Assembly (NCBI GenBank): GCA_046734815.1 | Contig: JBKPRZ010000179.1 | Coordinates: forward strand, 1,960 to 65,959 | Length of the DNA stretch: 64,000 bases | Direction of reading: 5' to 3' | Source: Myxococcota bacterium | Lineage (GTDB): Bacteria > Myxococcota_A > Polyangia > Fen-1088 | In this document: positions 1-64,000 of the stretch, one piece after another | Numbering within the stretch: the first letter of the stretch is position 1 | Layout: every line of letters begins with the position of its first letter | The notes under the pieces: generated by a model | Seen by the model: only the letters and a program-made list of their open reading frames with translations | The model's database searches: none | What the model was told of the DNA's origin: nothing | Made by a program: the position numbers and the translations under genes

Positions 1-240
1 GAAGTGACGCCCGACAGCCTGCGGGGCACCATCACCGGCGGCTCGCTGGGTCACTGCCAGTACGTGCTCGATCACACCGAGGGCGACGGGGCCCGCACCG
101 GCACCTCCATCTGCAGCTTCATGCCCCAGGAGACCCGCCTCGAGTTCCCCAGCGCCGTCGAACGCTGGCTGGGCCGCGGCGAGATCGTGGCGGTCCTCCT
201 GGCCCTTCTCTCCTCCGCCCCTCCCACCAGTAGCGACTGA
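1..240 (+). CDS. C-terminal end of an unidentified protein (gene starts upstream of the window)
   Basis: Frame 1 is open from base 1 to TGA at 238-240 (track ORF 4..240). Third codon positions are GC-rich. The protein ends in a hydrophobic IVAVLLALLSS tail. No family recognised. Confidence 0.4.
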   Translation, partial: EVTPDSLRGTITGGSLGHCQYVLDHTEGDGARTGTSICSFMPQETRLEFPSAVERWLGRGEIVAVLLALLSSAPPTSSD

Positions 241-250
241 GCGGGGAAGA

Positions 251-270
251 GGGCGCGGCAGACCGCGCCC
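251..270. terminator. GC hairpin between convergent genes (possible intrinsic terminator)
   Basis: GGGCGCGG-CAGA-CCGCGCCC forms a perfect 8-bp stem with a 4-nt loop, 11 nt after the stop at 238-240. No U-tract follows, so function is uncertain. Confidence 0.35.
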
Positions 271-419
271 CCTCCCCCGAGCCCTCTCCCCGGAACAGAG
301 GGGACAGGGCCAGGAGAGATGCACCTGCAAGTCATGTGTCTCTCCGCCGGGCAAGCCCGGCTACGAACGCTGAAAGTGACGGATTCTCTTCAGGTGGTCG
401 GCGCTGAACGAATCCTGTT

Positions 420-995
420 TCAATGTATGCGCGGCTCCATCGGGAGGGTGGAGAGGATCTCTGCTTCGCGGGTGGCCAGCTGGTGAAGGCGGGCGGCGGT
501 GCGGTCGGGAGGGACCACGCGGGCGGCGAGCTCGCGGTAGACCTCGGCGTGTCGGTCCTCGGCGGTGGCCAGTGCGCGATAAAAGCGCGCCAGCTCGTCC
601 TGGCCCTGGCCGGCAAAACCCTCTGACAGAAGCTGGAGCCGCTCGTGCGAGCGGGCCTCGATGAGGGCGGCGACCAGCAGCAGGTCCAGCTGGCGATCGG
701 GCTCGCGCGGGCGCGCCTCGGCCAGCAGGGCGCGCGCGTAGTGGTTGGGGCGATCGGGCAGCGGTCGGTGGCCCAGGCGGGCCAGCAGCTCGCTCACCTG
801 CACCACGTGGCTGGTCTCCTCGTGGGCCAGCCGCCCCAGGGTGGTCACCACCTCGGGGTCGGCGGTGTAGCGGCGAACCAGCGACAGGGCGTTCTCCGCC
901 GCCTTGCGCTCGCAGTGCAGGTGATCGGACAGCAGCCGGGGCAGGCTGGCGGAGGCGGCTGCGAACCAGCCCGGTGCCGTCGCGCGCGCGAGCAT
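420..995 (-). CDS. miaE: tRNA-(ms2io6A37)-hydroxylase, ferritin-like diiron protein (MiaE family)
   Basis: 191-aa ORF with MiaE-like helices and metal-ligand motifs: LLSDHLHCERKAAENALSLVRRY, HEETSHVVQV, IEARSHERL, AEDRHAEVY. Confidence 0.8.
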   Translation of the reverse strand: MLARATAPGWFAAASASLPRLLSDHLHCERKAAENALSLVRRYTADPEVVTTLGRLAHEETSHVVQVSELLARLGHRPLPDRPNHYARALLAEARPREPDRQLDLLLVAALIEARSHERLQLLSEGFAGQGQDELARFYRALATAEDRHAEVYRELAARVVPPDRTAARLHQLATREAEILSTLPMEPRIH

Positions 996-1004
996 CCCGT
1001 CGTC

Positions 1005-3716
<2,712 letters not shown>

Positions 3717-3758
3717 GGGCGCATTATTACCACAGCCGGTCGAGCCGAAGCCGGACGG

Positions 3759-4433
3759 TCAGGGCCAGCGCGGACGGCGTATCTTGACCGGACCGATCTC
3801 GGCGGCGGCGCCGACGTGGTCCAGGCGTACCTTCCACAGCTGGGACAGGCCCGAGGCGACGCCGGCAGCGCCCAGCAGGGCGGCGGCGGTCCCCAGCGCC
3901 CAGGGCAGCAGCGCCGGCCGCAGCGAGATGCCGGTGGGCAACTTGACGGTGGCATCGCACAGCTCGGCCGCGGTCTGGTTGACCCGGAAGGGGCCGGCGT
4001 TGGCGGTGGCGGCGGGATCGAACAGCACGCCGCTGGCTTCGAGCGACTCACCCTGCCGGATGAGCACTTCCTCGACCCGAACCCGGCCCTGCAGCCCGAA
4101 CTGACGCGCCACCGACTCGGCGCCGGTGGAGCCCTCCCGGTGCAGCACCGGCTGCGCCTCGATGTGCACCCGTTCGGCGTCCACCCGCACCGGCCGGGGC
4201 GGCTGCAACGGGTCGGATGACCAGCGCACCTCGAACGGCTCGGGGGACAGCACCTCGTGCACCAGCTCGGTCATGGGCGAGATCCGCTCGAAGATGCGCA
4301 GCCGCCAGTGCACGCAGGGCGATCCGGAAGCGGGCGAGGTCAGCAGCTCCTCGGGCGCGCCGGCCTGGCCGCGCAAGGTGGTGACGGTCGCGTCGGCCGG
4401 TGTCTGGAGGATCAGCGAGTCTTCTGTGCTCAT
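3759..4433 (-). CDS. hypothetical tail-anchored protein with weak GIDE-like motif
   Basis: Track ORF 3759..4517. I place the start at MSTEDS (ATG 4433), 16 nt after the stop of the upstream response regulator. One C-terminal TM helix (LLPWALGTAAALLGAAGVASGL). The motif LTSPASGSPCVHWRLRIFE resembles the Cys-containing core of GIDE domains. Confidence 0.6.
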   Translation of the reverse strand: MSTEDSLILQTPADATVTTLRGQAGAPEELLTSPASGSPCVHWRLRIFERISPMTELVHEVLSPEPFEVRWSSDPLQPPRPVRVDAERVHIEAQPVLHREGSTGAESVARQFGLQGRVRVEEVLIRQGESLEASGVLFDPAATANAGPFRVNQTAAELCDATVKLPTGISLRPALLPWALGTAAALLGAAGVASGLSQLWKVRLDHVGAAAEIGPVKIRRPRWP

Positions 4434-4449
4434 GCGTCGGCTTTCGTGT

Positions 4450-5937
<1,488 letters not shown>

Positions 5938-5962
5938 ATCGCCGTCCGTGAACCCCTCATGG

Positions 5963-7489
5963 TCAATGCTTGCTCAGCGGCACCGGTTCGGCAAGGCCTG
6001 TCCCGGAGGTGGCCTCGGCCGGCGCCTCGGTGGAAACCGGCAGGAAAACCCGGAACACCGCTCCGCCTTCGGGCCGGTCGCCCACCTCGATCCACCCGTC
6101 GTGGTCCTTGACGATGCCCTTGGCCACCGCCAGGCCCAGACCGGTCCCCTCGCCCGTGTCCTTGGTCGTGAAGAAGGCTTCGAAGATCTTGTCCCGGTCC
6201 GCGCTGGGTACACCGGCCCCGGTGTCGCCCACCTCCATCATCAGATAGGGCGCCGGCGCACTGAGCGCCAGCCCCTCCTTGCGCCGGTGCACGTGGTCCA
6301 GGGTGATGCTGAGCCGGCCCCCGGTGGGCATGGCGTGGATGGCGTTCATCAACAGATTGAGGCAGACCTGCTGGATCTCGCCGGGATCGCCCGGGATGCT
6401 GGGCAGGTCGCGGGGCGCCGTCACCGACGGCTCGATGCGCTGCCGCCGCACCAGCTCGTCCACGAACTCCAGCGATTCGGCCACCACCCGGTGCACATCC
6501 ACGTGGGTGAGGGTGGGGCGGCTCTTGCGCGAAAAATCCAGCACCTGGCGGATGATGCGGGTGATGCGCTCGACCTGCGCGCCGATGATCTCGGCGTTCT
6601 TCTGCACGTCGGCTGCGTCCTGGCTGCGCCGGGCCAGCGAGCGGGCCCGTCCGCCGATCACGTTGAGCGGGGTGCCCACCTCGTGCGCGATCTCGGCGGC
6701 CATCTGGCCCATGGTGGCCAGCTTCTCCGAGTGACGCAGCCGGGTCTCCAGCGACAGGCGGGCGGTGTTGGCCCGGGCCTCCTTGTCGCGGGCATCGCGC
6801 AGGTAATTCGTCATGGCGTTGAACCGCCCCGCGAGGCTGCCGATCTCGTCGTCCTTCTCCGGGAACAGCGCGCGCGACAGATCGCCCTTGGAGACGGCAT
6901 CGATGGCGTCGATCAGGCGGCGCAGCGGGGTGACCACGCCGGAGACCAGCAGCAGGTACATCAGGCCGCCGAAGGCCAGCACCCCGATCAGCAGCAGCGG
7001 CAGGATCCGCCAGGCGGTCTGCAGCACTTCATCGCTGATGTAGCTGGTGTCTCGCTTGAGGCCCAGGTAGGCGACGGCCTGACGGGCCGGGTCCGCAGGC
7101 AGGGCGTTGTGCAGCGGGATGGCCATGGCGTACACCGGCCGCTGCACGAAGAACCGCGAGGCGGGGCCGTCGGCGGCGCGGGCTTCGTCGATCAACACCG
7201 TCCAGGCCGGATCGGCGGTGCGGCTGGCGCCGGCCAGGAGGATCTCCAGCCTGAACGCCGCCCCCTGCTGCTCGGCCCAGCTGACCCGCCTCTCGAGGAT
7301 CTCCTGGGCGCGCGCCGGCTCCAGCGGCTCGAGGCCGGCGGCCAGGGCCTCGGCCACCGCGCGCGACTGCCGGTCGAGATCGCTCTCGAGGTCGATCCGC
7401 CGGTTCAGCAGCACGCCGGTCGCGGTGATGGCCAGGACCCCCGCCGTCAGCAGGGTGGTCACGACCGCGATCCGCGGGCCCAGCTTCAT
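5963..7489 (-). CDS. sensor histidine kinase with two TM helices and a HAMP domain
   Basis: 508 aa. N-terminal TM helix, periplasmic segment, second TM helix, then HAMP. H-box [14 protein letters not shown] boxes [23 protein letters not shown]. Lies 25 nt upstream of the response regulator gene on the same strand. Confidence 0.9.
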
Positions 7490-7572
7490 CCTTCCCAGAT
7501 TCTAGCGTCAAGATGCTGCGCTCGACGCGATCGTGCGTCTGGCCGGTGGTCGAGGTAATAAGAGGTTGAGCC

Positions 7573-7860
7573 ATGCCCACGACAGCGGAGACGGTTCGCA
7601 CGCGCATCCTGACGGCCCTGCCGGATGCGGCTGTGACGGTGCACGACAGCACCGGCCAGGGAGACCACTTCGACGTGGCGGTGGTGAGCCGCCGCTTCGA
7701 GGGCCAGGGGCTGATCGATCGCCACCGGCTGGTCTACGCGGCCCTGGGCGCGGCGATGCAGAGCGAGATCCACGCCCTGGCGTTGCAGACCCACACCCCG
7801 GCCGAACACGCCGCCCGCGCCGCAGGGATGACCGCAGGGATCACAAAGGAGAGGACATGA
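7573..7860 (+). CDS. bolA: BolA family protein
   Basis: 95 aa with HFDVAVVSRRFEGQGLIDRHRLVYAAL and IHALALQTHTP. The stop overlaps the start of the glutaredoxin gene (ATGA at 7857-7860). Confidence 0.85.
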   Translation: MPTTAETVRTRILTALPDAAVTVHDSTGQGDHFDVAVVSRRFEGQGLIDRHRLVYAALGAAMQSEIHALALQTHTPAEHAARAAGMTAGITKERT

Positions 7861-8183
7861 CCGACGAGCTTCGACAGCGCATCGAAAGCACCATTGGCCA
7901 GCAGCGCATCATGCTGTTCATGAAGGGGAGCCCCTCGATGCCGCAATGCGGTTTCTCGGCAGCGGTGGTGCAGGTGCTCAAGCAGATCGGCGTGCCCTTT
8001 GGCTCGCACAACATCCTCGCGGATCCCGACCTGCGCGAGGGTCTGAAGAACTACTCGAACTGGCCGACGTTCCCGCAGCTTTACGTGGACGGCAAGCTGG
8101 TCGGGGGCGCCGATATCGTGCGCGAGCTGCATGCGCGCGGCGAGCTCGCGCAGATGCTGCAGCCGGCGAACGCCGCGTCGTAG
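7857..8183 (+). CDS. grxD: monothiol glutaredoxin (Grx4/GrxD type)
   Basis: Internal ATG of track ORF 7533..8183. CGFS active site (KGSPSMPQCGFS). WPTFPQLYVDGKLVGG. Classic BolA-Grx pairing. Confidence 0.9.
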   Translation: MTDELRQRIESTIGQQRIMLFMKGSPSMPQCGFSAAVVQVLKQIGVPFGSHNILADPDLREGLKNYSNWPTFPQLYVDGKLVGGADIVRELHARGELAQMLQPANAAS

Positions 8184-8188
8184 GTTAA

Positions 8189-8218
8189 TTGACACGGATC
8201 AAGTCGCAGGGGTACGGT
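8189..8218 (+). promoter_or_regulatory. candidate sigma-70-type promoter for the barrel-protein gene
   Basis: TTGACA (8189-8194), an 18-nt spacer, then TACGGT (8213-8218). Followed by the Shine-Dalgarno AGGAGGAGG (8231-8239) and ATG at 8247. Confidence 0.35.
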
Positions 8219-8246
8219 GCGGGGCTCCAAAGGAGGAGGTTCACAC

Positions 8247-8759
8247 ATGCGACATTTCCGTGCTCTGTCCTTCACCGCCGTGGCGCTGGCGGCTCTGTGC
8301 GGCGCCAGCGGCAGCGCCCTGGCGCAAGAAACGGCGCCGCCCGCGGCGTCCGCCCGGGGAGGGCTGGGTGTCGGGTACGCCCAGACGCTGACCGGCGTGG
8401 GAGGCCTGAACGCGGTCTACGACGCAGGGCCCTGGCACGCGGACGCCATCCTGGGCTTCGCCGGTGATGGCTCGACCGAGATCCGGATCGCCGGTCGGGG
8501 CTGGTACCACCTGCACGCGACAGCGGCCTCCGACTTCTCGCTGGGCGGCGGGCTGGCTCTCCAGAACATCAACCCCGATGGCGCCGCCCCCTCGACCAAC
8601 AACCTGTGGATCGAGCTGGGCGCGATGATCCGCTTCTTCCCGGTCTCGAACGTCTCGATCGGCCTGTTCGGCGGTCTGTCGGTCGGCGCAGCGGATGCGG
8701 ATGGCTTCATCATCGACGCCCAGCCGCTGAGCCAGCTCGCCGTCACCTACTTCTTCTAG
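8247..8759 (+). CDS. small outer-membrane beta-barrel protein
   Basis: Start taken at MRHFRAL, 7 nt after the AGGAGGAGG Shine-Dalgarno. Signal peptide ends ...GSALAQE. Alternating amphipathic strands. C-terminal aromatic signature ...LAVTYFF. Confidence 0.7.
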   Translation: MRHFRALSFTAVALAALCGASGSALAQETAPPAASARGGLGVGYAQTLTGVGGLNAVYDAGPWHADAILGFAGDGSTEIRIAGRGWYHLHATAASDFSLGGGLALQNINPDGAAPSTNNLWIELGAMIRFFPVSNVSIGLFGGLSVGAADADGFIIDAQPLSQLAVTYFF

Positions 8760-8793
8760 ACCGATCTGGATCAGCCCCCTCGCGCGGCCGGGC

Positions 8794-11727
<2,934 letters not shown>

Positions 11728-11751
<24 letters not shown>

Positions 11752-12129
11752 GCCGGGTTCTGTGCGCAGCGCTCGTTGCCTCGCGCTGCCGATGGTCATT
11801 CCTCTGGGCCGTCCGTTGCCGGACGGTTCATGCGACCGACTCGGAGCCGGTTCGGCGCGGGCCACGCCGGCGGGTTTCCCCGCGGCCCCTGCTTGGTCTT
11901 GCACCGGGTGGGGTTTGCCGTGCCCCTCCCGTCACCGGGAGGGCGGTGCGCTCTTACCGCACCATTTCACCCTTGCCGGCAGAACCGGCGGTATTTTTTC
12001 TGTGGCACTTTCCTTCGAGTTACCCCGACTGGCCGTTAGCCAGCACCTTGCCCTGCGGAGCCCGGACTTTCCTCGACGACACACCCGGAGGCGTCCCGCC
12101 GCGACCACCCACCGCCCCCCAGCGAGAGC
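11728..12129 (-). ncRNA. rnpB: RNase P RNA, bacterial type A
   Basis: The minus strand carries the conserved blocks GAGGAAAGUCCGGGCUCC, AAGGGUGAAAUGGUGCGGUAAGAGCGCACC and ACAGAACCCGGCUUA. An 11-bp P1 helix forms between 5' GCUCUCGCUGG (12129-12119) and 3' CCAGCGAGAGC (11738-11728). The ends are inferred from P1 only. Confidence 0.95.
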
Positions 12130-12134
12130 GGGGC

Positions 12135-12163
12135 AGTATAGCGTCAACGCGCGTCGGTCTCCA
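12135..12163 (-). promoter_or_regulatory. candidate promoter of rnpB
   Basis: On the minus strand: TGGAGA (12163-12158), a 17-nt spacer, then TATACT (12140-12135). The -10 hexamer ends 5 nt before the predicted P1 5' end. Confidence 0.5.
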
Positions 12164-12228
12164 CGCAGAGAAGGGATTTTCGCTGCCGGGGGTTCGAGCC
12201 CGGCGCCGCGACTGAGCTTGGCTCTGAG

Positions 12229-12987
12229 CTACGCCTGAGCTTTTTTGGGCTCGGCGGCGGGAGCGGCGGCGGCCGGATCCTTCATGATCTCTTCCCAGAA
12301 GATGATCCGGTGGCAGTAGGGGCACGTCTCGATCGTGGTGCCGCGCTGGAGGACGTTGAACAGCTGCGGGGGGATGTTCATGTTGCAGCCGCGGCAGGTG
12401 CCGTTGGAGACCGGCGCCATCGCCAGACCCTTCCGCATGCGGATGGCGCTGTAGCGTTTGAGCACGTCCGGGCGAACGGTGCCGGCGATCTTGTCCCGGT
12501 CGTTCCGGAGCGCGGCGATGCGTCCCTCGATCTCGCTCATGCGGGCCTTGGCCTGCTCGTCGTCCTTCTCGACTGACGAGCGCAGTGTTTTCACGTCCGT
12601 TTCCCGCTCGGCCAGCAGCTTCTCCTTGCTCTGGATGGCGTCGACCAGCTTGGTGATCTCGGCCTGCCGTACGCTGAGGCTCTCGCGGGTCACGTCCAGC
12701 TCGCGCTGGGCGGCCGCATACTCCTTGGTGTTCTTCGCGGCCGACTGCTTGCTCTTGGCGTTGGCCAGGTGGTCCTCGTCGGCCTGCACCAGCCCCTTCT
12801 GATCGGAGTGGTAGCGCTGGGTTTCGAGGATCTGCGCTCGTTCGTTGGCGAGCAGGCCCTCGACTCGGGTGAGGTCGTTTCGGGTGGCTTCGAGCTTGGC
12901 GGGGATGGCCGCGAGGGCGTTGGTAAGCTCTTGAATCTGGGCATCGTACTTCTGAAGCTCCTCGAGCTTCTTAAGCTGATCGCGCAA
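12229..12987 (-). CDS. coiled-coil protein with C-terminal C4 zinc ribbon (COG1579-like)
   Basis: 252 aa. Long heptad-rich N-terminus, then CRGCNMNI...CPYCHRI. TTG start preceded by GGAGG. Immediately upstream of rnpB on the same strand. Confidence 0.85.
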   Translation of the reverse strand: MRDQLKKLEELQKYDAQIQELTNALAAIPAKLEATRNDLTRVEGLLANERAQILETQRYHSDQKGLVQADEDHLANAKSKQSAAKNTKEYAAAQRELDVTRESLSVRQAEITKLVDAIQSKEKLLAERETDVKTLRSSVEKDDEQAKARMSEIEGRIAALRNDRDKIAGTVRPDVLKRYSAIRMRKGLAMAPVSNGTCRGCNMNIPPQLFNVLQRGTTIETCPYCHRIIFWEEIMKDPAAAAPAAEPKKAQA

Positions 12988-13053
12988 ATGTACCTCCGAT
13001 GAGAAAGTGGGCCCGTGCAGTCTGCGACTCTGTCACTGACGATGTCACTTCTA

Positions 13054-13126
13054 TGGGCCCACCTGGATTCGAACCAGGGACCAGGCGGTTATGAGCCGCC
13101 AGCTCTGACCGCTGAGCTATGGGCCC
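13054..13126 (-). tRNA. tRNA with CAT anticodon (Met by anticodon; acceptor stem looks tRNA-Ile2/lysidine-like)
   Basis: The minus strand GGGCCCATAGCTCAGCGGTCAGAGCTGGCGGCTCATAACCGCCTGGTCCCTGGTTCGAATCCAGGTGGGCCCA folds as a 7/4/5/5 cloverleaf. Anticodon loop CTCATAA, T-loop TTCGAAT, discriminator A. CCA is not encoded. Confidence 0.9.
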
Positions 13127-13167
13127 GACCTTCGTGTCCCTTTCACCCGATCTAAACAAGGCCAAAA

Positions 13168-13196
13168 ATCTTACCGAGGCGTACGTCCACTGTCCA
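13168..13196 (-). promoter_or_regulatory. candidate promoter of the tRNA gene
   Basis: On the minus strand: TGGACA (13196-13191), a 17-nt spacer, then TAAGAT (13173-13168), about 40 nt upstream of the tRNA 5' end. Same architecture as the rnpB promoter candidate. Confidence 0.45.
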
Positions 13197-13364
13197 GGTA
13201 GGCTCATCGCGAAATTTCGCCGCGAACCCGATGCCGCGGACGCCTGCGCAGGAGATTGCCGCGCGACGTGCCGGGTCTCGGTCGCGCCGGCTGGCCAGTG
13301 CGGACGGGGAACCTTGTCGCGCGTGGGACGTGTCGAGTGCGCACGCATCCTTTTCCCCAGTCCT

Positions 13365-14171
13365 TTACCGCGTCAGCCAGCCCATTCCCAGCCCGACCAG
13401 CAGCAATATGCCGAGCGCCAGGCGATAGAGCACGAATGGCGTGGTCGCGTGCGTCCGCAGGAAGCGCAGGAGCCACGCGATGCTCAGGTAGCCGGACACG
13501 GCGGCCACCAGCAGCCCCGTCACCAGAACTCCACCGCCGATGTCCCGCGCACGCAGCACCTTGGGAAGCTCGAACACGCCGGCTGCACCGATGGCCGGGA
13601 CCGACAGCAGGAACGAGAACCGGGCGGCCGCATCGCGACGCAGCCCGAGCGCCATCGCCGCTACCAGCGTGATTCCTGACCGGGACACACCGGGCACCAG
13701 GGCCAGGGCCTGCGCCAGCCCGATCAGGACGCTGTCGCGAAGGCCGACGTCCGGCAGATCGCGGTTGCCAGCGGCAAAACGGTCGGCCGCTGCCATCAGC
13801 AGGGCCACCACGATGAGGGCGATGGCGATGACGGTCAGCGAGCGCAGCGGTCCTTCCACGGCGTGCCGGAACGCGAGACCAGCCACCCCGATCGGCACCG
13901 TGCCCACGACGAGATACAGCAGCCGCCGGGCCTCAGGCCCGGTTCTGCGGGCCGGATCCACGACCGCCGCGACCATGGTCAGCAGCTCGCGGAAGAAGAA
14001 GCCGATCACGGCGACCAGCGTGCCCAGCTGGAGGACCGCGGTGAAGGCGGCGCCGGGATCGGGGTAGCCGAGCAGGGCGGGCACCACGCGCAGGTGGGCG
14101 GTGGAGGAGATCGGCAGGAACTCGGTGATCCCTTGGACGAGTCCCAGCAGAGCGGCTTGAAAGAAGTCCAT
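13365..14171 (-). CDS. uppP: undecaprenyl-diphosphate phosphatase
   Basis: C-terminal 269 aa of track ORF 13365..15392, starting at MDFFQAALLG. Motifs GITEFLPISSTAHL and PGVSRSG. About 8 TM helices. Confidence 0.9.
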   Translation of the reverse strand: MDFFQAALLGLVQGITEFLPISSTAHLRVVPALLGYPDPGAAFTAVLQLGTLVAVIGFFFRELLTMVAAVVDPARRTGPEARRLLYLVVGTVPIGVAGLAFRHAVEGPLRSLTVIAIALIVVALLMAAADRFAAGNRDLPDVGLRDSVLIGLAQALALVPGVSRSGITLVAAMALGLRRDAAARFSFLLSVPAIGAAGVFELPKVLRARDIGGGVLVTGLLVAAVSGYLSIAWLLRFLRTHATTPFVLYRLALGILLLVGLGMGWLTR

Positions 14172-14297
14172 GGTCGGTCCAGCGCGCGAGCAGCGTAGCA
14201 CGACGCGCTGCCCGCGTCCGAGGTTCCTGGGCGCGATCGCCCGCGGAAGCGTGGGTGCGATTGGCGGCGCCCGCTGCCGGCGTGTTAGACGAGCCGC

Positions 14298-15437
14298 GTG
14301 ACCCAGCCTGACATCGTCTCCGCTCGCGTTGCCACCCAGGACCTCCAGGCGCATCTGGCTCCGCTCCGCGGCGAGCTGGAGGAAGCCGCCCGTCGGGTGA
14401 TCGCCTCGGGTCGGTTCATCCTCGGTCCCGAACACGAAGCGTTCGAGAAGGAGGCGGCGGCCGCGTGCGGGATGCGCGAAGCGATCGCCCTGTCGTCGGG
14501 TACCGACGCGCTGCTGGTTCTGCTGATGGCCTTGCGGATCGGACCGGGCGACGAGGTGGTCACGACGCCGTTCACGTTCTTCGCCACCGCCGGCGCCATC
14601 GCCCGGCTGGGCGCCCGGCCGGTGTTCGCGGACATCGAGCCCGACACCTTGAATCTGGATCCCGACCGCGCGGCGGCGGCGATCGGTCCGCGCACGCGCG
14701 CGGTCATGACCGTCCATCTGTTCGGACGGCTGGCCCGCACCGACGGGCTGGCCGGGGCCTGCCAGCGCGCGGGCATCCCGCTGCTGGAGGACGCGGCCCA
14801 GTCGATCGGCGCGCGGGTCGGCCGCGACGGGCCCCGGGTGGGCAAGCTGGGGCTGGGAACGACGCTGTCCTTCTTTCCGGCCAAGAACCTGGGTTGCCTG
14901 GGTGACGGCGGGATGGTCGTCACCGATGACGCGGCTGTGGCCCAGACCATCCGCAAGCTGCGCGTCCACGGCGGCGAGCGGCGCTACTACCACGAGATGG
15001 TCGGCGGCAACTTCCGCCTGGACGAGATCCAGACCGCCTTCCTGCGGGTGCTGCTGCCTCACCTTCCCGCCTGGACCGACCGCCGCCGGGCGGTGGCGGC
15101 GCGCTACCACCGCGACCTGGCCGACCTGGGCGACGGCATCGCGCTTCCCCCCGAAGACGCGGGATGCGTGTGGAATCAGTTCGTGATCCGGGTCCTCGAC
15201 GGCCAGCGCGATGCTCTGGCCAGCCACCTCCGCGACCGCGGCATCGGCACCGCCGTCTATTACCCGATGCCCCTGCACCTGCAGCGCTGCTTCGCCGACC
15301 TCGGCTACCAGGCCGGCGCCTTCCCGGTAGCCGAACAGGCCTGCGAGCAGGCGCTGGCGCTGCCCATCTACCCGGAGATCCCGGAGGCGCACCTCGACGC
15401 CGTCTGCACGGAGATCCGCGCCTTCCTGCGCCGCTGA
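14298..15437 (+). CDS. DegT/DnrJ/EryC1/StrS-family sugar aminotransferase
   Basis: 379 aa. GTDAL. The PLP lysine is retained in SFFPAKNLG, so this is an aminotransferase and not an E1-type dehydratase. GTG start. Confidence 0.9.
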   Translation: MTQPDIVSARVATQDLQAHLAPLRGELEEAARRVIASGRFILGPEHEAFEKEAAAACGMREAIALSSGTDALLVLLMALRIGPGDEVVTTPFTFFATAGAIARLGARPVFADIEPDTLNLDPDRAAAAIGPRTRAVMTVHLFGRLARTDGLAGACQRAGIPLLEDAAQSIGARVGRDGPRVGKLGLGTTLSFFPAKNLGCLGDGGMVVTDDAAVAQTIRKLRVHGGERRYYHEMVGGNFRLDEIQTAFLRVLLPHLPAWTDRRRAVAARYHRDLADLGDGIALPPEDAGCVWNQFVIRVLDGQRDALASHLRDRGIGTAVYYPMPLHLQRCFADLGYQAGAFPVAEQACEQALALPIYPEIPEAHLDAVCTEIRAFLRR

Positions 15438-15440
15438 CGA

Positions 15441-16682
15441 TCAGTGGCGGCGCAGGGCCAGCAGCCCGACCGCCAGCAGGCCGGCCGCCGCGGCGACCAG
15501 CGAATCCCCGGCGATGGCGGTGGCGCTGTCGTGGAACCGCCACAGCAGCCCGACCTGCAGCAGACAGGGCAGCAGCAGGGTCCAGGCACCCGCGGTGCGG
15601 CCCTGCCCCAGCCAGGCGAACATCGCCACCGCCTGCACCACCAGCAGCGAGGTGGTGGCCCACTGGATGCGCAGGATCGGCTCGCCGCCGGCAAAGTCGG
15701 CGCCGAAGGCAAGCCGCAGCACCGTCGCGCCGAACAGCCACGGGACCAGGTTGCTGAGCGCCAGACCACCGGCCACCGCGGCGGTCACCGACACCGCCAG
15801 CCGGCGCGAGGACACACCGCGGGCGCGCGCGGTGGCTACCCGCGAGAACAGCACCTGGTAGATGGGGGTGGCGGCCAGGTACAGCAGGCGGGTCAAGGTG
15901 GTGCACGCTCCGTAGACGCCGGCGTCGCCCGGAGGCAGAACCCGCTTGGCCAGCAACATGTCGGCGCCGACCACGAAGGAGAAATAGAAATAGACGATGA
16001 ACAACGGCAGCGAGAAGGCGTAGAGCCCGCCGCGCTCGATTGCCGTCGGGGGGCCGCCTTTCAGGTCGCGCAGCTGCCACAGACCGAGCGTCAGGGCGGC
16101 CACCATCCCGGCGGCGTACCCGCCGATGGCGCCGGCCGCGCCCGCTCCCAGCCACATGGCGGCGGCTCCCACGCCCAGCCGCGCCGCCGCCTCGACCACC
16201 AGGTTCACGCCGTAGGCAAAGAACCGGTGGTCGCCCCGCTGCGCGCCCCGCGGGACGATCGCCAGGGTGGAAAAAACGGCGTAGGCCGCCAGGACGCCGA
16301 GCTCCCGGTAGCCGTCCAGCCGCAGCGCCCGGCGCACCAGGGGACCGGCCAGCAGGCAGGCCAGCAACCCGACCGCCAGCGGCCCGAGCAGGCGCCTGAG
16401 CACGCCGGAGCAGACCGCGGCGACGCCACCGCTGGTTCCCTGGGCGTGGAAGGTGGCGGCCAGGCGGGTGATGCCGGTCTCCAGCGGCCCCAGCACCAGG
16501 GCCAGCAGCCCCGCCAGAGTCATCAGCGCCACGACCGGGGCGTATCCCTCCGGTCCCAGCAGACGGGTGCCGACCGAGGCATAGACCGCGGCCAGCACCG
16601 CCGCTCCGCCGTGCGCCACCGTCAGCACGGCCGACTGCGACCAGAAGCCGCGGGTCGAAGACGTGCCGGCCTGGTCGTCCAC
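15441..16682 (-). CDS. polysaccharide/oligosaccharide flippase (Wzx/MOP superfamily-like)
   Basis: Only the 3' 414 codons of track ORF 15441..17579 are used (GTG 16682, 6 nt after the upstream stop). About 12-14 TM helices, with Gly/Ala-rich helices typical of MOP flippases. Confidence 0.75.
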   Translation of the reverse strand: MDDQAGTSSTRGFWSQSAVLTVAHGGAAVLAAVYASVGTRLLGPEGYAPVVALMTLAGLLALVLGPLETGITRLAATFHAQGTSGGVAAVCSGVLRRLLGPLAVGLLACLLAGPLVRRALRLDGYRELGVLAAYAVFSTLAIVPRGAQRGDHRFFAYGVNLVVEAAARLGVGAAAMWLGAGAAGAIGGYAAGMVAALTLGLWQLRDLKGGPPTAIERGGLYAFSLPLFIVYFYFSFVVGADMLLAKRVLPPGDAGVYGACTTLTRLLYLAATPIYQVLFSRVATARARGVSSRRLAVSVTAAVAGGLALSNLVPWLFGATVLRLAFGADFAGGEPILRIQWATTSLLVVQAVAMFAWLGQGRTAGAWTLLLPCLLQVGLLWRFHDSATAIAGDSLVAAAAGLLAVGLLALRRH

Positions 16683-16687
16683 GCGGG

Positions 16688-18403
16688 TTAGCCGCTCCCC
16701 GGCCGCAGGAAGAACAGCTTTTGCGGGAAGTAGAAGTGAAAATGCATGTCCGGCAACCCGAAGACGTCGACATTGTGCCAGACGAACAGCAAGCCCAGGG
16801 CGGCCCAGGCCCAGCGGGGCCGTAGCCGGGCGAGGACCAGGGCCACCGCCAGGTAGACGGCGGGATAGGCGATGTAGGTGAAACGTGGGAGCTCGATCAG
16901 CAAGGTGCCGGCCCAGGGGACCTGGCCGAAGAAGAGGTAGACGTTGAGGATGGCGGCCGGCGCCATGACGGCGAGCACCAGGCGGCGGCGCTCGGGGGAC
17001 ATCCACAGCAGCGCGGCCACCGCGATCGCGCTCTCGACCAGGAAGAAGGCGAAGGCCAGGTTCTGTGCGTACACCCGGACCAGGTTGACCGACTGCCAGT
17101 AGAGCTCGCCGGGCCGGGGGTGGCGCAACGTCGCCAGGATCTGCGCCAGCGCGCGGGTGCCGTGGTCCGTGTTGTAGGCGTTGTTGGGCAGCCCGGCGAT
17201 GCGATACGCGACAAGGATGAAACCGCCGTAGACCGCCAGCGAGATCGCCAGCGCCACCAGCGTGCGTTTCCAGGGGGCGTGCCGGACCAGTCCGTAGATC
17301 AGCAGCCCCGGGTAGAATGGAAAAAGGTCGTAGGTCGCCGCGCAGAGCCCCAGCAGCACGCCGAACAGGACCGGCCGCCGCTGATCGACCATGAGCAGCT
17401 CGAACAGGAACAGCAGCACCGCCACGGCGGCGTAGCCGGCCAGGTAGTGCATCGGCTGCGCCGCGAAGTAGACGAAGCCGTTGCCGATGCAGACCAGGGC
17501 GGCGGCGAACATCGCCACGCGCGCGTCTCCGATCGCGCGGCGGGCCCAGCCGTACGTACACAGCACCGCCACCAGCCACAGGACGGTGTTGAGCACCAGG
17601 TAGACATGAAAGGGATTCCAGAAATAGGTGAAAGGTGAAGAGAGGTAGTGCAGGAAGCTCCGCCGCAACAACATCGTCTGCACCGGCCGCGGAAGACCGT
17701 TGAACAGATCATTGAGCGTGGTGAAAAAGCCCACGTCGCCGTTGACCGCCGCGAACCCTCCCGGCAAGAGACAGCGGTGGTGCCAGGTGCCCTCCTCGAA
17801 ATACTGGGTGTAGGTGTAGGGCGAGCGCAGGGAGGTGTGCAGCCAGGTCTGCAGCAGGATCAGCACGAAGGCGGCGATCACGGGGCTCAGCCACGCCGGC
17901 CAGCTCGCGCGCGGCCGGCGCGGGCCCCCGCCCGCCAGCCAGACCAGCAGCGCGGCGATCACTGCCAGGGCCAGGAAAAACGGGACCTCGTGCGGAAAAC
18001 CGCCGCGGGCCAGCGCCGCCGGGAACCATTCCATCCGCGTGTCCGGAGGCGGCGGGTAGATGGTGGTGGTCAGGCGGAAGCGCTGCAGTCCCAGCCAGTG
18101 GTAGGGCAGGCACTCGATCAGCAGGAGCGCTCCGGCAATGGCGCGGGCCACCGCCGGGCGTGAGCCCAGAGCGCGCGCCAGCTGGTGGGCGACGGCCGGC
18201 GTGATGAGCAAAAAGAAGAGCGAGCACAGGTAGGCGGGCCGCGCGAACCGGCCGCCGGCCTCCTGCCAGTCGAAGCGTCCGGCGAGCAGCGCCGCACCCA
18301 GCGCCGAGGCCGCTGCCCAGATCAGCAGCGGACGCCCCCAGCGGCGGACAGGGGTCACCGGCGGGCGCTCGCTGGTGTCGTTCGGGGGCGGCTGTGCGGA
18401 CAC
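16688..18403 (-). CDS. polytopic integral membrane protein of unknown family (candidate polymerase or GT-C-like enzyme)
   Basis: 571 aa with more than 12 hydrophobic helices, rich in aromatic residues (FTYFWNPFHVYLVLN, GNGFVYFAAQPMHY). GTG start 6 nt after the GT4 stop. No family motif recognised. Confidence 0.75.
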   Translation of the reverse strand: MSAQPPPNDTSERPPVTPVRRWGRPLLIWAAASALGAALLAGRFDWQEAGGRFARPAYLCSLFFLLITPAVAHQLARALGSRPAVARAIAGALLLIECLPYHWLGLQRFRLTTTIYPPPPDTRMEWFPAALARGGFPHEVPFFLALAVIAALLVWLAGGGPRRPRASWPAWLSPVIAAFVLILLQTWLHTSLRSPYTYTQYFEEGTWHHRCLLPGGFAAVNGDVGFFTTLNDLFNGLPRPVQTMLLRRSFLHYLSSPFTYFWNPFHVYLVLNTVLWLVAVLCTYGWARRAIGDARVAMFAAALVCIGNGFVYFAAQPMHYLAGYAAVAVLLFLFELLMVDQRRPVLFGVLLGLCAATYDLFPFYPGLLIYGLVRHAPWKRTLVALAISLAVYGGFILVAYRIAGLPNNAYNTDHGTRALAQILATLRHPRPGELYWQSVNLVRVYAQNLAFAFFLVESAIAVAALLWMSPERRRLVLAVMAPAAILNVYLFFGQVPWAGTLLIELPRFTYIAYPAVYLAVALVLARLRPRWAWAALGLLFVWHNVDVFGLPDMHFHFYFPQKLFFLRPGSG

Positions 18404-18409
18404 GTTCCC

Positions 18410-19573
18410 TCAGCTCGCTCGGGCGGCGTGCGCCAGCTCGGCCGCGCGCAGCAGGGAGGCGGCCACCTTCTCGGGGGTGCACCGCTGCTCGACCAGGCGG
18501 CGGGATTCGCGCCCCATCCGGGCAGCCGCGGCCGGCTCGGCCAGCACCTTGTCGAGGGCCGCCTGCAGCGCGGGCACGTCTCCTGGCGGCACCCGGAAGC
18601 CGTTCACCCCCGGCTCGACCAGGTCGGGGGCCGCGCCGCAGCTCTCGGAGACGATCAGGGGCAGGCTCGCCAGGGCCGCTTCGTTGACCACCAGGCCCCA
18701 CACCTCCTCGAGCGACGGGAGCGCGAAGACGTCGGCCAGCTGGTAATAGAGCGGCAGCTGCTCCAGCGGTTTGTTACCGACGAAGCGGACCGCCCCGGGC
18801 AACAGGGTCCGGGCCTGTTGCTCCCAGCTCGCCCGCATCGGCCCCTCTCCGACCAGCAGGAGCGCCACGTCCCGCCCCCCCTGTCTCAGGGCGGCCACCG
18901 CCTCGATGAGGTGGTGAGCGCCCTTGCGCTCGAGCATGCGCCCCACGAACAGGACCACCGGGCGGTCCCCCAGCTCCAGGGCCGCGCGTTCGGCCGCCAC
19001 GCGCGGGAGAAGGGTCTGGCATCGGGAGAGAAAGCGGGCGTTGTCCACGCAGTGGAACGCCGGTACCACCCGCTCGGGCGGGGCGCCCAGATCCACAAGG
19101 TAAGCCGCCGAGGCGGTGCCGTAGCTGGCCCAGGCGTCGCTGTGCCTCACCAGATGGCGCACCGGGGCCCGGGTCAGGGTGCGCCGCCAGCTGGGCTCGT
19201 GGCGGGTGCTGCCCGCCCACAGGACCATCGGGATGCGCCGGCGGCGGCAGGAGGCGAAGGCGTGCCAGTTGGTGATCGAGCCCCAGCCCGCGTTGATGAC
19301 GACGTCGGGGCGGGCGTCGCGCAGGTACCGGCCAAGCCCCGGGTTGATGTGCACCGACAGCGTGTCCCAGCGCATGAACAGGCTCAGCTCGCGCCCGGGC
19401 AGGACGGTGCTCCGGAAGTTGTGGTCTGATTCACTGGCCCAGGTGCGATCCGCCTCGCTCTCGGCGAAGTAGACGACCTCCAGATCCACCCCCGGGGCAT
19501 TCGCCATGGCCGTGAAGACCGGCATCATGTGGGGGTTGATGACGTTCTGGAGGAGCAAGATGCGCATCGGCAA
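18410..19573 (-). CDS. glycosyltransferase family 4 (GT-B, group 1)
   Basis: 387 aa. C-terminal EX7E region PSLEEVWGLVVNEAALASLPLIVS and GVNGF. Confidence 0.9.
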   Translation of the reverse strand: MPMRILLLQNVINPHMMPVFTAMANAPGVDLEVVYFAESEADRTWASESDHNFRSTVLPGRELSLFMRWDTLSVHINPGLGRYLRDARPDVVINAGWGSITNWHAFASCRRRRIPMVLWAGSTRHEPSWRRTLTRAPVRHLVRHSDAWASYGTASAAYLVDLGAPPERVVPAFHCVDNARFLSRCQTLLPRVAAERAALELGDRPVVLFVGRMLERKGAHHLIEAVAALRQGGRDVALLLVGEGPMRASWEQQARTLLPGAVRFVGNKPLEQLPLYYQLADVFALPSLEEVWGLVVNEAALASLPLIVSESCGAAPDLVEPGVNGFRVPPGDVPALQAALDKVLAEPAAAARMGRESRRLVEQRCTPEKVAASLLRAAELAHAARAS

Positions 19574-19655
19574 TCGGAGGAAGGCGCCAATCTAGCGCCG
19601 GAGCCGCCAAATTCGGCCTTCATTTTTTCATTTCAGCCCTTATCCTCAAGCTCCG

Positions 19656-20363
19656 ATGGACAGCGCCAGTCAGCCAGCCGCAGCCCTCGATCGCTGCGCG
19701 GTCATCGTGCCCGCGTACAACGAGGCGGCGGTGATCGGGCAGGTGCTGCGCGAGATCCGGCGCCTGTTTCCCCGGGTGCTGGTGGTGGATGACGGCAGCG
19801 CCGACGGAACGGCGGAGGAGGCGCGGGCAGCGGGCGCGCTGGTGCTGCGCCACTGCTTCAACGTGGGCCAGGGCGGGGCGCTGGAGACCGGCATCCGTTA
19901 CGCGCTGGCAACCGGCGCCGAATATTTCGTCACCATGGATGCCGACGGCCAGCACCAGCCCGCCGATGCGCTCGCCATGCTGGCGGAGCTGCAACAGCGC
20001 CGGGCGGAGCTGGACATCGTGCTGGGTTCGCGCTTTCTGGGCCAGCGGCCGCAGATGGGGATGCGTCGGAGGCTGATGTTGAGGGCGGCGACCTGGGTCA
20101 GCCGGCTGCTGCACGGCCTGGCCCTGACCGACACCCACAACGGGTTGCGCGTCTTCGGGCGCAAGGTGGCCGAGCGGATGCGGTTTGCTCACGTCGACAT
20201 GGCCCACGCTTCCGACGTCTACGACATCATCCGCAAGTACCACTTCCGCTTCGAGGAGCGCCCGGTCACCATCCGCTACACCGACTACTCGCGCGCGAAG
20301 GGGCAGCCGATGGTGAACGCGATCAACGTGCTCATCGATTTTCTGTTCAACCGGGTCAAATAG
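19656..20363 (+). CDS. glycosyltransferase family 2, polyprenyl-phosphate sugar synthase-like (GtrB/DPM1-like)
   Basis: 235 aa. VIVPAYNE, VVDDGSADGT, TMDADGQH. Soluble GT2 followed directly by a DUF2304-type small membrane protein. Confidence 0.85.
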   Translation: MDSASQPAAALDRCAVIVPAYNEAAVIGQVLREIRRLFPRVLVVDDGSADGTAEEARAAGALVLRHCFNVGQGGALETGIRYALATGAEYFVTMDADGQHQPADALAMLAELQQRRAELDIVLGSRFLGQRPQMGMRRRLMLRAATWVSRLLHGLALTDTHNGLRVFGRKVAERMRFAHVDMAHASDVYDIIRKYHFRFEERPVTIRYTDYSRAKGQPMVNAINVLIDFLFNRVK

Positions 20364-20377
20364 AGGAATCGACAAGC

Positions 20378-20773
20378 GTGATCCGCCTGGTCTTGCTCAC
20401 CGGCCTGATCGGCATCGCCATCTTCGTCACCTTCGGGCGCGACAGCGCCGGGTTGCGGGCCAGCCGCAAGTTGCTGTTCCTGGCCATCACCTTCTCCGGT
20501 TGCGTCGCGGTCCTGTTCCCGGAGCTGGTTCAGGACATCGCCGACGTCCTGGGGGTGGGCCGCGGCACCGACCTGCTCCTGTACATCGTCACCATCATGG
20601 TGCTCAGCATGGCGGTCACGATGTTCGTCAGCAAGCAACACGCCGAGCGCCGCGAAGCCACCCTGGTGCAGTCGCTGGCCATCCTGCAGGCCCAGCTGGA
20701 CGAGCTCCGGGCCCAGCTCCCGCCCGCGGCCGGAGCTCAAGCTCCCGGCGTCGGGACCGGCCCGGTCCGCTGA
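20378..20773 (+). CDS. small membrane protein, DUF2304-like
   Basis: 131 aa with four predicted TM segments and a C-terminal amphipathic tail. GTG start 14 nt after the GT2 stop. This is the usual partner position of DUF2304 next to GT2 genes. Confidence 0.7.
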   Translation: MIRLVLLTGLIGIAIFVTFGRDSAGLRASRKLLFLAITFSGCVAVLFPELVQDIADVLGVGRGTDLLLYIVTIMVLSMAVTMFVSKQHAERREATLVQSLAILQAQLDELRAQLPPAAGAQAPGVGTGPVR

Positions 20774-22329
20774 GGGCGCCCCCACAGCAGCACCGAGGCG
20801 CTCGCGCCGCCGAACAGGAAGCCCAGGAGCAACACCACTCCCGCTGTCCGCCGGACGCCTCGCCAGTCCAGGAACCACCAGTCGATTCGGGCGCGGGCGT
20901 AGCTGGCCGCCACGTTGAGAGACAGCGTCGTGTAGCGGTGCCAGGGAGCGTCCGCCTCCGCCTGACGCCAGTCGTGTCGCTGCGGAACGTGGCGCAGGAG
21001 CCAGTAATGGCCTTCGATCGGCGAGAGGCCGGGCAACCAGTTGACCGGGTAAAAATCCTCGAAGCAGGGATCGCAGGCTCCCCCGCGATCTTTGCTGGCC
21101 GCGCCGGCTCGGTTCGGGATGCCCAGCCAGCGGGTGCGGGCTTCCTGGGAGATGCGAATGAAGTGGTCCCAGTAAAAGGCGTTGGCCACCACCTGTACGA
21201 ACAGGCCGCTGGCGAACACCGCGCCGGCGACCAGGAGGGCCGCGCGCCGGCGCACCTGGAGGAGGTGGTCGAAGGCGAGGACCGCCGGCAACAGGAGAAC
21301 CGGAACGATGAACAGGATGTAGCGAGGGCCCCAGCACCAGTCGCCGCTCCAGAACAGGAAGCGGGCGTTTATGAACACCACCGGGCCTGCGCTCAGCAGG
21401 AAGGCCCAGAGCCACTGCCGCTGCCGGTTGCGAACCAGGAAAGGGACCGCCACCAGGCTGGCCATCAACGGGGGGCTGTACAGAAGCAGGCTCTTGCCCG
21501 GGGACAGAAACAGACCGTAAAGGCCCCAGAAGGGGGTCTCGGCGAAGGTGCGCGCCGGTTTCTGCGAGATGGGCAGGGCGTAGCCGACGTCGAAGAAGGA
21601 GCCCGTGCGGACGTGGTTGTAGGCGAGCGTCATGATCACGCCCGGGAGCAAGCCGAGGACCGCCCAGGGCAGGAGCTTCAGCAGCCGACCGCCCCCACGC
21701 GAGCGGTAGATGCTGACCCCGACCAGCGCGGCCGCTCCGGGCAGCGCCAGGAGGTAGACCACCTTGGTGTTGATCAACATGCCGGCCCACAACCCCACCA
21801 GCAACGCGGCCGTCGGGGTGGCCTGGCGGTCCAGCCGCAGCAGCCACAGGAAGAATCCCAGGTAGGCGGCGGTCTGGGAGATCTCCGACCAGGGCGAACG
21901 GGCGTACACCCAGATCATGGTGCCGAAGGCCAGCATCAGCACGCCCAGGTTGGTGGCCAGCACCGAGGCGCCCAGGTCGCGGCAGAGCAGGGCGAACAGC
22001 AGGCATACCAGCGCTCCCACCGCGGCGGGGGCCAGGTGGCTGGCCAGCGCCTTCATCGGTTCGCTGTGCGCGGGCCAGTGGGCCCGCAGCTTTTTGTGGA
22101 GATAGGAGCCGGGCACGTGGATCAGCGAGGGCAGCAGCGGGTTGACGGCGTAATACTTGCCGTTGTGCGCGATCCCCGGCGGCGCCACATCGACCGAGCC
22201 CAGGTACACGATGGACTCGGCCACCTGATAGATGCGCCGGCCGTCGTTCCAGGGCAGCTCCCGGCTCTGGGAGGCCATGTAGGCCAGGAAGACGGTCAGG
22301 AACAGTCCGAGCTTTTGCCAGGAGGACAT
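20737..22329 (-). CDS. GT-C fold glycosyltransferase (ArnT/PMT-like, polyprenyl-phosphate-sugar dependent)
   Basis: 530 aa with more than 11 TM helices, a first periplasmic loop containing acidic residues (ELPWNDGRR) and a C-terminal periplasmic domain. Its 3' end overlaps the convergent DUF2304 gene by 37 nt. Confidence 0.8.
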   Translation of the reverse strand: MSSWQKLGLFLTVFLAYMASQSRELPWNDGRRIYQVAESIVYLGSVDVAPPGIAHNGKYYAVNPLLPSLIHVPGSYLHKKLRAHWPAHSEPMKALASHLAPAAVGALVCLLFALLCRDLGASVLATNLGVLMLAFGTMIWVYARSPWSEISQTAAYLGFFLWLLRLDRQATPTAALLVGLWAGMLINTKVVYLLALPGAAALVGVSIYRSRGGGRLLKLLPWAVLGLLPGVIMTLAYNHVRTGSFFDVGYALPISQKPARTFAETPFWGLYGLFLSPGKSLLLYSPPLMASLVAVPFLVRNRQRQWLWAFLLSAGPVVFINARFLFWSGDWCWGPRYILFIVPVLLLPAVLAFDHLLQVRRRAALLVAGAVFASGLFVQVVANAFYWDHFIRISQEARTRWLGIPNRAGAASKDRGGACDPCFEDFYPVNWLPGLSPIEGHYWLLRHVPQRHDWRQAEADAPWHRYTTLSLNVAASYARARIDWWFLDWRGVRRTAGVVLLLGFLFGGASASVLLWGRPQRTGPVPTPGA

Positions 22330-22409
22330 CGCGGACGGATCAGGTTCCGGGCGGCGAGCTGAAGTCGCGCATCTGCGAAGTGCCGGGTGCGCTCACGAAT
22401 TCGGCGGAT

Positions 22410-22438
22410 GCTAGCGGAAGCGCTGACTGGCCGCTAGC
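22410..22438. repeat. perfect 8-bp inverted repeat in the GT2/GT-C intergenic gap
   Basis: GCTAGCGG (22410-22417), a 13-nt loop, then CCGCTAGC (22431-22438). Lies inside the 139-nt gap between two same-strand genes. Could be an attenuator, terminator or protein-binding site. Confidence 0.35.
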
Positions 22439-22468
22439 CGCGGCTGGCGATTTTGGCCCCTGAACCTT

Positions 22469-23254
22469 TCACGGGCGTGACACCAGACTCAGCAGTCGGT
22501 AGAGGTTGAGGATGAGCAGGCGCTTGCCCAGGCGGCGCGCGCCCACCCAGGCGCCAGCCCGGTACCGGGCCGCGATGGCGCTGGCCTGATCCAGCTGGCG
22601 CTCGAAGCTGCCACCGCTCTTGCTGCTGCGGTACCAGCGAAAGCAGGCCAGCGGTTCCTCGAGGTAGACCGGCGGCCCCCGTCGCGCCAGACGCAAGAAC
22701 AGGTCGTAATCGAACGCCAGATCCAGCTCCGGATCCAGGTAGCCGATCTGATCGTGCACCGATCGCCGCCAGAAGGCGGTCATCTGGCTGATGTAGTTCT
22801 CGGTCAGCAGGTTCGCGAAGGAGTGGCGGCGCGCGCGAAAGTGCTTGTATCGGCTGATCCAGCTCCGGAGGGGCGCGCCTCGCTCGTCGACGATCTCGCA
22901 CCGGCCGTGGATCCACTCCGTGTTCGGGTTGCTGGTGAAGGCCTGCGCCACCCGGGCCAGAGCGCCGGGCAGCAGGAGATCGTCGCTGTTCAACCACGCC
23001 ACCACGTCCCCGGTGGCCGCCCGCAACCCCTTGTTGATGGCATCGATCTGACCGCGGTCTGGCTCGGACACCCAGCGCAGCCGGGGCCCGAAGCTTTTCA
23101 ACACCTCCAGGGTTCCGTCGCTGCTGCCTCCGTCGATCACCTTGTATTCGAGCTCGAAATCGCCGGTCTGGGCGAGCACGCTGTCGATGGTGCGGCCGAT
23201 GAAGCCTGCCTGGTTGAAGGAGGGGGTGACCAGGGAGATGCGAAGGCGCGCCAC
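22469..23254 (-). CDS. glycosyltransferase family 2
   Basis: SLVTPSFNQAGFIGRTIDSVLAQT, VIDGGSSDGT, WLNSDDLL. Start placed at GTG 23254 (VARLRISL). The track ORF extends to 23494 but would then overlap the divergent gene. Confidence 0.8.
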   Translation of the reverse strand: MARLRISLVTPSFNQAGFIGRTIDSVLAQTGDFELEYKVIDGGSSDGTLEVLKSFGPRLRWVSEPDRGQIDAINKGLRAATGDVVAWLNSDDLLLPGALARVAQAFTSNPNTEWIHGRCEIVDERGAPLRSWISRYKHFRARRHSFANLLTENYISQMTAFWRRSVHDQIGYLDPELDLAFDYDLFLRLARRGPPVYLEEPLACFRWYRSSKSGGSFERQLDQASAIAARYRAGAWVGARRLGKRLLILNLYRLLSLVSRP

Positions 23255-23348
23255 GGAGCGGTCGATGGTACGAAAATGACGACCGCGCCGCCACCACCGG
23301 CCGCCCGGTTTGACTGCCGTCCACCGGCCGGTCAAAGTGCCCGTCGCC

Positions 23349-24152
23349 ATGGTCCTGCACGGAGCGGTTCGAACGTCGGCGCGCGGCGTGCTGCGGCTGT
23401 GCACCGACGGGGAGTACCGCCGGGTCAGCGCGCTGTCGCTTCGTTTTGCTCTGCGGCCGCGCCGCAAGCCGGGCAAGGTGCGGCTGGGCGGCACGCCCTT
23501 TCGGTTCCCCGATGCGGCCTCGTTCCTGTCGGCGTATGAAGAGATCTTCGCCGACCGGATCTACGCTTTCGAGAGCGCCAGCCCGAACCCTCTGGTCCTG
23601 GACCTGGGGGCCAACGTGGGGCTGAGCGTCCTCTTCTTCAAGCGCCTCTACCCGAACGCACGGGTGGTGGCGCTGGAGCCGGACCCGGAGATCTTTCGCT
23701 ATCTCGAGACCAACGTGGCTGCCTTCGGGCTGGGCGACGTCACGCTCAAGAATGCCGCCGTCTGGAAGGAGACGACCGAGATCGCCTTCGCCGCCGACGG
23801 CGCGGACGGCGGGCGGGTGGGGGAAGGGGGGGCCTTGCGGGTGCCGGCCATCGGTATCGCCGAGCTGATGGAGGGCAGGCCGGTGGACTTCCTGAAGATG
23901 GACATCGAAGGCGCGGAGGCGGACGTGTTGCCCGCGTGCGCGCCGATGCTGCGGGAGGTGCGCAACGTGTTCGTGGAGTACCATTCCCCCGCCGGCAGGC
24001 CGCAGCGGCTGGACGGGATCATCGACACCCTGGTGGGGGCGGGGTTTCGCATTGCCCTGCAGACAGTCAAGAGCCCGCGGTCACCCTTCGTGCCCCGTCC
24101 CTCGGAAGAGGCCTTCGACCTGCAGCTCAACATCTCCGGGTACCGACCGTGA
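23349..24152 (+). CDS. FkbM-family SAM-dependent methyltransferase
   Basis: LDLGANVGLSVLFFKRLYP and FLKMDIEGAEADVL. ATG 23349 is preferred; the ORF opens at TTG 23310. Confidence 0.85.
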   Translation: MVLHGAVRTSARGVLRLCTDGEYRRVSALSLRFALRPRRKPGKVRLGGTPFRFPDAASFLSAYEEIFADRIYAFESASPNPLVLDLGANVGLSVLFFKRLYPNARVVALEPDPEIFRYLETNVAAFGLGDVTLKNAAVWKETTEIAFAADGADGGRVGEGGALRVPAIGIAELMEGRPVDFLKMDIEGAEADVLPACAPMLREVRNVFVEYHSPAGRPQRLDGIIDTLVGAGFRIALQTVKSPRSPFVPRPSEEAFDLQLNISGYRP

Positions 24153-24847
24153 GCTTGCGCGAGCGACTCTTGCCGTTCGCCCAGCAAGCCTTCCGTCAGC
24201 TGGGATCCGTGCGCTTCGAAGACGACCAGCGCAACGAGCCGCGCAGCCGGCTGTTCGGCACCGAACGGGGGACGGCCATCGATCGCCGTTACATCGAGCG
24301 GTTCCTGGACGAGCGTCGATCCCGGATCCGCGGCCGCGTGCTGGAGGTGGGCGAGAGCCGATACGCCCCGCGGCTGGGCGGCCCGGGCGCGCGCTACGAG
24401 GTCCTGCACGTGGAGCCGGGACACCCGGGCGCCTCGGTGGTCGGCGACCTGACCCGCCCGGAGACCTTGCCGGCCGACGGGTTCGACTGCTTCATCTGCA
24501 CACAGACCTTCAACTTCATCTACGACCTGACCGCCGCCGTCCGCGGCGCCGCCCACCTGCTGCGCCCGGCTGGGGTCTTGCTCGCGACCGTCGCGGGGAT
24601 CTCCCAGATCAGCCGCTTCGACATGGACCGCTGGGGCGATTACTGGCGTTTCACCAGCGCCAGCTGCCAGCGCCTGTTTGCCAGCGCGTTTGCCCGGGTC
24701 GAGGTGGTCACCTTCGGCAACGTCCTGGCTGCGAAGGCGCTGCTGGATGGGCTGGCGGTCGAAGATCTGCCCCGCCCCGAGCTTCTCGATCGGGTGGACC
24801 CCGACTATCAGGTCGTGCTCGGGATCGAGGCCACCAAGGCAGCCTGA
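24149..24847 (+). CDS. class I SAM-dependent methyltransferase (probable)
   Basis: GTG 24149 overlaps the FkbM stop (GTGA). Rossmann-like core RVLEVGESRY...DCFICTQTFNFIYD...LLRPAGVLLATV. Part of track ORF 23936..24847. Confidence 0.7.
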   Translation: MSLRERLLPFAQQAFRQLGSVRFEDDQRNEPRSRLFGTERGTAIDRRYIERFLDERRSRIRGRVLEVGESRYAPRLGGPGARYEVLHVEPGHPGASVVGDLTRPETLPADGFDCFICTQTFNFIYDLTAAVRGAAHLLRPAGVLLATVAGISQISRFDMDRWGDYWRFTSASCQRLFASAFARVEVVTFGNVLAAKALLDGLAVEDLPRPELLDRVDPDYQVVLGIEATKAA

Positions 24848-24857
24848 GCGCGCGCGG

Positions 24858-25607
24858 TCACGTCGCCCGACCGCCGCCGTTCAGCCGCGCGGCCAGGCCT
24901 CGGTTGTCCAGGAAGGTGGCCCGCGTCCGGACCTCCGCCAGCAGGCGGAACATGTCTTCCAGCTGCGGCCACAGCCCCCGCTCGTCGATCTCCCAGGAGT
25001 GGCCCCAGATGTGAAACACGCCCCCTCGCTCGAGGGCCAGGGTCAGGAGCCCGCGCGCGAGGTCGATGGGCTTCACCGGCGCGGCCAGCGGATAGCCGTA
25101 ATCGCGGAGCGCCTTCAGGTGCCCGCGGCGCAGGCAATGCAGGACATGCACGACGCGGGGGTGGGGGTAGACCTGCACGCTGGGCGCGATCCGGAATCGA
25201 TCCGTGGGCCGGTCCAGGCACAGCCAATCGGCCGTGCGGGCGCCCCGGTAGCCGGCAGCGGCGACCTCCACCACGTGCGCCGGGGTGAACTTGCCGCCGG
25301 GATAACAGAAGGAGGCGATCTCGTCCCCGGTCACGTCCGCGAGCCAGCTCTTGCAGTCGCGGATCTCCGCGCGGGCTCGCTCGCGATCCAGCGAGGTGAG
25401 AGGCAGGTGGCTCAGGGTGTGCCCACCGATCTCGAAGCGCTTCGCCAGCTGGGCGACGGCGCGCGCCTCGAGGACCGGACGCTCGGGGTTGGCGCGGGGA
25501 ACGTAGAAGCAGCCGGGGAGCTGGTACTTTTCCAGAAGGTCGGCCAGCCGCAGATCCTGGGGGGCGCCGTCGTCCCAGCTGGTGGTCACCAGCAGCTCAG
25601 CAGGCAC
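24858..25607 (-). CDS. polysaccharide deacetylase (CE4/NodB-like)
   Basis: 249 aa with TSWDDG, GGHTLSH and CYPGG motifs. Confidence 0.85.
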   Translation of the reverse strand: MPAELLVTTSWDDGAPQDLRLADLLEKYQLPGCFYVPRANPERPVLEARAVAQLAKRFEIGGHTLSHLPLTSLDRERARAEIRDCKSWLADVTGDEIASFCYPGGKFTPAHVVEVAAAGYRGARTADWLCLDRPTDRFRIAPSVQVYPHPRVVHVLHCLRRGHLKALRDYGYPLAAPVKPIDLARGLLTLALERGGVFHIWGHSWEIDERGLWPQLEDMFRLLAEVRTRATFLDNRGLAARLNGGGRAT

Positions 25608-26757
25608 GGCCGATCTCCCGGTACAGCTCCTCCAGCTGATCGTGAACCCGGCTCAGCTGGTACCTCTGGCTGGCCAGCCCCAGCGCGGCCTGCCGCATGG
25701 CCGGCCAGCGCTCGGGCTGCGAGAGCAAGTCTTTCAAGCCGTGGCCGAGGGCGTCGGCCGAGGGTTCGACGATGAGCCCCGCGCCCACCTTGGCGACGTC
25801 GTCCAGGTTGCAGGCCCGCGAGAGCAGGCAAGGGACGCCGAAGGCGAGCGCTTCCAGCGCCGTCACGGGGAGCCCCTCCGCGAACGAGGGCAACGTGAAG
25901 ATGGAGGCAGCTCGATAGGCATCTTCGAGCTCATCGCCGGTGAGCAGGCCGGTGAGCAGGACGTTCGGTCCCCGCCAGCCCGGGGTCAGGTCCACCCGGT
26001 TCTCCGCCGGTCCGGCCAGAACGAACACCGGACCATCCGGCGCGAACCGCGCGGCCACGTCGAGGAGGAGATCGACCCCCTTGCCGGCGCGCAGGCGGCC
26101 CACGTAGAGCACGATGGGCCGGCCGTCCACGCCGAAGCGGGCGCGAAAACGCGCGCCGTCGCCGGGGCGCAGCGGGGTGGCCACGCCGTTGGGGATGAGC
26201 CGCAGCTTGTCGCGAGGCACACCCAGCGCCAGACAGCTCTCCGCCTCGGCGTCGGTCATCACCTGGATGGCCTGGCAACGCGCCAGGGTCCTTCGACCGA
26301 GCAGAGACATCAGGGCGCGCTTGACCGCTGCCCGACCCCGGGCGGCCGCGAGGCTGAGCCCACCGTGCGCCGTGAGCAGCACGGGAAGCGAGCGGGCCGC
26401 CGCGCGCTCGACTGCCCGGTAGGTGAGCCAGGTGAAAAACTCGTGCACGTGCACGACGTCGGCGCCGTTCAGGACACGGTCCGCGGCGGAGGCGAAGCCC
26501 AGGGGGGCAAAGAGGTTCTGTCTCACCAGACGCTGGCTGAGGTTTCGCACCCGGACGACCTCCACCGATCCCACACGCTCGCGCAGCACCGGCACCCGCC
26601 CCCGACGTGAGGCGGCGTCGGTGGTGAGCACGGTGACCTCATGCCCGCGGCGGGCCATGTCCTCGGCCAGCTGGCTGCACACCGTCACCGGCCCGCCGAA
26701 CGAAAGGGCAGGCACGTAATAGGGGATGACGTAGGCGATTCGCAAGGGCCCGGTCAA
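25597..26757 (-). CDS. glycosyltransferase family 4
   Basis: LRIAYVIPYY N-terminus and FTLPSFAEGLPVTALEALAFGVPCLLS. Start is TTG 26757 (TTGA overlap with the upstream stop) or TTG 26745. The track ORF extends spuriously to 27102. Confidence 0.85.
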   Translation of the reverse strand: MTGPLRIAYVIPYYVPALSFGGPVTVCSQLAEDMARRGHEVTVLTTDAASRRGRVPVLRERVGSVEVVRVRNLSQRLVRQNLFAPLGFASAADRVLNGADVVHVHEFFTWLTYRAVERAAARSLPVLLTAHGGLSLAAARGRAAVKRALMSLLGRRTLARCQAIQVMTDAEAESCLALGVPRDKLRLIPNGVATPLRPGDGARFRARFGVDGRPIVLYVGRLRAGKGVDLLLDVAARFAPDGPVFVLAGPAENRVDLTPGWRGPNVLLTGLLTGDELEDAYRAASIFTLPSFAEGLPVTALEALAFGVPCLLSRACNLDDVAKVGAGLIVEPSADALGHGLKDLLSQPERWPAMRQAALGLASQRYQLSRVHDQLEELYREIGRAC

Positions 26758-27599
26758 GTATCGCCCGCGCGGCCCGCAACGGTGGACGGTCCCGCTCCCG
26801 CCCCCGCTCCCGTGGCGGCCGGCGGCTGGCAAAGGAGGGCGCAATGGTAGGTGAGGAGACTGGTGGCCAGACGCGGGGTCGAAGCGAGCAAGGTCCGCTT
26901 GACCACATACTTGGCGGTTCCGAGCTTGAACCGGCTCCCCGCCCGCTGCTCGGCGGCATCGTGAATGGCGCGCGAGGGCGTGTACAGCCGTTGCTTCAAC
27001 ACGGTGAGCCCGCAGGTTTGCAGGAGCAACCGGATGGTCCGAGGCGAGAAGAAGTTGATGTGCCCCACTCCGTCCGGCCGATAGCTCTCTCCCATCATCC
27101 ACTCGGCCGAGAGGTTGTCCTCGGTGGGCACCTCCACCAGGACGTGGTTGCCCAGGCGGCTCGCCTCGTAGAGCAGGAGCCGAGGATTCTCCACGTGCTC
27201 GATGACGTGGCTGAGGATGACCAGGTCGAACTGCCGCTGACGGTAGGGGAGCCGGTAGCCATCAAAAAGTGAACACTCCACCAGGTGCGGTATCTCTCGC
27301 TTGCGAATGATCTCCACAGCGGAGGACGAGATCTCCGCGGCATAGAGGCGCTGGCCGAACGCCAGCTGGCTGAGACGAAGGAGGACCGAGCCCTCGCCCG
27401 CCCCGATCTCCAGGACAGTGGCCGGGGCGAGGTCACGGGCGAGGTCGACCACACTTTGCGCCTTGTCGAGCGCGCCCAGCCACCGCCAGGCCGCCTCCGA
27501 CCCGTCGTAGGCGTGGTCGTAGAGAGCCTGGAGGTCCTTTCGCACCTGGGGCTGGCCCATGTCGTCCGCATCAATACCCCGAAGGTTTCTCTGGTTCAA
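26754..27599 (-). CDS. class I SAM-dependent methyltransferase
   Basis: 281 aa. Motif I VLEIGAGEGSVLL. DLVILSHVIEHVENP. Confidence 0.85.
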   Translation of the reverse strand: MNQRNLRGIDADDMGQPQVRKDLQALYDHAYDGSEAAWRWLGALDKAQSVVDLARDLAPATVLEIGAGEGSVLLRLSQLAFGQRLYAAEISSSAVEIIRKREIPHLVECSLFDGYRLPYRQRQFDLVILSHVIEHVENPRLLLYEASRLGNHVLVEVPTEDNLSAEWMMGESYRPDGVGHINFFSPRTIRLLLQTCGLTVLKQRLYTPSRAIHDAAEQRAGSRFKLGTAKYVVKRTLLASTPRLATSLLTYHCALLCQPPAATGAGAGAGPSTVAGRAGDT

Positions 27600-27614
27600 A
27601 TCCGGCGGCCCGCG

Positions 27615-27643
27615 TTGACGCCCGGGATTGGCTTGTCTACGTT
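27615..27643 (+). promoter_or_regulatory. candidate sigma-70-type promoter
   Basis: TTGACG (27615-27620), a 17-nt spacer, then TACGTT (27638-27643). About 80 nt upstream of GTG 27722, in a divergent intergenic region. Confidence 0.4.
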
Positions 27644-27721
27644 ACGTTCATGTTGGGCTACGCAGCGGCGGCCTTCGTCAGGCGGCGGTGCTGGTGAGCT
27701 GGTGACGAGGAACGCCAGCCC

Positions 27722-28486
27722 GTGACCCGGTCCTCCCTGCACGACACGCTGGTGCGGCTGGCGCCCCGTTCGGCGGCCCTCCGGCTGGCGGTCTACCTGC
27801 GGGAGATGGCCCGCCTGGGGCGGTCGGCCGGGCCCGGTCCGCTGGGCGGCTGGATGCGCGAGTTCCCGCGCTGGCAACGGACCATCCGGTCAGGGGTGAG
27901 CCCGCTGCAGGCGCAGACCCCCTGGATCACCTACGGCGCCATCCGCTTCGTCGAGGAGTTGCTGCGGCCGGAGATGCGGGTGTTCGAATACGGCGCCGGG
28001 GGATCGACCCTGTTCTTCGCCGCGCGCGTCCGCGAGGGGGTCTCGGTGGAGCACGACCCGGCCTGGGCGCAGGCCGTCCGCGCCGCGCTGGCCGAGCGGG
28101 GGCGCACGAACTGGAAGGTCCAGCTTGTCGAACCGGTGGCCGACGACAACGGCGCCGACCCGGCCGATCCCGATGGCTACGCGTCCTCGGATCCGCCCTC
28201 GGCCGGGCGGTCGTTCCGGGCCTATGCCGCCGCCATCGAGGCCTTCCCCCCGGCCAGCTTCGATCTGGTGGTCATCGATGGACGCGCGCGCCCCTCCTGC
28301 TTCCGGCACGCCTGGCCGCGGGTCACGCCGGGCGGGTGGCTGCTGCTCGACAACGCCGAACGCGCCACCTACGGCCGCGTGCACGTCGAGCTCGAGCGCA
28401 TGGGCTGGAGCAAGCGGTGCTTCCCCGGCCCCACGCCCTACGCGTTCAACTTCTCCGAGACCTGCCTCTGGCAGCGCCCCTCCTGA
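27722..28486 (+). CDS. class I SAM-dependent methyltransferase-like protein (TylF/Methyltransf_24-like)
   Basis: 254 aa. VFEYGAGGSTLFFA (motif I), DLVVIDG, GGWLLLDN. Confidence 0.7.
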   Translation: MTRSSLHDTLVRLAPRSAALRLAVYLREMARLGRSAGPGPLGGWMREFPRWQRTIRSGVSPLQAQTPWITYGAIRFVEELLRPEMRVFEYGAGGSTLFFAARVREGVSVEHDPAWAQAVRAALAERGRTNWKVQLVEPVADDNGADPADPDGYASSDPPSAGRSFRAYAAAIEAFPPASFDLVVIDGRARPSCFRHAWPRVTPGGWLLLDNAERATYGRVHVELERMGWSKRCFPGPTPYAFNFSETCLWQRPS

Positions 28487-28661
28487 GGGCTGTCGGCGCA
28501 CGAGACACCTGCAGGCCCGGCCAATCCCGCGCCGTAGGGGGCGGTCCTGCGTCGCGATCGGCGGAGAGTTCAGCAGCGGCAGCAGCGATGCTGTATCATG
28601 CGGCGAGGCGTTGCATCGCGGGGCTGCAGAGCTCCGCACAGGACCTCGGGAGGTCGAGAGC

Positions 28662-29435
28662 ATGAAAGTCGTGATTCTGGCCGGCGGCATGGGTACCCGT
28701 CTCAGCGAGGAGACAGCGGTCAAGCCCAAGCCGATGGTCGAGATCGGCGGCAAGCCGATCCTGTGGCACATCATGAAGATCTTCTCCGCCCACGGCCTGC
28801 ACGAGTTCGTGATCTGCCTGGGGTACAAGGGCTACGTCATCAAGGAATACTTCGCGAACTACTTCCTCCACACCTCGGACGTGACCATCAATCTGGCCAC
28901 CAACGGTCTGGAGGTTCACAACAGCAAGGCCGAGCCCTGGAAGATCACCCTTGTCGACACCGGGGACCAGTCCATGACCGGCGGGCGGCTCAAGCGGGTG
29001 GCGCCTTACCTCCACCCCAACGAGCGGTTCTGCATGACCTACGGCGACGGGCTGGCGGACATCAACGTCACCGACCTGATCCGCTTTGCCAAGAAACGTG
29101 GGACCCTGGCCACCTTGACCGCCACCCAGCCGGGAGGCCGGTTCGGCGCGCTGGAGCTGTCGGACGAGACGGTGCGCGCGTTCCGGGAGAAGCCGGCCGG
29201 GGACGGCGGCTGGATCAACGGCGGGTTCTTCGTGCTCCACCCCGAGGTGCTCTCGTACATCGAGGGCGACGGCACGGTGTGGGAGCGCGAACCGATGGAG
29301 CGCCTGGCGAAGGAGGGGCAGCTCTCGGCTTACTTGCACCGGGGTTTCTGGCACCCGCTCGATACCCTGCGCGACAAGCGGGCGCTGGACGAGCAGTGGA
29401 GCGGGGGCGCGGCGCCCTGGAGAATCTGGGACTGA
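28662..29435 (+). CDS. rfbF: glucose-1-phosphate cytidylyltransferase
   Basis: Internal ATG of track ORF 28125..29435, preceded by GGGAGG. MKVVILAGGMGTRLSEET, KPKPMVEIGGKPILWHIM, 257 aa. Confidence 0.95.
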   Translation: MKVVILAGGMGTRLSEETAVKPKPMVEIGGKPILWHIMKIFSAHGLHEFVICLGYKGYVIKEYFANYFLHTSDVTINLATNGLEVHNSKAEPWKITLVDTGDQSMTGGRLKRVAPYLHPNERFCMTYGDGLADINVTDLIRFAKKRGTLATLTATQPGGRFGALELSDETVRAFREKPAGDGGWINGGFFVLHPEVLSYIEGDGTVWEREPMERLAKEGQLSAYLHRGFWHPLDTLRDKRALDEQWSGGAAPWRIWD

Positions 29436-30502
29436 TGGACCGCCGCTTCTGGCGGGGCAGGCGGGTGCTCCTGACCGGACACACCGGCTTCAAGGGAAGC
29501 TGGCTGTCCCTCTGGTTGCAGGAGGCGGGCGCGGAAGTGCTCGGTTACGCCCTCGATCCACCCACCGAGCCGAGCTTGTTTTCCCTGGCCGACGTGGCGG
29601 CGGGAATGAAACACGTGCTGGGCGACGTGCGGGACGCCGAGAAGGTGCGCCACCTGTTCAAGGACTTCCAGCCCGAGATGGTCTTTCACCTGGCGGCGCA
29701 AGCTCTGGTGCGAGACTCCTACGAGCGGCCGGTCGAGACCTTCGCCACCAACGTGATGGGCACCGCGCACGTGCTGGAGGCCGTCCGGGCCACGCCGTCG
29801 GTGAAGGTGGCGGTGATGGTCACCAGCGACAAGTGTTACGAGAACCGCGAATGGGTATGGGGCTACCGGGAGCAGGACCCCATGGGCGGTCACGATCCCT
29901 ATTCCGCCAGCAAGGGCTGCGCCGAGCTGGTGGTCGCGTCGTATCGACGGTCCTTCTTCGCCGATGGCTCGGGGCGAGCGGCGGCGCTGGCCAGCGTGCG
30001 GGCCGGCAACGTGATCGGCGGCGGTGACTGGGCCCGCGACCGGTTGCTGCCGGACGCCGTGCGCGCCTTTGCCAGGGGACAATCGCTGGTGGTGCGGAAC
30101 CCGGCCGCGGTACGACCCTGGCAACACGTGCTCGAGCCGCTGGATGGTTACCTGCGGCTGGCCGAGCAGCTGCACGCGGACGGACCGCGGTTCGAGGGCG
30201 CCTGGAACTTCGGGCCCGACGACACCGATTCGCGGAGCGTGGAGGAGGTCATCGGGCTGGTGACCCGGCTGTGGGGTGAGGGGGTCGCCTGGGAACGGGA
30301 TGGAAGCGTGCAGCCGCACGAAGCCCGGTCCCTGCGTCTGGATTGTTCTAAGGCCAGGCTGCTGCTGGGCTGGAAGCCGCGGCTGGACCTGGAGGCGGCG
30401 CTGGGCTGGGTGGTCGCCTGGTACAAGGACTGGCAGCACGGAGCCAACATCCGGGCGCTCAGCTTGCGCGACATCAACCGGTACGAGGCGCTGCGATCAT
30501 GA
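29435..30502 (+). CDS. rfbG: CDP-glucose 4,6-dehydratase
   Basis: Its ATG shares one base with the rfbF stop (TGATG). VLLTGHTGFKGSWL (NAD-binding), YSASKGCAEL (YxxxK), 355 aa. Confidence 0.95.
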   Translation: MDRRFWRGRRVLLTGHTGFKGSWLSLWLQEAGAEVLGYALDPPTEPSLFSLADVAAGMKHVLGDVRDAEKVRHLFKDFQPEMVFHLAAQALVRDSYERPVETFATNVMGTAHVLEAVRATPSVKVAVMVTSDKCYENREWVWGYREQDPMGGHDPYSASKGCAELVVASYRRSFFADGSGRAAALASVRAGNVIGGGDWARDRLLPDAVRAFARGQSLVVRNPAAVRPWQHVLEPLDGYLRLAEQLHADGPRFEGAWNFGPDDTDSRSVEEVIGLVTRLWGEGVAWERDGSVQPHEARSLRLDCSKARLLLGWKPRLDLEAALGWVVAWYKDWQHGANIRALSLRDINRYEALRS

Positions 30503-31746
30503 CTCAATCGAAGGTGCACTGCCGCCTGTGCGAGGCGGAGCTGTCGCGGGTATTCGTCGACCTCGGGATGTCGCCGCTGTCGAACGCCTACCTGCCGTCC
30601 GACCGGCTGCACGAGATGGAGCCTTTTTACCCGCTGCGGGTGTACGTGTGCGAGCGTTGCCTGCTGGTCCAGCTGCCCGAGGTGCAGAAGGCGGCCAGCA
30701 TCTTCGGCGACGAGTACCTCTACTTTTCCTCGTACTCCGATTCCTGGCTGCGCCACTGCGAGCGCTACGCGGCCATGGCCTGCGAGCGCTTCCAGTTGTC
30801 GCGCGACAGCCTGGTGGTCGAGCTGGCCAGCAACGACGGGTACCTCCTCCAATATTTCCTGGCCCGCGGCATTCCCGTGCTGGGGGTCGAGCCGTCGAGC
30901 AACGTGGCCAGGGTGGCGGTCGAGCAGAAAGGGGTGCCCACCCTGGTGCGCTTCTTCGGGGTGGAGACCGCCCGCCAGCTGCGCGCCGAGGGCAAGACCG
31001 CCGACCTGATCGTGGGCAACAACGTGCTGGCGCACGTGCCGGACCTTCACGATTTCGTGGGCGGCATGAAGGAGCTGCTGGCCCCGGGCGGCACCATCAC
31101 GGTCGAGTTCCCGCACCTGGTCCGGCTGATCGAGCAGAATCAGTTCGACACCATCTACCACGAACATTTCAGCTACTTCTCCTTCCTCACCGCCCGCAAG
31201 GCCTTCGAGGCCCATGGGATGCTGGTCTTCGACGTGGAGGAATTGCCCACCCACGGAGGTTCGTTGCGGCTGTACGTGCGCCACGCGGAGGGCGATCGTC
31301 GGCCGGTCACCCCCGCGGTGGGCGAGCTGGACGCCAGGGAACGCGCCGCCGGCTACGCCGAGCTGCCCGCCCACCTGGCCTTCCGCACCCGCGTCGAACG
31401 CACCAAGCGCGACCTCCTCGCCTTCCTGATCGAGGCCCGGAGCGCGGGCAAGCGGGTCTGCGGGTACGGCGCTCCCGCCAAGGGTAACACCCTGCTGAAC
31501 TACTGCGGCGTGCGCGAGGACTTCGTCGACTTCACGGTCGATCGCAGCCCGCACAAGCAAGGGCGTCACCTGCCGGGAACCCACATCCCGATCTTCGCGC
31601 CCGAGCGCCTGGATCAGGCGCGCCCGGACTACGTCCTGATCCTGCCATGGAACCTGAAGGACGAGATCATCACCCAGTTGTCGGCGGTGCGCGGCTGGCG
31701 TGGCCGCTTCGTGGTTCCCATCCCGCAGCTCGAGATCATCGAATGA
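30499..31746 (+). CDS. NDP-hexose C-methyltransferase (TylCIII-like architecture: Zn knuckle + SAM fold + C-methyltransferase C-terminal domain)
   Basis: 415 aa. HCRLCEAEL...VCERCLLVQ, then VVELASNDGYLL, then YHEHFSYFS. ATGA overlap with rfbG. Confidence 0.85.
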   Translation: MTQSKVHCRLCEAELSRVFVDLGMSPLSNAYLPSDRLHEMEPFYPLRVYVCERCLLVQLPEVQKAASIFGDEYLYFSSYSDSWLRHCERYAAMACERFQLSRDSLVVELASNDGYLLQYFLARGIPVLGVEPSSNVARVAVEQKGVPTLVRFFGVETARQLRAEGKTADLIVGNNVLAHVPDLHDFVGGMKELLAPGGTITVEFPHLVRLIEQNQFDTIYHEHFSYFSFLTARKAFEAHGMLVFDVEELPTHGGSLRLYVRHAEGDRRPVTPAVGELDARERAAGYAELPAHLAFRTRVERTKRDLLAFLIEARSAGKRVCGYGAPAKGNTLLNYCGVREDFVDFTVDRSPHKQGRHLPGTHIPIFAPERLDQARPDYVLILPWNLKDEIITQLSAVRGWRGRFVVPIPQLEIIE

Positions 31747-32276
31747 AGGTCACGCCCGCGGGCCTCGACGGGGCGTTCGCGATCGATCTCGAGCCACACA
31801 CGGACGAGCGCGGTTTCTTCGCCCGGTCGTTCTGCGCCGACGAGCTGGCCCGGCACGGGCTGAACGGCCGGGTCAGCCAGATGAACGTGTCGTTCAACCG
31901 CAGCAAGGGCACCCTGCGCGGCATGCACTACCAGCGCGATCCGCACGGCGAGGAGAAGATCGTGCGCTGCACGCGCGGTAGCATCGTGGACGTGATCGTG
32001 GACATTCGGCCCCGCTCGTCCACCCGCGGCCGCTGGGTGGCGCTGGAGCTCACGGCGGACAACCGCCGTGCGCTGTACATTCCCCTGGGCTTTGCCCATG
32101 GCTTCCAGACCTTGACCGACGACGCCGAGGTGCTGTACCTGATGAGCAACTCGTATGTGCCCGGGTCGGCCGCCGGGTATCGATACGACGATCCCGTCTT
32201 CGGGATCCGCTGGCCCGAGCGCCCCACCGTCATCTCGGCCAAGGACCTGGATTACCCGCCGTTCGAGGCCGCATGA
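31743..32276 (+). CDS. NDP-4-keto-6-deoxyhexose 3,5-epimerase (RmlC-type cupin)
   Basis: 177 aa. RGFFARSF, LRGMHYQ, RGSIVDVIVDIR, YIPLGFAHGFQTL. ATGA overlap upstream. Confidence 0.9.
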   Translation: MKVTPAGLDGAFAIDLEPHTDERGFFARSFCADELARHGLNGRVSQMNVSFNRSKGTLRGMHYQRDPHGEEKIVRCTRGSIVDVIVDIRPRSSTRGRWVALELTADNRRALYIPLGFAHGFQTLTDDAEVLYLMSNSYVPGSAAGYRYDDPVFGIRWPERPTVISAKDLDYPPFEAA

Positions 32277-33214
32277 AACGCGCGCTGGTCACCGGTGCGG
32301 GCGGCTTCGTGGGCCGCTGGACCTTGCAAGCGCTGATCGAGCGCGGCTACGAGGTGCACGCCTGGGACCTGCGCGAAGCTCCGCCCGGGCAAGAGCGGAT
32401 CACCTGGCACCGGGGGGACCTGCTCGCCCCGGGCGAGATCGGGCGCGTCCTCCGCTCAGTGCGACCCACCCACCTCCTGCACATGGCGTGGTACGCGGCG
32501 CACGGGAAGTTCTGGCACGCCGAGCAGAATGTGCCCTTCTTGCAGGCCAGTCTCGAGTTGCTGCTGACCTTCCAGGAGATCGCCGGGCAGCGGATGGTCG
32601 GGGTGGGGACCTGCGCGGAATACGACTGGGCCCACGGGTACTGCGCCGAAGGCGTGACCCCGTTGCGCCCGGCAACCCTGTATGGCGTGGCGAAAGATGC
32701 GCTCCGGCGCGTCCTCGAGAGCTTTGCTCCCGGACGCGGCATCAGCTGGGCCTGGGCCCGGCTGTTCCTGCTGTACGGACCGAACGAGGACCGCCGCCGC
32801 CTGGTGGCCTCGGCCATCACGTCGCTGCTGCAGGGGCAGGAAGCGCCCTTTTCCCATGGGCAGCAGGTCCGCGACTTCATGCACGTCCGGGACGTGGCGG
32901 GCGCGCTGGTGGCCCTGCTGGACTCGGCGGTGGAGGGCGCGGTCAACGTCGCCTCGGGCACCCCCACCCGCATCCGCGACCTGGTGGAAGAGATCGCCGG
33001 GATCCTGCAGACCCCCCAGCTGGTTCGCTTCGGGGCGTTGCCCGCGCCCCCCGACGATCCCCCGCTGCTGCTGGCCAGCACGCGCCGGCTGGTCGAGGAG
33101 GTGCGCTTCGTCCCGCGCTTCGATCTGCACGCGGGTCTGAAGGACACGATCGAGTGGTGGCGCGGATCCCCGGGTCTGAGCGTTCGAGCTGATGAGCGTC
33201 CTTCCGACCGGTAG
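32273..33214 (+). CDS. NAD(P)-dependent epimerase/dehydratase-family reductase (probable 4-ketoreductase)
   Basis: 313 aa. ALVTGAGGFVGRW, YGVAKDAL (YxxxK). ATGA overlap upstream. Confidence 0.85.
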   Translation: MKRALVTGAGGFVGRWTLQALIERGYEVHAWDLREAPPGQERITWHRGDLLAPGEIGRVLRSVRPTHLLHMAWYAAHGKFWHAEQNVPFLQASLELLLTFQEIAGQRMVGVGTCAEYDWAHGYCAEGVTPLRPATLYGVAKDALRRVLESFAPGRGISWAWARLFLLYGPNEDRRRLVASAITSLLQGQEAPFSHGQQVRDFMHVRDVAGALVALLDSAVEGAVNVASGTPTRIRDLVEEIAGILQTPQLVRFGALPAPPDDPPLLLASTRRLVEEVRFVPRFDLHAGLKDTIEWWRGSPGLSVRADERPSDR

Positions 33215-34148
33215 AACGCGCCGGCTGGCGCTGCTGGCATTGAAGCTGGTGGTCACCGGCACCTTGATCGCCTGGGTGTTGTCGCGCGTGCAGGTGCGGG
33301 AGCTGGCCGGCAACCTGCGGGCCAGTCTGGGATGGTGGCTCTTCGCGGCGCTGCTGGTAGGGGCCGTGAACGTGACGCTGACGGCGGTGCGCTGGCGGCT
33401 GATGCTGGTGGCGCTGGGCGCCTCGCTGCCGCTGCGGCGGGCGGTGGCGCTGCTGTGGGCGGGGATGTTCTTCAACGCGTTCTTGCCGTCGGGGATGGTG
33501 GGCGATGCCCTGCGGGGCGCCTGGACCGCCCGGGCGATGGACGGAGCGCGGGCCTACTGGTCGGTGCTGCTGGACCGGGTGGCGGCACTGGGCGCGCTCA
33601 CCATCCTGTGCGCGATCGGACTGGCGCTGCCGCACGGGCGGGCGCTGGCGGCCGCCCCCACCCTGATGATCGCCTGCGCGGTGCTGGGGCTACCGGCGCT
33701 GGCCACCCTGGCGGCGCCCGAGCAGATCGCGCGCCTGGCCGCCCGGGTGGGCGGGGCGCGCGTGCGCCGGGCGCTGGAGGGCCGGATCACCGATCCCCCG
33801 GCAGCGGGACCACGCCTGAAGGCGGTGTTGCTGGCCGGGGTGGTCCATCTGATCATCGTGCTCGATGTCGTGTTGATCGCGCGGGCCGCCCGGCTGCAGC
33901 TGCCCTGGACGGTGTTGCTGGTCGTGGTGCCGGCGATGCTGACGGCGGCTTACGTGCCGGTGTCCATCTCGGGCATCGGCGTGCGGGACGTGGCCATGGT
34001 CGAGCTGCTGGGGCAGGTGGGCGTGCCGCCGGCGGGGGCGCTCACCGTCTCTTTCCTGGTCCTGGGGCTCTCGTTCCTGCTCAGCCTGGTGGGCGGGCTG
34101 GTGTACCTGGTCGAGCGCGGCCGGCATGCCGCCCCGCCGCCACCCTGA
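33192..34148 (+). CDS. flippase-like membrane protein (UPF0104 / lysylphosphatidylglycerol-synthase TM-region family)
   Basis: 318 aa with about 8 TM helices and the signature FLPSGMVGDALRG. Overlaps the reductase gene by 23 nt. Confidence 0.75.
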   Translation: MSVLPTGRTRRLALLALKLVVTGTLIAWVLSRVQVRELAGNLRASLGWWLFAALLVGAVNVTLTAVRWRLMLVALGASLPLRRAVALLWAGMFFNAFLPSGMVGDALRGAWTARAMDGARAYWSVLLDRVAALGALTILCAIGLALPHGRALAAAPTLMIACAVLGLPALATLAAPEQIARLAARVGGARVRRALEGRITDPPAAGPRLKAVLLAGVVHLIIVLDVVLIARAARLQLPWTVLLVVVPAMLTAAYVPVSISGIGVRDVAMVELLGQVGVPPAGALTVSFLVLGLSFLLSLVGGLVYLVERGRHAAPPPP

Positions 34149-34151
34149 CCG

Positions 34152-34951
34152 TCAGCCCTCGACGATCTCGCCCGAGAACACGCGGTGGCTCTGGCCTGCC
34201 GCGTCCCTCAGCAGAAGCGCGCCCTCGTCGTCGACGTCCACGGCCAGGCCCTGCAGGGACCCGCCCGGGCGATCGACCCGCGCCGGGCGGGGCAGGGCGG
34301 CCAGGGAGCGCCAGGTGGGCAGGAAGCTTCCCGCTCCCTCGGCCAGGGCCCGGTCGTAGGCCGGCTCGAAGCGCTCGAGGATGGCGGCCAGCAGGGCGCC
34401 GCGGTCCTGCGGCTGACCGGTGGCGAGCCGCAGCGACGTCGCCCGCCCGGCCAGCTCGGCCGGGAACCCGGTCGCGTTCACGTTCACGCCGATTCCGACG
34501 ACCACGTGTTTGATGCGGTCGCGCTCGGTGGCCATCTCGGTCAGCACGCCGACCAGCTTGCGCGGTCCGGAGGGATCCTCCAGCAGCAGGTCGTTGGGCC
34601 ATTTCAGCCGCGGCGACACCCCGCGCGCCTGCAGCGCCTGCGCGATGGCCACGCCGGTCAGCAGGGTCAGGGGCGGCAGCTGCCAGGGGGGACGTTCGGG
34701 CCGGAGCAGCAGCGAGACGTAGAGGTTCTCGCCGGGCGGCGAGTGCCAGCTGCGTCCCATCCGCCCGCGCCCGCCCGTCTGGGTGTCGGCGACCACCACC
34801 AGGCCCTCCGGGGCTCCCTCCCGCGCGCGGGCGGCGGCCCGATCGTTGGTGGACTCGCACACCGCGTGCGCCTCGTACAGCCGCCCCATCCGGGTGGTGC
34901 GCAGCAGCGCCCGCATCCGGTCGGGCTCGAGGTCGGCGGGGAGGGCGGTCA

Positions 34952-34952
<1 letters not shown>
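34152..34952 (-). CDS. birA: biotin--[acetyl-CoA-carboxylase] ligase, class I (no HTH)
   Basis: 266 aa with the GGRGRMGRSWHSPPGENLYVSLLL biotin-binding loop. The start shares one base with the nadC stop. Confidence 0.9.
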
Positions 34953-35827
<875 letters not shown>

Positions 35828-35852
35828 GGCGCCCAGCTTATCAGCCGCGGGC

Positions 35853-36536
35853 TCAGACCACCGCCGAGCGCGGCATCAGGCTGGACATCCAGTCCTCGAC
35901 CGGCCAGCCGCGGTTGCGGGCGGTCTTCTTCAGCCGCGGGTCCGGGTTGACCGCCACCCGGTGGGTCACCCGCTCGAGCATCGGCAGGTCGGTGAACGAG
36001 TCGGTGTAGAACCAGCTGGCGCCGACGTCGATCGCGTGGCTGCGCCCCAGGCTCTCGGCCCAGTGCACCTTGCCCGAGCCGAAGCAGGCCGGGCCGCGCA
36101 GCTGGCCGGTCAGCTTGCCGCGCTGGACCTCGAACTCGGTCGCCCCCACCGCCTGGACCGACAGCGCGCGCGCGACCGGCTCGACGATGTAGCGGGGCGA
36201 GGAAGAGAGCAGGGCGAGCACGTGGCCGCTCTCGCGGTGGCGCTCGACCGCGCGCAGGCCCGCCGGCAGCAGGCGCGGCAGGACCTCGTCCTCGACCAGC
36301 CGCTGGCACTGCTCGGCGAAGTCGTCCTCGGTCTTGCCGCGCAGGAAATCCGCGACGTGCGCGGTGATGGTCGGCAGGTCGACGATGGCCAGCCGGTACT
36401 TGGCCAGCCAGCTCAGCGCCCGCAACGCCTTGGCCAGCGAGATCTCGCCGCGACGCCGCAGATCCCGCAAGAAAAGGCGCCCCGTGTTGCAGGCCACAAG
36501 GGTGCAGTCCAGGTCGAAAAAGGCGGCGACATTCAT
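35853..36536 (-). CDS. HAD-IB family hydrolase (SerB-like)
   Basis: Start at [13 protein letters not shown] (DxDxT motif I). SSSP (motif II). [11 protein letters not shown] (motif IV). The track ORF extends spuriously to 37100. Confidence 0.8.
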
Positions 36537-36653
36537 GACTTGCCCGGATGAAGCTAAGCTTCCGCTCTTCATAGTACCATCCGGGAACATCGGCTGTTTG
36601 GGCCAGTGATTGACTGTGCCGATGGTGCGCGCTATCAACGGGGCCCAACACGG

Positions 36654-37211
36654 ATGCGAGTCACGGGCGGGACCGATCGGGGGAGGAAAATCCGAACGCC
36701 GCGCAGCAGCGGAACGCGCCCGACAGCCTCCCGGGTTCGCGAGGCCATCTTCAACATCCTCGGCCCGCCGCCCGAAGGACCCGTGCTCGACCTGTACGCC
36801 GGCACAGGTGCGCTGGGCATCGAGGCGCTGTCGCGCGGCGCTCCCCGCGCCGTGTTCGTGGAACGCGACGGGCGGGCACTGGGCGCGCTGGCGCGCAACC
36901 TGCGCGACCTGGGGCTGTCGGAGCGGGCCACCGTGCTGGGCACCAACGTCCGGGCGGCCCTCGCCCGGCTGGACACCGAGCAGCCGTTCGACTGGGTGTT
37001 CATCGATCCGCCCTACGCGACGCCCGAGGCGGAGCGCTCGCTGGCCTCGCTGGCGGGCAACGACCTCCTGGCTCCCGGTGCGGTGGTGATCGTCGAGCAC
37101 GACAAGCGTCAGCTGCCCCCCGACTCGGTGGGCGACCTGAAGCTGGTCAACCGGCGCATCTACGGCGACACCGGAGTGTCCTTCTACCGCCGGACGACCG
37201 GTCTTGTCTGA
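36654..37211 (+). CDS. rsmD: 16S rRNA (guanine966-N2)-methyltransferase
   Basis: MRVTGG...RPTASRVREAIFNIL, LDLYAGTGALGIEALSRGA, FIDPPY. Confidence 0.85.
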   Translation: MRVTGGTDRGRKIRTPRSSGTRPTASRVREAIFNILGPPPEGPVLDLYAGTGALGIEALSRGAPRAVFVERDGRALGALARNLRDLGLSERATVLGTNVRAALARLDTEQPFDWVFIDPPYATPEAERSLASLAGNDLLAPGAVVIVEHDKRQLPPDSVGDLKLVNRRIYGDTGVSFYRRTTGLV

Positions 37212-37239
37212 CGGGCGGCCAGCCGGCGCGCCCGGCCTG

Positions 37240-37731
37240 GTGGCGATCTACCCCGGTTCGTTCGACCCGATCACGAACGGGCACGTCGACATCCTGCGGC
37301 GCTCGCTGCAGCTGTTCGACCGGGTGATCGTGGCCATCGCCGAGAACGTGCGCAAGCAGCCGCTGTTCTCGACCGCCGAACGGGCCCAGATGGTGCTGCA
37401 GAGCCTGGGCGCCGAGCCGCGGGTGGAGGTGGACTCGTTCACCGGGCTGCTCGTCGATTACGCCCACCGCCGGGGTGCGCGGGTCATCGTCCGCGGGCTG
37501 CGGGCGATCGCCGACTTCGAGTACGAATTCCAGTTCGCCCACATGAATCGCCATCTGGCCCCGGACGTCGAGACGCTGTTCCTGATGACCAGCGACGACA
37601 GCTTCTACGTGTCCTCATCTCTGGTAAAAGAGGTGGCGGCCAACGGGGGCGACATCTCCCGCATCGCCCCCCCGGCGGTGGTCCAGGCCTTGAAGAAGAA
37701 GTTCAAGAAGGTGAGCGGAAAAGAGCAATGA
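37240..37731 (+). CDS. coaD: phosphopantetheine adenylyltransferase
   Basis: IYPGSFDPITNGHVDIL. GTG 37240 gives the canonical short N-terminus. The ORF opens at TTG 37204, which is an alternative start. Confidence 0.9.
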   Translation: MAIYPGSFDPITNGHVDILRRSLQLFDRVIVAIAENVRKQPLFSTAERAQMVLQSLGAEPRVEVDSFTGLLVDYAHRRGARVIVRGLRAIADFEYEFQFAHMNRHLAPDVETLFLMTSDDSFYVSSSLVKEVAANGGDISRIAPPAVVQALKKKFKKVSGKEQ

Positions 37732-38924
37732 GACTGGCGAAGCGGCTGAGCGTGATCGAACCATCGATGACCCTGAAGGTGTCGGCCAAGGCGGCCGAGC
37801 TGAAGGCCAAGGGTGTCGATGTGGTCAGCTTCGGAGCGGGCGAGCCCGACTTCGACACCCCGGCGCACATCAAGGAAGCGGCCAAGAAGGCGCTGGACGC
37901 CGGCGCCACCAAGTACACCCAGGTCGAGGGCACACCGCAGCTGCGCAAAGCCGCGGCGGCCTGGTTCAGCAAGGCCCATGGCCTGGACGTCTCGCCCGGC
38001 GAGGTGATGGTCAGCGCGGGCGCCAAGCAGGTCATCTTCAATGCCTTTCACGCCGTGCTGGACGAGGGGGACGAGATCATCCTGCCGGCCCCGTACTGGG
38101 TCAGCTACTCGGAGATCGCCAAGCTCGCCGGTGCGAAACCGGTGCCGGTGGTGTCGCGGCCGGAGGACGGTTTCGTCGTCAATCCCGACGCGGTCGCCAA
38201 GGCCATCACCCCGCGCACGCGGATGATCCTGGTGGTCTCGCCCTGCAACCCCACCGGCGCGGTGTACGACGAGAAGACCCTGCGCGCGCTGGCGGATCTG
38301 GCGGTCAAGCACGACCTGTGGATGCTGACCGACGACATCTACCGGACGCTGATCTACGGAGACGCCCGCTTCGTCCAGCCGGCCACCTTCGGTCCGGAGG
38401 TGCGCAAGCGGACCATCATCGCGGACGGGGTGTCCAAGGCGTTCGCGATGACCGGGTGGCGCATCGGCTTCGCGATGGCGCCTCCGGCGGTCATCGAGGC
38501 CATGGGCACCTTGCAGGGGCAGTCGACCACCAACGCGGCCGCGGTCAGCCAGGCGGCGGCGCTGGCGGCGATCGAGGGTCCCACCGACGAGCTCGAGAAG
38601 ATGCGGACCGAGTTCGACCGCCGCCGGCGCTACATGGTCGACGCCCTGCGGGCCATCCCGGGGATCAAGTGCACCGAGCCGCGGGGCGCGTTCTACGCCT
38701 TTCCGGACCTGTCGGCCTTCAACGGCCGCAAGACGCCGGCCGGCAAGGTGATCGATGGCGACCCGTCGCTGTGCGAGTACCTGATCGAGGAGGCGCGGGT
38801 GGCGGTGGTCCCTGGATCCTCCTTCTACGCACCCGGTTTCGTGCGGCTGTCGTATGCCACCTCGCAGGCGAACATCGAGAAGGGCGTGTCCCGCATGGGG
38901 CAGGCCCTGGCCAAGCTGGTCTGA
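37728..38924 (+). CDS. class I pyridoxal-phosphate aminotransferase (aspartate aminotransferase-like)
   Basis: 398 aa. SPCNPTGAVY, SKAFAMTGWRIGFA (PLP lysine). ATGA overlap with coaD. Confidence 0.9.
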   Translation: MRLAKRLSVIEPSMTLKVSAKAAELKAKGVDVVSFGAGEPDFDTPAHIKEAAKKALDAGATKYTQVEGTPQLRKAAAAWFSKAHGLDVSPGEVMVSAGAKQVIFNAFHAVLDEGDEIILPAPYWVSYSEIAKLAGAKPVPVVSRPEDGFVVNPDAVAKAITPRTRMILVVSPCNPTGAVYDEKTLRALADLAVKHDLWMLTDDIYRTLIYGDARFVQPATFGPEVRKRTIIADGVSKAFAMTGWRIGFAMAPPAVIEAMGTLQGQSTTNAAAVSQAAALAAIEGPTDELEKMRTEFDRRRRYMVDALRAIPGIKCTEPRGAFYAFPDLSAFNGRKTPAGKVIDGDPSLCEYLIEEARVAVVPGSSFYAPGFVRLSYATSQANIEKGVSRMGQALAKLV

Positions 38925-40125
38925 TCGTTCGGCGGCGCTGGCCGGCCTGGGCGCCACCGCCCTGCTGGCCTGTGCCGGCCCGGGCCTGAGCCCGGTGGGC
39001 ACGGCCGCGCCGGCGGCAGCTGTGGCCTGCGGCCCGGGCGTCTCCGGGGCGGAACCGGAGGCGCTGGGCTTCGCCCTGGCCTGGCTGGACCCGGCGGTCC
39101 CGCGCGATCTGGACGCCCTCGACGCCTGGGTGGCCCAGAAGGGCGCCCCCACCGCCGCCGTGCGCGTCGATCCGCCGGAGGACAGCGGGCTGGCCGGTCT
39201 GACCGGGCCGTCGCGCTGCCCGGGGCTCGAGCCGAGCCGCGTCTCGATCGAGGGCGAGCCGCCGCGCCTGCGGACCGCGCCAGCGACGCCGCTGGAGGCG
39301 GAGCAGGAGGCCACGGCCCGCGGTCTGTTCGCCGCTGGCCGATTCCCGGAGGGTCGGGCGGCGTGGCAGGAGGCCGCTCGCCGGCAGCCGGTGCCGGTGC
39401 CGGCGGGCGGGCTGGGGGTGGCCGCCAGCTACGCCGACGAGGAGCGCTGGGCGGAGGCGCTGGCCGCCTACCAGGACGTGGCGGCTCGTTTCCCCTGGAG
39501 CCCCGAGGCGCAGGCCGGACTGGGGCGGGCCCTGCGGGCCTCGGACCGGCGGGTCGAGGCGGTCGATGCGCTGTCGAAGGCGCTGGCGCTGCGGCCGCGC
39601 GCGCCGGCGGTCCGGGCGCTGGTGGCCAGCGACGCCTTCGCCGAGCTGCACCCGGTGCTGATACCACCCGCCACCCGGCTGGAAGCGAACGGGGCCACCC
39701 GCTGGGTGCAGATGACGGCCGAGGACCGTGATCCCAAGGACCCGATGGTGATCGAGGAGGCGGCGGTGTACGCCCGCTGCAAGGAGGCCTTCCGCGGCTC
39801 GGCCGATCTACGCCGGGCGGCCACCGGACGCGAGCTCGCCAGCTGGCTGTGGACGCCGGCCGAGGAGAGCGTGTGCGCGGCGCTCTGGCTGCGCAGCTAC
39901 CTGCGCCACCGCGGGCAGGGTCGGGCCGCCCACGCCGGCCTCGACGCGCTGGAGGAGATCGCGCGCGGCGGGTTCCTGGAGGAGCGCGCCCTGTACGACC
40001 TGGGCGCCTGGGTGCACGTCGGCGCCCCGCTGCTGCTCGACCGGGAACGCCGGATCCGGCTGTACACCTTCGTGGAGAAGTTCCGGGTCAGCCCACGGCG
40101 CGATGCCGGCTGGCTGTTTCCCTAG
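38854..40125 (+). CDS. probable lipoprotein with TPR-like repeats
   Basis: Lipobox ATALLAC. TPR-like helices (RGLFAAGRFPEGRAAWQEAA, EERWAEALAAYQDVAARFP). The only canonical start is ATG 38854, which overlaps the aminotransferase gene by 71 nt, so the start is uncertain. Confidence 0.55.
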   Translation: MPPRRRTSRRACPAWGRPWPSWSDRSAALAGLGATALLACAGPGLSPVGTAAPAAAVACGPGVSGAEPEALGFALAWLDPAVPRDLDALDAWVAQKGAPTAAVRVDPPEDSGLAGLTGPSRCPGLEPSRVSIEGEPPRLRTAPATPLEAEQEATARGLFAAGRFPEGRAAWQEAARRQPVPVPAGGLGVAASYADEERWAEALAAYQDVAARFPWSPEAQAGLGRALRASDRRVEAVDALSKALALRPRAPAVRALVASDAFAELHPVLIPPATRLEANGATRWVQMTAEDRDPKDPMVIEEAAVYARCKEAFRGSADLRRAATGRELASWLWTPAEESVCAALWLRSYLRHRGQGRAAHAGLDALEEIARGGFLEERALYDLGAWVHVGAPLLLDRERRIRLYTFVEKFRVSPRRDAGWLFP

Positions 40126-40146
40126 GAGCAGACCAGATAACAGCGC

Positions 40147-41544
<1,398 letters not shown>

Positions 41545-41760
41545 CCGATCGAGATCGCGACCTTGCTGCTGGTTCACACCCGCCGAACGCACCCTAATGA
41601 CCCGGCTACCAACGTGAGGGACAGTACAAGCCTGTTTTCAGTGTCGCATTTTTGGCCGGACAGGGTCAACTCCCGGCGGGGTGGCACGAATGGGGACGCT
41701 CTGCGCAGGTGGACGCCCCTGTGCTTGATTCCCCTGGCCAGCGTTGCATAGATAGACGGG

Positions 41761-43500
41761 ATGGTTGACCCGGTCTCCACGCTTCTCCTGGCGATCGAGA
41801 GGGAGACGGCGTTGCTGCCGGCGGGGAAGCTGTTTCCCGTCCGACCGAGCGCGCGGCTGCCGGAGCGGCTGGCGGAGGCGTGTGGGCGGCCCATCCCGGG
41901 TGGGGTATCGGCGTTCTTCTCGCGCTACGACGGAGGTGTATTCGCGCGCGAGGTGCGGCTGTTCTCGTTCGACGAGAGCCTGCGCCTCAAGCGCGACCCC
42001 AGGCGCTCGGGTGAGCTGAAGGGGCTGTGGCCCATCGTCGAGCGGCATGGCCGCCTGTTCGCCCTCGACGCGGAGTGCCTGGGTCCGGACGGCGAATGGC
42101 CGGTGGTGGAGCTGGCGGACCGCAGCGTGGATCGTGCGGGCAGCACCTTCCTGCGGTACCTGCATGCGCTGCTCGCGGACATGTCGCCGGATCCGTCACT
42201 CACCGACGCCGGCCGCGCCGAGGAGCGGTGCCGGCGCGATCCCGCGCTGGCCGAGCACTGGGTGGACTGGGTCGAGCTGCTGGACCGCGCCGGCCGGCTG
42301 GAGCAGGCCGACGAGGTGCTGTTCGAGGGCCTTCGTAGCTCCAACCCGCTGGGGCCGGCGCTGCTGATGGTGGCCGGGCTGCGGGCGGTGGACCGCGGCG
42401 ACCGGGATGCGCTCGAGCGGGCGATCCAGGACGCGCTCGAGCTGGAGCCGCTGACCGCGCGGGACGACGACGCCCGCCTGGACGCGGCGGCGGTGGCACT
42501 GGTGATCGCCCAGGAGCAGGGGGCCCGGGCGGCGCTGGCCAAGGCCCGCGAGCTGCTGGGCAGCGCCGCTTCGTCGACCGGGGCCTACTGGCGGGGCGAG
42601 ACCATCCGCGCGCTCGCCTCGTCACGGAAGGCGCGCGCCGAGCTGGCGCTGTCGGTGGTGCAGTCGCTGATCCCCGACGACCTCGACGTGACCCGGCTGC
42701 GCGCGCCCGCGGGGCTGTCGATCGATGGCTTGCTGGCGCTGGTGCGCGGGCGGGACGCGCTGGACCGGGGCGAGCTGGACGAGGCCTTGCCGGCGGCGCG
42801 CGCGGCGGTGGCCGATCTGCCCGAGCTGGGCCTGGCCCACGCGCTGCTGGCCGAGGTGCTGAACGCGCGTCGCGAGCGCGGCGGGCTGGAGGCGGCCCGG
42901 CGGGCGGCGGATCTGAACCCGGCGCTGATCGAGGCGTGGCGGGAGCTGGGCGACGGCTATCTGGAGCAGCGGCAAGCGGCCAAGGCCGAGGAGGCCTACC
43001 GCGAGCTGTGCCGGCGCGACCCGGGCAGCGGGCTGGGGCTGGCAAAGCTGGCCCAGGCCCAGCTGGAGCAGGGACGCACGCGCGAGGCGCTGGAGACCGT
43101 GGAGAACGCGGCCGAGCGCGGGGGCGACGTCTTCTTCGTCAACGCCGTCCGCGGCGACGTGCTGGCCGAGATGAGCCGGCACGTGGAGGCGGCGGAGGCG
43201 TACGACCAGGCGCTGGTGGTCGAACCCGAGGACCACTGGGCCCTGCACCAGGCCGCGCTCGAGCACAGCCGCGCCGGCAACAACGATCGGGCGATGGAGC
43301 TGTTCGAGCGCGCCATCGCCTTCGATCGCGAGGGCTGCCACCAGACCCTGGTGGACTACGCGGACCTGATGCGCCGGCAGGGCCGCATCGGCGATGCCGT
43401 CCGTCTGTACCGACGGGCGGTGGCGGCGGTGCCGAACGACCCCGAGTGGCGCCAGGTCCTGCGCGAGGCCGAGCGCGAGCTGCAGTCGGCGCCCAACTGA
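41761..43500 (+). CDS. SUKH (SMI1/KNR4)-like N-terminal domain fused to a long TPR array
   Basis: 579 aa. N-terminal LPERLAEACGRPIPGGVSAFFSRYDGGVF...LFSFDE resembles SUKH. The C-terminal two-thirds are TPR-like (AWRELGDGYLEQRQAAKAEEAYRELCRRDP etc.). Confidence 0.8.
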   Translation: MVDPVSTLLLAIERETALLPAGKLFPVRPSARLPERLAEACGRPIPGGVSAFFSRYDGGVFAREVRLFSFDESLRLKRDPRRSGELKGLWPIVERHGRLFALDAECLGPDGEWPVVELADRSVDRAGSTFLRYLHALLADMSPDPSLTDAGRAEERCRRDPALAEHWVDWVELLDRAGRLEQADEVLFEGLRSSNPLGPALLMVAGLRAVDRGDRDALERAIQDALELEPLTARDDDARLDAAAVALVIAQEQGARAALAKARELLGSAASSTGAYWRGETIRALASSRKARAELALSVVQSLIPDDLDVTRLRAPAGLSIDGLLALVRGRDALDRGELDEALPAARAAVADLPELGLAHALLAEVLNARRERGGLEAARRAADLNPALIEAWRELGDGYLEQRQAAKAEEAYRELCRRDPGSGLGLAKLAQAQLEQGRTREALETVENAAERGGDVFFVNAVRGDVLAEMSRHVEAAEAYDQALVVEPEDHWALHQAALEHSRAGNNDRAMELFERAIAFDREGCHQTLVDYADLMRRQGRIGDAVRLYRRAVAAVPNDPEWRQVLREAERELQSAPN

Positions 43501-43636
43501 CCGCCAGCTGACCCCGGCGTCCTCGTCGGGCTTGGGCACAACCAACCGCCGGCGTGATCGCGCTCCGCCGGAGCGTGCGCCGTGTTCGTCGGGCGTGCAG
43601 GTGCGGATCGTTGGAAGGGCAGGAGGAGCCAGCCCG

Positions 43637-44299
43637 ATGAGCACAGCCCCGATCTCTCATCGTGGTCGTTCCCGATCGCCGTCGGTGCTGATCGCCGCCG
43701 CGCTCGCCATCGTCCTGGTCGGCGCGCTGGCGGCGCTGCTGGCCTGGCCGGCGCCAGGAAAGCCGGCATCGATGAATGCCCCTGCGCCCGGAGGGGAAGG
43801 CGATCCGCAGCTGGCCGCCATGCAGGACGAGATCCGCATGTTGCGGCGCCGGCTCGATCTGCTGTCGCGGCAACCACCGGCCACGACGGCGGCGGCGAAA
43901 TCCGACCAGACCTCCGCGGGGCCGCCGCCGGTCCCGCTGACCCAGGAGGAGGTCTCGGCCCGTGACCGCCGGCGCTTCGAGGGGCTGGCCACGAAGCTGG
44001 CCGCCGAACCGGTGGACGCGCGCTGGGCGCCGGCGACCGAACGCCTGATCGCCGACACGCTCGGCAAGCCCGAATTCAAGGGGAGCAAGCTGCTGGCCAG
44101 CACCTGCCGCTCGACCCTGTGCCGGTTCGAGGTCGGTCACGATGACGAGAAGGCGCGCCGCCGGTTCAGCAGCAGCTTGCCGAACCGCTTGCCGTCCCTC
44201 CCTTCGGGGTCGATGCGAAACGCCGAGGGCAGCGACCCCCGGACCATCGTGTATGTCGCGCGGGAGGGCCACCGGATCCCGCGCGACGATCCGCAATAG
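43637..44299 (+). CDS. hypothetical N-terminally membrane-anchored protein
   Basis: ATG 43637 lies 10 nt after AGGAGG. TM helix VLIAAALAIVLVGALAALLAW. Short coiled segment (MQDEIRMLRRRLDLL). C-terminal domain of about 110 aa with CRSTLC. No family recognised. Confidence 0.65.
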   Translation: MSTAPISHRGRSRSPSVLIAAALAIVLVGALAALLAWPAPGKPASMNAPAPGGEGDPQLAAMQDEIRMLRRRLDLLSRQPPATTAAAKSDQTSAGPPPVPLTQEEVSARDRRRFEGLATKLAAEPVDARWAPATERLIADTLGKPEFKGSKLLASTCRSTLCRFEVGHDDEKARRRFSSSLPNRLPSLPSGSMRNAEGSDPRTIVYVAREGHRIPRDDPQ

Positions 44300-44332
44300 C
44301 CGGCGGCGGTTCACATCGACAAGGAGAAACAG

Positions 44333-44857
44333 ATGAGGCGAGCGAGGTTTGGTTTACTGGGAATCACCGCTGTGCTGGCCGTGCTGCTGTTCGGCGCGCG
44401 TGCCAGTGACGCCGGCGATCAGAAGATCTTCCCCGGATCGTTCTGCCAGCAGAGGGAATACGGCACCAACGCCCTGAACTTCAGCCTGGGCGGCGGGCAG
44501 CTGGCCATGGAAGCCCCGAACGACGGCAACGCGGGTGGCGACGTCTCCTGCCCCATCCTGCGCGACAACGAGGCGAACACCAACGGGTTCAAGTTCTTCG
44601 CCTGGGTGTACGACTTCTGGGGCGAGAACGGCGACCACGACCTGGAGAAGGTCATCTGCTCGGTCGGCATCCGCAAGTCCGACGGCAGCGGCCAGCTGGA
44701 CTGGGAGACCCGCTCCACGGGCGTCGAGCAGACCGGCATGGTCAAGCTGGACTGGGGCAGCTCGCTGGCCACCGGCGAGGCGTTCGCGGTCTATTTCATG
44801 GACTGCTTCGTCCCGACCTACTCGCACATCTCCAGCTACCGCATCGACGAGCCCTGA
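44333..44857 (+). CDS. hypothetical secreted protein with four cysteines
   Basis: AAGGAG Shine-Dalgarno 7 nt upstream. Signal peptide ...LLFGARASDAG. Mature protein of about 147 aa, rich in N/D/G/F/W. Native-looking GC3 codon usage. No family recognised. Confidence 0.75.
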   Translation: MRRARFGLLGITAVLAVLLFGARASDAGDQKIFPGSFCQQREYGTNALNFSLGGGQLAMEAPNDGNAGGDVSCPILRDNEANTNGFKFFAWVYDFWGENGDHDLEKVICSVGIRKSDGSGQLDWETRSTGVEQTGMVKLDWGSSLATGEAFAVYFMDCFVPTYSHISSYRIDEP

Positions 44858-44880
44858 GCGGCGCGGGCGCGGACGGCGGA

Positions 44881-45294
44881 TCAGGGCAAGCCGCGGGCCT
44901 GGGCGAGGAGGGCGTCGATCTCGGACTGCTTGAGCTCGCGCTCCTCGGCGTAGGCGATCCCCACCACCGCCCGGACCGCGCCCTGGTCGTCGTGGACCGG
45001 GAAGGCCACCGCCGCCTGGGCGTTGACTGCCTTGGCGCCCGGGCGGACGCGCCCGGTGTTGTCGTCCTTGATGTTGCAGGTGGAGATCGGCTGGTCCTGC
45101 TCGAGGGCCAGGCCGGCCATGCCCTTGCCCCGGGGCACGGTGCGGACGATCTCCTGCACCGGCGGGGGGATGTTGTAGGCGGCGGCCAGGCTGAGCAGGT
45201 CGCCCGACTCTCGCCGGTGCACACTGCCCGCGACCCCGCCGTTGTCGCGGATGAACTTCTCGAGCCAGACCTGGGTGGGGGAAGAGGCCGACAT
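44881..45294 (-). CDS. stand-alone GAF domain protein
   Basis: 137 aa. GKGMAGLALEQDQPI...AVAFPV...VVGIAY pattern typical of single-domain GAF proteins. Lies 7 nt downstream of the flavoprotein gene. Confidence 0.8.
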   Translation of the reverse strand: MSASSPTQVWLEKFIRDNGGVAGSVHRRESGDLLSLAAAYNIPPPVQEIVRTVPRGKGMAGLALEQDQPISTCNIKDDNTGRVRPGAKAVNAQAAVAFPVHDDQGAVRAVVGIAYAEERELKQSEIDALLAQARGLP

Positions 45295-45301
45295 GGCGGG
45301 A

Positions 45302-48300
45302 TTATACCGGCGCCCGCGCGACCGGCGAGGCCATCAATCGGCGGGTCCACAGGTCGCTCAGCTTCTCCTGCACCGTGTTTTGCCCCAGGCGTTCGGCCAG
45401 ATGCCCCCAGTCGACGCTGTCCTGGGCCTGGTCCTGGTTGAAGCAGGAGAAGACGAACACCTCCTTGCCGGTGGCGGGATCGATCTGACGCTGCAGGCAC
45501 TGCGCGCAGACCTCCTTCATCATGCATTGCATGGGCGAGTTGATGGAGGCGATGGCCACGTGCTCGCGCTGCAGATACGGCTTCAGGACGCCGTGGCGCG
45601 CGCGGGTCACCGCCGCCATCATGCGGTCGCTGCCGATGGCGATGATGCGGCGGCAGTCGGACAGCGGCACCACCTGCCGGCCCAGCTCGCCGCTGGCGTG
45701 GGCCAGCATGGCCTGCACGATGTTGCCCCGGAACACCCTGTCCTGCGGCCGGCGGGCCACGGGCAGGTCGCCGCTGTCCACGCTCCAGATGACCTCGTCG
45801 GTGGCCGCCTCGATCTCGTCGACCTTGTAGACGTCCTCTTTCTTGCGGTAACCGGCGAAATACAGGACCCGGCAACCGTTGTCGCGCAGGGCCCGGGCGA
45901 TGGAGAACAGCACGGCGTTGCCCAGACCGCCTCCGCACAGCGCCACCGCCTCGCCGCGCGGTATCTCCGTGGGGGCGCCGGTGGGCCCCATCAGCACCAC
46001 CGGCTCGCCCGGGCGCAGGCGCGCGCACAGCCGGGAGCTGCCACCCATCTCGAGAACGATGAGCGATACCAGGCCGCGCTCGACGTCGACCGAGGCGCCG
46101 GTGAGGGCCAGCCCTTCCATCTGCATGCGGGTGGAGCGGCCGTGCCCGTTCGGACCATCGTACACGGGCGAGAGGGTCTCGAAGTTCTGCAGCCGGAAGA
46201 ATTGCCCCGGCTGAAAGCGCCGGGCGGCCGCCGGCGCGGTCACCACCACCTCGACGATGGTCGGGGTCAGCCGGATCACCTCGTGCACGGTGGGGCGGAG
46301 ATCGCGATCCAGGCCAGCGGCGAAGCTCTCCCAGGCGGTGTCGCGGGCGGGCTGCTGCTGTGGGTCCAGGCCGGCGACGTGGGGGGCGAACAGCGCAGCC
46401 ACGTGCGGGTAGCCGTCCTTGGCCGAGGCCATCGCCTTGACCACCGACCCGGCGTAGACGGGGTGGTTGTCTCCGTAGAAGGTAATGAAGCGGCCGCCCT
46501 TCGCGTAGGAGGTGAAGAATGCGACCTCGCCCGGGGCCGCCGGCTCCAGGCGCACGCCCTCGGCGCCGCCGTTGGAGGGCCGCACCGCCCGGTAGGCCCG
46601 GAAGGCGCGCGCGCGGGCGTCGATGTCGAAGCTGCCCGGGTGCTCGCGCTCGTAGATGACGTTGGGTGAGGTGCCAGCGGCCACCAGCAGGGTGCGCGCG
46701 GGCAGGCGCACCCGCTCGCCGGTGGGGTGCACGGCGCCGGCCTGCTCGACCGCGCGCTCGAAGACCACCGCCTGCAAGTTTCCATACTGGTCGGGCTCAC
46801 ACTCGCGCGGGACCAGGTTCTCGATGAAGGAGACGCCCTCCTCGAGGAACTTGGCCACCTCCTCGTGGTTCAGCCGGTAGGCCGGCGACTCCTGCAGGCT
46901 GCGCCGGTAGACCAGCGAGACGCCGCCCCAGCTGGCCACCAGGCGGGCGAAGTCGGGAGCCTCGCCGGCGGCGGCGGCGCGCGCCCGTTCAGCGCGCACC
47001 TCCCGCCCGTGGGTCACGAACTCGCGCGCCACCTCACGCTCGGCCGGCGTGTACATGGCCCACAGCTGGTCCTCGCCGACGTCGGCCACGAGCGCCTCCC
47101 AGCGGGCCAGGAACTTCTCGACCTGCAGCGGGTAATACGCGGCCAGCTCGGTGGTGGTGTCGATGCCGGTCAGCCCGCCGCCCACCACCAGGGCTGGCAG
47201 CCGCATTTGCAGGTTGGCCAGGGTGTCGTCCTTGAAGCCGCCGGTCAGTTGCAGAGCCATCAGGAAGTCGGAGGCCTTGCGCACGCCGGGGATCAGGTTG
47301 TTCTTGACGTCGATGATGGTCGGCTTGCCCGCGCCGGCGGCGATGGCGATGTGGTCGAAGCCCAGCCGCCAGGCCTCGTCGGCGTCGAAGGTGCCGCCGA
47401 AGCGCACGCCGCCGTAGGCACGGAAGTTCCGCCGGCGGGCCAGCCCCAGGTAGATGGCCTGCAGGAAGTTCTTGTCCCAGCGAACGGTGATGCCGTATTC
47501 GGCCACCCCGCCGAACCCGGACAGCACGCGCCGGTCCAGCGGGACGGCCATCTCTTTCCAGTCGCGGAGCGGGCGGGGCGGCCAGATGTCGCCGCCCACC
47601 AGGTCCGCCGGCAGCGGCTCGAGCTTCAGCCCATCGACCGCCACCACGCCGAACCCCTCGTTGGCCAGGTGGTGGGACAACGTGTAGCCGGCTGGCCCCA
47701 GGCCGACCACCAGAACGTTCTTGCCGTTGTAGGGCAGGGCGTGCGGGCGGTTGCGGTTGAGCGGGTTCCAGCGGGTCAGCAGCGAGTAGATCTCGAATCC
47801 GTAGGGCAGGGCCAGGATGTCGGTCAGCACGCCGGTCTCGGCCTGCGGGATGTTCACCGGGTCCTGCTTCTGGAAGATGCAGGCCTTCATGCAGTCGTTG
47901 CAGATGCGATGGCCGGTGCCGGGCGCCATCGGGTTGTCGATTGTCACCAGGGCCAGCGCGCCCAGCGAGTCGCCTTCCTTGCGCAGGACGTGCATCTCGC
48001 TGATCCGCTCGCGCAGCGGGCAGCCGTTCAGCGGGATGCCCAGCGGGTTGCGCTTGGCGGTGCCGTCCTTCTCGCGCAGGCCGTGCGAGCAGGAGTCCTT
48101 GCGCCGCTCGTGGCAATAGAGGCAATAGTCCACCTCGCCCAGCACCTCGCGGGCGGTCATGCGCGGGTCGGTCAGACCGAATCCGGTGCGGCCGCGGCGG
48201 TGCTCGTCGTGAGCCACCATCAGCTCGGGCAGGTCGGCGCGGGGGCGGCGCAGCGGCACCAGGGTGCTGTGCTCCAGCTTGTGGGGCAGGCGGAAGGCCA

Positions 48301-49042
48301 CCCAGCTGGCCACGCGGTGGTGCGCCTCGGGCTCGTGCTGGTGCACGGCAGCCCAGCGCTCGAACAGGTCCAGCAGCGCCCGCACGAAGGTCAGCTCGGC
48401 AGCGGCAGCGCCGTCGATCAGCGCCGCCGGGGGATCGGGCAGGCGCGACACCCGGGCGGCCAGCTGCTGGGCGCCGGTCACGGCCTCGCCGGCAACCGGC
48501 GTGGCCAACAGCCCGGTCTCCAGGTCCAGGAGCGCGCACAGCGCCCGGGCGATGCGCAGTTCGCGGTCGGCGTCGCCCTCGGCGAGCGCCGGCAACAGCG
48601 TGTCCAGGCGCGCGTCCAGGGTCCGGCCCTCCGCCTCGCTCAGGCTGCCCGGGATGTACTTCTTGATCGCCCGGCGGCTCACGAACTCGCGCAGGCGCAG
48701 GACCGGGTGATCGGCGATGGCCGCCGCCCGCAGCGCCGCCAGCGGCTGTCCGACCGCGAACAGCTCGCCCACGAAGGCCGAAAGGTGGCGCGCAACCGCG
48801 ATCAGCAGATCGCCGTCGGCGGGAGGCACCAGCTCGGCCCCGCCCCGGTAGGCCTCGAAACGTTCGGACAGGGCAGGGTCGGCCGCCGCGAGCACGCGCC
48901 GGAAGTCGGCGTCCAGCGCGCGCAGCTTCTCGGGGTCGTGCAGGTCGGCGTAACGGTATCCGCGACCGAGAGGGATGTTGCGGGCGGGGTCGACCGGCGC
49001 GTTGCGCCCAACCGGAGCGAAAGCGTAAGGACCGAAGCTCAT
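45302..49042 (-). CDS. 1246-aa multidomain Fe-S flavoprotein: unknown N-domain + GltD/NfnB-like module + PyrK/NfnA-like ferredoxin-reductase module
   Basis: Cys clusters CLYCHERRKDSC, GCPLRE, HRICNDCMKAC. Dinucleotide folds VLVVGLGPAGYTLSHHLA and LVVGGGLTGIDTTTELA. C-terminal RFQPGQFFRL, LCGGGLGNAVLFSIARAL and the 2Fe-2S motif CMMKEVCAQC...SC. Confidence 0.9.
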   Translation of the reverse strand: MSFGPYAFAPVGRNAPVDPARNIPLGRGYRYADLHDPEKLRALDADFRRVLAAADPALSERFEAYRGGAELVPPADGDLLIAVARHLSAFVGELFAVGQPLAALRAAAIADHPVLRLREFVSRRAIKKYIPGSLSEAEGRTLDARLDTLLPALAEGDADRELRIARALCALLDLETGLLATPVAGEAVTGAQQLAARVSRLPDPPAALIDGAAAAELTFVRALLDLFERWAAVHQHEPEAHHRVASWVAFRLPHKLEHSTLVPLRRPRADLPELMVAHDEHRRGRTGFGLTDPRMTAREVLGEVDYCLYCHERRKDSCSHGLREKDGTAKRNPLGIPLNGCPLRERISEMHVLRKEGDSLGALALVTIDNPMAPGTGHRICNDCMKACIFQKQDPVNIPQAETGVLTDILALPYGFEIYSLLTRWNPLNRNRPHALPYNGKNVLVVGLGPAGYTLSHHLANEGFGVVAVDGLKLEPLPADLVGGDIWPPRPLRDWKEMAVPLDRRVLSGFGGVAEYGITVRWDKNFLQAIYLGLARRRNFRAYGGVRFGGTFDADEAWRLGFDHIAIAAGAGKPTIIDVKNNLIPGVRKASDFLMALQLTGGFKDDTLANLQMRLPALVVGGGLTGIDTTTELAAYYPLQVEKFLARWEALVADVGEDQLWAMYTPAEREVAREFVTHGREVRAERARAAAAGEAPDFARLVASWGGVSLVYRRSLQESPAYRLNHEEVAKFLEEGVSFIENLVPRECEPDQYGNLQAVVFERAVEQAGAVHPTGERVRLPARTLLVAAGTSPNVIYEREHPGSFDIDARARAFRAYRAVRPSNGGAEGVRLEPAAPGEVAFFTSYAKGGRFITFYGDNHPVYAGSVVKAMASAKDGYPHVAALFAPHVAGLDPQQQPARDTAWESFAAGLDRDLRPTVHEVIRLTPTIVEVVVTAPAAARRFQPGQFFRLQNFETLSPVYDGPNGHGRSTRMQMEGLALTGASVDVERGLVSLIVLEMGGSSRLCARLRPGEPVVLMGPTGAPTEIPRGEAVALCGGGLGNAVLFSIARALRDNGCRVLYFAGYRKKEDVYKVDEIEAATDEVIWSVDSGDLPVARRPQDRVFRGNIVQAMLAHASGELGRQVVPLSDCRRIIAIGSDRMMAAVTRARHGVLKPYLQREHVAIASINSPMQCMMKEVCAQCLQRQIDPATGKEVFVFSCFNQDQAQDSVDWGHLAERLGQNTVQEKLSDLWTRRLMASPVARAPV

Positions 49043-51405
49043 GGTGACGGTGCTTCTCTATACCCCGCTCGGCGCCGCTTTTCCCAGTCGACCCGTTCGA
49101 GAAAGTCCTGCGTCCGCAGGCGGTCCGAGAGGCTGTCGGCGTCCTTCTGCAGCCGCTCGAGCGCGGTCCGGCTGCGCTCGAGGTCGCCCCCCCGGAAGGC
49201 CGCCTCGGCCACCAGGGTGTGGCACTCCTTGACGAACACCGGCGGCAGCGGTTTGGCCCGCGGGCTGCCCCCCATCACCGGGCAGGCCGACTCCAGCAGA
49301 TCCAGCGACAGAGCGGCGTCACGGTAGGTCAGCTGGCGGCCCAGCAGATAGGGACCCAGGGCCTCCTCGGGGAAGGCCCGGGCGAAGCGGTCGATCAGGA
49401 AGACCACCAGCCCTGCGTCCGTACCCCGGATGGGGCTGTCCCCGAACAGCACGCGGCCCAGCGTCCTGCGCGACTCCTCGTCCTGCAGCGCCCGTAACCG
49501 TGCCAGCCCGTTCCTCTGCTCGGCATCGTCGGTGACGAAGGCCAGCCCGCGCTCGACCGCCGCCCGCGCCTGGTCGAAGCGACCGGCGTGGTAAAGCGCA
49601 TTGGCCGCAGTCTGAGCCGCGCGCGAGCGCAGGGGCAGGGTGTTCGACTCGTCCTTCTCCACCGCGCCCGTTTCCCGCAAGGTGGCATCGGTCAGGCCGG
49701 CCGCCGCCAGCGCGTCGGCGAGGTCCAGCCGGTAGGTCGGCTCCTCGGGATCGTCCCGGCAGACCGAACGCATCAGCTCGACCGCCTCGTCGGGGACGTT
49801 GTACAGGCGACCGCGCGCCTCCTGCACCCGGGCGGCCAGCTCCCGCGCGCACACCTTCTGGAAGATCGCTGGCCGGCGGAACCGCTCGCGGGCCCGTTCC
49901 TGCTCGCGGTTGTCCAGCGGCTGCTTCTCGATGAAGGCGCGCCACGCCGGCTCCAGCTGCTGCAGGGTCTCGCCGTACACCCCGACGAAGTCTCCGCCCG
50001 ATCGGTAGATCGCCCGGAGCTTGTCGGCCCCCCGGGTCGCCAGCAGAAAATGCGTGAAGGAACCGGCGATGGTGTACGCGCGAGGGCCCGACACGGTGGA
50101 GAACCCGGCCCCCACCACCTTGGCCAGCGGCGGAGCCAGGTGGGCGGCGATCATGGCCCGCGCCTCCTGGTGCACGGTCGAGCGCCCCCAGGGATCGCCG
50201 TAGTCCGCAGCCTCGGCGGTCCCCTCGATCAGCCCGCTGGCCAGCCGCGGAAAGGGCAGCCGCCAGGCCAGCGACACCCCGAACATCGGATCGCCGAACG
50301 CGCTGGCGAAGACGTGGGCCAGCTCGTGGCGCAGGCGGCGCGCGGGGAAACGCTCCGCCTGCACGAACACCTCCTGGGTCCACGGCTTCGCGTACAGCGT
50401 CCCGCCCGCGCCGACCAGGTTCTTCTTCACCTCGGCGCTGGGGAACAGGTACACGGTGATCGGCAGCCGCGGCTGGACGCCCAGGGTGCGGCTGAGCTGA
50501 TCGAAGCGGAACTCCAGATCGCGCAGCACCAGCTCGCGCTCGTCCGGGCTGCCGTCCGCGCTGGGGTCACTGTGCACCACGAAGTGCGCGGAGCGCGTCT
50601 CCCGGTTCAGCACCCGGACCAGCTGGCGGCGATCGACGTGGAATCCCAGCGGCCCACGTCGGGCGAACACCGCCAGCGAGGCCACCAGCAGCACCAGGGC
50701 GGCGGCCGCCGCCAGCAGGCGTGCGCGCCCGGGCTGCCGGAGGCGGCGGAGCGCGGCGGCCACGACGACGGCGGTCGTGATCCAGAGCAGGTTGGCCAGC
50801 CGGAAATCCAGCAGCCGTTCGGGCGGCCGCAGCGCCTCGTCGTAGATCGGCCCCGGGAAATAGCCACCGAAGGGATCGAACACCACCACCGGCGGATCGA
50901 AATACAGCCGCCCCAGCGCCCACACCACCGAAGCGACCGGGATCAACCAGGCGTAGAGACGACCCCGCCGCGCCGAGGCCAGGCCGGCCAGCACGCCCGC
51001 CGGCGCCGTGTACAGCGCGGTGGCGACCGGCAACAGCGCATAGAACGCGAAGCCCGCCTCCAGGTTGCAGTTGCGCACCCGCAGGGCGTTCAGCAGCGAC
51101 AGCAGCAATGGCAGGACCAGGATGGCCAGCGCTCCCAGCACGCCGGCCGCCAGCACCGGCGCCAGCGCCAGGCCCTCGCCGCGCCGGCGCGCCGCCGCCA
51201 CCGCCCCCTGGCCGATGTCCACCGCGGCCAGCGCCGTCACCAGGCCCAGGGCGAAGGAGAAGTCGAAGCCCAGCACATCGAACAGCGGCACGAAGCACAG
51301 CCCCAGCGCGACCAGCGCCAGGATCGCGGCCCAGACGAACACCCGCAGGCCCAGGCGGGTAGCGATCCAGCGGCGGGCGAGCCCGAGAGCAGACGGTCCG
51401 GGCAA
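49039..51405 (-). CDS. polytopic membrane protein with HEXXH motif and TPR-like C-terminal domain
   Basis: 788 aa with about 7 N-terminal TM helices. RRLRHELAHVFASAFG (HEXXH). Helical repeat C-terminus. Its stop overlaps the flavoprotein start (ATGA 49039-49042). Confidence 0.8.
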   Translation of the reverse strand: MPGPSALGLARRWIATRLGLRVFVWAAILALVALGLCFVPLFDVLGFDFSFALGLVTALAAVDIGQGAVAAARRRGEGLALAPVLAAGVLGALAILVLPLLLSLLNALRVRNCNLEAGFAFYALLPVATALYTAPAGVLAGLASARRGRLYAWLIPVASVVWALGRLYFDPPVVVFDPFGGYFPGPIYDEALRPPERLLDFRLANLLWITTAVVVAAALRRLRQPGRARLLAAAAALVLLVASLAVFARRGPLGFHVDRRQLVRVLNRETRSAHFVVHSDPSADGSPDERELVLRDLEFRFDQLSRTLGVQPRLPITVYLFPSAEVKKNLVGAGGTLYAKPWTQEVFVQAERFPARRLRHELAHVFASAFGDPMFGVSLAWRLPFPRLASGLIEGTAEAADYGDPWGRSTVHQEARAMIAAHLAPPLAKVVGAGFSTVSGPRAYTIAGSFTHFLLATRGADKLRAIYRSGGDFVGVYGETLQQLEPAWRAFIEKQPLDNREQERARERFRRPAIFQKVCARELAARVQEARGRLYNVPDEAVELMRSVCRDDPEEPTYRLDLADALAAAGLTDATLRETGAVEKDESNTLPLRSRAAQTAANALYHAGRFDQARAAVERGLAFVTDDAEQRNGLARLRALQDEESRRTLGRVLFGDSPIRGTDAGLVVFLIDRFARAFPEEALGPYLLGRQLTYRDAALSLDLLESACPVMGGSPRAKPLPPVFVKECHTLVAEAAFRGGDLERSRTALERLQKDADSLSDRLRTQDFLERVDWEKRRRAGYREAPSP

Positions 51406-51411
51406 CGGCCC

Positions 51412-53028
51412 CTACTTCCGCGGCTGGTAGATCTCGACCGCGTTCGAGGCCGAGTCGGCCGTGGCGCCGCCCAGGACGACCACCGACAGGTTCGGCAGCG
51501 AGGTGGCGGTGGCGCCGGCCCGGGGCACGGCCGGCATCTCGGCGACCATCGTCCAGCTCTTGGTGTCGTACACCTCGGCGGTGTCGACCAGCTGGTCGCC
51601 GGCGCCGTAACCGCCCGCCACCACCAGGTCGTCGTTGATCACGAACGCGCTGAACGACCGGCGCGGGGTCTTGAGCATGATCGGCCCGGGCTCGAAGCGG
51701 CGGCGCGCGGGCACGTAGAATAGCGAGTCGCCGCGCGGCAGCTTGTCGTCGCCCCGACCGCCCAGGATCAGGATCCTGGCCTCGCCGCTGGCGGTGACCG
51801 GCAAGGCGACGTGATCACGCCGCCCGGTCCCGGGGTGTCCGGACTGTCCGGGCGCGGCCGGCGGACCGCCCATGACGCCGTTGGCGCTGGTGTCGATGGA
51901 CAGCCAGTTGAGGGTCATCGGATCCAGCAACTCGGCCACCGGGCCGCCCTCGGGCGCCCCGCCGTAGATGAGGATGTTGCCCCAGGCCTCGCTGCTGGCG
52001 ACGGAGTTGGCCGTATGCCCCACGCGCGGGGCGGCCATCTTGAACGGCATCGCCATCCCCCCGGGAGGCGTCTTGGTGAGCACGTTGACCGGCATCTGCG
52101 GGCTGGTGTCCGGGTCCATGCTCACGATGGTGTCCAGCGCGTTGTTGCCCGCGTCGAGGCCGCCGAAGGCGAACACGGGCTTCGGCGTGGTTGCCAGCAC
52201 GGTTTGCCTGCGCGGGCACCCGTCGCCGCCCTGGGCCGGTGGGATGCTGGCCAGGAAGAAGCTGGAGAACAGCTCCCGCCCCACCGCGAAGACGTCCATC
52301 TGACTGCTGAGCTTCGGCTCTTCCATGATCGACGTCTGGGCCAGCCCGCCGAACATATACACCCGCTCGCCGCGGGTGATGGCCGCCGCCTCGGCGCGCA
52401 GGCCGCCGGTCATGGTGCCCAGCTCCTGCTGGGCGTGCAGGAGCGGGTTGTACACGAACAGGGCGTTCGACAGCAGCATCTGCTCGCCATTGCTGGCCGG
52501 CACCCAGGTGCGCCCGACCCCGAAGACCGGCACCGTCACCATGACGGACAGGTCACCCACCGCGGTGGACTCGGCCGGGATGGCCACGTGGTCCTTGGTC
52601 TTGAAGGCCAGGTCGCCCGCCCGCGCCAGGGTGCCCGGCTTCTGCACGAAGATCCGTATGCGCGGGGACAGGTGCAGCACCTCCACCTGGGGTGTCTGGC
52701 CGAAGGCCACCAGGTTGCCGGCGGCGTCTTCGGCGCGGATCGCGAAGATTGTGGTGCGGGTGGCGTTGGGATCCAGGTCGGGCGCATCCAGCGAGAAGGG
52801 CGCGCCGGAGTTGAGGTTGGTGCTGGCCACGACCTGCCCGGAGACCAGCAGCTTGGCCACCGTGGCGCCGCTGAACGCGTCCTTGGGCGCGACGATCTCG
52901 ACCGCGTAGGTGTCCTTCAAGGTCTCGCCGCAGGCGCCCGCCCAGCCGAGTGCCAGCAGCCCGGGCAGCAACCGCCCCGCGAAGAAGGGCCCGCCGCGCG
53001 GCCGCTGGCCCAAGGCTCTATTGAACAT
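51412..53028 (-). CDS. Kelch-repeat beta-propeller protein, probable lipoprotein
   Basis: 538 aa. Signal/lipobox-like LLALGWAGAC. Six blade signatures: VYMFGG, VFAFGG, ILIYGG, ILILGG, LVVAGG, VVVLGG. Confidence 0.8.
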   Translation of the reverse strand: MFNRALGQRPRGGPFFAGRLLPGLLALGWAGACGETLKDTYAVEIVAPKDAFSGATVAKLLVSGQVVASTNLNSGAPFSLDAPDLDPNATRTTIFAIRAEDAAGNLVAFGQTPQVEVLHLSPRIRIFVQKPGTLARAGDLAFKTKDHVAIPAESTAVGDLSVMVTVPVFGVGRTWVPASNGEQMLLSNALFVYNPLLHAQQELGTMTGGLRAEAAAITRGERVYMFGGLAQTSIMEEPKLSSQMDVFAVGRELFSSFFLASIPPAQGGDGCPRRQTVLATTPKPVFAFGGLDAGNNALDTIVSMDPDTSPQMPVNVLTKTPPGGMAMPFKMAAPRVGHTANSVASSEAWGNILIYGGAPEGGPVAELLDPMTLNWLSIDTSANGVMGGPPAAPGQSGHPGTGRRDHVALPVTASGEARILILGGRGDDKLPRGDSLFYVPARRRFEPGPIMLKTPRRSFSAFVINDDLVVAGGYGAGDQLVDTAEVYDTKSWTMVAEMPAVPRAGATATSLPNLSVVVLGGATADSASNAVEIYQPRK

Positions 53029-53079
53029 GCCCGCAGCCTAATACCGCCGGGCCTCCGACGCCACGGTGGCGTCGATGGC

Positions 53080-54554
<1,475 letters not shown>

Positions 54555-54559
54555 GTCCG

Positions 54560-55336
54560 TCAGTGCCCCTTGGGCAGCTTGAAGAGGGTGGGGGCCATCT
54601 TCTGATCGAACTTGACCTCGGCGATGCGCGCGTCGACGGACATCGGCCCGGCGGTGGTCTCCTCACGGAACGGCAGCTTCACGCCCTCGACGTCGCGCCA
54701 GTCGGACAGGTGAGCGCTGTAGGGCACCTCGCCCTGCGGGGTGGCCTGCTTGCCCTGCTGGTAGACGCGCAGGTGGGTGGTGGCGTCGAAACAGCTGATG
54801 GCCGGCTGCCCCACCGCCGGGGTCAGCTGCAGGCACTCGAGCGCGACGTTCTTGGGCGCGCCATCGGGGCGGGGCACCACCTCGACCTTCTTGTACAGCT
54901 TCGCGAGCTTGAGGTCCGCGTTCCAGGTGCCCTCCAGCCGGGCCTGTTCCTCCTCGGGGCCCTTGAGGATGCGCAGGCCGTTGATGGGGTCCTCCGCCCA
55001 GCGCACCTTGCCGGTGGATCCCTGCTTGACCACGCCGATCCCGGGCAAGGTGGTCACCGACAGCAGCTGCCCACTCGAGTTGGACCAGCGCTCCTCGGTG
55101 CCGTTGACCCCCATGCCCTTCACGGCGATCTCGCGCTTGAGGTAGGCGTTCTTGTGCCGGCCCAGCCCCTGCTCGCCGCCGATCGCCCGGGCGTAGTCGT
55201 CCAGGATGGCCTTGGCGGCGCGCGGGCCGGGGTCGGCCGGCGGCGGCGCCCCGGCATCGGCGGCGTGCGCGGGTGGCGGCGTCCAGGCGAGCGCCAGCAA
55301 CATCGACAAGGTGAGAAGGTGGGTGGTGGGTTTCAT
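54560..55336 (-). CDS. secreted protein of unknown function (possibly LolA-like fold)
   Basis: 258 aa. Signal peptide ...[12 protein letters not shown]. Beta-rich sequence. ATGA overlap with the upstream S41 peptidase gene. The family assignment is only a guess. Confidence 0.7.
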
Positions 55337-56742
55337 CTGGGCCTCGATGCTCGGGCGGCGACGAGGGCGGCGTCAAGCACCGGGTCGCGCCCGGTCAGCA
55401 GCGCCGAGCGGGTCTCGACCACCCGGCGGTCGGGCTGCACCCCGCGGCCCTCCAGCAACACGCCCTTGGGCGTGCGGAAGTCGGCCACCACGTACTGGAT
55501 CACCGCTCCGCCCGGCAGGGCCTCCACCTGCGAGGGCAGGACCGCGCCCAGGGAAGTGTCGCCCACCACCACCGCCCGGCCCGCCTCCTTCAACCCGGCC
55601 GCGAAGATCTCGGCGGTCGAGGCGGTCCCCTCGTCGGTGATGATCACCAGCGCACCGGTGAACGGCTTGACCCCCAGGGGCGGCGTGGCGGTGAACACCT
55701 GATTGAATTCCCGGAACTGCAGGGTGCCCAGGGTGATGGCCCGGTCGGTGAGGCGGGCGGCGATCGGGATGGCCACCGCGCCCTGACCGCCGGGGTTGCC
55801 GCGCAGGTCGATCACGACCGCCCTGGTCTTGCGCGTCCGGAAGCCGTCGATCGCGCTCTGCACCCGCGGCAGCACCCCTTCGCTGAGGAACAGGTTGAAG
55901 GCGAGCACGCCGATGTCCCCCACCTGCGAGACCCGCACCTCCGGATACAGCGGCGGCAACAGGCCCAGCTTCACCGGTTTCTCGGCGGGAACCTCCCGCT
56001 CCAGCACCACCTGACCCGGCCGATCCTGGGCGTCGAGGTATTTCACCGTCACGCGGGTGCCGGCCGGTCCGGTCAGCCGGCGCGCCGCCGCCACCCGGGC
56101 ATAGAAGCGCTCTTCCACCGGACGCAGGGGCCGCCCGCCGCGCGGCTTGGTGGCCACCTCCCAGCCGCCGATGTGGGTCACGATGAACCCGGGTCGCAGC
56201 CCGGCCCGCTCGGCCGGCGACTCCGGGCGGACCCAGCTGATGGTCGGGCGCCCCTCGATGATCCGCAGGACGAAGCCGGGATCGGCCTCGCCACCCGCCG
56301 ACGGAGGCGCGTCGGGGTCGAAGGCCGGGCTGGGGGGCGCGCCCGGGCCCGCCACCTCGAGGTGCGACTGCCCCAGCTCGCCCAGCATCTGGTTCATCAA
56401 CCGGTAGAAGGTCGCCGCGTCGGGCGCCGCCAGCGCCAGCGGCTCGTAGCGGGCGCGCACGGCGTTCCAGTCCAGCCCGCCCAGCGTCTTGTCGAAATGC
56501 TTGTCTCGCACCAGGGTCCAGGCGCCCTCGAAGATGGCCTGCCGGGTCTGCCGCTCGGCCGAGCGCGCGTCGTTGCCCGGGGCGGCCGGGGCCGACTGGG
56601 GCAGGGGCGGCGGAACGACACCCGCCGCCGCCGCGGGATCGGGAGGCGGCGGCGCGGCGGTTACGGGCGCAGCCGCGCGGCTGGCACAGGCCAGCGCGAC
56701 GGCGGTGCAGAGCAAGAGGGGGAGCCCAGGCGGTCGAAGCAT
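55333..56742 (-). CDS. S41 family peptidase (C-terminal processing/tail-specific type) with signal peptide
   Basis: Start at MLRPPGLPLLL. PDZ-like segment. VVIDLRGNPGGQG and IITDEGTASTAEIFAAGLK catalytic-core motifs. Confidence 0.9.
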   Translation of the reverse strand: MLRPPGLPLLLCTAVALACASRAAAPVTAAPPPPDPAAAAGVVPPPLPQSAPAAPGNDARSAERQTRQAIFEGAWTLVRDKHFDKTLGGLDWNAVRARYEPLALAAPDAATFYRLMNQMLGELGQSHLEVAGPGAPPSPAFDPDAPPSAGGEADPGFVLRIIEGRPTISWVRPESPAERAGLRPGFIVTHIGGWEVATKPRGGRPLRPVEERFYARVAAARRLTGPAGTRVTVKYLDAQDRPGQVVLEREVPAEKPVKLGLLPPLYPEVRVSQVGDIGVLAFNLFLSEGVLPRVQSAIDGFRTRKTRAVVIDLRGNPGGQGAVAIPIAARLTDRAITLGTLQFREFNQVFTATPPLGVKPFTGALVIITDEGTASTAEIFAAGLKEAGRAVVVGDTSLGAVLPSQVEALPGGAVIQYVVADFRTPKGVLLEGRGVQPDRRVVETRSALLTGRDPVLDAALVAARASRPR

Positions 56743-56752
56743 CGCTACAAGC

Positions 56753-58045
56753 TTACAGGCTATCGGCCACGGCGGCGCCCGCCCGCGCACCCGCCTCGGC
56801 GGCAGCCTGCGGACCGACGTAACCGGTGACGTCGCCGGCGGCGTACACCCCGGGCGCGCAGCCGCCGTCGGCGGCCGTCACCACCCGGAAACCGCCCGCC
56901 TCGGGATCGAACCGCACGGCGGCGCCGTGCTGGCGCGGAAGCTCGGAGGCGGGCGCCGGCAGCGCGCCCATGGCGAACACGTCGCGGGCGAGGTCGAGGC
57001 GGGGCAGGGCGCCGGCCTCGCAGCGGCTGACCTCCACCTCCAGCTGCTCGAGCGCACGCGCCAGCCGATCCAGGTAAGCCGGGGCGCGCTCGACCGGATG
57101 CACGATCACCACGCGCCGGCCCGGACGCACGCCCCAGCGAAACGCCAGGCGCCCCACCGCGCGCGCGGCCAGGATGCCTGGACGGTCGGCGTCGGCAAGG
57201 GGCAGGTTCTGATCGTAAGCCCCGGTCGTGTACAGGAACCGCCGGGCCGAGATCCGCGCCAGCCCCGAGGGTCGACTGACCGCCAGCAGCCCCGGCGGGC
57301 CATCCACCGCCGGCCGCGTGCTGACGTCCTCGGGGAAGTGGCCGATCGCCGTCGCCGACGACCACAGCCGCGCGCCGGCCCGGATGGCTTCGTCTGCCCG
57401 CGCGCGCCCCAGCGCCCAGCCTCCCGGCTCGGCCAGCAGCGATCCGCCGGGAGCGTCCTGATCGTCCACCACCAGCGGCTGCAGCCCGGGCCGCCGCTCC
57501 GCCGCCGCCCGAGCGGCCGCCAGCCCGGCCGGTCCCGCACCGACGATGCACAGGTCGACCGTCTCGTCCTCGATGGCGGGCAGCTCCTCGGCCGGCTGGT
57601 CGGGCAGGTTCCCGCTGCCGCCCATCTGCCGCACCACCTTGACGAACAGCTCGTTGGCCAGGCGGTTGCTGGTCATCAGCTCGTGATGGTCCATGCCGCG
57701 TGGAAACAGCCAGTCCGCCGCCCGCAACACATCCAGATCCGGATCCGGGAAGGCATTTTGCCGCTCGCAACGCAGCTCCGGCCGCGCGGCCGCCACACAC
57801 GAGCGCAGGTTGGGACGCCCGTCGATGCGCAGAAGGCAGGAGGCGCAATGCCCGCTGGCGCAGAACAGCCCCCGTGGCCGGTGGTACTTGGGCGAGCGGG
57901 CCAGCAGCCGGATGCCGGCCGCGAACAGCGCCACCGCCACCGGCTCGCCCTGGTGCGCCCGCACCGGCTGACCCTCGAGCTCGATGTGGATGGCGGGGCC
58001 GCGGGGCTGGGCGGGCGGCAGGGTGCGCAGGTCGTCCAAGCTCAA
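56753..58045 (-). CDS. oxidoreductase with N-terminal 2Fe-2S (Fer2_4-like) domain and FAD/NAD(P) pyridine-nucleotide-disulfide fold (HcnB/OoxA/SoxA-N-like alpha subunit)
   Basis: 430 aa. IHIELEGQPVRAHQGEPV...LFCASGHCASCLLRIDG. DLCIVGAGPAGLAAARAAA. VYAAGDVTG. TTG start overlaps the deaminase stop (TTGA). Confidence 0.85.
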   Translation of the reverse strand: MSLDDLRTLPPAQPRGPAIHIELEGQPVRAHQGEPVAVALFAAGIRLLARSPKYHRPRGLFCASGHCASCLLRIDGRPNLRSCVAAARPELRCERQNAFPDPDLDVLRAADWLFPRGMDHHELMTSNRLANELFVKVVRQMGGSGNLPDQPAEELPAIEDETVDLCIVGAGPAGLAAARAAAERRPGLQPLVVDDQDAPGGSLLAEPGGWALGRARADEAIRAGARLWSSATAIGHFPEDVSTRPAVDGPPGLLAVSRPSGLARISARRFLYTTGAYDQNLPLADADRPGILAARAVGRLAFRWGVRPGRRVVIVHPVERAPAYLDRLARALEQLEVEVSRCEAGALPRLDLARDVFAMGALPAPASELPRQHGAAVRFDPEAGGFRVVTAADGGCAPGVYAAGDVTGYVGPQAAAEAGARAGAAVADSL

Positions 58046-58524
58046 TACCTCGTCCGCCCCGGCAGCGTCTGCCAGATCCGGAACGGCTCGTCCGGACCGG
58101 GCACGGCGATCCGCCGCAGCGGCAGCCGCCGCGCCTCCACCGGCCGGGCCAGCTCTTCATAGATGAAGGCATCGTCGAATCCCGCCTCCGCCGCCTCGGC
58201 GCGCGTGGCCGCGAAGTACACCGCCCGCGGCCGCGCCCAGTACAGCGCCCCCAGGCACATCGGGCACGGTTCGCAGCTGGCGTACACGTCGCAGCCGTCC
58301 AGCTGGAACTTGCCGCGGGCCGCGCAGGCGGCGCGGATCGCCTGCACCTCGGCGTGGGCGGTGGGGTCGTTGCGCCCGACCACCTCGTTGTGACAGGCGG
58401 CCAGCACCCGGTCCCCCTCCACCACCACCGCCCCGAAGGGCCCGCCGTGTCCGCCGCGCGCGCCCGCGACGCCGACGTCCATCGCCTGGCGCAGGAACCG
58501 CACGTGCTCGGCGTCGTCGCTCAC
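58042..58524 (-). CDS. nucleoside/guanine deaminase (CDA superfamily)
   Basis: 160 aa with zinc motifs TAHAEVQAI and SCEPCPMCLGAL. Confidence 0.9.
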   Translation of the reverse strand: MSDDAEHVRFLRQAMDVGVAGARGGHGGPFGAVVVEGDRVLAACHNEVVGRNDPTAHAEVQAIRAACAARGKFQLDGCDVYASCEPCPMCLGALYWARPRAVYFAATRAEAAEAGFDDAFIYEELARPVEARRLPLRRIAVPGPDEPFRIWQTLPGRTRY

Positions 58525-59264
58525 CGGATCTCCTCCCCGCCCCGGGTGCGCTCGCCGAAGATCGCCGTCCCCACCCGCACCAGGGTCGCGCCCTCGGCGA
58601 CCGCCACCTCGAGGTCGTGGCTCATACCCATCGACAGCTCGCGCAGGTCGACGCCCGACCGCGCCGCCCCCGCCTCCCGGTCGCGCAGCTGGCGCAGGGC
58701 CTGGAAGTGCACGCGGCCGGCTTCCGGGTCCTCGGTCAGCGGCGGTATCAGCATCAACCCCACGCAGCGCAGGTGCGGAAAGTCGCCGAACCGGTCGAGC
58801 AGGGCGCCGAGCGCCGCCGGTGCCACCCCATGTTTCTGCGCCTCACCCGCCACGTTGACCTGCACCAGGCATTCTTGCACAGCCGGGGCCCCGGCGATTC
58901 GCCGTTCGGTCTCGGCCAGCAGCGCGGGATCATCGATCGTATGGATGAGGGCCACCTTGCCGGCCAGGTACTTGACCTTGTTGCTCTGGATGGGTCCGAT
59001 GTAATGCCAGCGCGGCCCGCGGTCGGGATCGCCCGTCCGGGCCGCCGCCACCGCCGTCCGCTTGTCCCGCAGCTCCTGGGCATAGTTCTCACCGAAGTCG
59101 ACCTGTCCGGCATCCATCGCCGCCAGCACGTCCTCGGCAGGCTTGGTCTTGCTGACCGCCACCAGCCGCACCGATCCCGCCGCGCGCCCCGCCGCCCGCT
59201 CGGCCCGGGCCAGGCGCTCGCGCACACGCCCCAGGTTCTCGGCGATCTCCTGCGCGCGGGTCAT
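58521..59264 (-). CDS. yggS: YggS-family pyridoxal-phosphate homeostasis protein
   Basis: Start at MTRAQEI (ATGA overlap with maf). [29 protein letters not shown]. Confidence 0.9.
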
Positions 59265-59890
59265 GCGCCCACCACCCCGAAGCCGGGCCGCGGCCAGCCC
59301 GCAAGCGCCCCCAGCGCGCGCAGGTCCGCCACCACCTCGGCCAGCGGCAGGCCGACCACGTTCGTGAACGAGCCCCGCACCTCGCCCGCGAACAGCCCGG
59401 CAATGCCCTGGATGGCGTAGGCGCCGGCCTTGCCCTGCCACTCGCCCGATTCGATGTAGGCGGCCAGCTCTTCCGACGCCAGCAGCCGGAACTTCACCGT
59501 GGTGGTCACCGCCCGCTCGGCCGCCGCCTCCCGGTGCTGGATCCGGTAGGCGGTGATCACCTCGTGGCTTCGCCCCGCCAGCTGCTCCAGCATCGCCCGC
59601 GCGTCCTGCGCGTCGGCCGGCTTGCCGAGGATCCGCCGGTCGACGACCACGATCGTGTCGGCGGCGAGCACCGGCGCCGCCGCCAACTCGCCGGGCAGCC
59701 GGGCATGGACCGCCTGGGCCTTCTCCCCCGCCATCCGGCGGGCGTACTCCAGCGGCTTCTCCTCGGGCCGCGGGGTCTCGTCGATCTCGGCGGGGACGAT
59801 CTGCAGGCGCAGGCCGATCCGGCCCAGCAGCTCCGCCCGGCGGGGGGAGGCGGAGGCCAGCACCAGATCGATCGGTACGGCGGAAGTCAC
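59261..59890 (-). CDS. maf: Maf-like nucleoside triphosphate pyrophosphatase
   Basis: GTG 59890. [25 protein letters not shown]. The track ORF extends spuriously to 60160. Confidence 0.9.
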
Positions 59891-59930
59891 GCCGCGATCT
59901 CTAGCCGCTTTTGGCCCGCCCGTCGAACCC

Positions 59931-60536
59931 TCACCGGTCCAGCACGAACAGCGAGCGGGCGAACGGCTGCCACACCGACCGACACCACCGTGACAGCGGC
60001 TGCACGTGGGCGGGCCGCAACCCCAGCAACCCGAACAGACGCGTCCACTCGGCCACGTCGAGGAACCCGAACCGCTCGCGGCTGCCCACCCGGCGGCGGA
60101 ATCGAGCCCCGTGGCACCAGCTGGCGATCCGGTCGAAGCCGCTGCGGGGCGTGTCCTCAAGCACGATCACCCGCCGCCGGGCCACCCGCCGGGCCTCCGC
60201 CAGCAGCAGGGGTTTGTGGACATCGGGCACGTGGTGCAGGACGAACGCGAACAGCAACACGTCGAAGCGTCCGTCGGGAAACGGCAGGCGCAGGCCATCG
60301 AACAGGGCGAAGCGGGGGGTGGGCACCTGGCGGAAGTCGCCCACGTCCACCGCCTGCACCTCGCCCGCAAAGCGCGCGGCCAGCCCGGCGGTGACGTGCC
60401 CCGCACCGCAGCCGACGTCGAGCAGCGAGCCGGCGCCCGCCAGCTGCGGCTCGACAAGGGACAGGGTGTGCGCGGTCTCTTTCTCGACGGTGCGGGAGCG
60501 AGACCGCGGCGTGGGCATGGGGCAGCACCATTGCAA
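59931..60536 (-). CDS. class I SAM-dependent methyltransferase
   Basis: LLDVGCGAGHVTAGLA (motif I), FDVLLFAFVLHHV. Alternative start at ATG 60518. Confidence 0.75.
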   Translation of the reverse strand: MQWCCPMPTPRSRSRTVEKETAHTLSLVEPQLAGAGSLLDVGCGAGHVTAGLAARFAGEVQAVDVGDFRQVPTPRFALFDGLRLPFPDGRFDVLLFAFVLHHVPDVHKPLLLAEARRVARRRVIVLEDTPRSGFDRIASWCHGARFRRRVGSRERFGFLDVAEWTRLFGLLGLRPAHVQPLSRWCRSVWQPFARSLFVLDR

Positions 60537-60648
60537 CTCAGGTGCCCGCCCTGACGCCGGCTTTCCGGTTCGCCGATGCGAGCGCCGGCGTCCAGGATTC
60601 GACAGCAGGCAACGCGCAACCGCGCGCGCCTTTCACCGACAACCGGAC

Positions 60649-61530
60649 ATGTCTCGCGCCCGGGCGGCGCTGGCGGGCGCGCTGCTCGCCGCCGGTTGCC
60701 TGCCGGACACCCATCTCACCGACGAGCGGCCCGCGCTCCCCGGCGTCATGCCGCCGTCGGCGCCCGTGCCCGATGACCAGCCGCCTCACCTGGGCGAGCT
60801 CGCGCTCACCCTGGCGGGCGACTGTCTGCGCCTGCGCGTGATCAGCGACAAGCCCGCCACCGCGACGGTCACCCTGCGCACCGCCAGCGCCAGCGAGACC
60901 TGGCCGCTGGGCAGCGGCGCCACGCTGTTCGATGTGGCCCTCCGCCCGGAACGCCTGACGCCGGGCGACCCCGCCACGGCGGTGGTGGTGGCGGAGGATG
61001 CCGACGGCCGCCGCTCCGATCCGTCGCCGCCGGCCGAGCTCCGTGTGCCACCCAGGCCGTCGCCCCTGGCCATCACCGAGCTGATGATCAACCCGGTGGG
61101 AACGGAGGCCTCGCAGGAGTACGTCGAGATCCGCAACCTCGGCGGCGCGCCTTTCCCGCTGGCCGGCGCGCGTCTGGAGGACGACGCCGGCGCCGACGAG
61201 CTGCCCGCCATCGAGCTTGCACCCGGCGCCACCGCGCTGATCGTGCCGGCAAGCTACGATCCGGCCAGCCCCCTCGACACCGCTCCCGCGCCCGATACGC
61301 CGCTTTTACGGGTGGAAGGCCGCCTGGGGCGGGACGGCCTGCGCCAGAGCGGCGAGGTGGTGCGGCTGGTGGCCCGCGACGCGACCGTGCTGTCGAGCTA
61401 CGGCGGCTGGATCGACACCAGCCGCGCCGGCTGGCAGGGCCGCAGCGTGCACCGGGCCCCCGACCCGGCCGCCTGCGATCACCCCCGGTCCTGGTCCGAT
61501 TCTCCACAGCCGCCCACCCCGGGTTGGTAG
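60649..61530 (+). CDS. lipoprotein with lamin-tail domain (LTD)
   Basis: Internal ATG of track ORF 59911..61530. Signal/lipobox ALLAAGC. LAITELMINPVGTEASQEYVEIRN followed by a beta-rich LTD-like region. Confidence 0.75.
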   Translation: MSRARAALAGALLAAGCLPDTHLTDERPALPGVMPPSAPVPDDQPPHLGELALTLAGDCLRLRVISDKPATATVTLRTASASETWPLGSGATLFDVALRPERLTPGDPATAVVVAEDADGRRSDPSPPAELRVPPRPSPLAITELMINPVGTEASQEYVEIRNLGGAPFPLAGARLEDDAGADELPAIELAPGATALIVPASYDPASPLDTAPAPDTPLLRVEGRLGRDGLRQSGEVVRLVARDATVLSSYGGWIDTSRAGWQGRSVHRAPDPAACDHPRSWSDSPQPPTPGW

Positions 61531-61563
61531 CTGGCCCCCTCGGATAGTGGTAGTTAGTAGACG

Positions 61564-62313
61564 ATGTCCGGCCACAATCGCTGGTCCAAGATCAAGCACA
61601 AGAAGGAGGCGACCTCGGCCAAGAAGTCCAAGCTGTGGACCAAGCTGATCAAGGAGATCACGGTGTCGGCGCGGCTGGGCGGCGGGGACGCCGGCGGCAA
61701 CCCCCGCCTGCGCACCGCCGTCGACAAGGCCAAGACGCAAAACATGCCGAACGACACCATCGACCGGGCGATCAAGAAGGGCACCGGCGAGTTCGGGGAC
61801 GTCAATTACGAGGAGTTCACCTACGAGGTCTTCGGCCCCGGCGGCGCGGCCATCCTGGTCGAGATCATGACCGACAACCGCAACCGCACCGCCAGCGAGA
61901 TCCGCAACCTGCTCACCCGCAACGGAGGCAACCTGGGCGCCTCCGGCTCGGTGGCCTGGATGTTCAAGAAGCAGGGATTGATCGTGTACGAGAAGGGCGC
62001 GGTCGACGAGAACAAGGTGACCGACGCCGCCATCGAGCTCGGCGCCGAGGACGTCCGCGACGAGGGTGACAGCTTGCTGGTCATGACCGAGCCCGCGGAC
62101 TTCGAACGGGTGCGCGATGGCCTCAAGGGCGCCGGGCTGCCGGCGCCGGCTTCGGCCGAGGTGACCCTGCACCCCCAGAACACCGTTCGCCTGACCGGCA
62201 AGGATGCCGACACCGTCCTCAAGCTGATCGACGTCCTCGAGGACCACGACGACATCCAGAACGTCTACTCGAACCTCGAGGTGGACGAGTCGCAGGTTGT
62301 CAGCGCCGGTTAG
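61564..62313 (+). CDS. yebC: YebC/PmpR family DNA-binding transcriptional regulator
   Basis: 249 aa. [14 protein letters not shown]..., [14 protein letters not shown]. Confidence 0.95.
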
Positions 62314-62329
62314 GTCCGCGGAGGGGCGG

Positions 62330-62845
62330 GTGCGGATCCTGGGGCTGGACCCGGGGACCCTGCGGCTCGGCTACGGCGTCATCGACCACCGGGGACCGGG
62401 CCGCCACGACTACGTCGACTGCGGCGTGCTCAGCGCGCCCGCGCGGGCCCCGCGCGAGGCGCGGCTCTTGACCATCGGACGCGACCTGCGCGAGCTTCTG
62501 CTGGAGATCGAGCCCGACGTGGTGGCGATGGAGCAGGCCTTCTACGGCAAGAACGTGCAGGCGACCCTGGCCCTGGGTGAGGCGCGCGGCGTGGCCCTGT
62601 TCGTGGCCCAGGAGCAGGGGCTGGCTCCGGTTGGTTATCCACCGGCGCGGGTCAAGCAGGTGGTCACCGGCCGCGGCGCGGCCAGCAAGGTGCAGATCGG
62701 GTTCTTCGTCCGCGCGCTGCTGAAGTTGCGGCGCACGCCGTCCCCCGACGCCGCGGACGCGCTGGCCATCGCTCTCTGCCACGCCCGCCTGCAGCGGATG
62801 GGTCAGGCGCTCGCGCGGTCGAGCGCCGGGATGCGGCTGCCGTGA
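62330..62845 (+). CDS. ruvC: crossover junction endodeoxyribonuclease RuvC
   Basis: GTG 62330. RILGLDPGTLRLGYGVI, MEQAFYGKN, DAADALAIALCHA. Confidence 0.9.
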   Translation: MRILGLDPGTLRLGYGVIDHRGPGRHDYVDCGVLSAPARAPREARLLTIGRDLRELLLEIEPDVVAMEQAFYGKNVQATLALGEARGVALFVAQEQGLAPVGYPPARVKQVVTGRGAASKVQIGFFVRALLKLRRTPSPDAADALAIALCHARLQRMGQALARSSAGMRLP

Positions 62846-63456
62846 TCGCGCACCTGCGCGGGCGCCTGGTAGAACGCGCCGCCGACGCCGTGGTGATCGA
62901 CGTGGCGGGTGTGGGCTACGCGGTGACCATCACCGCCGGCGCCTTCCGGGCGCTGCCCGCGGCCGGAGCCGAGGTGCAGGTCTACACCTACACACACGCC
63001 GTGCAGGACGGCCCGCTGCAGCTCTACGGTTTCGTGGACCCGGGCGAGCGGCGTCTGTTCGAGGCCCTGCTCTCGGTGCAGGGCGTGGGTCCCAAGGTCG
63101 CGGTGGCCATCCTGTCTGGCCTCTCGACCGCCGATCTGGTGCGGGCCATCGGCGGCGGCGACATCGCCCGCCTGACCCAGATCCGGGGCGTGGGCCGCAA
63201 GATCGCCGAGCGGCTCGCGGTGGAGCTGCGCGACAAGATCGCCGCGCTCGGCGCGGGCGGATCCCGCGACGGGGCGCCGCCCATCGCGGCTGCCGCCTCG
63301 CCCATCCCCTCCGGCCGTCTGGGGGAGGTGCACGGCGCGCTGGTCTCCCTGGGGTACCGCCCGTCCGAATTCGAGGGCGTGCTGGACGGGCTGGATGCCG
63401 AGCAACCGACGCCCGACCTCATCAAGCAGGCGCTGGCCGCGCTGCGGAGGAAGTGA
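62842..63456 (+). CDS. ruvA: Holliday junction branch migration complex subunit RuvA
   Basis: 204 aa. LLSVQGVGPKVA and IRGVGRKIAERL helix-hairpin-helix motifs. GTGA overlap with ruvC. Confidence 0.95.
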   Translation: MIAHLRGRLVERAADAVVIDVAGVGYAVTITAGAFRALPAAGAEVQVYTYTHAVQDGPLQLYGFVDPGERRLFEALLSVQGVGPKVAVAILSGLSTADLVRAIGGGDIARLTQIRGVGRKIAERLAVELRDKIAALGAGGSRDGAPPIAAAASPIPSGRLGEVHGALVSLGYRPSEFEGVLDGLDAEQPTPDLIKQALAALRRK

Positions 63457-64000
63457 GTGGCCCGCAAGCGTCACGACGATGGCCCCGCGCCCCCGCCCGC
63501 CGAGCGCTTGATGGCGCCCCAGGCGGGAGGCGGCGAGAAAGACGAGGACGACGCCGCCCTGCGGCCCCGCACCTTCAGCGAGTTCATCGGCCAGCGCAAG
63601 GTGGCCGAGAACCTGGCGGTCTACGTCTCGGCGGCGCGCAAGCGCAGCGGCACCCTGGACCACGTCTTGCTGTCGGGCCCGCCCGGCCTGGGCAAGACCA
63701 CCCTGGCCCACGTCATTGCCCACGAGCTCGGCACCCAGGCGCGGGTCACCTCCGGCCCGGCGCTGGAGCGCAAGGGCGACCTGGCGGGCATCTTGACCTC
63801 GCTCGGCCGGGGTGACGTGCTGTTCATCGACGAGATCCACCGCCTGAGCCCGGTGGTGGAAGAGAGCCTGTACCCGGCGATGGAGGATTACCGCATCGAG
63901 ATCGTGACCGGGCTGGGCGCCGGCGCCACCGCCATCACCGTCCCGGTCGAGCACTTCACGCTGGTCGGCGCCACCACCCGCACCGGCCAGCTGACCTCAC
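63457..64000 (+). CDS. ruvB: Holliday junction DNA helicase RuvB (5' part; runs off the window)
   Basis: GTG 63457 lies directly after the ruvA stop. The frame is open to the window end (it is absent from the track because there is no stop). [18 protein letters not shown] (Walker A), [10 protein letters not shown] (Walker B). Confidence 0.95.

Follow-up and report, generated by a model that had tools for sequence, protein, structure and literature searches.

Li et al., writing in the Journal of Biological Chemistry in 2017 (292:7636), are said to have described a four-gene operon of Bacillus cereus that yields CDP-cereose and CDP-cillose, which are reportedly 3-C-methyl sugars of the D series (gulo/allo). 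Okuda, Suzuki and Suzuki reportedly described a further branched sugar nucleotide, CDP-vinelose, from Azotobacter vinelandii in 1967-68. This compound is CDP-6-deoxy-3-C-methyl-2-O-methyl-L-talose. On the routes to dTDP-L-mycarose (TylC3-TylK-TylC2) and dTDP-L-epivancosamine (EvaC-EvaD-EvaE), C-3 methylation is followed by RmlC-type 5-epimerisation and then by 4-ketoreduction.

A 2020 census counts seven characterised CDP sugars derived from glucose-1-phosphate, namely CDP-6-deoxygulose, CDP-L-ascarylose, CDP-abequose, CDP-paratose, CDP-cereose, CDP-cillose and CDP-tyvelose (PMC7725333). In A. vinelandii the rfbF, rfbG and rfbC genes are clustered, according to the account of Hausman et al. 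(1998) given in PMC3769361, and our literature search found no gene-to-sugar link for vinelose. A related cassette in Synechocystis PCC 6803, slr0983-slr0984-slr0985-slr1610, comprises rfbF-rfbG-rfbC plus a gene for a putative C-3 methyltransferase (PMC3769361). The RmlC-like gene of that organism is dispensable for rhamnose synthesis, and the pathway has been termed an 'alternative sugar pathway' (PMC12285223).

Here we analysed a 64,000-nucleotide stretch of DNA (the window) carrying an operon whose most likely product is a 6-deoxy sugar, CDP-activated and C-methyl-branched, destined for a polysaccharide of the cell surface. The operon and its surroundings comprise the following features.

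13365..28486, strand and frame assigned by GC3: glycan-assembly cluster, context outside the sugar pathway (Pfam and NCBIfam scans)
28487..28661, + strand: leader, 175-nt intergenic, with a Shine-Dalgarno sequence (GGGAGG) 8 nt 5' of the rfbF ATG
28662..29435, + strand: rfbF/ddhA, glucose-1-phosphate cytidylyltransferase, 257 aa (TIGR02623 equivalog; predicted product CDP-D-glucose)
29435..30502, + strand: rfbG, gene for a CDP-glucose 4,6-dehydratase (TIGR02622 equivalog; predicted product CDP-4-keto-6-deoxy-D-glucose)
30499..31746, + strand: SAM-dependent NDP-4-keto-hexose C-methyltransferase, 415 aa, TylC3/TcaB9-type (Methyltransf_13/_23/_14)
31743..32276, + strand: RmlC-type cupin epimerase, 177 aa (PF00908, dTDP_sugar_isom, 3.5e-60; TIGR01221)
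32273..33214, + strand: extended-SDR NAD(P)H-dependent 4-ketoreductase, 313 aa (PF01370, 2.4e-37)
33192-34148, + strand: flippase-like membrane protein, 318 aa, LPG_synthase_TM family (PF03706, 9.3e-35)
34152-34952, convergent to the flippase-like gene and directly after it: birA-like gene

Inspection of the sequence confirmed that the five plus-strand genes at 28662-33214 form a real operon with consecutive overlaps. The rfbG ATG and the rfbF stop codon have one base in common (TGATG, 29433-29437), and the remaining junctions are ATGA overlaps at 30499-30502, 31743-31746 and 32273-32276, all as described in an earlier, sequence-only reading of this DNA. Every translation is open and full length, GC3 frame analysis backs the called frames on the + strand, and translational coupling extends across all five genes. 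The leader is likely to be the promoter region of the operon; a scan of it for the sigma-70 consensus gave no match. The sequence-only reading ended the unit at 33214, and its five genes stand, but the unit probably reaches 34148, with the flippase-like gene, which shares 23 nt with the end of the reductase gene, as its putative last member. The product of this sixth gene matches the TIGR00374 flippase-like domain weakly, and the gene is not kept beside the cassette in other genomes (one weak match in 87 loci).

The first two enzymes are assigned with curated models. RfbF scores 443.7 bits against TIGR02623 (cut-off 300) and matches PDB 1tzf over its full length (1.7e-115), and RfbG scores 512 bits against TIGR02622 (cut-off 278) and matches PDB 1rkx (1.2e-144) and 1wvg (9.3e-141), in agreement with the types first proposed. 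On the basis of this homology, RfbF would convert CTP and glucose-1-phosphate to CDP-D-glucose, and RfbG would convert the latter to CDP-4-keto-6-deoxy-D-glucose. An rfbF-rfbG-methyltransferase-SDR operon on a B. cereus plasmid has the same gene order, and its proteins are 59, 48, 52 and 39% identical (the last over 298 aa) to those of the window; this locus is a plasmid homologue of the same architecture, not the characterised ATCC 14579 operon.

Pfam scans took in about 56 GC3-supported ORFs of the window (the interval at about 58200-59900, without a qualifying ORF, was left out) and found among them neither E1 and E3 (DdhC/DdhD) nor any E3-type FAD_binding_6/NAD_binding_1 reductase, as the sequence-only reading had noted for the window. 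The genes for E1 and E3 could sit elsewhere in the genome. The single true DegT gene among the scanned ORFs, at 14298-15437, was rejected as an E1 gene: its product matches E1 (3bb8) at only 5.9e-27, is nearest to C3-aminotransferases (DesV 2oga, 1.5e-82; QdtB; WbpE), and retains the PLP lysine (sffpaKnlgc) already recognised. The accompanying claim that characterised CDP-glucose routes lead to 3,6-dideoxyhexoses and need E1/E3 was too narrow, in that these enzymes play no part in the synthesis of three of the seven census sugars (CDP-6-deoxygulose, CDP-cereose and CDP-cillose).

The 415-aa protein matches Methyltransf_13 (1.8e-22) and Methyltransf_14 (4.4e-64), the two profiles suggested at the outset for checking its identity, as well as Methyltransf_23. 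Among solved proteins it matches MtmC (4rv9, 2e-88), KijD1 (5t64, 2.6e-73) and TcaB9 (3ndi, 2e-66), and alignment to solved homologues pairs C8/C11/C51/C54 with the Zn ligands and Y220-H-E222-H223 with the Y-x-E-H motif. The segments HCRLCEAEL, VCERCLLVQ and YHEHFSYFS are all present, so that the proposed sugar C-methyltransferase with a CxxC...CxxC knuckle and a SAM fold is well founded. Furthermore, natural single-ORF fusions join homologues 51-52% identical to the window enzyme either to a CDP-glucose 4,6-dehydratase (TIGR02622, 364 bits) or to RmlC (TIGR01221, 171 bits).

Identity of the methyltransferase alone does not fix its substrate, because enzymes about 60% identical also occur in cassettes where the nucleotidyltransferase is another paralogue and the SDR is not RfbG. 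The generalisation that such C-methyltransferases act on dTDP sugars fails for the enzyme of the B. cereus CDP-cereose/cillose operon, and the window protein is 52% identical to the B. cereus-type enzyme versus 35-39% to the dTDP-type MtmC, KijD1 and TcaB9. From this 52% identity and the conserved Y-x-E-H and Zn-Cys4 elements we infer C-3 methylation, and with considerable confidence we take the target to be C-3 of a CDP-4-keto sugar. The enzyme would deprotonate C-3 beside the 4-keto group and add the methyl group of SAM, leaving C-3 quaternary.

The cupin scores 160.4 bits against TIGR01221 (rmlC), only just above the cut-off of 155.75, and matches RmlC (7pvi, 1.3e-40), NovW (2c0z, 1.5e-29), 5buv (6.3e-25) and EvaD (1ofn, 4.1e-22). 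In structure-homologue alignments four positions are kept: His (LRGMHYQ), Lys (EEKIVR), Tyr (VLY) and Asp (YDDP). TylK and EvaD act after the C3-methyltransferases TylC3 and EvaC, and by analogy the enzyme is predicted to 5-epimerise the CDP-4-keto sugar once C-3 carries its methyl group; since the quaternary C-3 would no longer be open to the cupin, it would epimerise C-5 to give an L-lyxo 4-ketosugar. The SDR has its best PDB match in 2pk3, a GDP-6-deoxy-D-lyxo-4-hexulose reductase (3.1e-17), and carries GxxGxxG and Y137-xxx-K141. Both family assignments agree with those of the sequence-only reading. We infer that the SDR catalyses the last step, reducing C-4 to yield CDP-6-deoxy-3-C-methyl-L-mannose or -L-talose, the sequence predicting neither the site or sites of epimerisation nor C-4 stereochemistry.

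Taken together, the enzyme identities, the coupling, the homologous operon, the fusions, the recurrence of the cassette in other lineages, the rfbF-rfbG-rfbC arrangements of A. vinelandii and Synechocystis and the lack of E1/E3 in the window bear out the proposed product class, and the operon very probably makes a CDP-linked C-methyl-6-deoxyhexose without E1/E3. The position of the epimerase between methyltransferase and reductase leads us to predict an L-series product formed by 5-epimerisation, a prediction drawn by analogy that we moderately favour. We consider it probable that the operon is a self-contained route from glucose-1-phosphate to a CDP-3-C-methyl-6-deoxyhexose (L series), supplying a sugar for the surface polysaccharide of the neighbouring glycosyltransferases. 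The glycan-assembly cluster upstream includes UppP/BacA, the DegT C3-aminotransferase, a Wzx-like flippase, two GT4 and two GT2 enzymes (one GT2 is PpgS-like, and after it come DUF2304 and a putative GT of 530 aa), and a polysaccharide deacetylase. It also has four further methyltransferases (FkbM, Methyltransf_11, _23 and _24), one of which could O-methylate the sugar before or after transfer; these four are not kept with the cassette in other genomes.

The collinear five-gene cassette is also present in Polyangiaceae, Nitrospinota, Caulobacteraceae, Thermoleophilaceae and Solirubrobacteraceae genomes and on a metagenome contig; it occurs in at least five other lineages from four phyla. Of the 80 loci with the closest methyltransferases, 60 have an RmlC-like gene within 7 kb. 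The epimerase might instead act on unmethylated CDP-4-keto-6-deoxyglucose to make a second, plain CDP-6-deoxyhexose, or 3-epimerise before methylation, and the main sugar might be of the D series, resembling cereose or cillose. We regard this as unlikely. WbcA, the protein behind the 5buv match, is a known 3-epimerase of the cupin type that serves CDP-6-deoxy-D-gulose synthesis, and the Bacillus-type operon functions without an epimerase. CDP-6-deoxygulose is itself a characterised CDP sugar (PMC7725333), and deletion of Synechocystis slr0985 caused no visible change in the sugar composition of released polysaccharide (RPS) (PMC12285223). In contrast, the epimerase gene of the window sits between the methyltransferase and reductase genes with translational coupling to both, the methyltransferase-epimerase-reductase order is preserved across phyla, and RmlC-methyltransferase fusion proteins occur. 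Moreover, RmlC-type enzymes that follow C3-methyltransferases in the mycarose and epivancosamine routes are 5-epimerases.

Less probable still is the order by which NovW, the C-5 methyltransferase NovU and NovS act in novobiocin biosynthesis, where the cupin would come first (as a 3- or 3,5-epimerase of CDP-4-keto-6-deoxyglucose), followed by C-5 methylation and C-4 reduction, to give a CDP-5-C-methyl (gem-dimethyl) 6-deoxyhexose. The epimerase does count NovW among its structural homologues, and C-3 and C-5 methylation are not told apart by sequence. However, among methyltransferase homologues linked to a characterised pathway the B. cereus-type enzyme is the closest, and its products are 3-C-methyl sugars, the solved homologues are all 3-C-methyltransferases, and the gene order fits C3-methylation, 5-epimerisation and reduction. 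Finally, some sources label methyltransferase homologues generically (e.g. 'ubiquinone methylase'), but a sugar nucleotide not derived from CDP-glucose, or a methylation target other than a sugar carbon, is hardly credible given two CDP enzymes that lie far over their equivalog cut-offs and match CDP enzymes of solved structure over almost their whole length, a complete three-domain C-methyltransferase architecture with its catalytic motif, and a UbiG score of just 20 bits where the cut-off is 103.

The predicted C-3 methylation, 5-epimerisation and reduction can be set beside several known systems. The first two enzymes are shared with the 3,6-dideoxyhexose pathways (ddh/asc/rfb) of Salmonella and Yersinia as RfbF/DdhA and RfbG/DdhB. 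Those pathways proceed from the 4-keto intermediate to C-3 deoxygenation by E1 (DdhC/RfbH) and E3 (DdhD/RfbI), both absent from the window, whereas the route proposed here would branch to C-methylation. The late steps follow the chemical logic of mycarose and epivancosamine synthesis, with a Zn-ribbon/SAM/Methyltransf_14 enzyme and then an RmlC-type cupin, but those are 2,6-dideoxy or 3-amino antibiotic sugars on a dTDP carrier rather than the predicted CDP. The Synechocystis operon has the same four enzyme types and adjoins polysaccharide export genes (PMC3769361); there the epimerase precedes the methyltransferase and no adjacent reductase is reported, whereas in the window the epimerase follows the methyltransferase and the reductase comes next.

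CDP-vinelose, a CDP-linked 3-C-methyl 6-deoxy L-series hexose, belongs to the very class predicted here, and its early description answers the sequence-only reading, which was not aware of a biochemical account of such a nucleotide sugar. An L-talo product, if correct, would correspond to vinelose's unmethylated core, although the operon has no coupled, dedicated 2-O-methyltransferase gene and the four candidates lie only in the wider cluster. The cereose/cillose operon of B. cereus shares the cytidylyltransferase, the dehydratase, the TylC3-type C-methyltransferase and the SDR 4-reductase in the same order, so that four of the five genes largely have an orthologous cluster tied to known sugars. 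The version with an epimerase does not, and we found no literature report of its product. The B. cereus operon decorates spore glycoproteins, while the window operon lies in a polysaccharide cluster of a 70% G+C and probably Gram-negative host, judging from Myxococcota-like nearest homologues. Because C-methyl CDP sugars and the core enzymes are already known, the operon represents a widespread variation on a known pathway rather than new chemistry. What sets it apart from the B. cereus system is the epimerase gene placed between those for methyltransferase and reductase in a CDP C-methyl sugar operon.

The operon at 28662-33214 is a variant, with a predicted 5-epimerase, of known pathways that convert CDP-glucose into 3-C-methyl-6-deoxyhexoses. 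At the ~70% G+C of the window, raw ORF lists are full of spurious frames, and GC3 analysis was used to define a single coding frame in each place. This analysis gave five consecutive + strand genes, all with open translations, and the overlaps that the sequence-only reading had proposed between them are exact (TGATG at 29433-29437; ATGA at 30499-30502, 31743-31746 and 32273-32276). A Shine-Dalgarno sequence (GGGAGG) lies 8 nt upstream of the first ATG, which is separated from the preceding gene by a 175-nt gap. A sixth gene overlaps gene 5 by 23 nt and the gene after it is convergent; therefore, the transcription unit most likely extends from 28662 to 34148. Scans of 27400-34700, which are uninformative for such a high-GC organism, found nothing that resembles a promoter, and terminator-like sites were no more frequent than expected by chance. 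The genes of this unit are as follows:

28662-29435, + strand: gene 1 (rfbF), glucose-1-phosphate cytidylyltransferase; NCBIfam equivalog TIGR02623, 443.7 bits (cut-off 300); end-to-end match with Salmonella 1tzf, 1.7e-115
29435-30502, + strand: gene 2 (rfbG), encoding CDP-glucose 4,6-dehydratase; equivalog TIGR02622, 512 bits (cut-off 278); PDB 1rkx, 1.2e-144, and 1wvg, ~1e-140
30499-31746, + strand: gene 3, sugar C-methyltransferase, 415 aa; Pfam PF08421, 1.8e-22; PF13489, 2.1e-17; PF08484, 4.4e-64
31743-32276, + strand: gene 4, RmlC-type cupin; PF00908, 3.5e-60; TIGR01221, 160.4 bits, barely over the cut-off of 155.75
32273-33214, + strand: gene 5, extended SDR; GxxGxxG and YxxxK motifs; best solved relative 2pk3, 3.1e-17
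33192-34148, + strand: sixth gene, LPG_synthase_TM / flippase-like membrane protein, coupled to the reductase gene by the 23-nt overlap

These curated profiles and solved-structure matches uphold the gene identities that had been assigned by the sequence-only reading. A cytidylyltransferase and a CDP-glucose 4,6-dehydratase are encoded side by side, as in operons of the cereose/cillose type, and the top structural relative of gene 5 (2pk3) is a GDP-6-deoxy-D-lyxo-4-hexulose reductase, a sugar-nucleotide 4-ketoreductase. Gene 3 matches both the Methyltransf_13 (PF08421) and Methyltransf_14 (PF08484) profiles and has the full three-domain layout, with a Methyltransf_13 zinc ribbon, a class I SAM fold and a C-terminal Methyltransf_14 domain. 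Its solved relatives are NDP-hexose 3-C-methyltransferases without exception (MtmC 4rv9, 2e-88; KijD1 5t64, 2.6e-73; TcaB9 3ndi, 2e-66). Residues C8, C11, C51 and C54 align with cysteines of these three enzymes that we take to be zinc ligands, and Y220-H-E222-H223 aligns with y-d-e-h in TcaB9 and KijD1 and with y-h-e-h in MtmC, presumably the catalytic Tyr-x-Glu-His motif (Y222/E224/H225 of TcaB9). We infer that the gene 3 product probably methylates C-3 of a 4-keto sugar nucleotide. Some database names suggest a UbiG-type quinone methylase, a reading that we rejected on a score of 20 bits (cut-off 103).

Gene 4, aligned with 7pvi and 9j9q, conserves a His (LRGMHYQ), a Lys (EEKIVR), a Tyr (VLY) and an Asp (YDDP), which we take to be the catalytic set of RmlC-type cupins, and EvaD is among its structural matches. 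The CDP enzymes and the upstream C3-methyltransferase suggest that gene 4 encodes a CDP-sugar 5-epimerase.

The 3,6-dideoxyhexose (ddhABCD/asc) pathway has the enzymes E1 (DdhC/RfbH, a 3-dehydrase with PMP and [2Fe-2S]) and E3 (DdhD/RfbI, a reductase with flavin and [2Fe-2S]), whereas the window has neither among the ~56 GC3-supported ORFs that were passed through Pfam (~58200-59900 holds no qualifying ORF and was left out). The absence of both enzymes, as originally claimed, therefore holds for these ORFs. The single true DegT-family gene among them (14298-15437) was considered as a disguised E1 and ruled out. Its best structural relatives are the C3-aminotransferases DesV, QdtB and WbpE, it retains the Schiff-base lysine, the E1 structure 3bb8 is a distant match (5.9e-27), and its score on the RfbH model NF011936, 149.6 bits, falls short of the 423-bit cut-off. 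No E3-type flavodoxin-reductase/ferredoxin domain pair was found among the ~56 ORFs.

CDP-6-deoxygulose, CDP-cereose and CDP-cillose are formed without E1 and E3. All three are among the seven characterised CDP sugars derived from glucose-1-phosphate in a 2020 genomic census (PMC7725333 and its supplement), together with CDP-L-ascarylose, CDP-abequose, CDP-paratose and CDP-tyvelose, and so the generalisation that characterised CDP-glucose routes need E1 and E3 was too broad.

Glycan-assembly genes lie upstream of the operon, and the genes beyond 34148 are housekeeping genes (birA-, nadC-, rsmD- and coaD-like). Thus, the operon is a sugar-precursor module that borders a surface-polysaccharide locus. 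The upstream features are:

13365-28486: glycan-assembly cluster with UppP/BacA, an aminotransferase, a Wzx-like flippase, two GT4, two GT2, a polysaccharide deacetylase and four methyltransferases; one of the two GT2 is PpgS-like and is followed by DUF2304 and a 530-aa putative glycosyltransferase
23310-24152: FkbM-type methyltransferase
~24152-24847: Methyltransf_11 gene
26754-27599, - strand: Methyltransf_23 gene
27722-28486: Methyltransf_24 gene, adjoining the operon

All four extra SAM methyltransferase genes (23310-28486) lie upstream of the operon at a distance of at most 5.4 kb, which suggests that the glycan of this cluster is heavily methylated. The methyltransferase at 27722-28486 shows no similarity to PDB or to the O-methyltransferase domain of P0131, a fused homologue of gene 3. 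At 19656-22329, the gene for the PpgS-like GT2 (NF058614, 243 bits, under the cut-off of 370) is followed by that for the DUF2304 protein, and this pair is faced by the gene for the 530-aa, LA_3751/3752-like putative glycosyltransferase. This arrangement resembles the mycobacterial polyprenyl-phospho-sugar module Rv3631/Rv3632/Rv3779 and suggests that the glycan is decorated extracytoplasmically. The window also carries many sigma-54 activators and TPR proteins, which, with the Polyangiaceae methyltransferase described below, suggest that the DNA comes from a myxobacterium. Unrelated to the operon, 45302-58156 holds a run of large - strand genes with few or no family assignments, including those for a 1251-aa protein, matched only weakly by Pyr_redox_2, for TPR (790 aa) and Kelch-repeat proteins, and for a DAO oxidoreductase, an S41 peptidase and a Fer2_4/NAD_binding_8 protein.

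Operons of this kind are widespread and already recognised at the annotation level. A word-indexed search with gene 3 returned at least 8,000 candidates at E<=1e-30, the best 120 sharing 63-74% identity, and an exhaustive search of 50%-identity representatives gave 4,859 clusters at E<=1e-30. Among species-representative genomes, 565 stretches matched gene 3, and the nearest methyltransferase (71% identity) belongs to a Polyangiaceae MAG; no entry of the protein collection is identical to gene 3. The best 80 of these 565 span more than 10 phyla, with sources that include Myxococcota, Acidobacteriota, Nitrospinota, Cyanobacteria, Planctomycetota, Verrucomicrobiota, Actinomycetota and Proteobacteria. 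An RmlC-like gene lies within 7 kb of the methyltransferase in 60 of these best 80 loci, RfbF (at least 50% identity) in 37 and RfbG (at least 45%) in 17. The complete five-gene cassette is present in five of the 80 (Polyangiaceae, Nitrospinota, Caulobacteraceae, Thermoleophilaceae and Solirubrobacteraceae) and on one metagenome contig. Four of the five keep the gene order of the window; in Solirubrobacteraceae, rfbG precedes rfbF.

Conservation of the flanking genes (methyltransferases, GT4, PpgS-like GT2, DegT gene and flippase-like gene) was assessed in 87 loci. The FkbM, Methyltransf_23, Methyltransf_24 and PpgS-like genes had no match in these loci. Matches of the other flanking genes were weak (23-34% identity, spanning most of the length) and confined to six of the 87 at most; the flippase-like gene 33192-34148 was weakly matched beside the cassette at one locus elsewhere (L067). 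Because the flanking genes are not conserved with it, the cassette of five genes behaves as a portable module. A dedicated O-methyltransferase was considered as a further cassette member and dropped, since the flanking methyltransferases are not conserved in the 87 loci.

Furthermore, several methyltransferase homologues (P0130, P0134, P0131, P0139, P0245 and P0203; 41-53% identity) are fused to other enzymes. Single-ORF fusions, in ORFs as called, join homologues with 51-52% identity to gene 3 to a CDP-glucose 4,6-dehydratase (TIGR02622, 364 bits; 827 aa) and to RmlC (TIGR01221, 171 bits; 590 aa). A third, P0131 (53% identity, 704 aa), carries a rhamnosyl-O-methyltransferase-like domain, and the remaining partners are other SDRs (740 and 773 aa) and a DegT aminotransferase (797 aa). 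As Rosetta-stone evidence, the fusions are an argument that the dehydratase, methyltransferase and epimerase activities would share one substrate stream.

Two other gene arrangements were observed. A second cassette, whose methyltransferase is ~57-66% identical, consists of an SDR that is not RfbG, a DUF4910 protein, RmlC and the methyltransferase. It is found on a Mesorhizobium plasmid (L085, 5694-11707), in Geotalea (L001, 6922-11801) and in many Acidobacteriota (L005-L009 and others). The Mesorhizobium and Acidobacteriota versions include an RfbF paralogue (TIGR02623, 204 bits, under the cut-off of 300), which occurs in 26 of the best 80 of the 565 loci; additional genes encode a PIG-L deacetylase in Mesorhizobium and an acetyltransferase and an aminotransferase in Geotalea. 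A cyanobacterial variant, present in Nostoc paludosum (L063, 3142-11042) and ~15 other heterocystous loci, has the order RfbF (460 bits), DAO-family FAD oxidoreductase, non-RfbG SDR, methyltransferase, GT2, two unknown genes and RmlC; a dehydratase of the RfbG type is absent from the surrounding 7 kb.

On equivalog-level homology, the first two enzymes of the operon would produce CDP-glucose and then CDP-4-keto-6-deoxy-D-glucose. Family membership, the catalytic motif and Bacillus precedent suggest that C-3 would then be methylated through attack of an enolate on SAM. With C-3 quaternary, proton exchange is possible at C-5 only, and therefore the RmlC-type enzyme is predicted to catalyse a 5-epimerisation that yields the L-lyxo 4-ketosugar. 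Analogous logic governs TylC3-TylK-TylC2 (L-mycarose) and EvaC-EvaD-EvaE (L-epivancosamine). Finally, 4-ketoreduction would give CDP-6-deoxy-3-C-methyl-L-mannose (3-C-methyl-L-rhamnose) or CDP-6-deoxy-3-C-methyl-L-talose (the vinelose core). We tentatively propose, at a little short of an even chance, that the epimerase-containing cassette is the missing genetic basis of vinelose-type sugars, with CDP-6-deoxy-3-C-methyl-L-talose or -L-mannose as its product.

Translational coupling, conserved gene order and the fusions favour C-3 methylation followed by 5-epimerisation over three other explanations. The epimerase might act on the unmethylated intermediate, so that a D-series sugar or two products would result; the WbcA/CDP-6-deoxygulose route offers a precedent, and on balance we consider this outcome unlikely. 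A noviose-like order, wherein the epimerase acts first and methylation occurs afterwards at C-5, is quite improbable. That the annotation-level reading is itself wrong is very unlikely.

The operon reveals neither new chemistry nor a new enzyme family. If methylation followed by 5-epimerisation is the true course, however, the cassette would provide a gene-level route to CDP-carried L-series 3-C-methyl-6-deoxyhexoses and would link CDP-vinelose, a nucleotide sugar of the 1960s, to its genes. It would also offer a CDP-based C-methylation/5-epimerisation module for glycoengineering. 3-C-methylrhamnose is present in O-polysaccharides of Burkholderia andropogonis and Azorhizobium caulinodans, and in a 2023 review, sugars with a 3-C-methyl branch are termed ‘quite uncommon’. 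The cassette itself is common in many phyla, yet there are few reports of 3-C-methyl sugars in polysaccharides (those two species and Helicobacter pylori), which suggests that routine monosaccharide analysis overlooks such sugars. Should the vinelose-type reading be true, C-methyl-branched L-6-deoxyhexoses would be common in bacterial surface glycans.

A four-gene B. cereus operon reportedly makes CDP-cereose and CDP-cillose (Li et al. 2017). Cereose and cillose are 3-C-methyl-6-deoxy-gulose and -allose, with the allo/gulo configuration at C-3. The four genes of such an operon encode cytidylyltransferase, CDP-glucose 4,6-dehydratase, SAM C-methyltransferase and 4-reductase. A B. cereus plasmid carries a homologous locus with exactly this architecture (rfbF-rfbG-methyltransferase-SDR), to which the operon in the window is 59% (RfbF), 48% (RfbG), 52% (methyltransferase, 408 aa) and 39% (SDR, 298 aa, E = 1.9e-82) identical. 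In both, a TylC3-family methyltransferase gene lies directly downstream of the dehydratase gene. In the window, an RmlC-type gene separates the methyltransferase and reductase genes, whereas the B. cereus-type locus, whose four-gene architecture goes with D-series gulo/allo products, has none. Gene 3 is clearly closer to this enzyme, which has a CDP context, than to MtmC (39%), KijD1 (37%) and TcaB9 (35%), all of the dTDP type. The Bacillus precedent speaks against the earlier claim that the characterised methyltransferases of this architecture act on dTDP-linked 4-keto sugars.

CDP-vinelose is CDP-6-deoxy-3-C-methyl-2-O-methyl-L-talose; its isolation from Azotobacter vinelandii dates from 1967-68. 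Together with CDP-cereose and CDP-cillose, it is a precedent for a CDP-linked C-methyl-6-deoxyhexose, of which the sequence-only reading had known no biochemical description; the product class predicted by that reading stands, on profiles and Bacillus homology, but its novelty does not. Our full-text literature search returned nothing on vinelose, nor on 3-C-methyl-6-deoxy sugars under that name. The window has the CDP enzymes, RmlC-type epimerase and C-methyltransferase that a CDP-vinelose route would call for. As candidates for the sugar 2-O-methyltransferase, its four extra methyltransferases are neither coupled to the operon nor conserved with the cassette, and the one next to the operon (27722-28486) has no informative match for this role. 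An rfbF-rfbG-rfbC cluster in A. vinelandii was described in 1997-98 (cited in PMC3769361).

On pSymB of S. meliloti, ddhA-ddhB is followed by a gene named ‘NDP-hexose 3-C-methyltransferase’. Synechocystis PCC 6803 has rfbF-rfbG-rfbC and a ‘putative C-3 methyltransferase’, slr1610, beside polysaccharide export genes (PMC3769361). We found no biochemical characterisation of the epimerase-containing version in the literature, and this version is the remaining novelty. A 2025 study reported that deletion of the RmlC-like slr0985 leaves rhamnose synthesis unimpaired, termed the rfbF branch ‘an alternative sugar pathway’ and took slr1610 to be a generic methyltransferase; the possibility that the rfbF-rfbG-rfbC-slr1610 operon serves a CDP C-methyl sugar was not raised by its authors (PMC12285223). 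If our model is true, this operon of a model cyanobacterium would be explained, and the slr0985 result would gain a testable explanation.

Follow-up and report, generated by a model that had tools for sequence, protein, structure and literature searches.

Four genes within a longer same-strand array

The 64,000-nt stretch of DNA analyzed here (the window), apparently from an uncultured Polyangia-type myxobacterium, carries four adjacent genes for a Kelch protein, a membrane protein, an Fe-S flavoprotein, and a GAF protein. They lie at the distal end of a long array (~59441 to 44881) that looks polycistronic.

44881-45294, minus: GAF gene (137 aa)
45302-49042, minus: flavoprotein gene (1246 aa)
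49039-49042, minus: ATGA overlap, in which the membrane-protein stop codon lies on the flavoprotein start codon (read from the sequence)
49039-51405, minus: membrane-protein gene (788 aa, TTG start)
50314-50328, minus: HELAH, the HExxH zinc-binding motif of the membrane protein (aa 360-364, from the translation)
51412-53028, minus: Kelch gene (538 aa)
53080-59441, minus: upstream array, 51 nt from the Kelch gene, with genes for an Ala_racemase_N-like protein, a deaminase, a Fer2_4/FAD protein, an S41 peptidase, and a secreted 258-aa unknown
53080-54267, minus: DAO flavoprotein gene
54264-54554, minus: gene for a BFD-like [2Fe-2S] protein

The tight packing of four minus-strand ORFs described in the first-pass annotation was borne out at these coordinates. 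The Kelch/membrane-protein junction is a 6-nt gap and the flavoprotein/GAF junction a 7-nt gap, both read directly from the sequence; between them lies the ATGA overlap (-4 nt). All four ORFs have a strong coding signature (GC3 0.91-0.96) and many homologs, and NCBI proteins P0121 and P0241 are 100% identical, with ends unchanged. Judged from the spacing, co-transcription of the four genes is plausible. The whole array, however, is ~14.5 kb long; unrelated genes in it overlap by 4 nt, and at least 11 genes with assorted functions are compactly spaced. Gene calls in the contig P0002, from a close relative, give array spacings of -4, +2, +10, -4, +5, +41, +53, +8, -4, and +35 nt. Contigs L169 and L170 share the S41-unknown-BFD-DAO synteny beside the membrane-protein gene, as do 16-21 of 80 metagenome loci. 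Tight spacing is not peculiar to the four genes, which are part of a longer tightly spaced array and not a self-contained unit.

Features of the encoded proteins

The Kelch protein consists of an N-terminal domain of ~155 aa and six Kelch blades. It matched Pfam Kelch_1/4/6, and six blades are assigned because an alignment of five orthologs contains six invariant GG pairs with 49-67 residues between them. Cys33, which follows the signal sequence, is invariant in the same alignment. The protein is probably a periplasmic lipoprotein, in agreement with the first-pass annotation, which had proposed about six blades and a lipid anchor.

The membrane protein has three parts:

aa 21-248: seven TM helices
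aa ~255-520: gluzincin-like domain, predicted periplasmic
aa ~520-779: TPR-like tail

The AlphaFold model (pLDDT 85.6) contains seven TM helices, a beta/alpha domain with the HExxH helix, and the TPR-like tail. The sequence RHELAHV lies at 50311-50331, and HExxH is invariant in 24 homologs, as are R359, H360, E361, H364, E394, G395, E398, and D401. The model has helices at 358-370 and 390-400, the first of them spanning the motif; candidate third-ligand glutamates E394/E398 are on the next long helix (GLIEGTAEAAD). Model and invariant motif confirm the helices, HEXXH motif, and tail of the first-pass annotation. By the positive-inside rule, the peptidase and TPR domains are predicted to be periplasmic. 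The earlier idea of an envelope module made of a propeller and a metallopeptidase-like membrane protein is supported. The membrane-protein family is large: a search at E<=1e-30 gave 1503 or more clusters at 50% identity.

Pfam matched only TPR_19 in this protein, and sequence searches of Pfam and PDB gave no match to the peptidase domain. In contrast, Foldseek with a domain-only model matched gluzincins with a probability of 1.0 and TMq of 0.5-0.61; nearest by fold were M9 collagenases (ColG, ColH, Vibrio/Grimontia collagenases), followed by M1 (LTA4H), M30, and M61 peptidases. As in gluzincins, a beta-sheet comes before the HExxH helix, and the helix after it bears invariant glutamates. Sequence identity is only 13-18%, however, and seven N-terminal TM helices, with invariant periplasmic loops of their own (NC, DPFGGYFPGPIYDE), anchor the domain; a TPR tail stands where M9 collagenases have collagen-binding domains. 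BepA of E. coli (PDB 6ait), an M48 metalloprotease of the periplasm, also carries a TPR domain. It shares with the predicted membrane protein the general plan of a zinc protease in the periplasm joined to TPRs that bind substrates or partners, but it is soluble and belongs to another peptidase family. Among fold hits for the full-length model it came only 36th (E 1.4e-2, TMq 0.15). The parallel would be functional only.

The flavoprotein combines four regions:

aa 1 to ~290: RP005_N-type N-terminal domain
aa 300-390: Cys-rich Fe-S region
aa ~440-870: GltD/NfnB-like FAD/NAD(P)H module
aa ~915-1246: PyrK/NfnA-like module with C-terminal [2Fe-2S] cysteines

The two redox modules had been proposed before and are upheld by NCBIfam, PDB, and conserved cysteines. 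NCBIfam matches were PRK06567 (the best, 600 bits) and two entries for fused NfnAB-like proteins, PRK12778 and PRK12779; in PDB the GltD/NfnB-like part matched 5jca_L and the PyrK/NfnA-like part 5jca_S (E 5e-15 to 5e-17). C307, C310, C318, C341, C381, C384, and C388 are invariant, and C1173, C1179, C1182, and C1200 nearly so. NfnAB (NfnI) is an NADH-dependent reduced ferredoxin:NADP+ oxidoreductase (PDB 5jca, 4ylf). Both of its subunit types are recognizable in the flavoprotein, and the expected Fe-S cysteine sets are conserved. Unlike NfnAB, the flavoprotein joins both parts in one chain, B before A; it also has an additional ~290-aa domain at its N terminus (RP005_N), and its flavin module contains large insertions. 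It shares little sequence identity with solved Nfn structures, and an NfnAB-like activity or electron bifurcation is putative. PRK06567 bears the title 'putative bifunctional glutamate synthase subunit beta/2-polyprenylphenol hydroxylase' and is a Rickettsiales hallmark gene. This RP005 family has been described as a GltD-UbiB chimera present in nearly all Rickettsiales (PMC3641634). Close homologs of the flavoprotein carry PF27156 RP005_N plus Pyr_redox_2, but its 600 bits fall below the equivalog cut-off of 1072, and it exceeds the model, which has 1031 positions, by ~200 aa.

The GAF protein matched Pfam GAF_2 (35 bits; cut-off 28.6), which bears out its earlier assignment as a 137-aa GAF domain protein; an NCBIfam search gave no match. 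In an alignment of 25 homologs, GKGMAG and TCN motifs and one cysteine (Cys73) are invariant. It resembles fRMsr/MsrC (free methionine-(R)-sulfoxide reductase) in being a stand-alone GAF_2 protein of similar size, but differs in having a single invariant Cys. No fRMsr structure was found in PDB with either the sequence or the 25-sequence profile, even at E<=10. Many homologs carry the JGI label 'L-methionine (R)-S-oxide reductase'.

Gene neighborhoods in relatives and in other bacteria

Comparison contigs were metagenomic throughout. Close relatives supplied three contigs with the same four-gene block (P0002, L081, and L082), and only these and the window have the flavoprotein gene in the block. 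L082 keeps it despite flanks unlike those of the window. The ATGA overlap is retained in three of the four flavoprotein-bearing contigs, being present also in P0002 and L081; in L082 there is a 35-nt gap. Three other contigs (L169, L170, and P0138) have the order S41-unknown-BFD-DAO-Kelch-membrane protein-GAF, after which come TPR579, a convergent gene, and NtrC. They are collinear with the window except that the flavoprotein gene is absent. Their membrane-protein/GAF junctions are -4, 14, and 51 nt, the 4-nt overlap being that of the P0138 contig. The membrane proteins of sister lineages P0142 and P0138 are 73% identical, and one lineage has the flavoprotein while the other does not. In P0133 and P0136 the absence of the flavoprotein is presumptive only.

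The Kelch gene lies upstream of the membrane-protein gene in L081, L082, L169, L170, and the P0138 contig and, by weak matches, in L134, L157, and L088. In these last three the pair is followed by a convergent TPR gene, with no GAF gene, and the adjacency is kept at 47-50% membrane-protein identity (L134, L157). Kelch identity is 39-59% where the membrane protein shows 58-74%. Two extra ORFs between the GAF and TPR genes of the window are missing from syntenic contigs. In an NJ tree, membrane proteins of the Kelch/GAF type form one clade nested among those of the PilZ type, with the flavoprotein patchy inside the clade. This topology, if right, implies either two gains at one junction or one gain and several losses.

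We also scanned neighborhoods reciprocally. No membrane-protein, Kelch, or GAF gene was found near the flavoprotein in 80 flavoprotein-seeded genome loci (Myxococcota, Acidobacteriota, Planctomycetota, Nitrospirota, Ignavibacteriota, Gammaproteobacteria, Gemmatimonadota; at least 1.5 kb upstream available in 69), a range far beyond Rickettsiales and Proteobacteria. Each neighboring gene family was present in at most 14 of 84 flavoprotein loci, and the flavoproteins nearest to those of the block adjoin a divergent 2Fe-2S ferredoxin gene and RsgA. Conversely, 80 membrane-protein-seeded metagenome loci contained neither a flavoprotein ortholog nor a GAF gene (at least 1.5 kb downstream available in 50). 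One such locus, L098, has a weak, unrelated 26% match to the flavoprotein. A divergent PilZ gene lies directly upstream of the membrane-protein gene in 64 of 83 loci. The expected co-occurrence of the four families thus largely fails.

Origin and possible roles of the block

The first-pass annotation took all four proteins for one undescribed redox-linked envelope system, in which the flavoprotein and a GAF sensor act with the membrane and Kelch proteins. Tight spacing with the ATGA overlap would fit, as would recurrence of the block in three relatives, one with different flanks, but upstream genes that are clearly unrelated overlap just as tightly. Collinear contigs lacking the flavoprotein and the empty reciprocal scans (80 + 80 loci) leave the proposal unsupported; the flavoprotein spans many phyla without a detectable partner gene adjoining it, and it is cytoplasmic while the peptidase domain is predicted periplasmic. 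We consider a single system very improbable and, by the presence/absence pattern, largely refuted. A functional pair of flavoprotein and GAF, in which the latter would sense a ligand or regulate the redox enzyme and the envelope genes would be mere neighbors, seems even more remote: the two genes adjoin in all four flavoprotein-bearing contigs, with a 4-nt overlap in L082, but at least three contigs without the flavoprotein have GAF directly after the membrane-protein gene, a window-type GAF gene is missing from all 72 flavoprotein loci for which 0.5 kb or more of downstream sequence was available, and the nearest flavoproteins outside the block have the ferredoxin gene and RsgA instead.

The four genes could also be functionally unrelated, chance members of a compact array typical of a high-GC genome. 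The mixed functions of its at least 11 genes agree with this, as do the poor conservation of Kelch, the relatives without GAF, and the many membrane-protein loci, the majority, that have PilZ upstream and no Kelch gene. Yet Kelch adjacency survives considerable divergence, the P0138 contig has the membrane-protein/GAF overlap, and a gene for a small cytoplasmic ligand-binding domain (PilZ or GAF) nearly always adjoins the membrane-protein gene, which looks non-random. We judge a complete lack of relation unlikely.

The reading we prefer, at a probability of roughly 0.7, is that the flavoprotein gene is dispensable and was recently inserted into an older Kelch/membrane zinc-peptidase/GAF group, and that its product has an unrelated cytoplasmic job. 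Because relatives point to such an insertion, we regard the arrangement as ordinary lineage-specific gene order and not a new redox-linked envelope system. The older, clade-specific core would comprise the probable periplasmic Kelch lipoprotein and the 7-TM gluzincin-type zinc-peptidase protein with its TPR tail, which the small cytoplasmic GAF protein would have joined in a subclade. The flavoprotein, a stand-alone gene in other bacteria, would have been relocated into the membrane-protein/GAF junction, in a stepwise accretion at the 3' end of the membrane-protein gene of GAF, then the flavoprotein, then the two window ORFs. It is probably co-transcribed with its neighbors but is not an obligatory partner.

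For the membrane protein we infer protease activity, topology, and interaction with Kelch, GAF, or PilZ proteins. It may be an envelope protease or processing factor, loosely BepA-like, whose TPR tail, possibly together with the Kelch lipoprotein, would bind substrates; a small cytoplasmic ligand-binding protein, PilZ in most lineages and GAF here, would modulate it. The flavoprotein would carry out unrelated cytoplasmic electron transfer. Its co-expression with the block may confer a lineage-specific selective advantage, and two gains at the same junction, if true, would hint at function. Both the 7TM-gluzincin-TPR protein and the RP005-like flavoprotein represent uncharacterized families that are still of interest.

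Four minus-strand genes within a longer array

The first-pass annotation had described four tightly joined minus-strand ORFs, and this was borne out by the ORF list, the translations and the junction sequences. Its descriptions of the four proteins also proved correct in Pfam, NCBIfam and PDB searches, alignments and models. Each ORF below was taken from the ORF list and its translation.

44881-45294, minus strand: GAF protein, 137 aa
45302-49042, minus strand: flavoprotein, 1246 aa
49039-51405, minus strand: membrane protein, 788 aa, TTG start
51412-53028, minus strand: Kelch protein, 538 aa

Read from the sequence, the junctions are a gap of 6 nt, overlapping stop and start codons (ATGA, 49039-49042) and a gap of 7 nt. 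GC3 is 0.91-0.96 in all four ORFs, a bias at the third codon position as expected of real genes; the sequence is ~70% GC. Proteins of equal length and 100% identity (P0121, P0241) were found at NCBI, from a 67,016-bp contig, and the named homologues are labeled Polyangia or Myxococcales.

That the four genes form a separate unit was not borne out. Same-strand genes continue 51 nt upstream of the Kelch gene, as follows.

53080-54267, minus strand: DAO-type flavoprotein, nearest upstream of the Kelch gene
54264-54554, minus strand: BFD-like [2Fe-2S] protein (SO_alpha_A3/Fer2_BFD), 96 aa, next upstream, in another frame
54560-55336, minus strand: secreted 258-aa protein of no known family, upstream of the BFD-like gene
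upstream of the 258-aa gene, minus strand: S41 peptidase, array member
56753-58045, minus strand: Fer2_4/FAD protein, upstream of the S41 peptidase gene
farthest upstream of those listed, minus strand: a deaminase, then an Ala_racemase_N-like protein, array members

Most junctions in this upstream array are 4-nt overlaps or spacers of less than 12 nt. In a relative with 88% identity (the P0002 contig), the gene-call spacings over the whole array are -4, +2, +10, -4, +5, +41, +53, +8, -4 and +35 nt. Since the close spacing extends along the whole array, tight packing is a property of the region and not a mark of the four genes. A consensus scan of 43400-61000 for promoters and terminators, of a kind uninformative for this GC-rich organism, detected no promoter, and terminator-like sites were fewer than in shuffled sequence.

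The longest ORF at 53080-54666 (minus strand, 528 aa) was rejected as a single gene; it consists of the DAO gene and a spurious upstream extension. With its probable start at 54267, the DAO gene overlaps the stop of the 96-aa BFD-like gene by 4 nt. Together, the Fer2_4/FAD, BFD-like and DAO genes (53080-58045, minus strand) resemble a three-component flavoenzyme of the HcnABC, opine-oxidase or D-hydroxyproline-dehydrogenase type, its putative genes being split by those of the S41 peptidase and the secreted 258-aa protein. Two comparison loci, L169 and L170, keep the order S41-unknown-BFD-DAO beside the membrane-protein gene, as do 16-21 of 80 metagenome loci.

On the other side of the array, two plus-strand ORFs (43637-44299 and 44333-44857) lie between the GAF gene and a convergent gene for a 579-aa TPR protein (TPR579). 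Neither has a Pfam match. The 220-aa product of one carries a hydrophobic anchor at its N-terminus; the 174-aa product of the other has a signal peptide and several cysteines. Neither ORF occurs in the syntenic P0002 contig, L169 or L170; there, ~25-100 nt separate the GAF gene from the TPR gene. The convergent TPR579 gene and the gene of an NtrC-type sigma-54 activator (40147-43500) adjoin the block also in L169, L170 and the contig of the homologous membrane protein P0138, and the TPR579 protein is further conserved in loci L088, L134 and L157. These two proteins could be regulators of the array.

Predicted properties of the four proteins

The Kelch protein exceeds the Pfam cut-offs for Kelch_1, Kelch_4 and Kelch_6. 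An alignment of five orthologues contains six invariant GG motifs (227, 289, 356, 423, 472 and 520), and their regular spacing indicates six blades, a number of repeats sufficient to close a beta-propeller. The five orthologues also share an invariant Cys33 where the signal sequence ends. The residues at -3 to -1 in the window protein are A-G-A, and because position -3 of this lipobox is atypical we regard the protein as no more than a probable lipoprotein.

For the membrane protein, Pfam recognized a TPR_19 repeat alone; no HExxH domain was matched even at E<=10, and a PDB profile search returned TPR matches only and no peptidase. An AlphaFold model built with 24 homologues (pLDDT 85.6, pTM 0.81) has seven TM helices in its N-terminal part (21-248), then a beta/alpha domain, in which helix 358-370 bears HExxH and is followed by helix 390-400, and finally a helical repeat tail. 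Across 24 homologues with 54-80% identity, R359, H360, E361, H364, E394, G395, E398 and D401 never vary, nor do two membrane-domain loops (N112-C113 and D177-E190). When residues 255-520 were modeled alone (pLDDT 85.7) and compared with the PDB by Foldseek, all top matches were M9, M1, M30 or M61 peptidases; M9 collagenases were the best fold matches (probability 1.0, TMq 0.5-0.61), followed by M1, M30 and M61. The model thus points to a thermolysin-like catalytic fold of the gluzincin type, clan MA(E), and to a putative protease, in which E394 and E398 on helix 390-400 are candidates for the third zinc ligand, a Glu. The protein has a predicted gluzincin fold but is a member of no described sequence family.

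By manual reading, the N-terminus and alternate loops hold 4, 3, 3 and 5 arginines versus 0, 2 and 3 on the other side. This distribution suggests a cytoplasmic N-terminus and a periplasmic peptidase/TPR part. A word-indexed search retrieved 563 homologues, and a profile search of 1.84 billion representatives gave at least 1503 clusters (50% identity) at E<=1e-30, most of them full-length proteins of ~750-820 aa. The family, 7TM-gluzincin-TPR hereafter, is large and apparently restricted to myxobacteria, and neither its membrane part nor its catalytic part has a model in Pfam.

The flavoprotein is best matched among NCBIfam models by PRK06567, at 600.5 bits; the curated cut-off is 1072, and the window protein does not reach PRK06567/RP005 equivalog status. 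Lower-scoring NCBIfam matches were the fused PyrK-GltD models PRK12778, PRK12779 and PRK12775, as well as gltA and PRK12770, and Pfam identified Pyr_redox_2. In PDB sequence searches the protein matched Pyrococcus NfnI, in both its subunits, as well as the Nfn homologue of Thermotoga. It contains a GltD/NfnB-like module with the FAD/NAD(P)H-binding domain (5jca_L) and a PyrK/NfnA-like FAD/NAD module (5jca_S, 4ylf_A and 1ep1_B). Seven cysteines between residues 307 and 388 (Fe-S cysteines) are invariant, and the C-terminal C1173, C1179, C1182 and C1200 ([2Fe-2S]) nearly so. We predict a fused NfnB-NfnA-like enzyme. NfnAB consists of two subunits, or of an A-B fusion without further domains, whereas the window protein is a single chain in the order B, then A, and, unlike NfnAB, carries an extra N-terminal domain of ~290 aa. 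This architecture is shared with the uncharacterized RP005/PRK06567 family; for homologues with 62-89% full-length identity, precomputed RP005_N (PF27156) hits are on record. The family is noted only as a Rickettsiales hallmark, a GltD-UbiB chimera (PMC3641634); literature searches for "PRK06567" returned just this mention, and for "RP005" unrelated papers only. At least 7982 of 8000 scored candidates fell at E<=1e-10, making this a large family.

The 137-aa protein scores above the Pfam threshold for GAF_2. Many of its homologues are named "L-methionine (R)-S-oxide reductase" by JGI. Neither its sequence nor its profile found any fRMsr chain in the PDB at E<=10, and the alignment has a single invariant Cys. 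The reductase label is unsupported for both reasons, and we rejected identity with free Met-(R)-sulfoxide reductase (fRMsr/MsrC).

Distribution of the four genes

All comparison sequences were metagenomic contigs. An alignment of 26 flavoproteins was searched against one genome per GTDB species and found at least 596 loci. The best 80 are 51-64% identical (64% being the closest among the matches listed) and come from Myxococcota (including Myxococcus, Corallococcus, Polyangium, Sorangium and Labilithrix) and also from Acidobacteriota, Planctomycetota, Nitrospirota, Chlorobiota/Ignavibacteriota, methanotrophic Gammaproteobacteria, Gemmatimonadota and Binatia. Tblastn detected the membrane, Kelch or GAF protein at none of these 80 loci, with thresholds of 1e-4 to 1e-5 at which very divergent small proteins could be missed; the flanks covered at least 1.5 kb on the upstream side for 69 loci, and at least 0.5 kb on the downstream side for 72. 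There was no universal neighbor: upon clustering, the commonest family of flanking ORFs was present at no more than 14 of 84 loci.

The metagenome scan with the membrane protein yielded 80 loci at 47-60% identity, 50 of them with at least 1.5 kb downstream. A flavoprotein orthologue was found at none, the lone weak match (L098, 26% over 270 aa) being a different flavoprotein; the GAF protein was also absent from all 80, and a weak Kelch homologue lay upstream at two. The S41 peptidase, the 258-aa unknown and DAO were nearby at 16-21. Thus, the proposed co-occurrence of the four families across genomes failed with either seed (0/80 each), and all four genes were found together only in the window, the P0002 contig and two further loci, L081 and L082.

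The commonest neighbor of the membrane-protein gene (64 of 83 loci) is a ~149-aa PilZ domain gene, immediately upstream and divergent, for example:

L085, 9564-9986: PilZ domain gene, divergent to the membrane-protein gene
L119, 7547-8035: PilZ domain gene, divergent to the membrane-protein gene

Farther upstream, 29 loci of the L085-L167 set have a Polysacc_synt (flippase-like) gene. This context suggests a link of the membrane protein with c-di-GMP, and perhaps with polysaccharide export. No relevant paper turned up in a literature search on PilZ together with metallopeptidase and Myxococcota.

Closer relatives show how the flavoprotein gene is placed. Where the flavoprotein is 88% or 81% identical, the whole region is syntenic; in L082 (70%) the Kelch-membrane protein-flavoprotein-GAF block is kept and the flanks differ; in L168, L083 and L084 (68%, 66% and 65%) the block is absent. 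The flavoprotein gene in L168 (8517-13763) and L083 (8867-14421) is found beside a divergent gene for a ~100-aa 2Fe-2S ferredoxin and a convergent RsgA GTPase gene. This ferredoxin, the sole hint of a ferredoxin-dependent transhydrogenase or electron-bifurcating activity of the flavoprotein, is a candidate redox partner. A universal ferredoxin partner was rejected, the Fer2/RsgA neighbors being present at two loci only, and no PilZ, Fer2 or RsgA gene was found elsewhere in the window.

Three contigs (L169, L170 and that of P0138) encode membrane proteins 58-64% identical to that of the window and are collinear on both sides, with the shared order S41, unknown, BFD, DAO, Kelch, membrane protein, GAF, convergent TPR579 and NtrC-type regulator. 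The flavoprotein is absent from all three blocks, and the membrane protein and GAF genes are joined by a 4-nt overlap or separated by 14 or 51 nt. P0138, without the flavoprotein, and P0142 of L082, with it, are 73% identical, closer to each other than either is to the window protein. Matching two hit lists points to further contigs with the membrane protein and GAF and without the flavoprotein; among them are contigs of 3,067 and 4,440 bp, too short for the 3.7-kb gene. In the distant L088, L134 and L157, which have Kelch upstream, the membrane-protein gene is followed by the convergent TPR gene, with no GAF.

In NJ trees, whose topologies are rough, the membrane proteins of Kelch/GAF type group in a single clade within the PilZ-type proteins, and the presence of the flavoprotein is patchy inside it. 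In-block flavoproteins also form one clade, in which the homologue P0007 is basal, and the ferredoxin/RsgA-context clade is its sister.

Origin and possible function

The simplest reading of these data is stepwise accretion downstream, where the membrane-protein gene ends: the GAF gene would have been added first, the flavoprotein gene next and, in the window, the two plus-strand ORFs last. The flavoprotein gene would be old and vertically inherited, standing alone elsewhere, and would have moved into the membrane-protein/GAF junction in one lineage, being missing there in close relatives. We conclude that the four-gene combination is a lineage-specific arrangement and no new kind of system.

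The first-pass annotation had proposed an undescribed redox-linked envelope system made of all four proteins which, if true, would be a new kind of trans-envelope machine. From the gene arrangement, the flavoprotein is probably co-transcribed with its neighbors, and the ATGA overlap would permit its translation to be coupled to that of the membrane protein. In genomes that are compact and high in GC, 4-nt overlaps say little about functional coupling. There is no sign that the flavoprotein cooperates with the envelope proteins, for whose catalytic and TPR parts a periplasmic location is predicted. Comparative genomics gives no support to such a system, the flavoprotein being missing from collinear contigs: conserved co-occurrence was absent outside a narrow clade and incomplete within it.

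The best candidate for a functional unit is the gluzincin-TPR membrane protein together with the probable Kelch lipoprotein; its third member may be a small ligand-binding protein of the cytoplasm, which is GAF here and PilZ in most lineages. By analogy with BepA-like periplasmic protease-TPR proteins, we propose with modest confidence a role in the processing or quality control of envelope proteins. A more elaborate possibility makes the 7TM-gluzincin-TPR family a second-messenger-gated transmembrane protease. PilZ (in most lineages) or GAF (in the Kelch clade) may dock on the 7-TM domain and control periplasmic proteolysis of envelope proteins, substrates may be presented by the Kelch protein and the TPR tail, and in the window lineage co-translation with the Nfn-like flavoprotein may have been selected, tying this control to redox state. 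That all these parts hold jointly strikes us as distinctly improbable.

The value of the region lies in two uncharacterized protein families rather than in an operon. The RP005-like fused NfnB-NfnA flavoprotein is spread over many phyla and has never been characterized, and the 2Fe-2S ferredoxin gene beside its nearest out-of-block relatives provides a testable partner candidate. The 7TM-gluzincin-TPR family, with its recurring PilZ or GAF neighbor, is a target for work on envelope remodeling or c-di-GMP signaling in Myxococcota.
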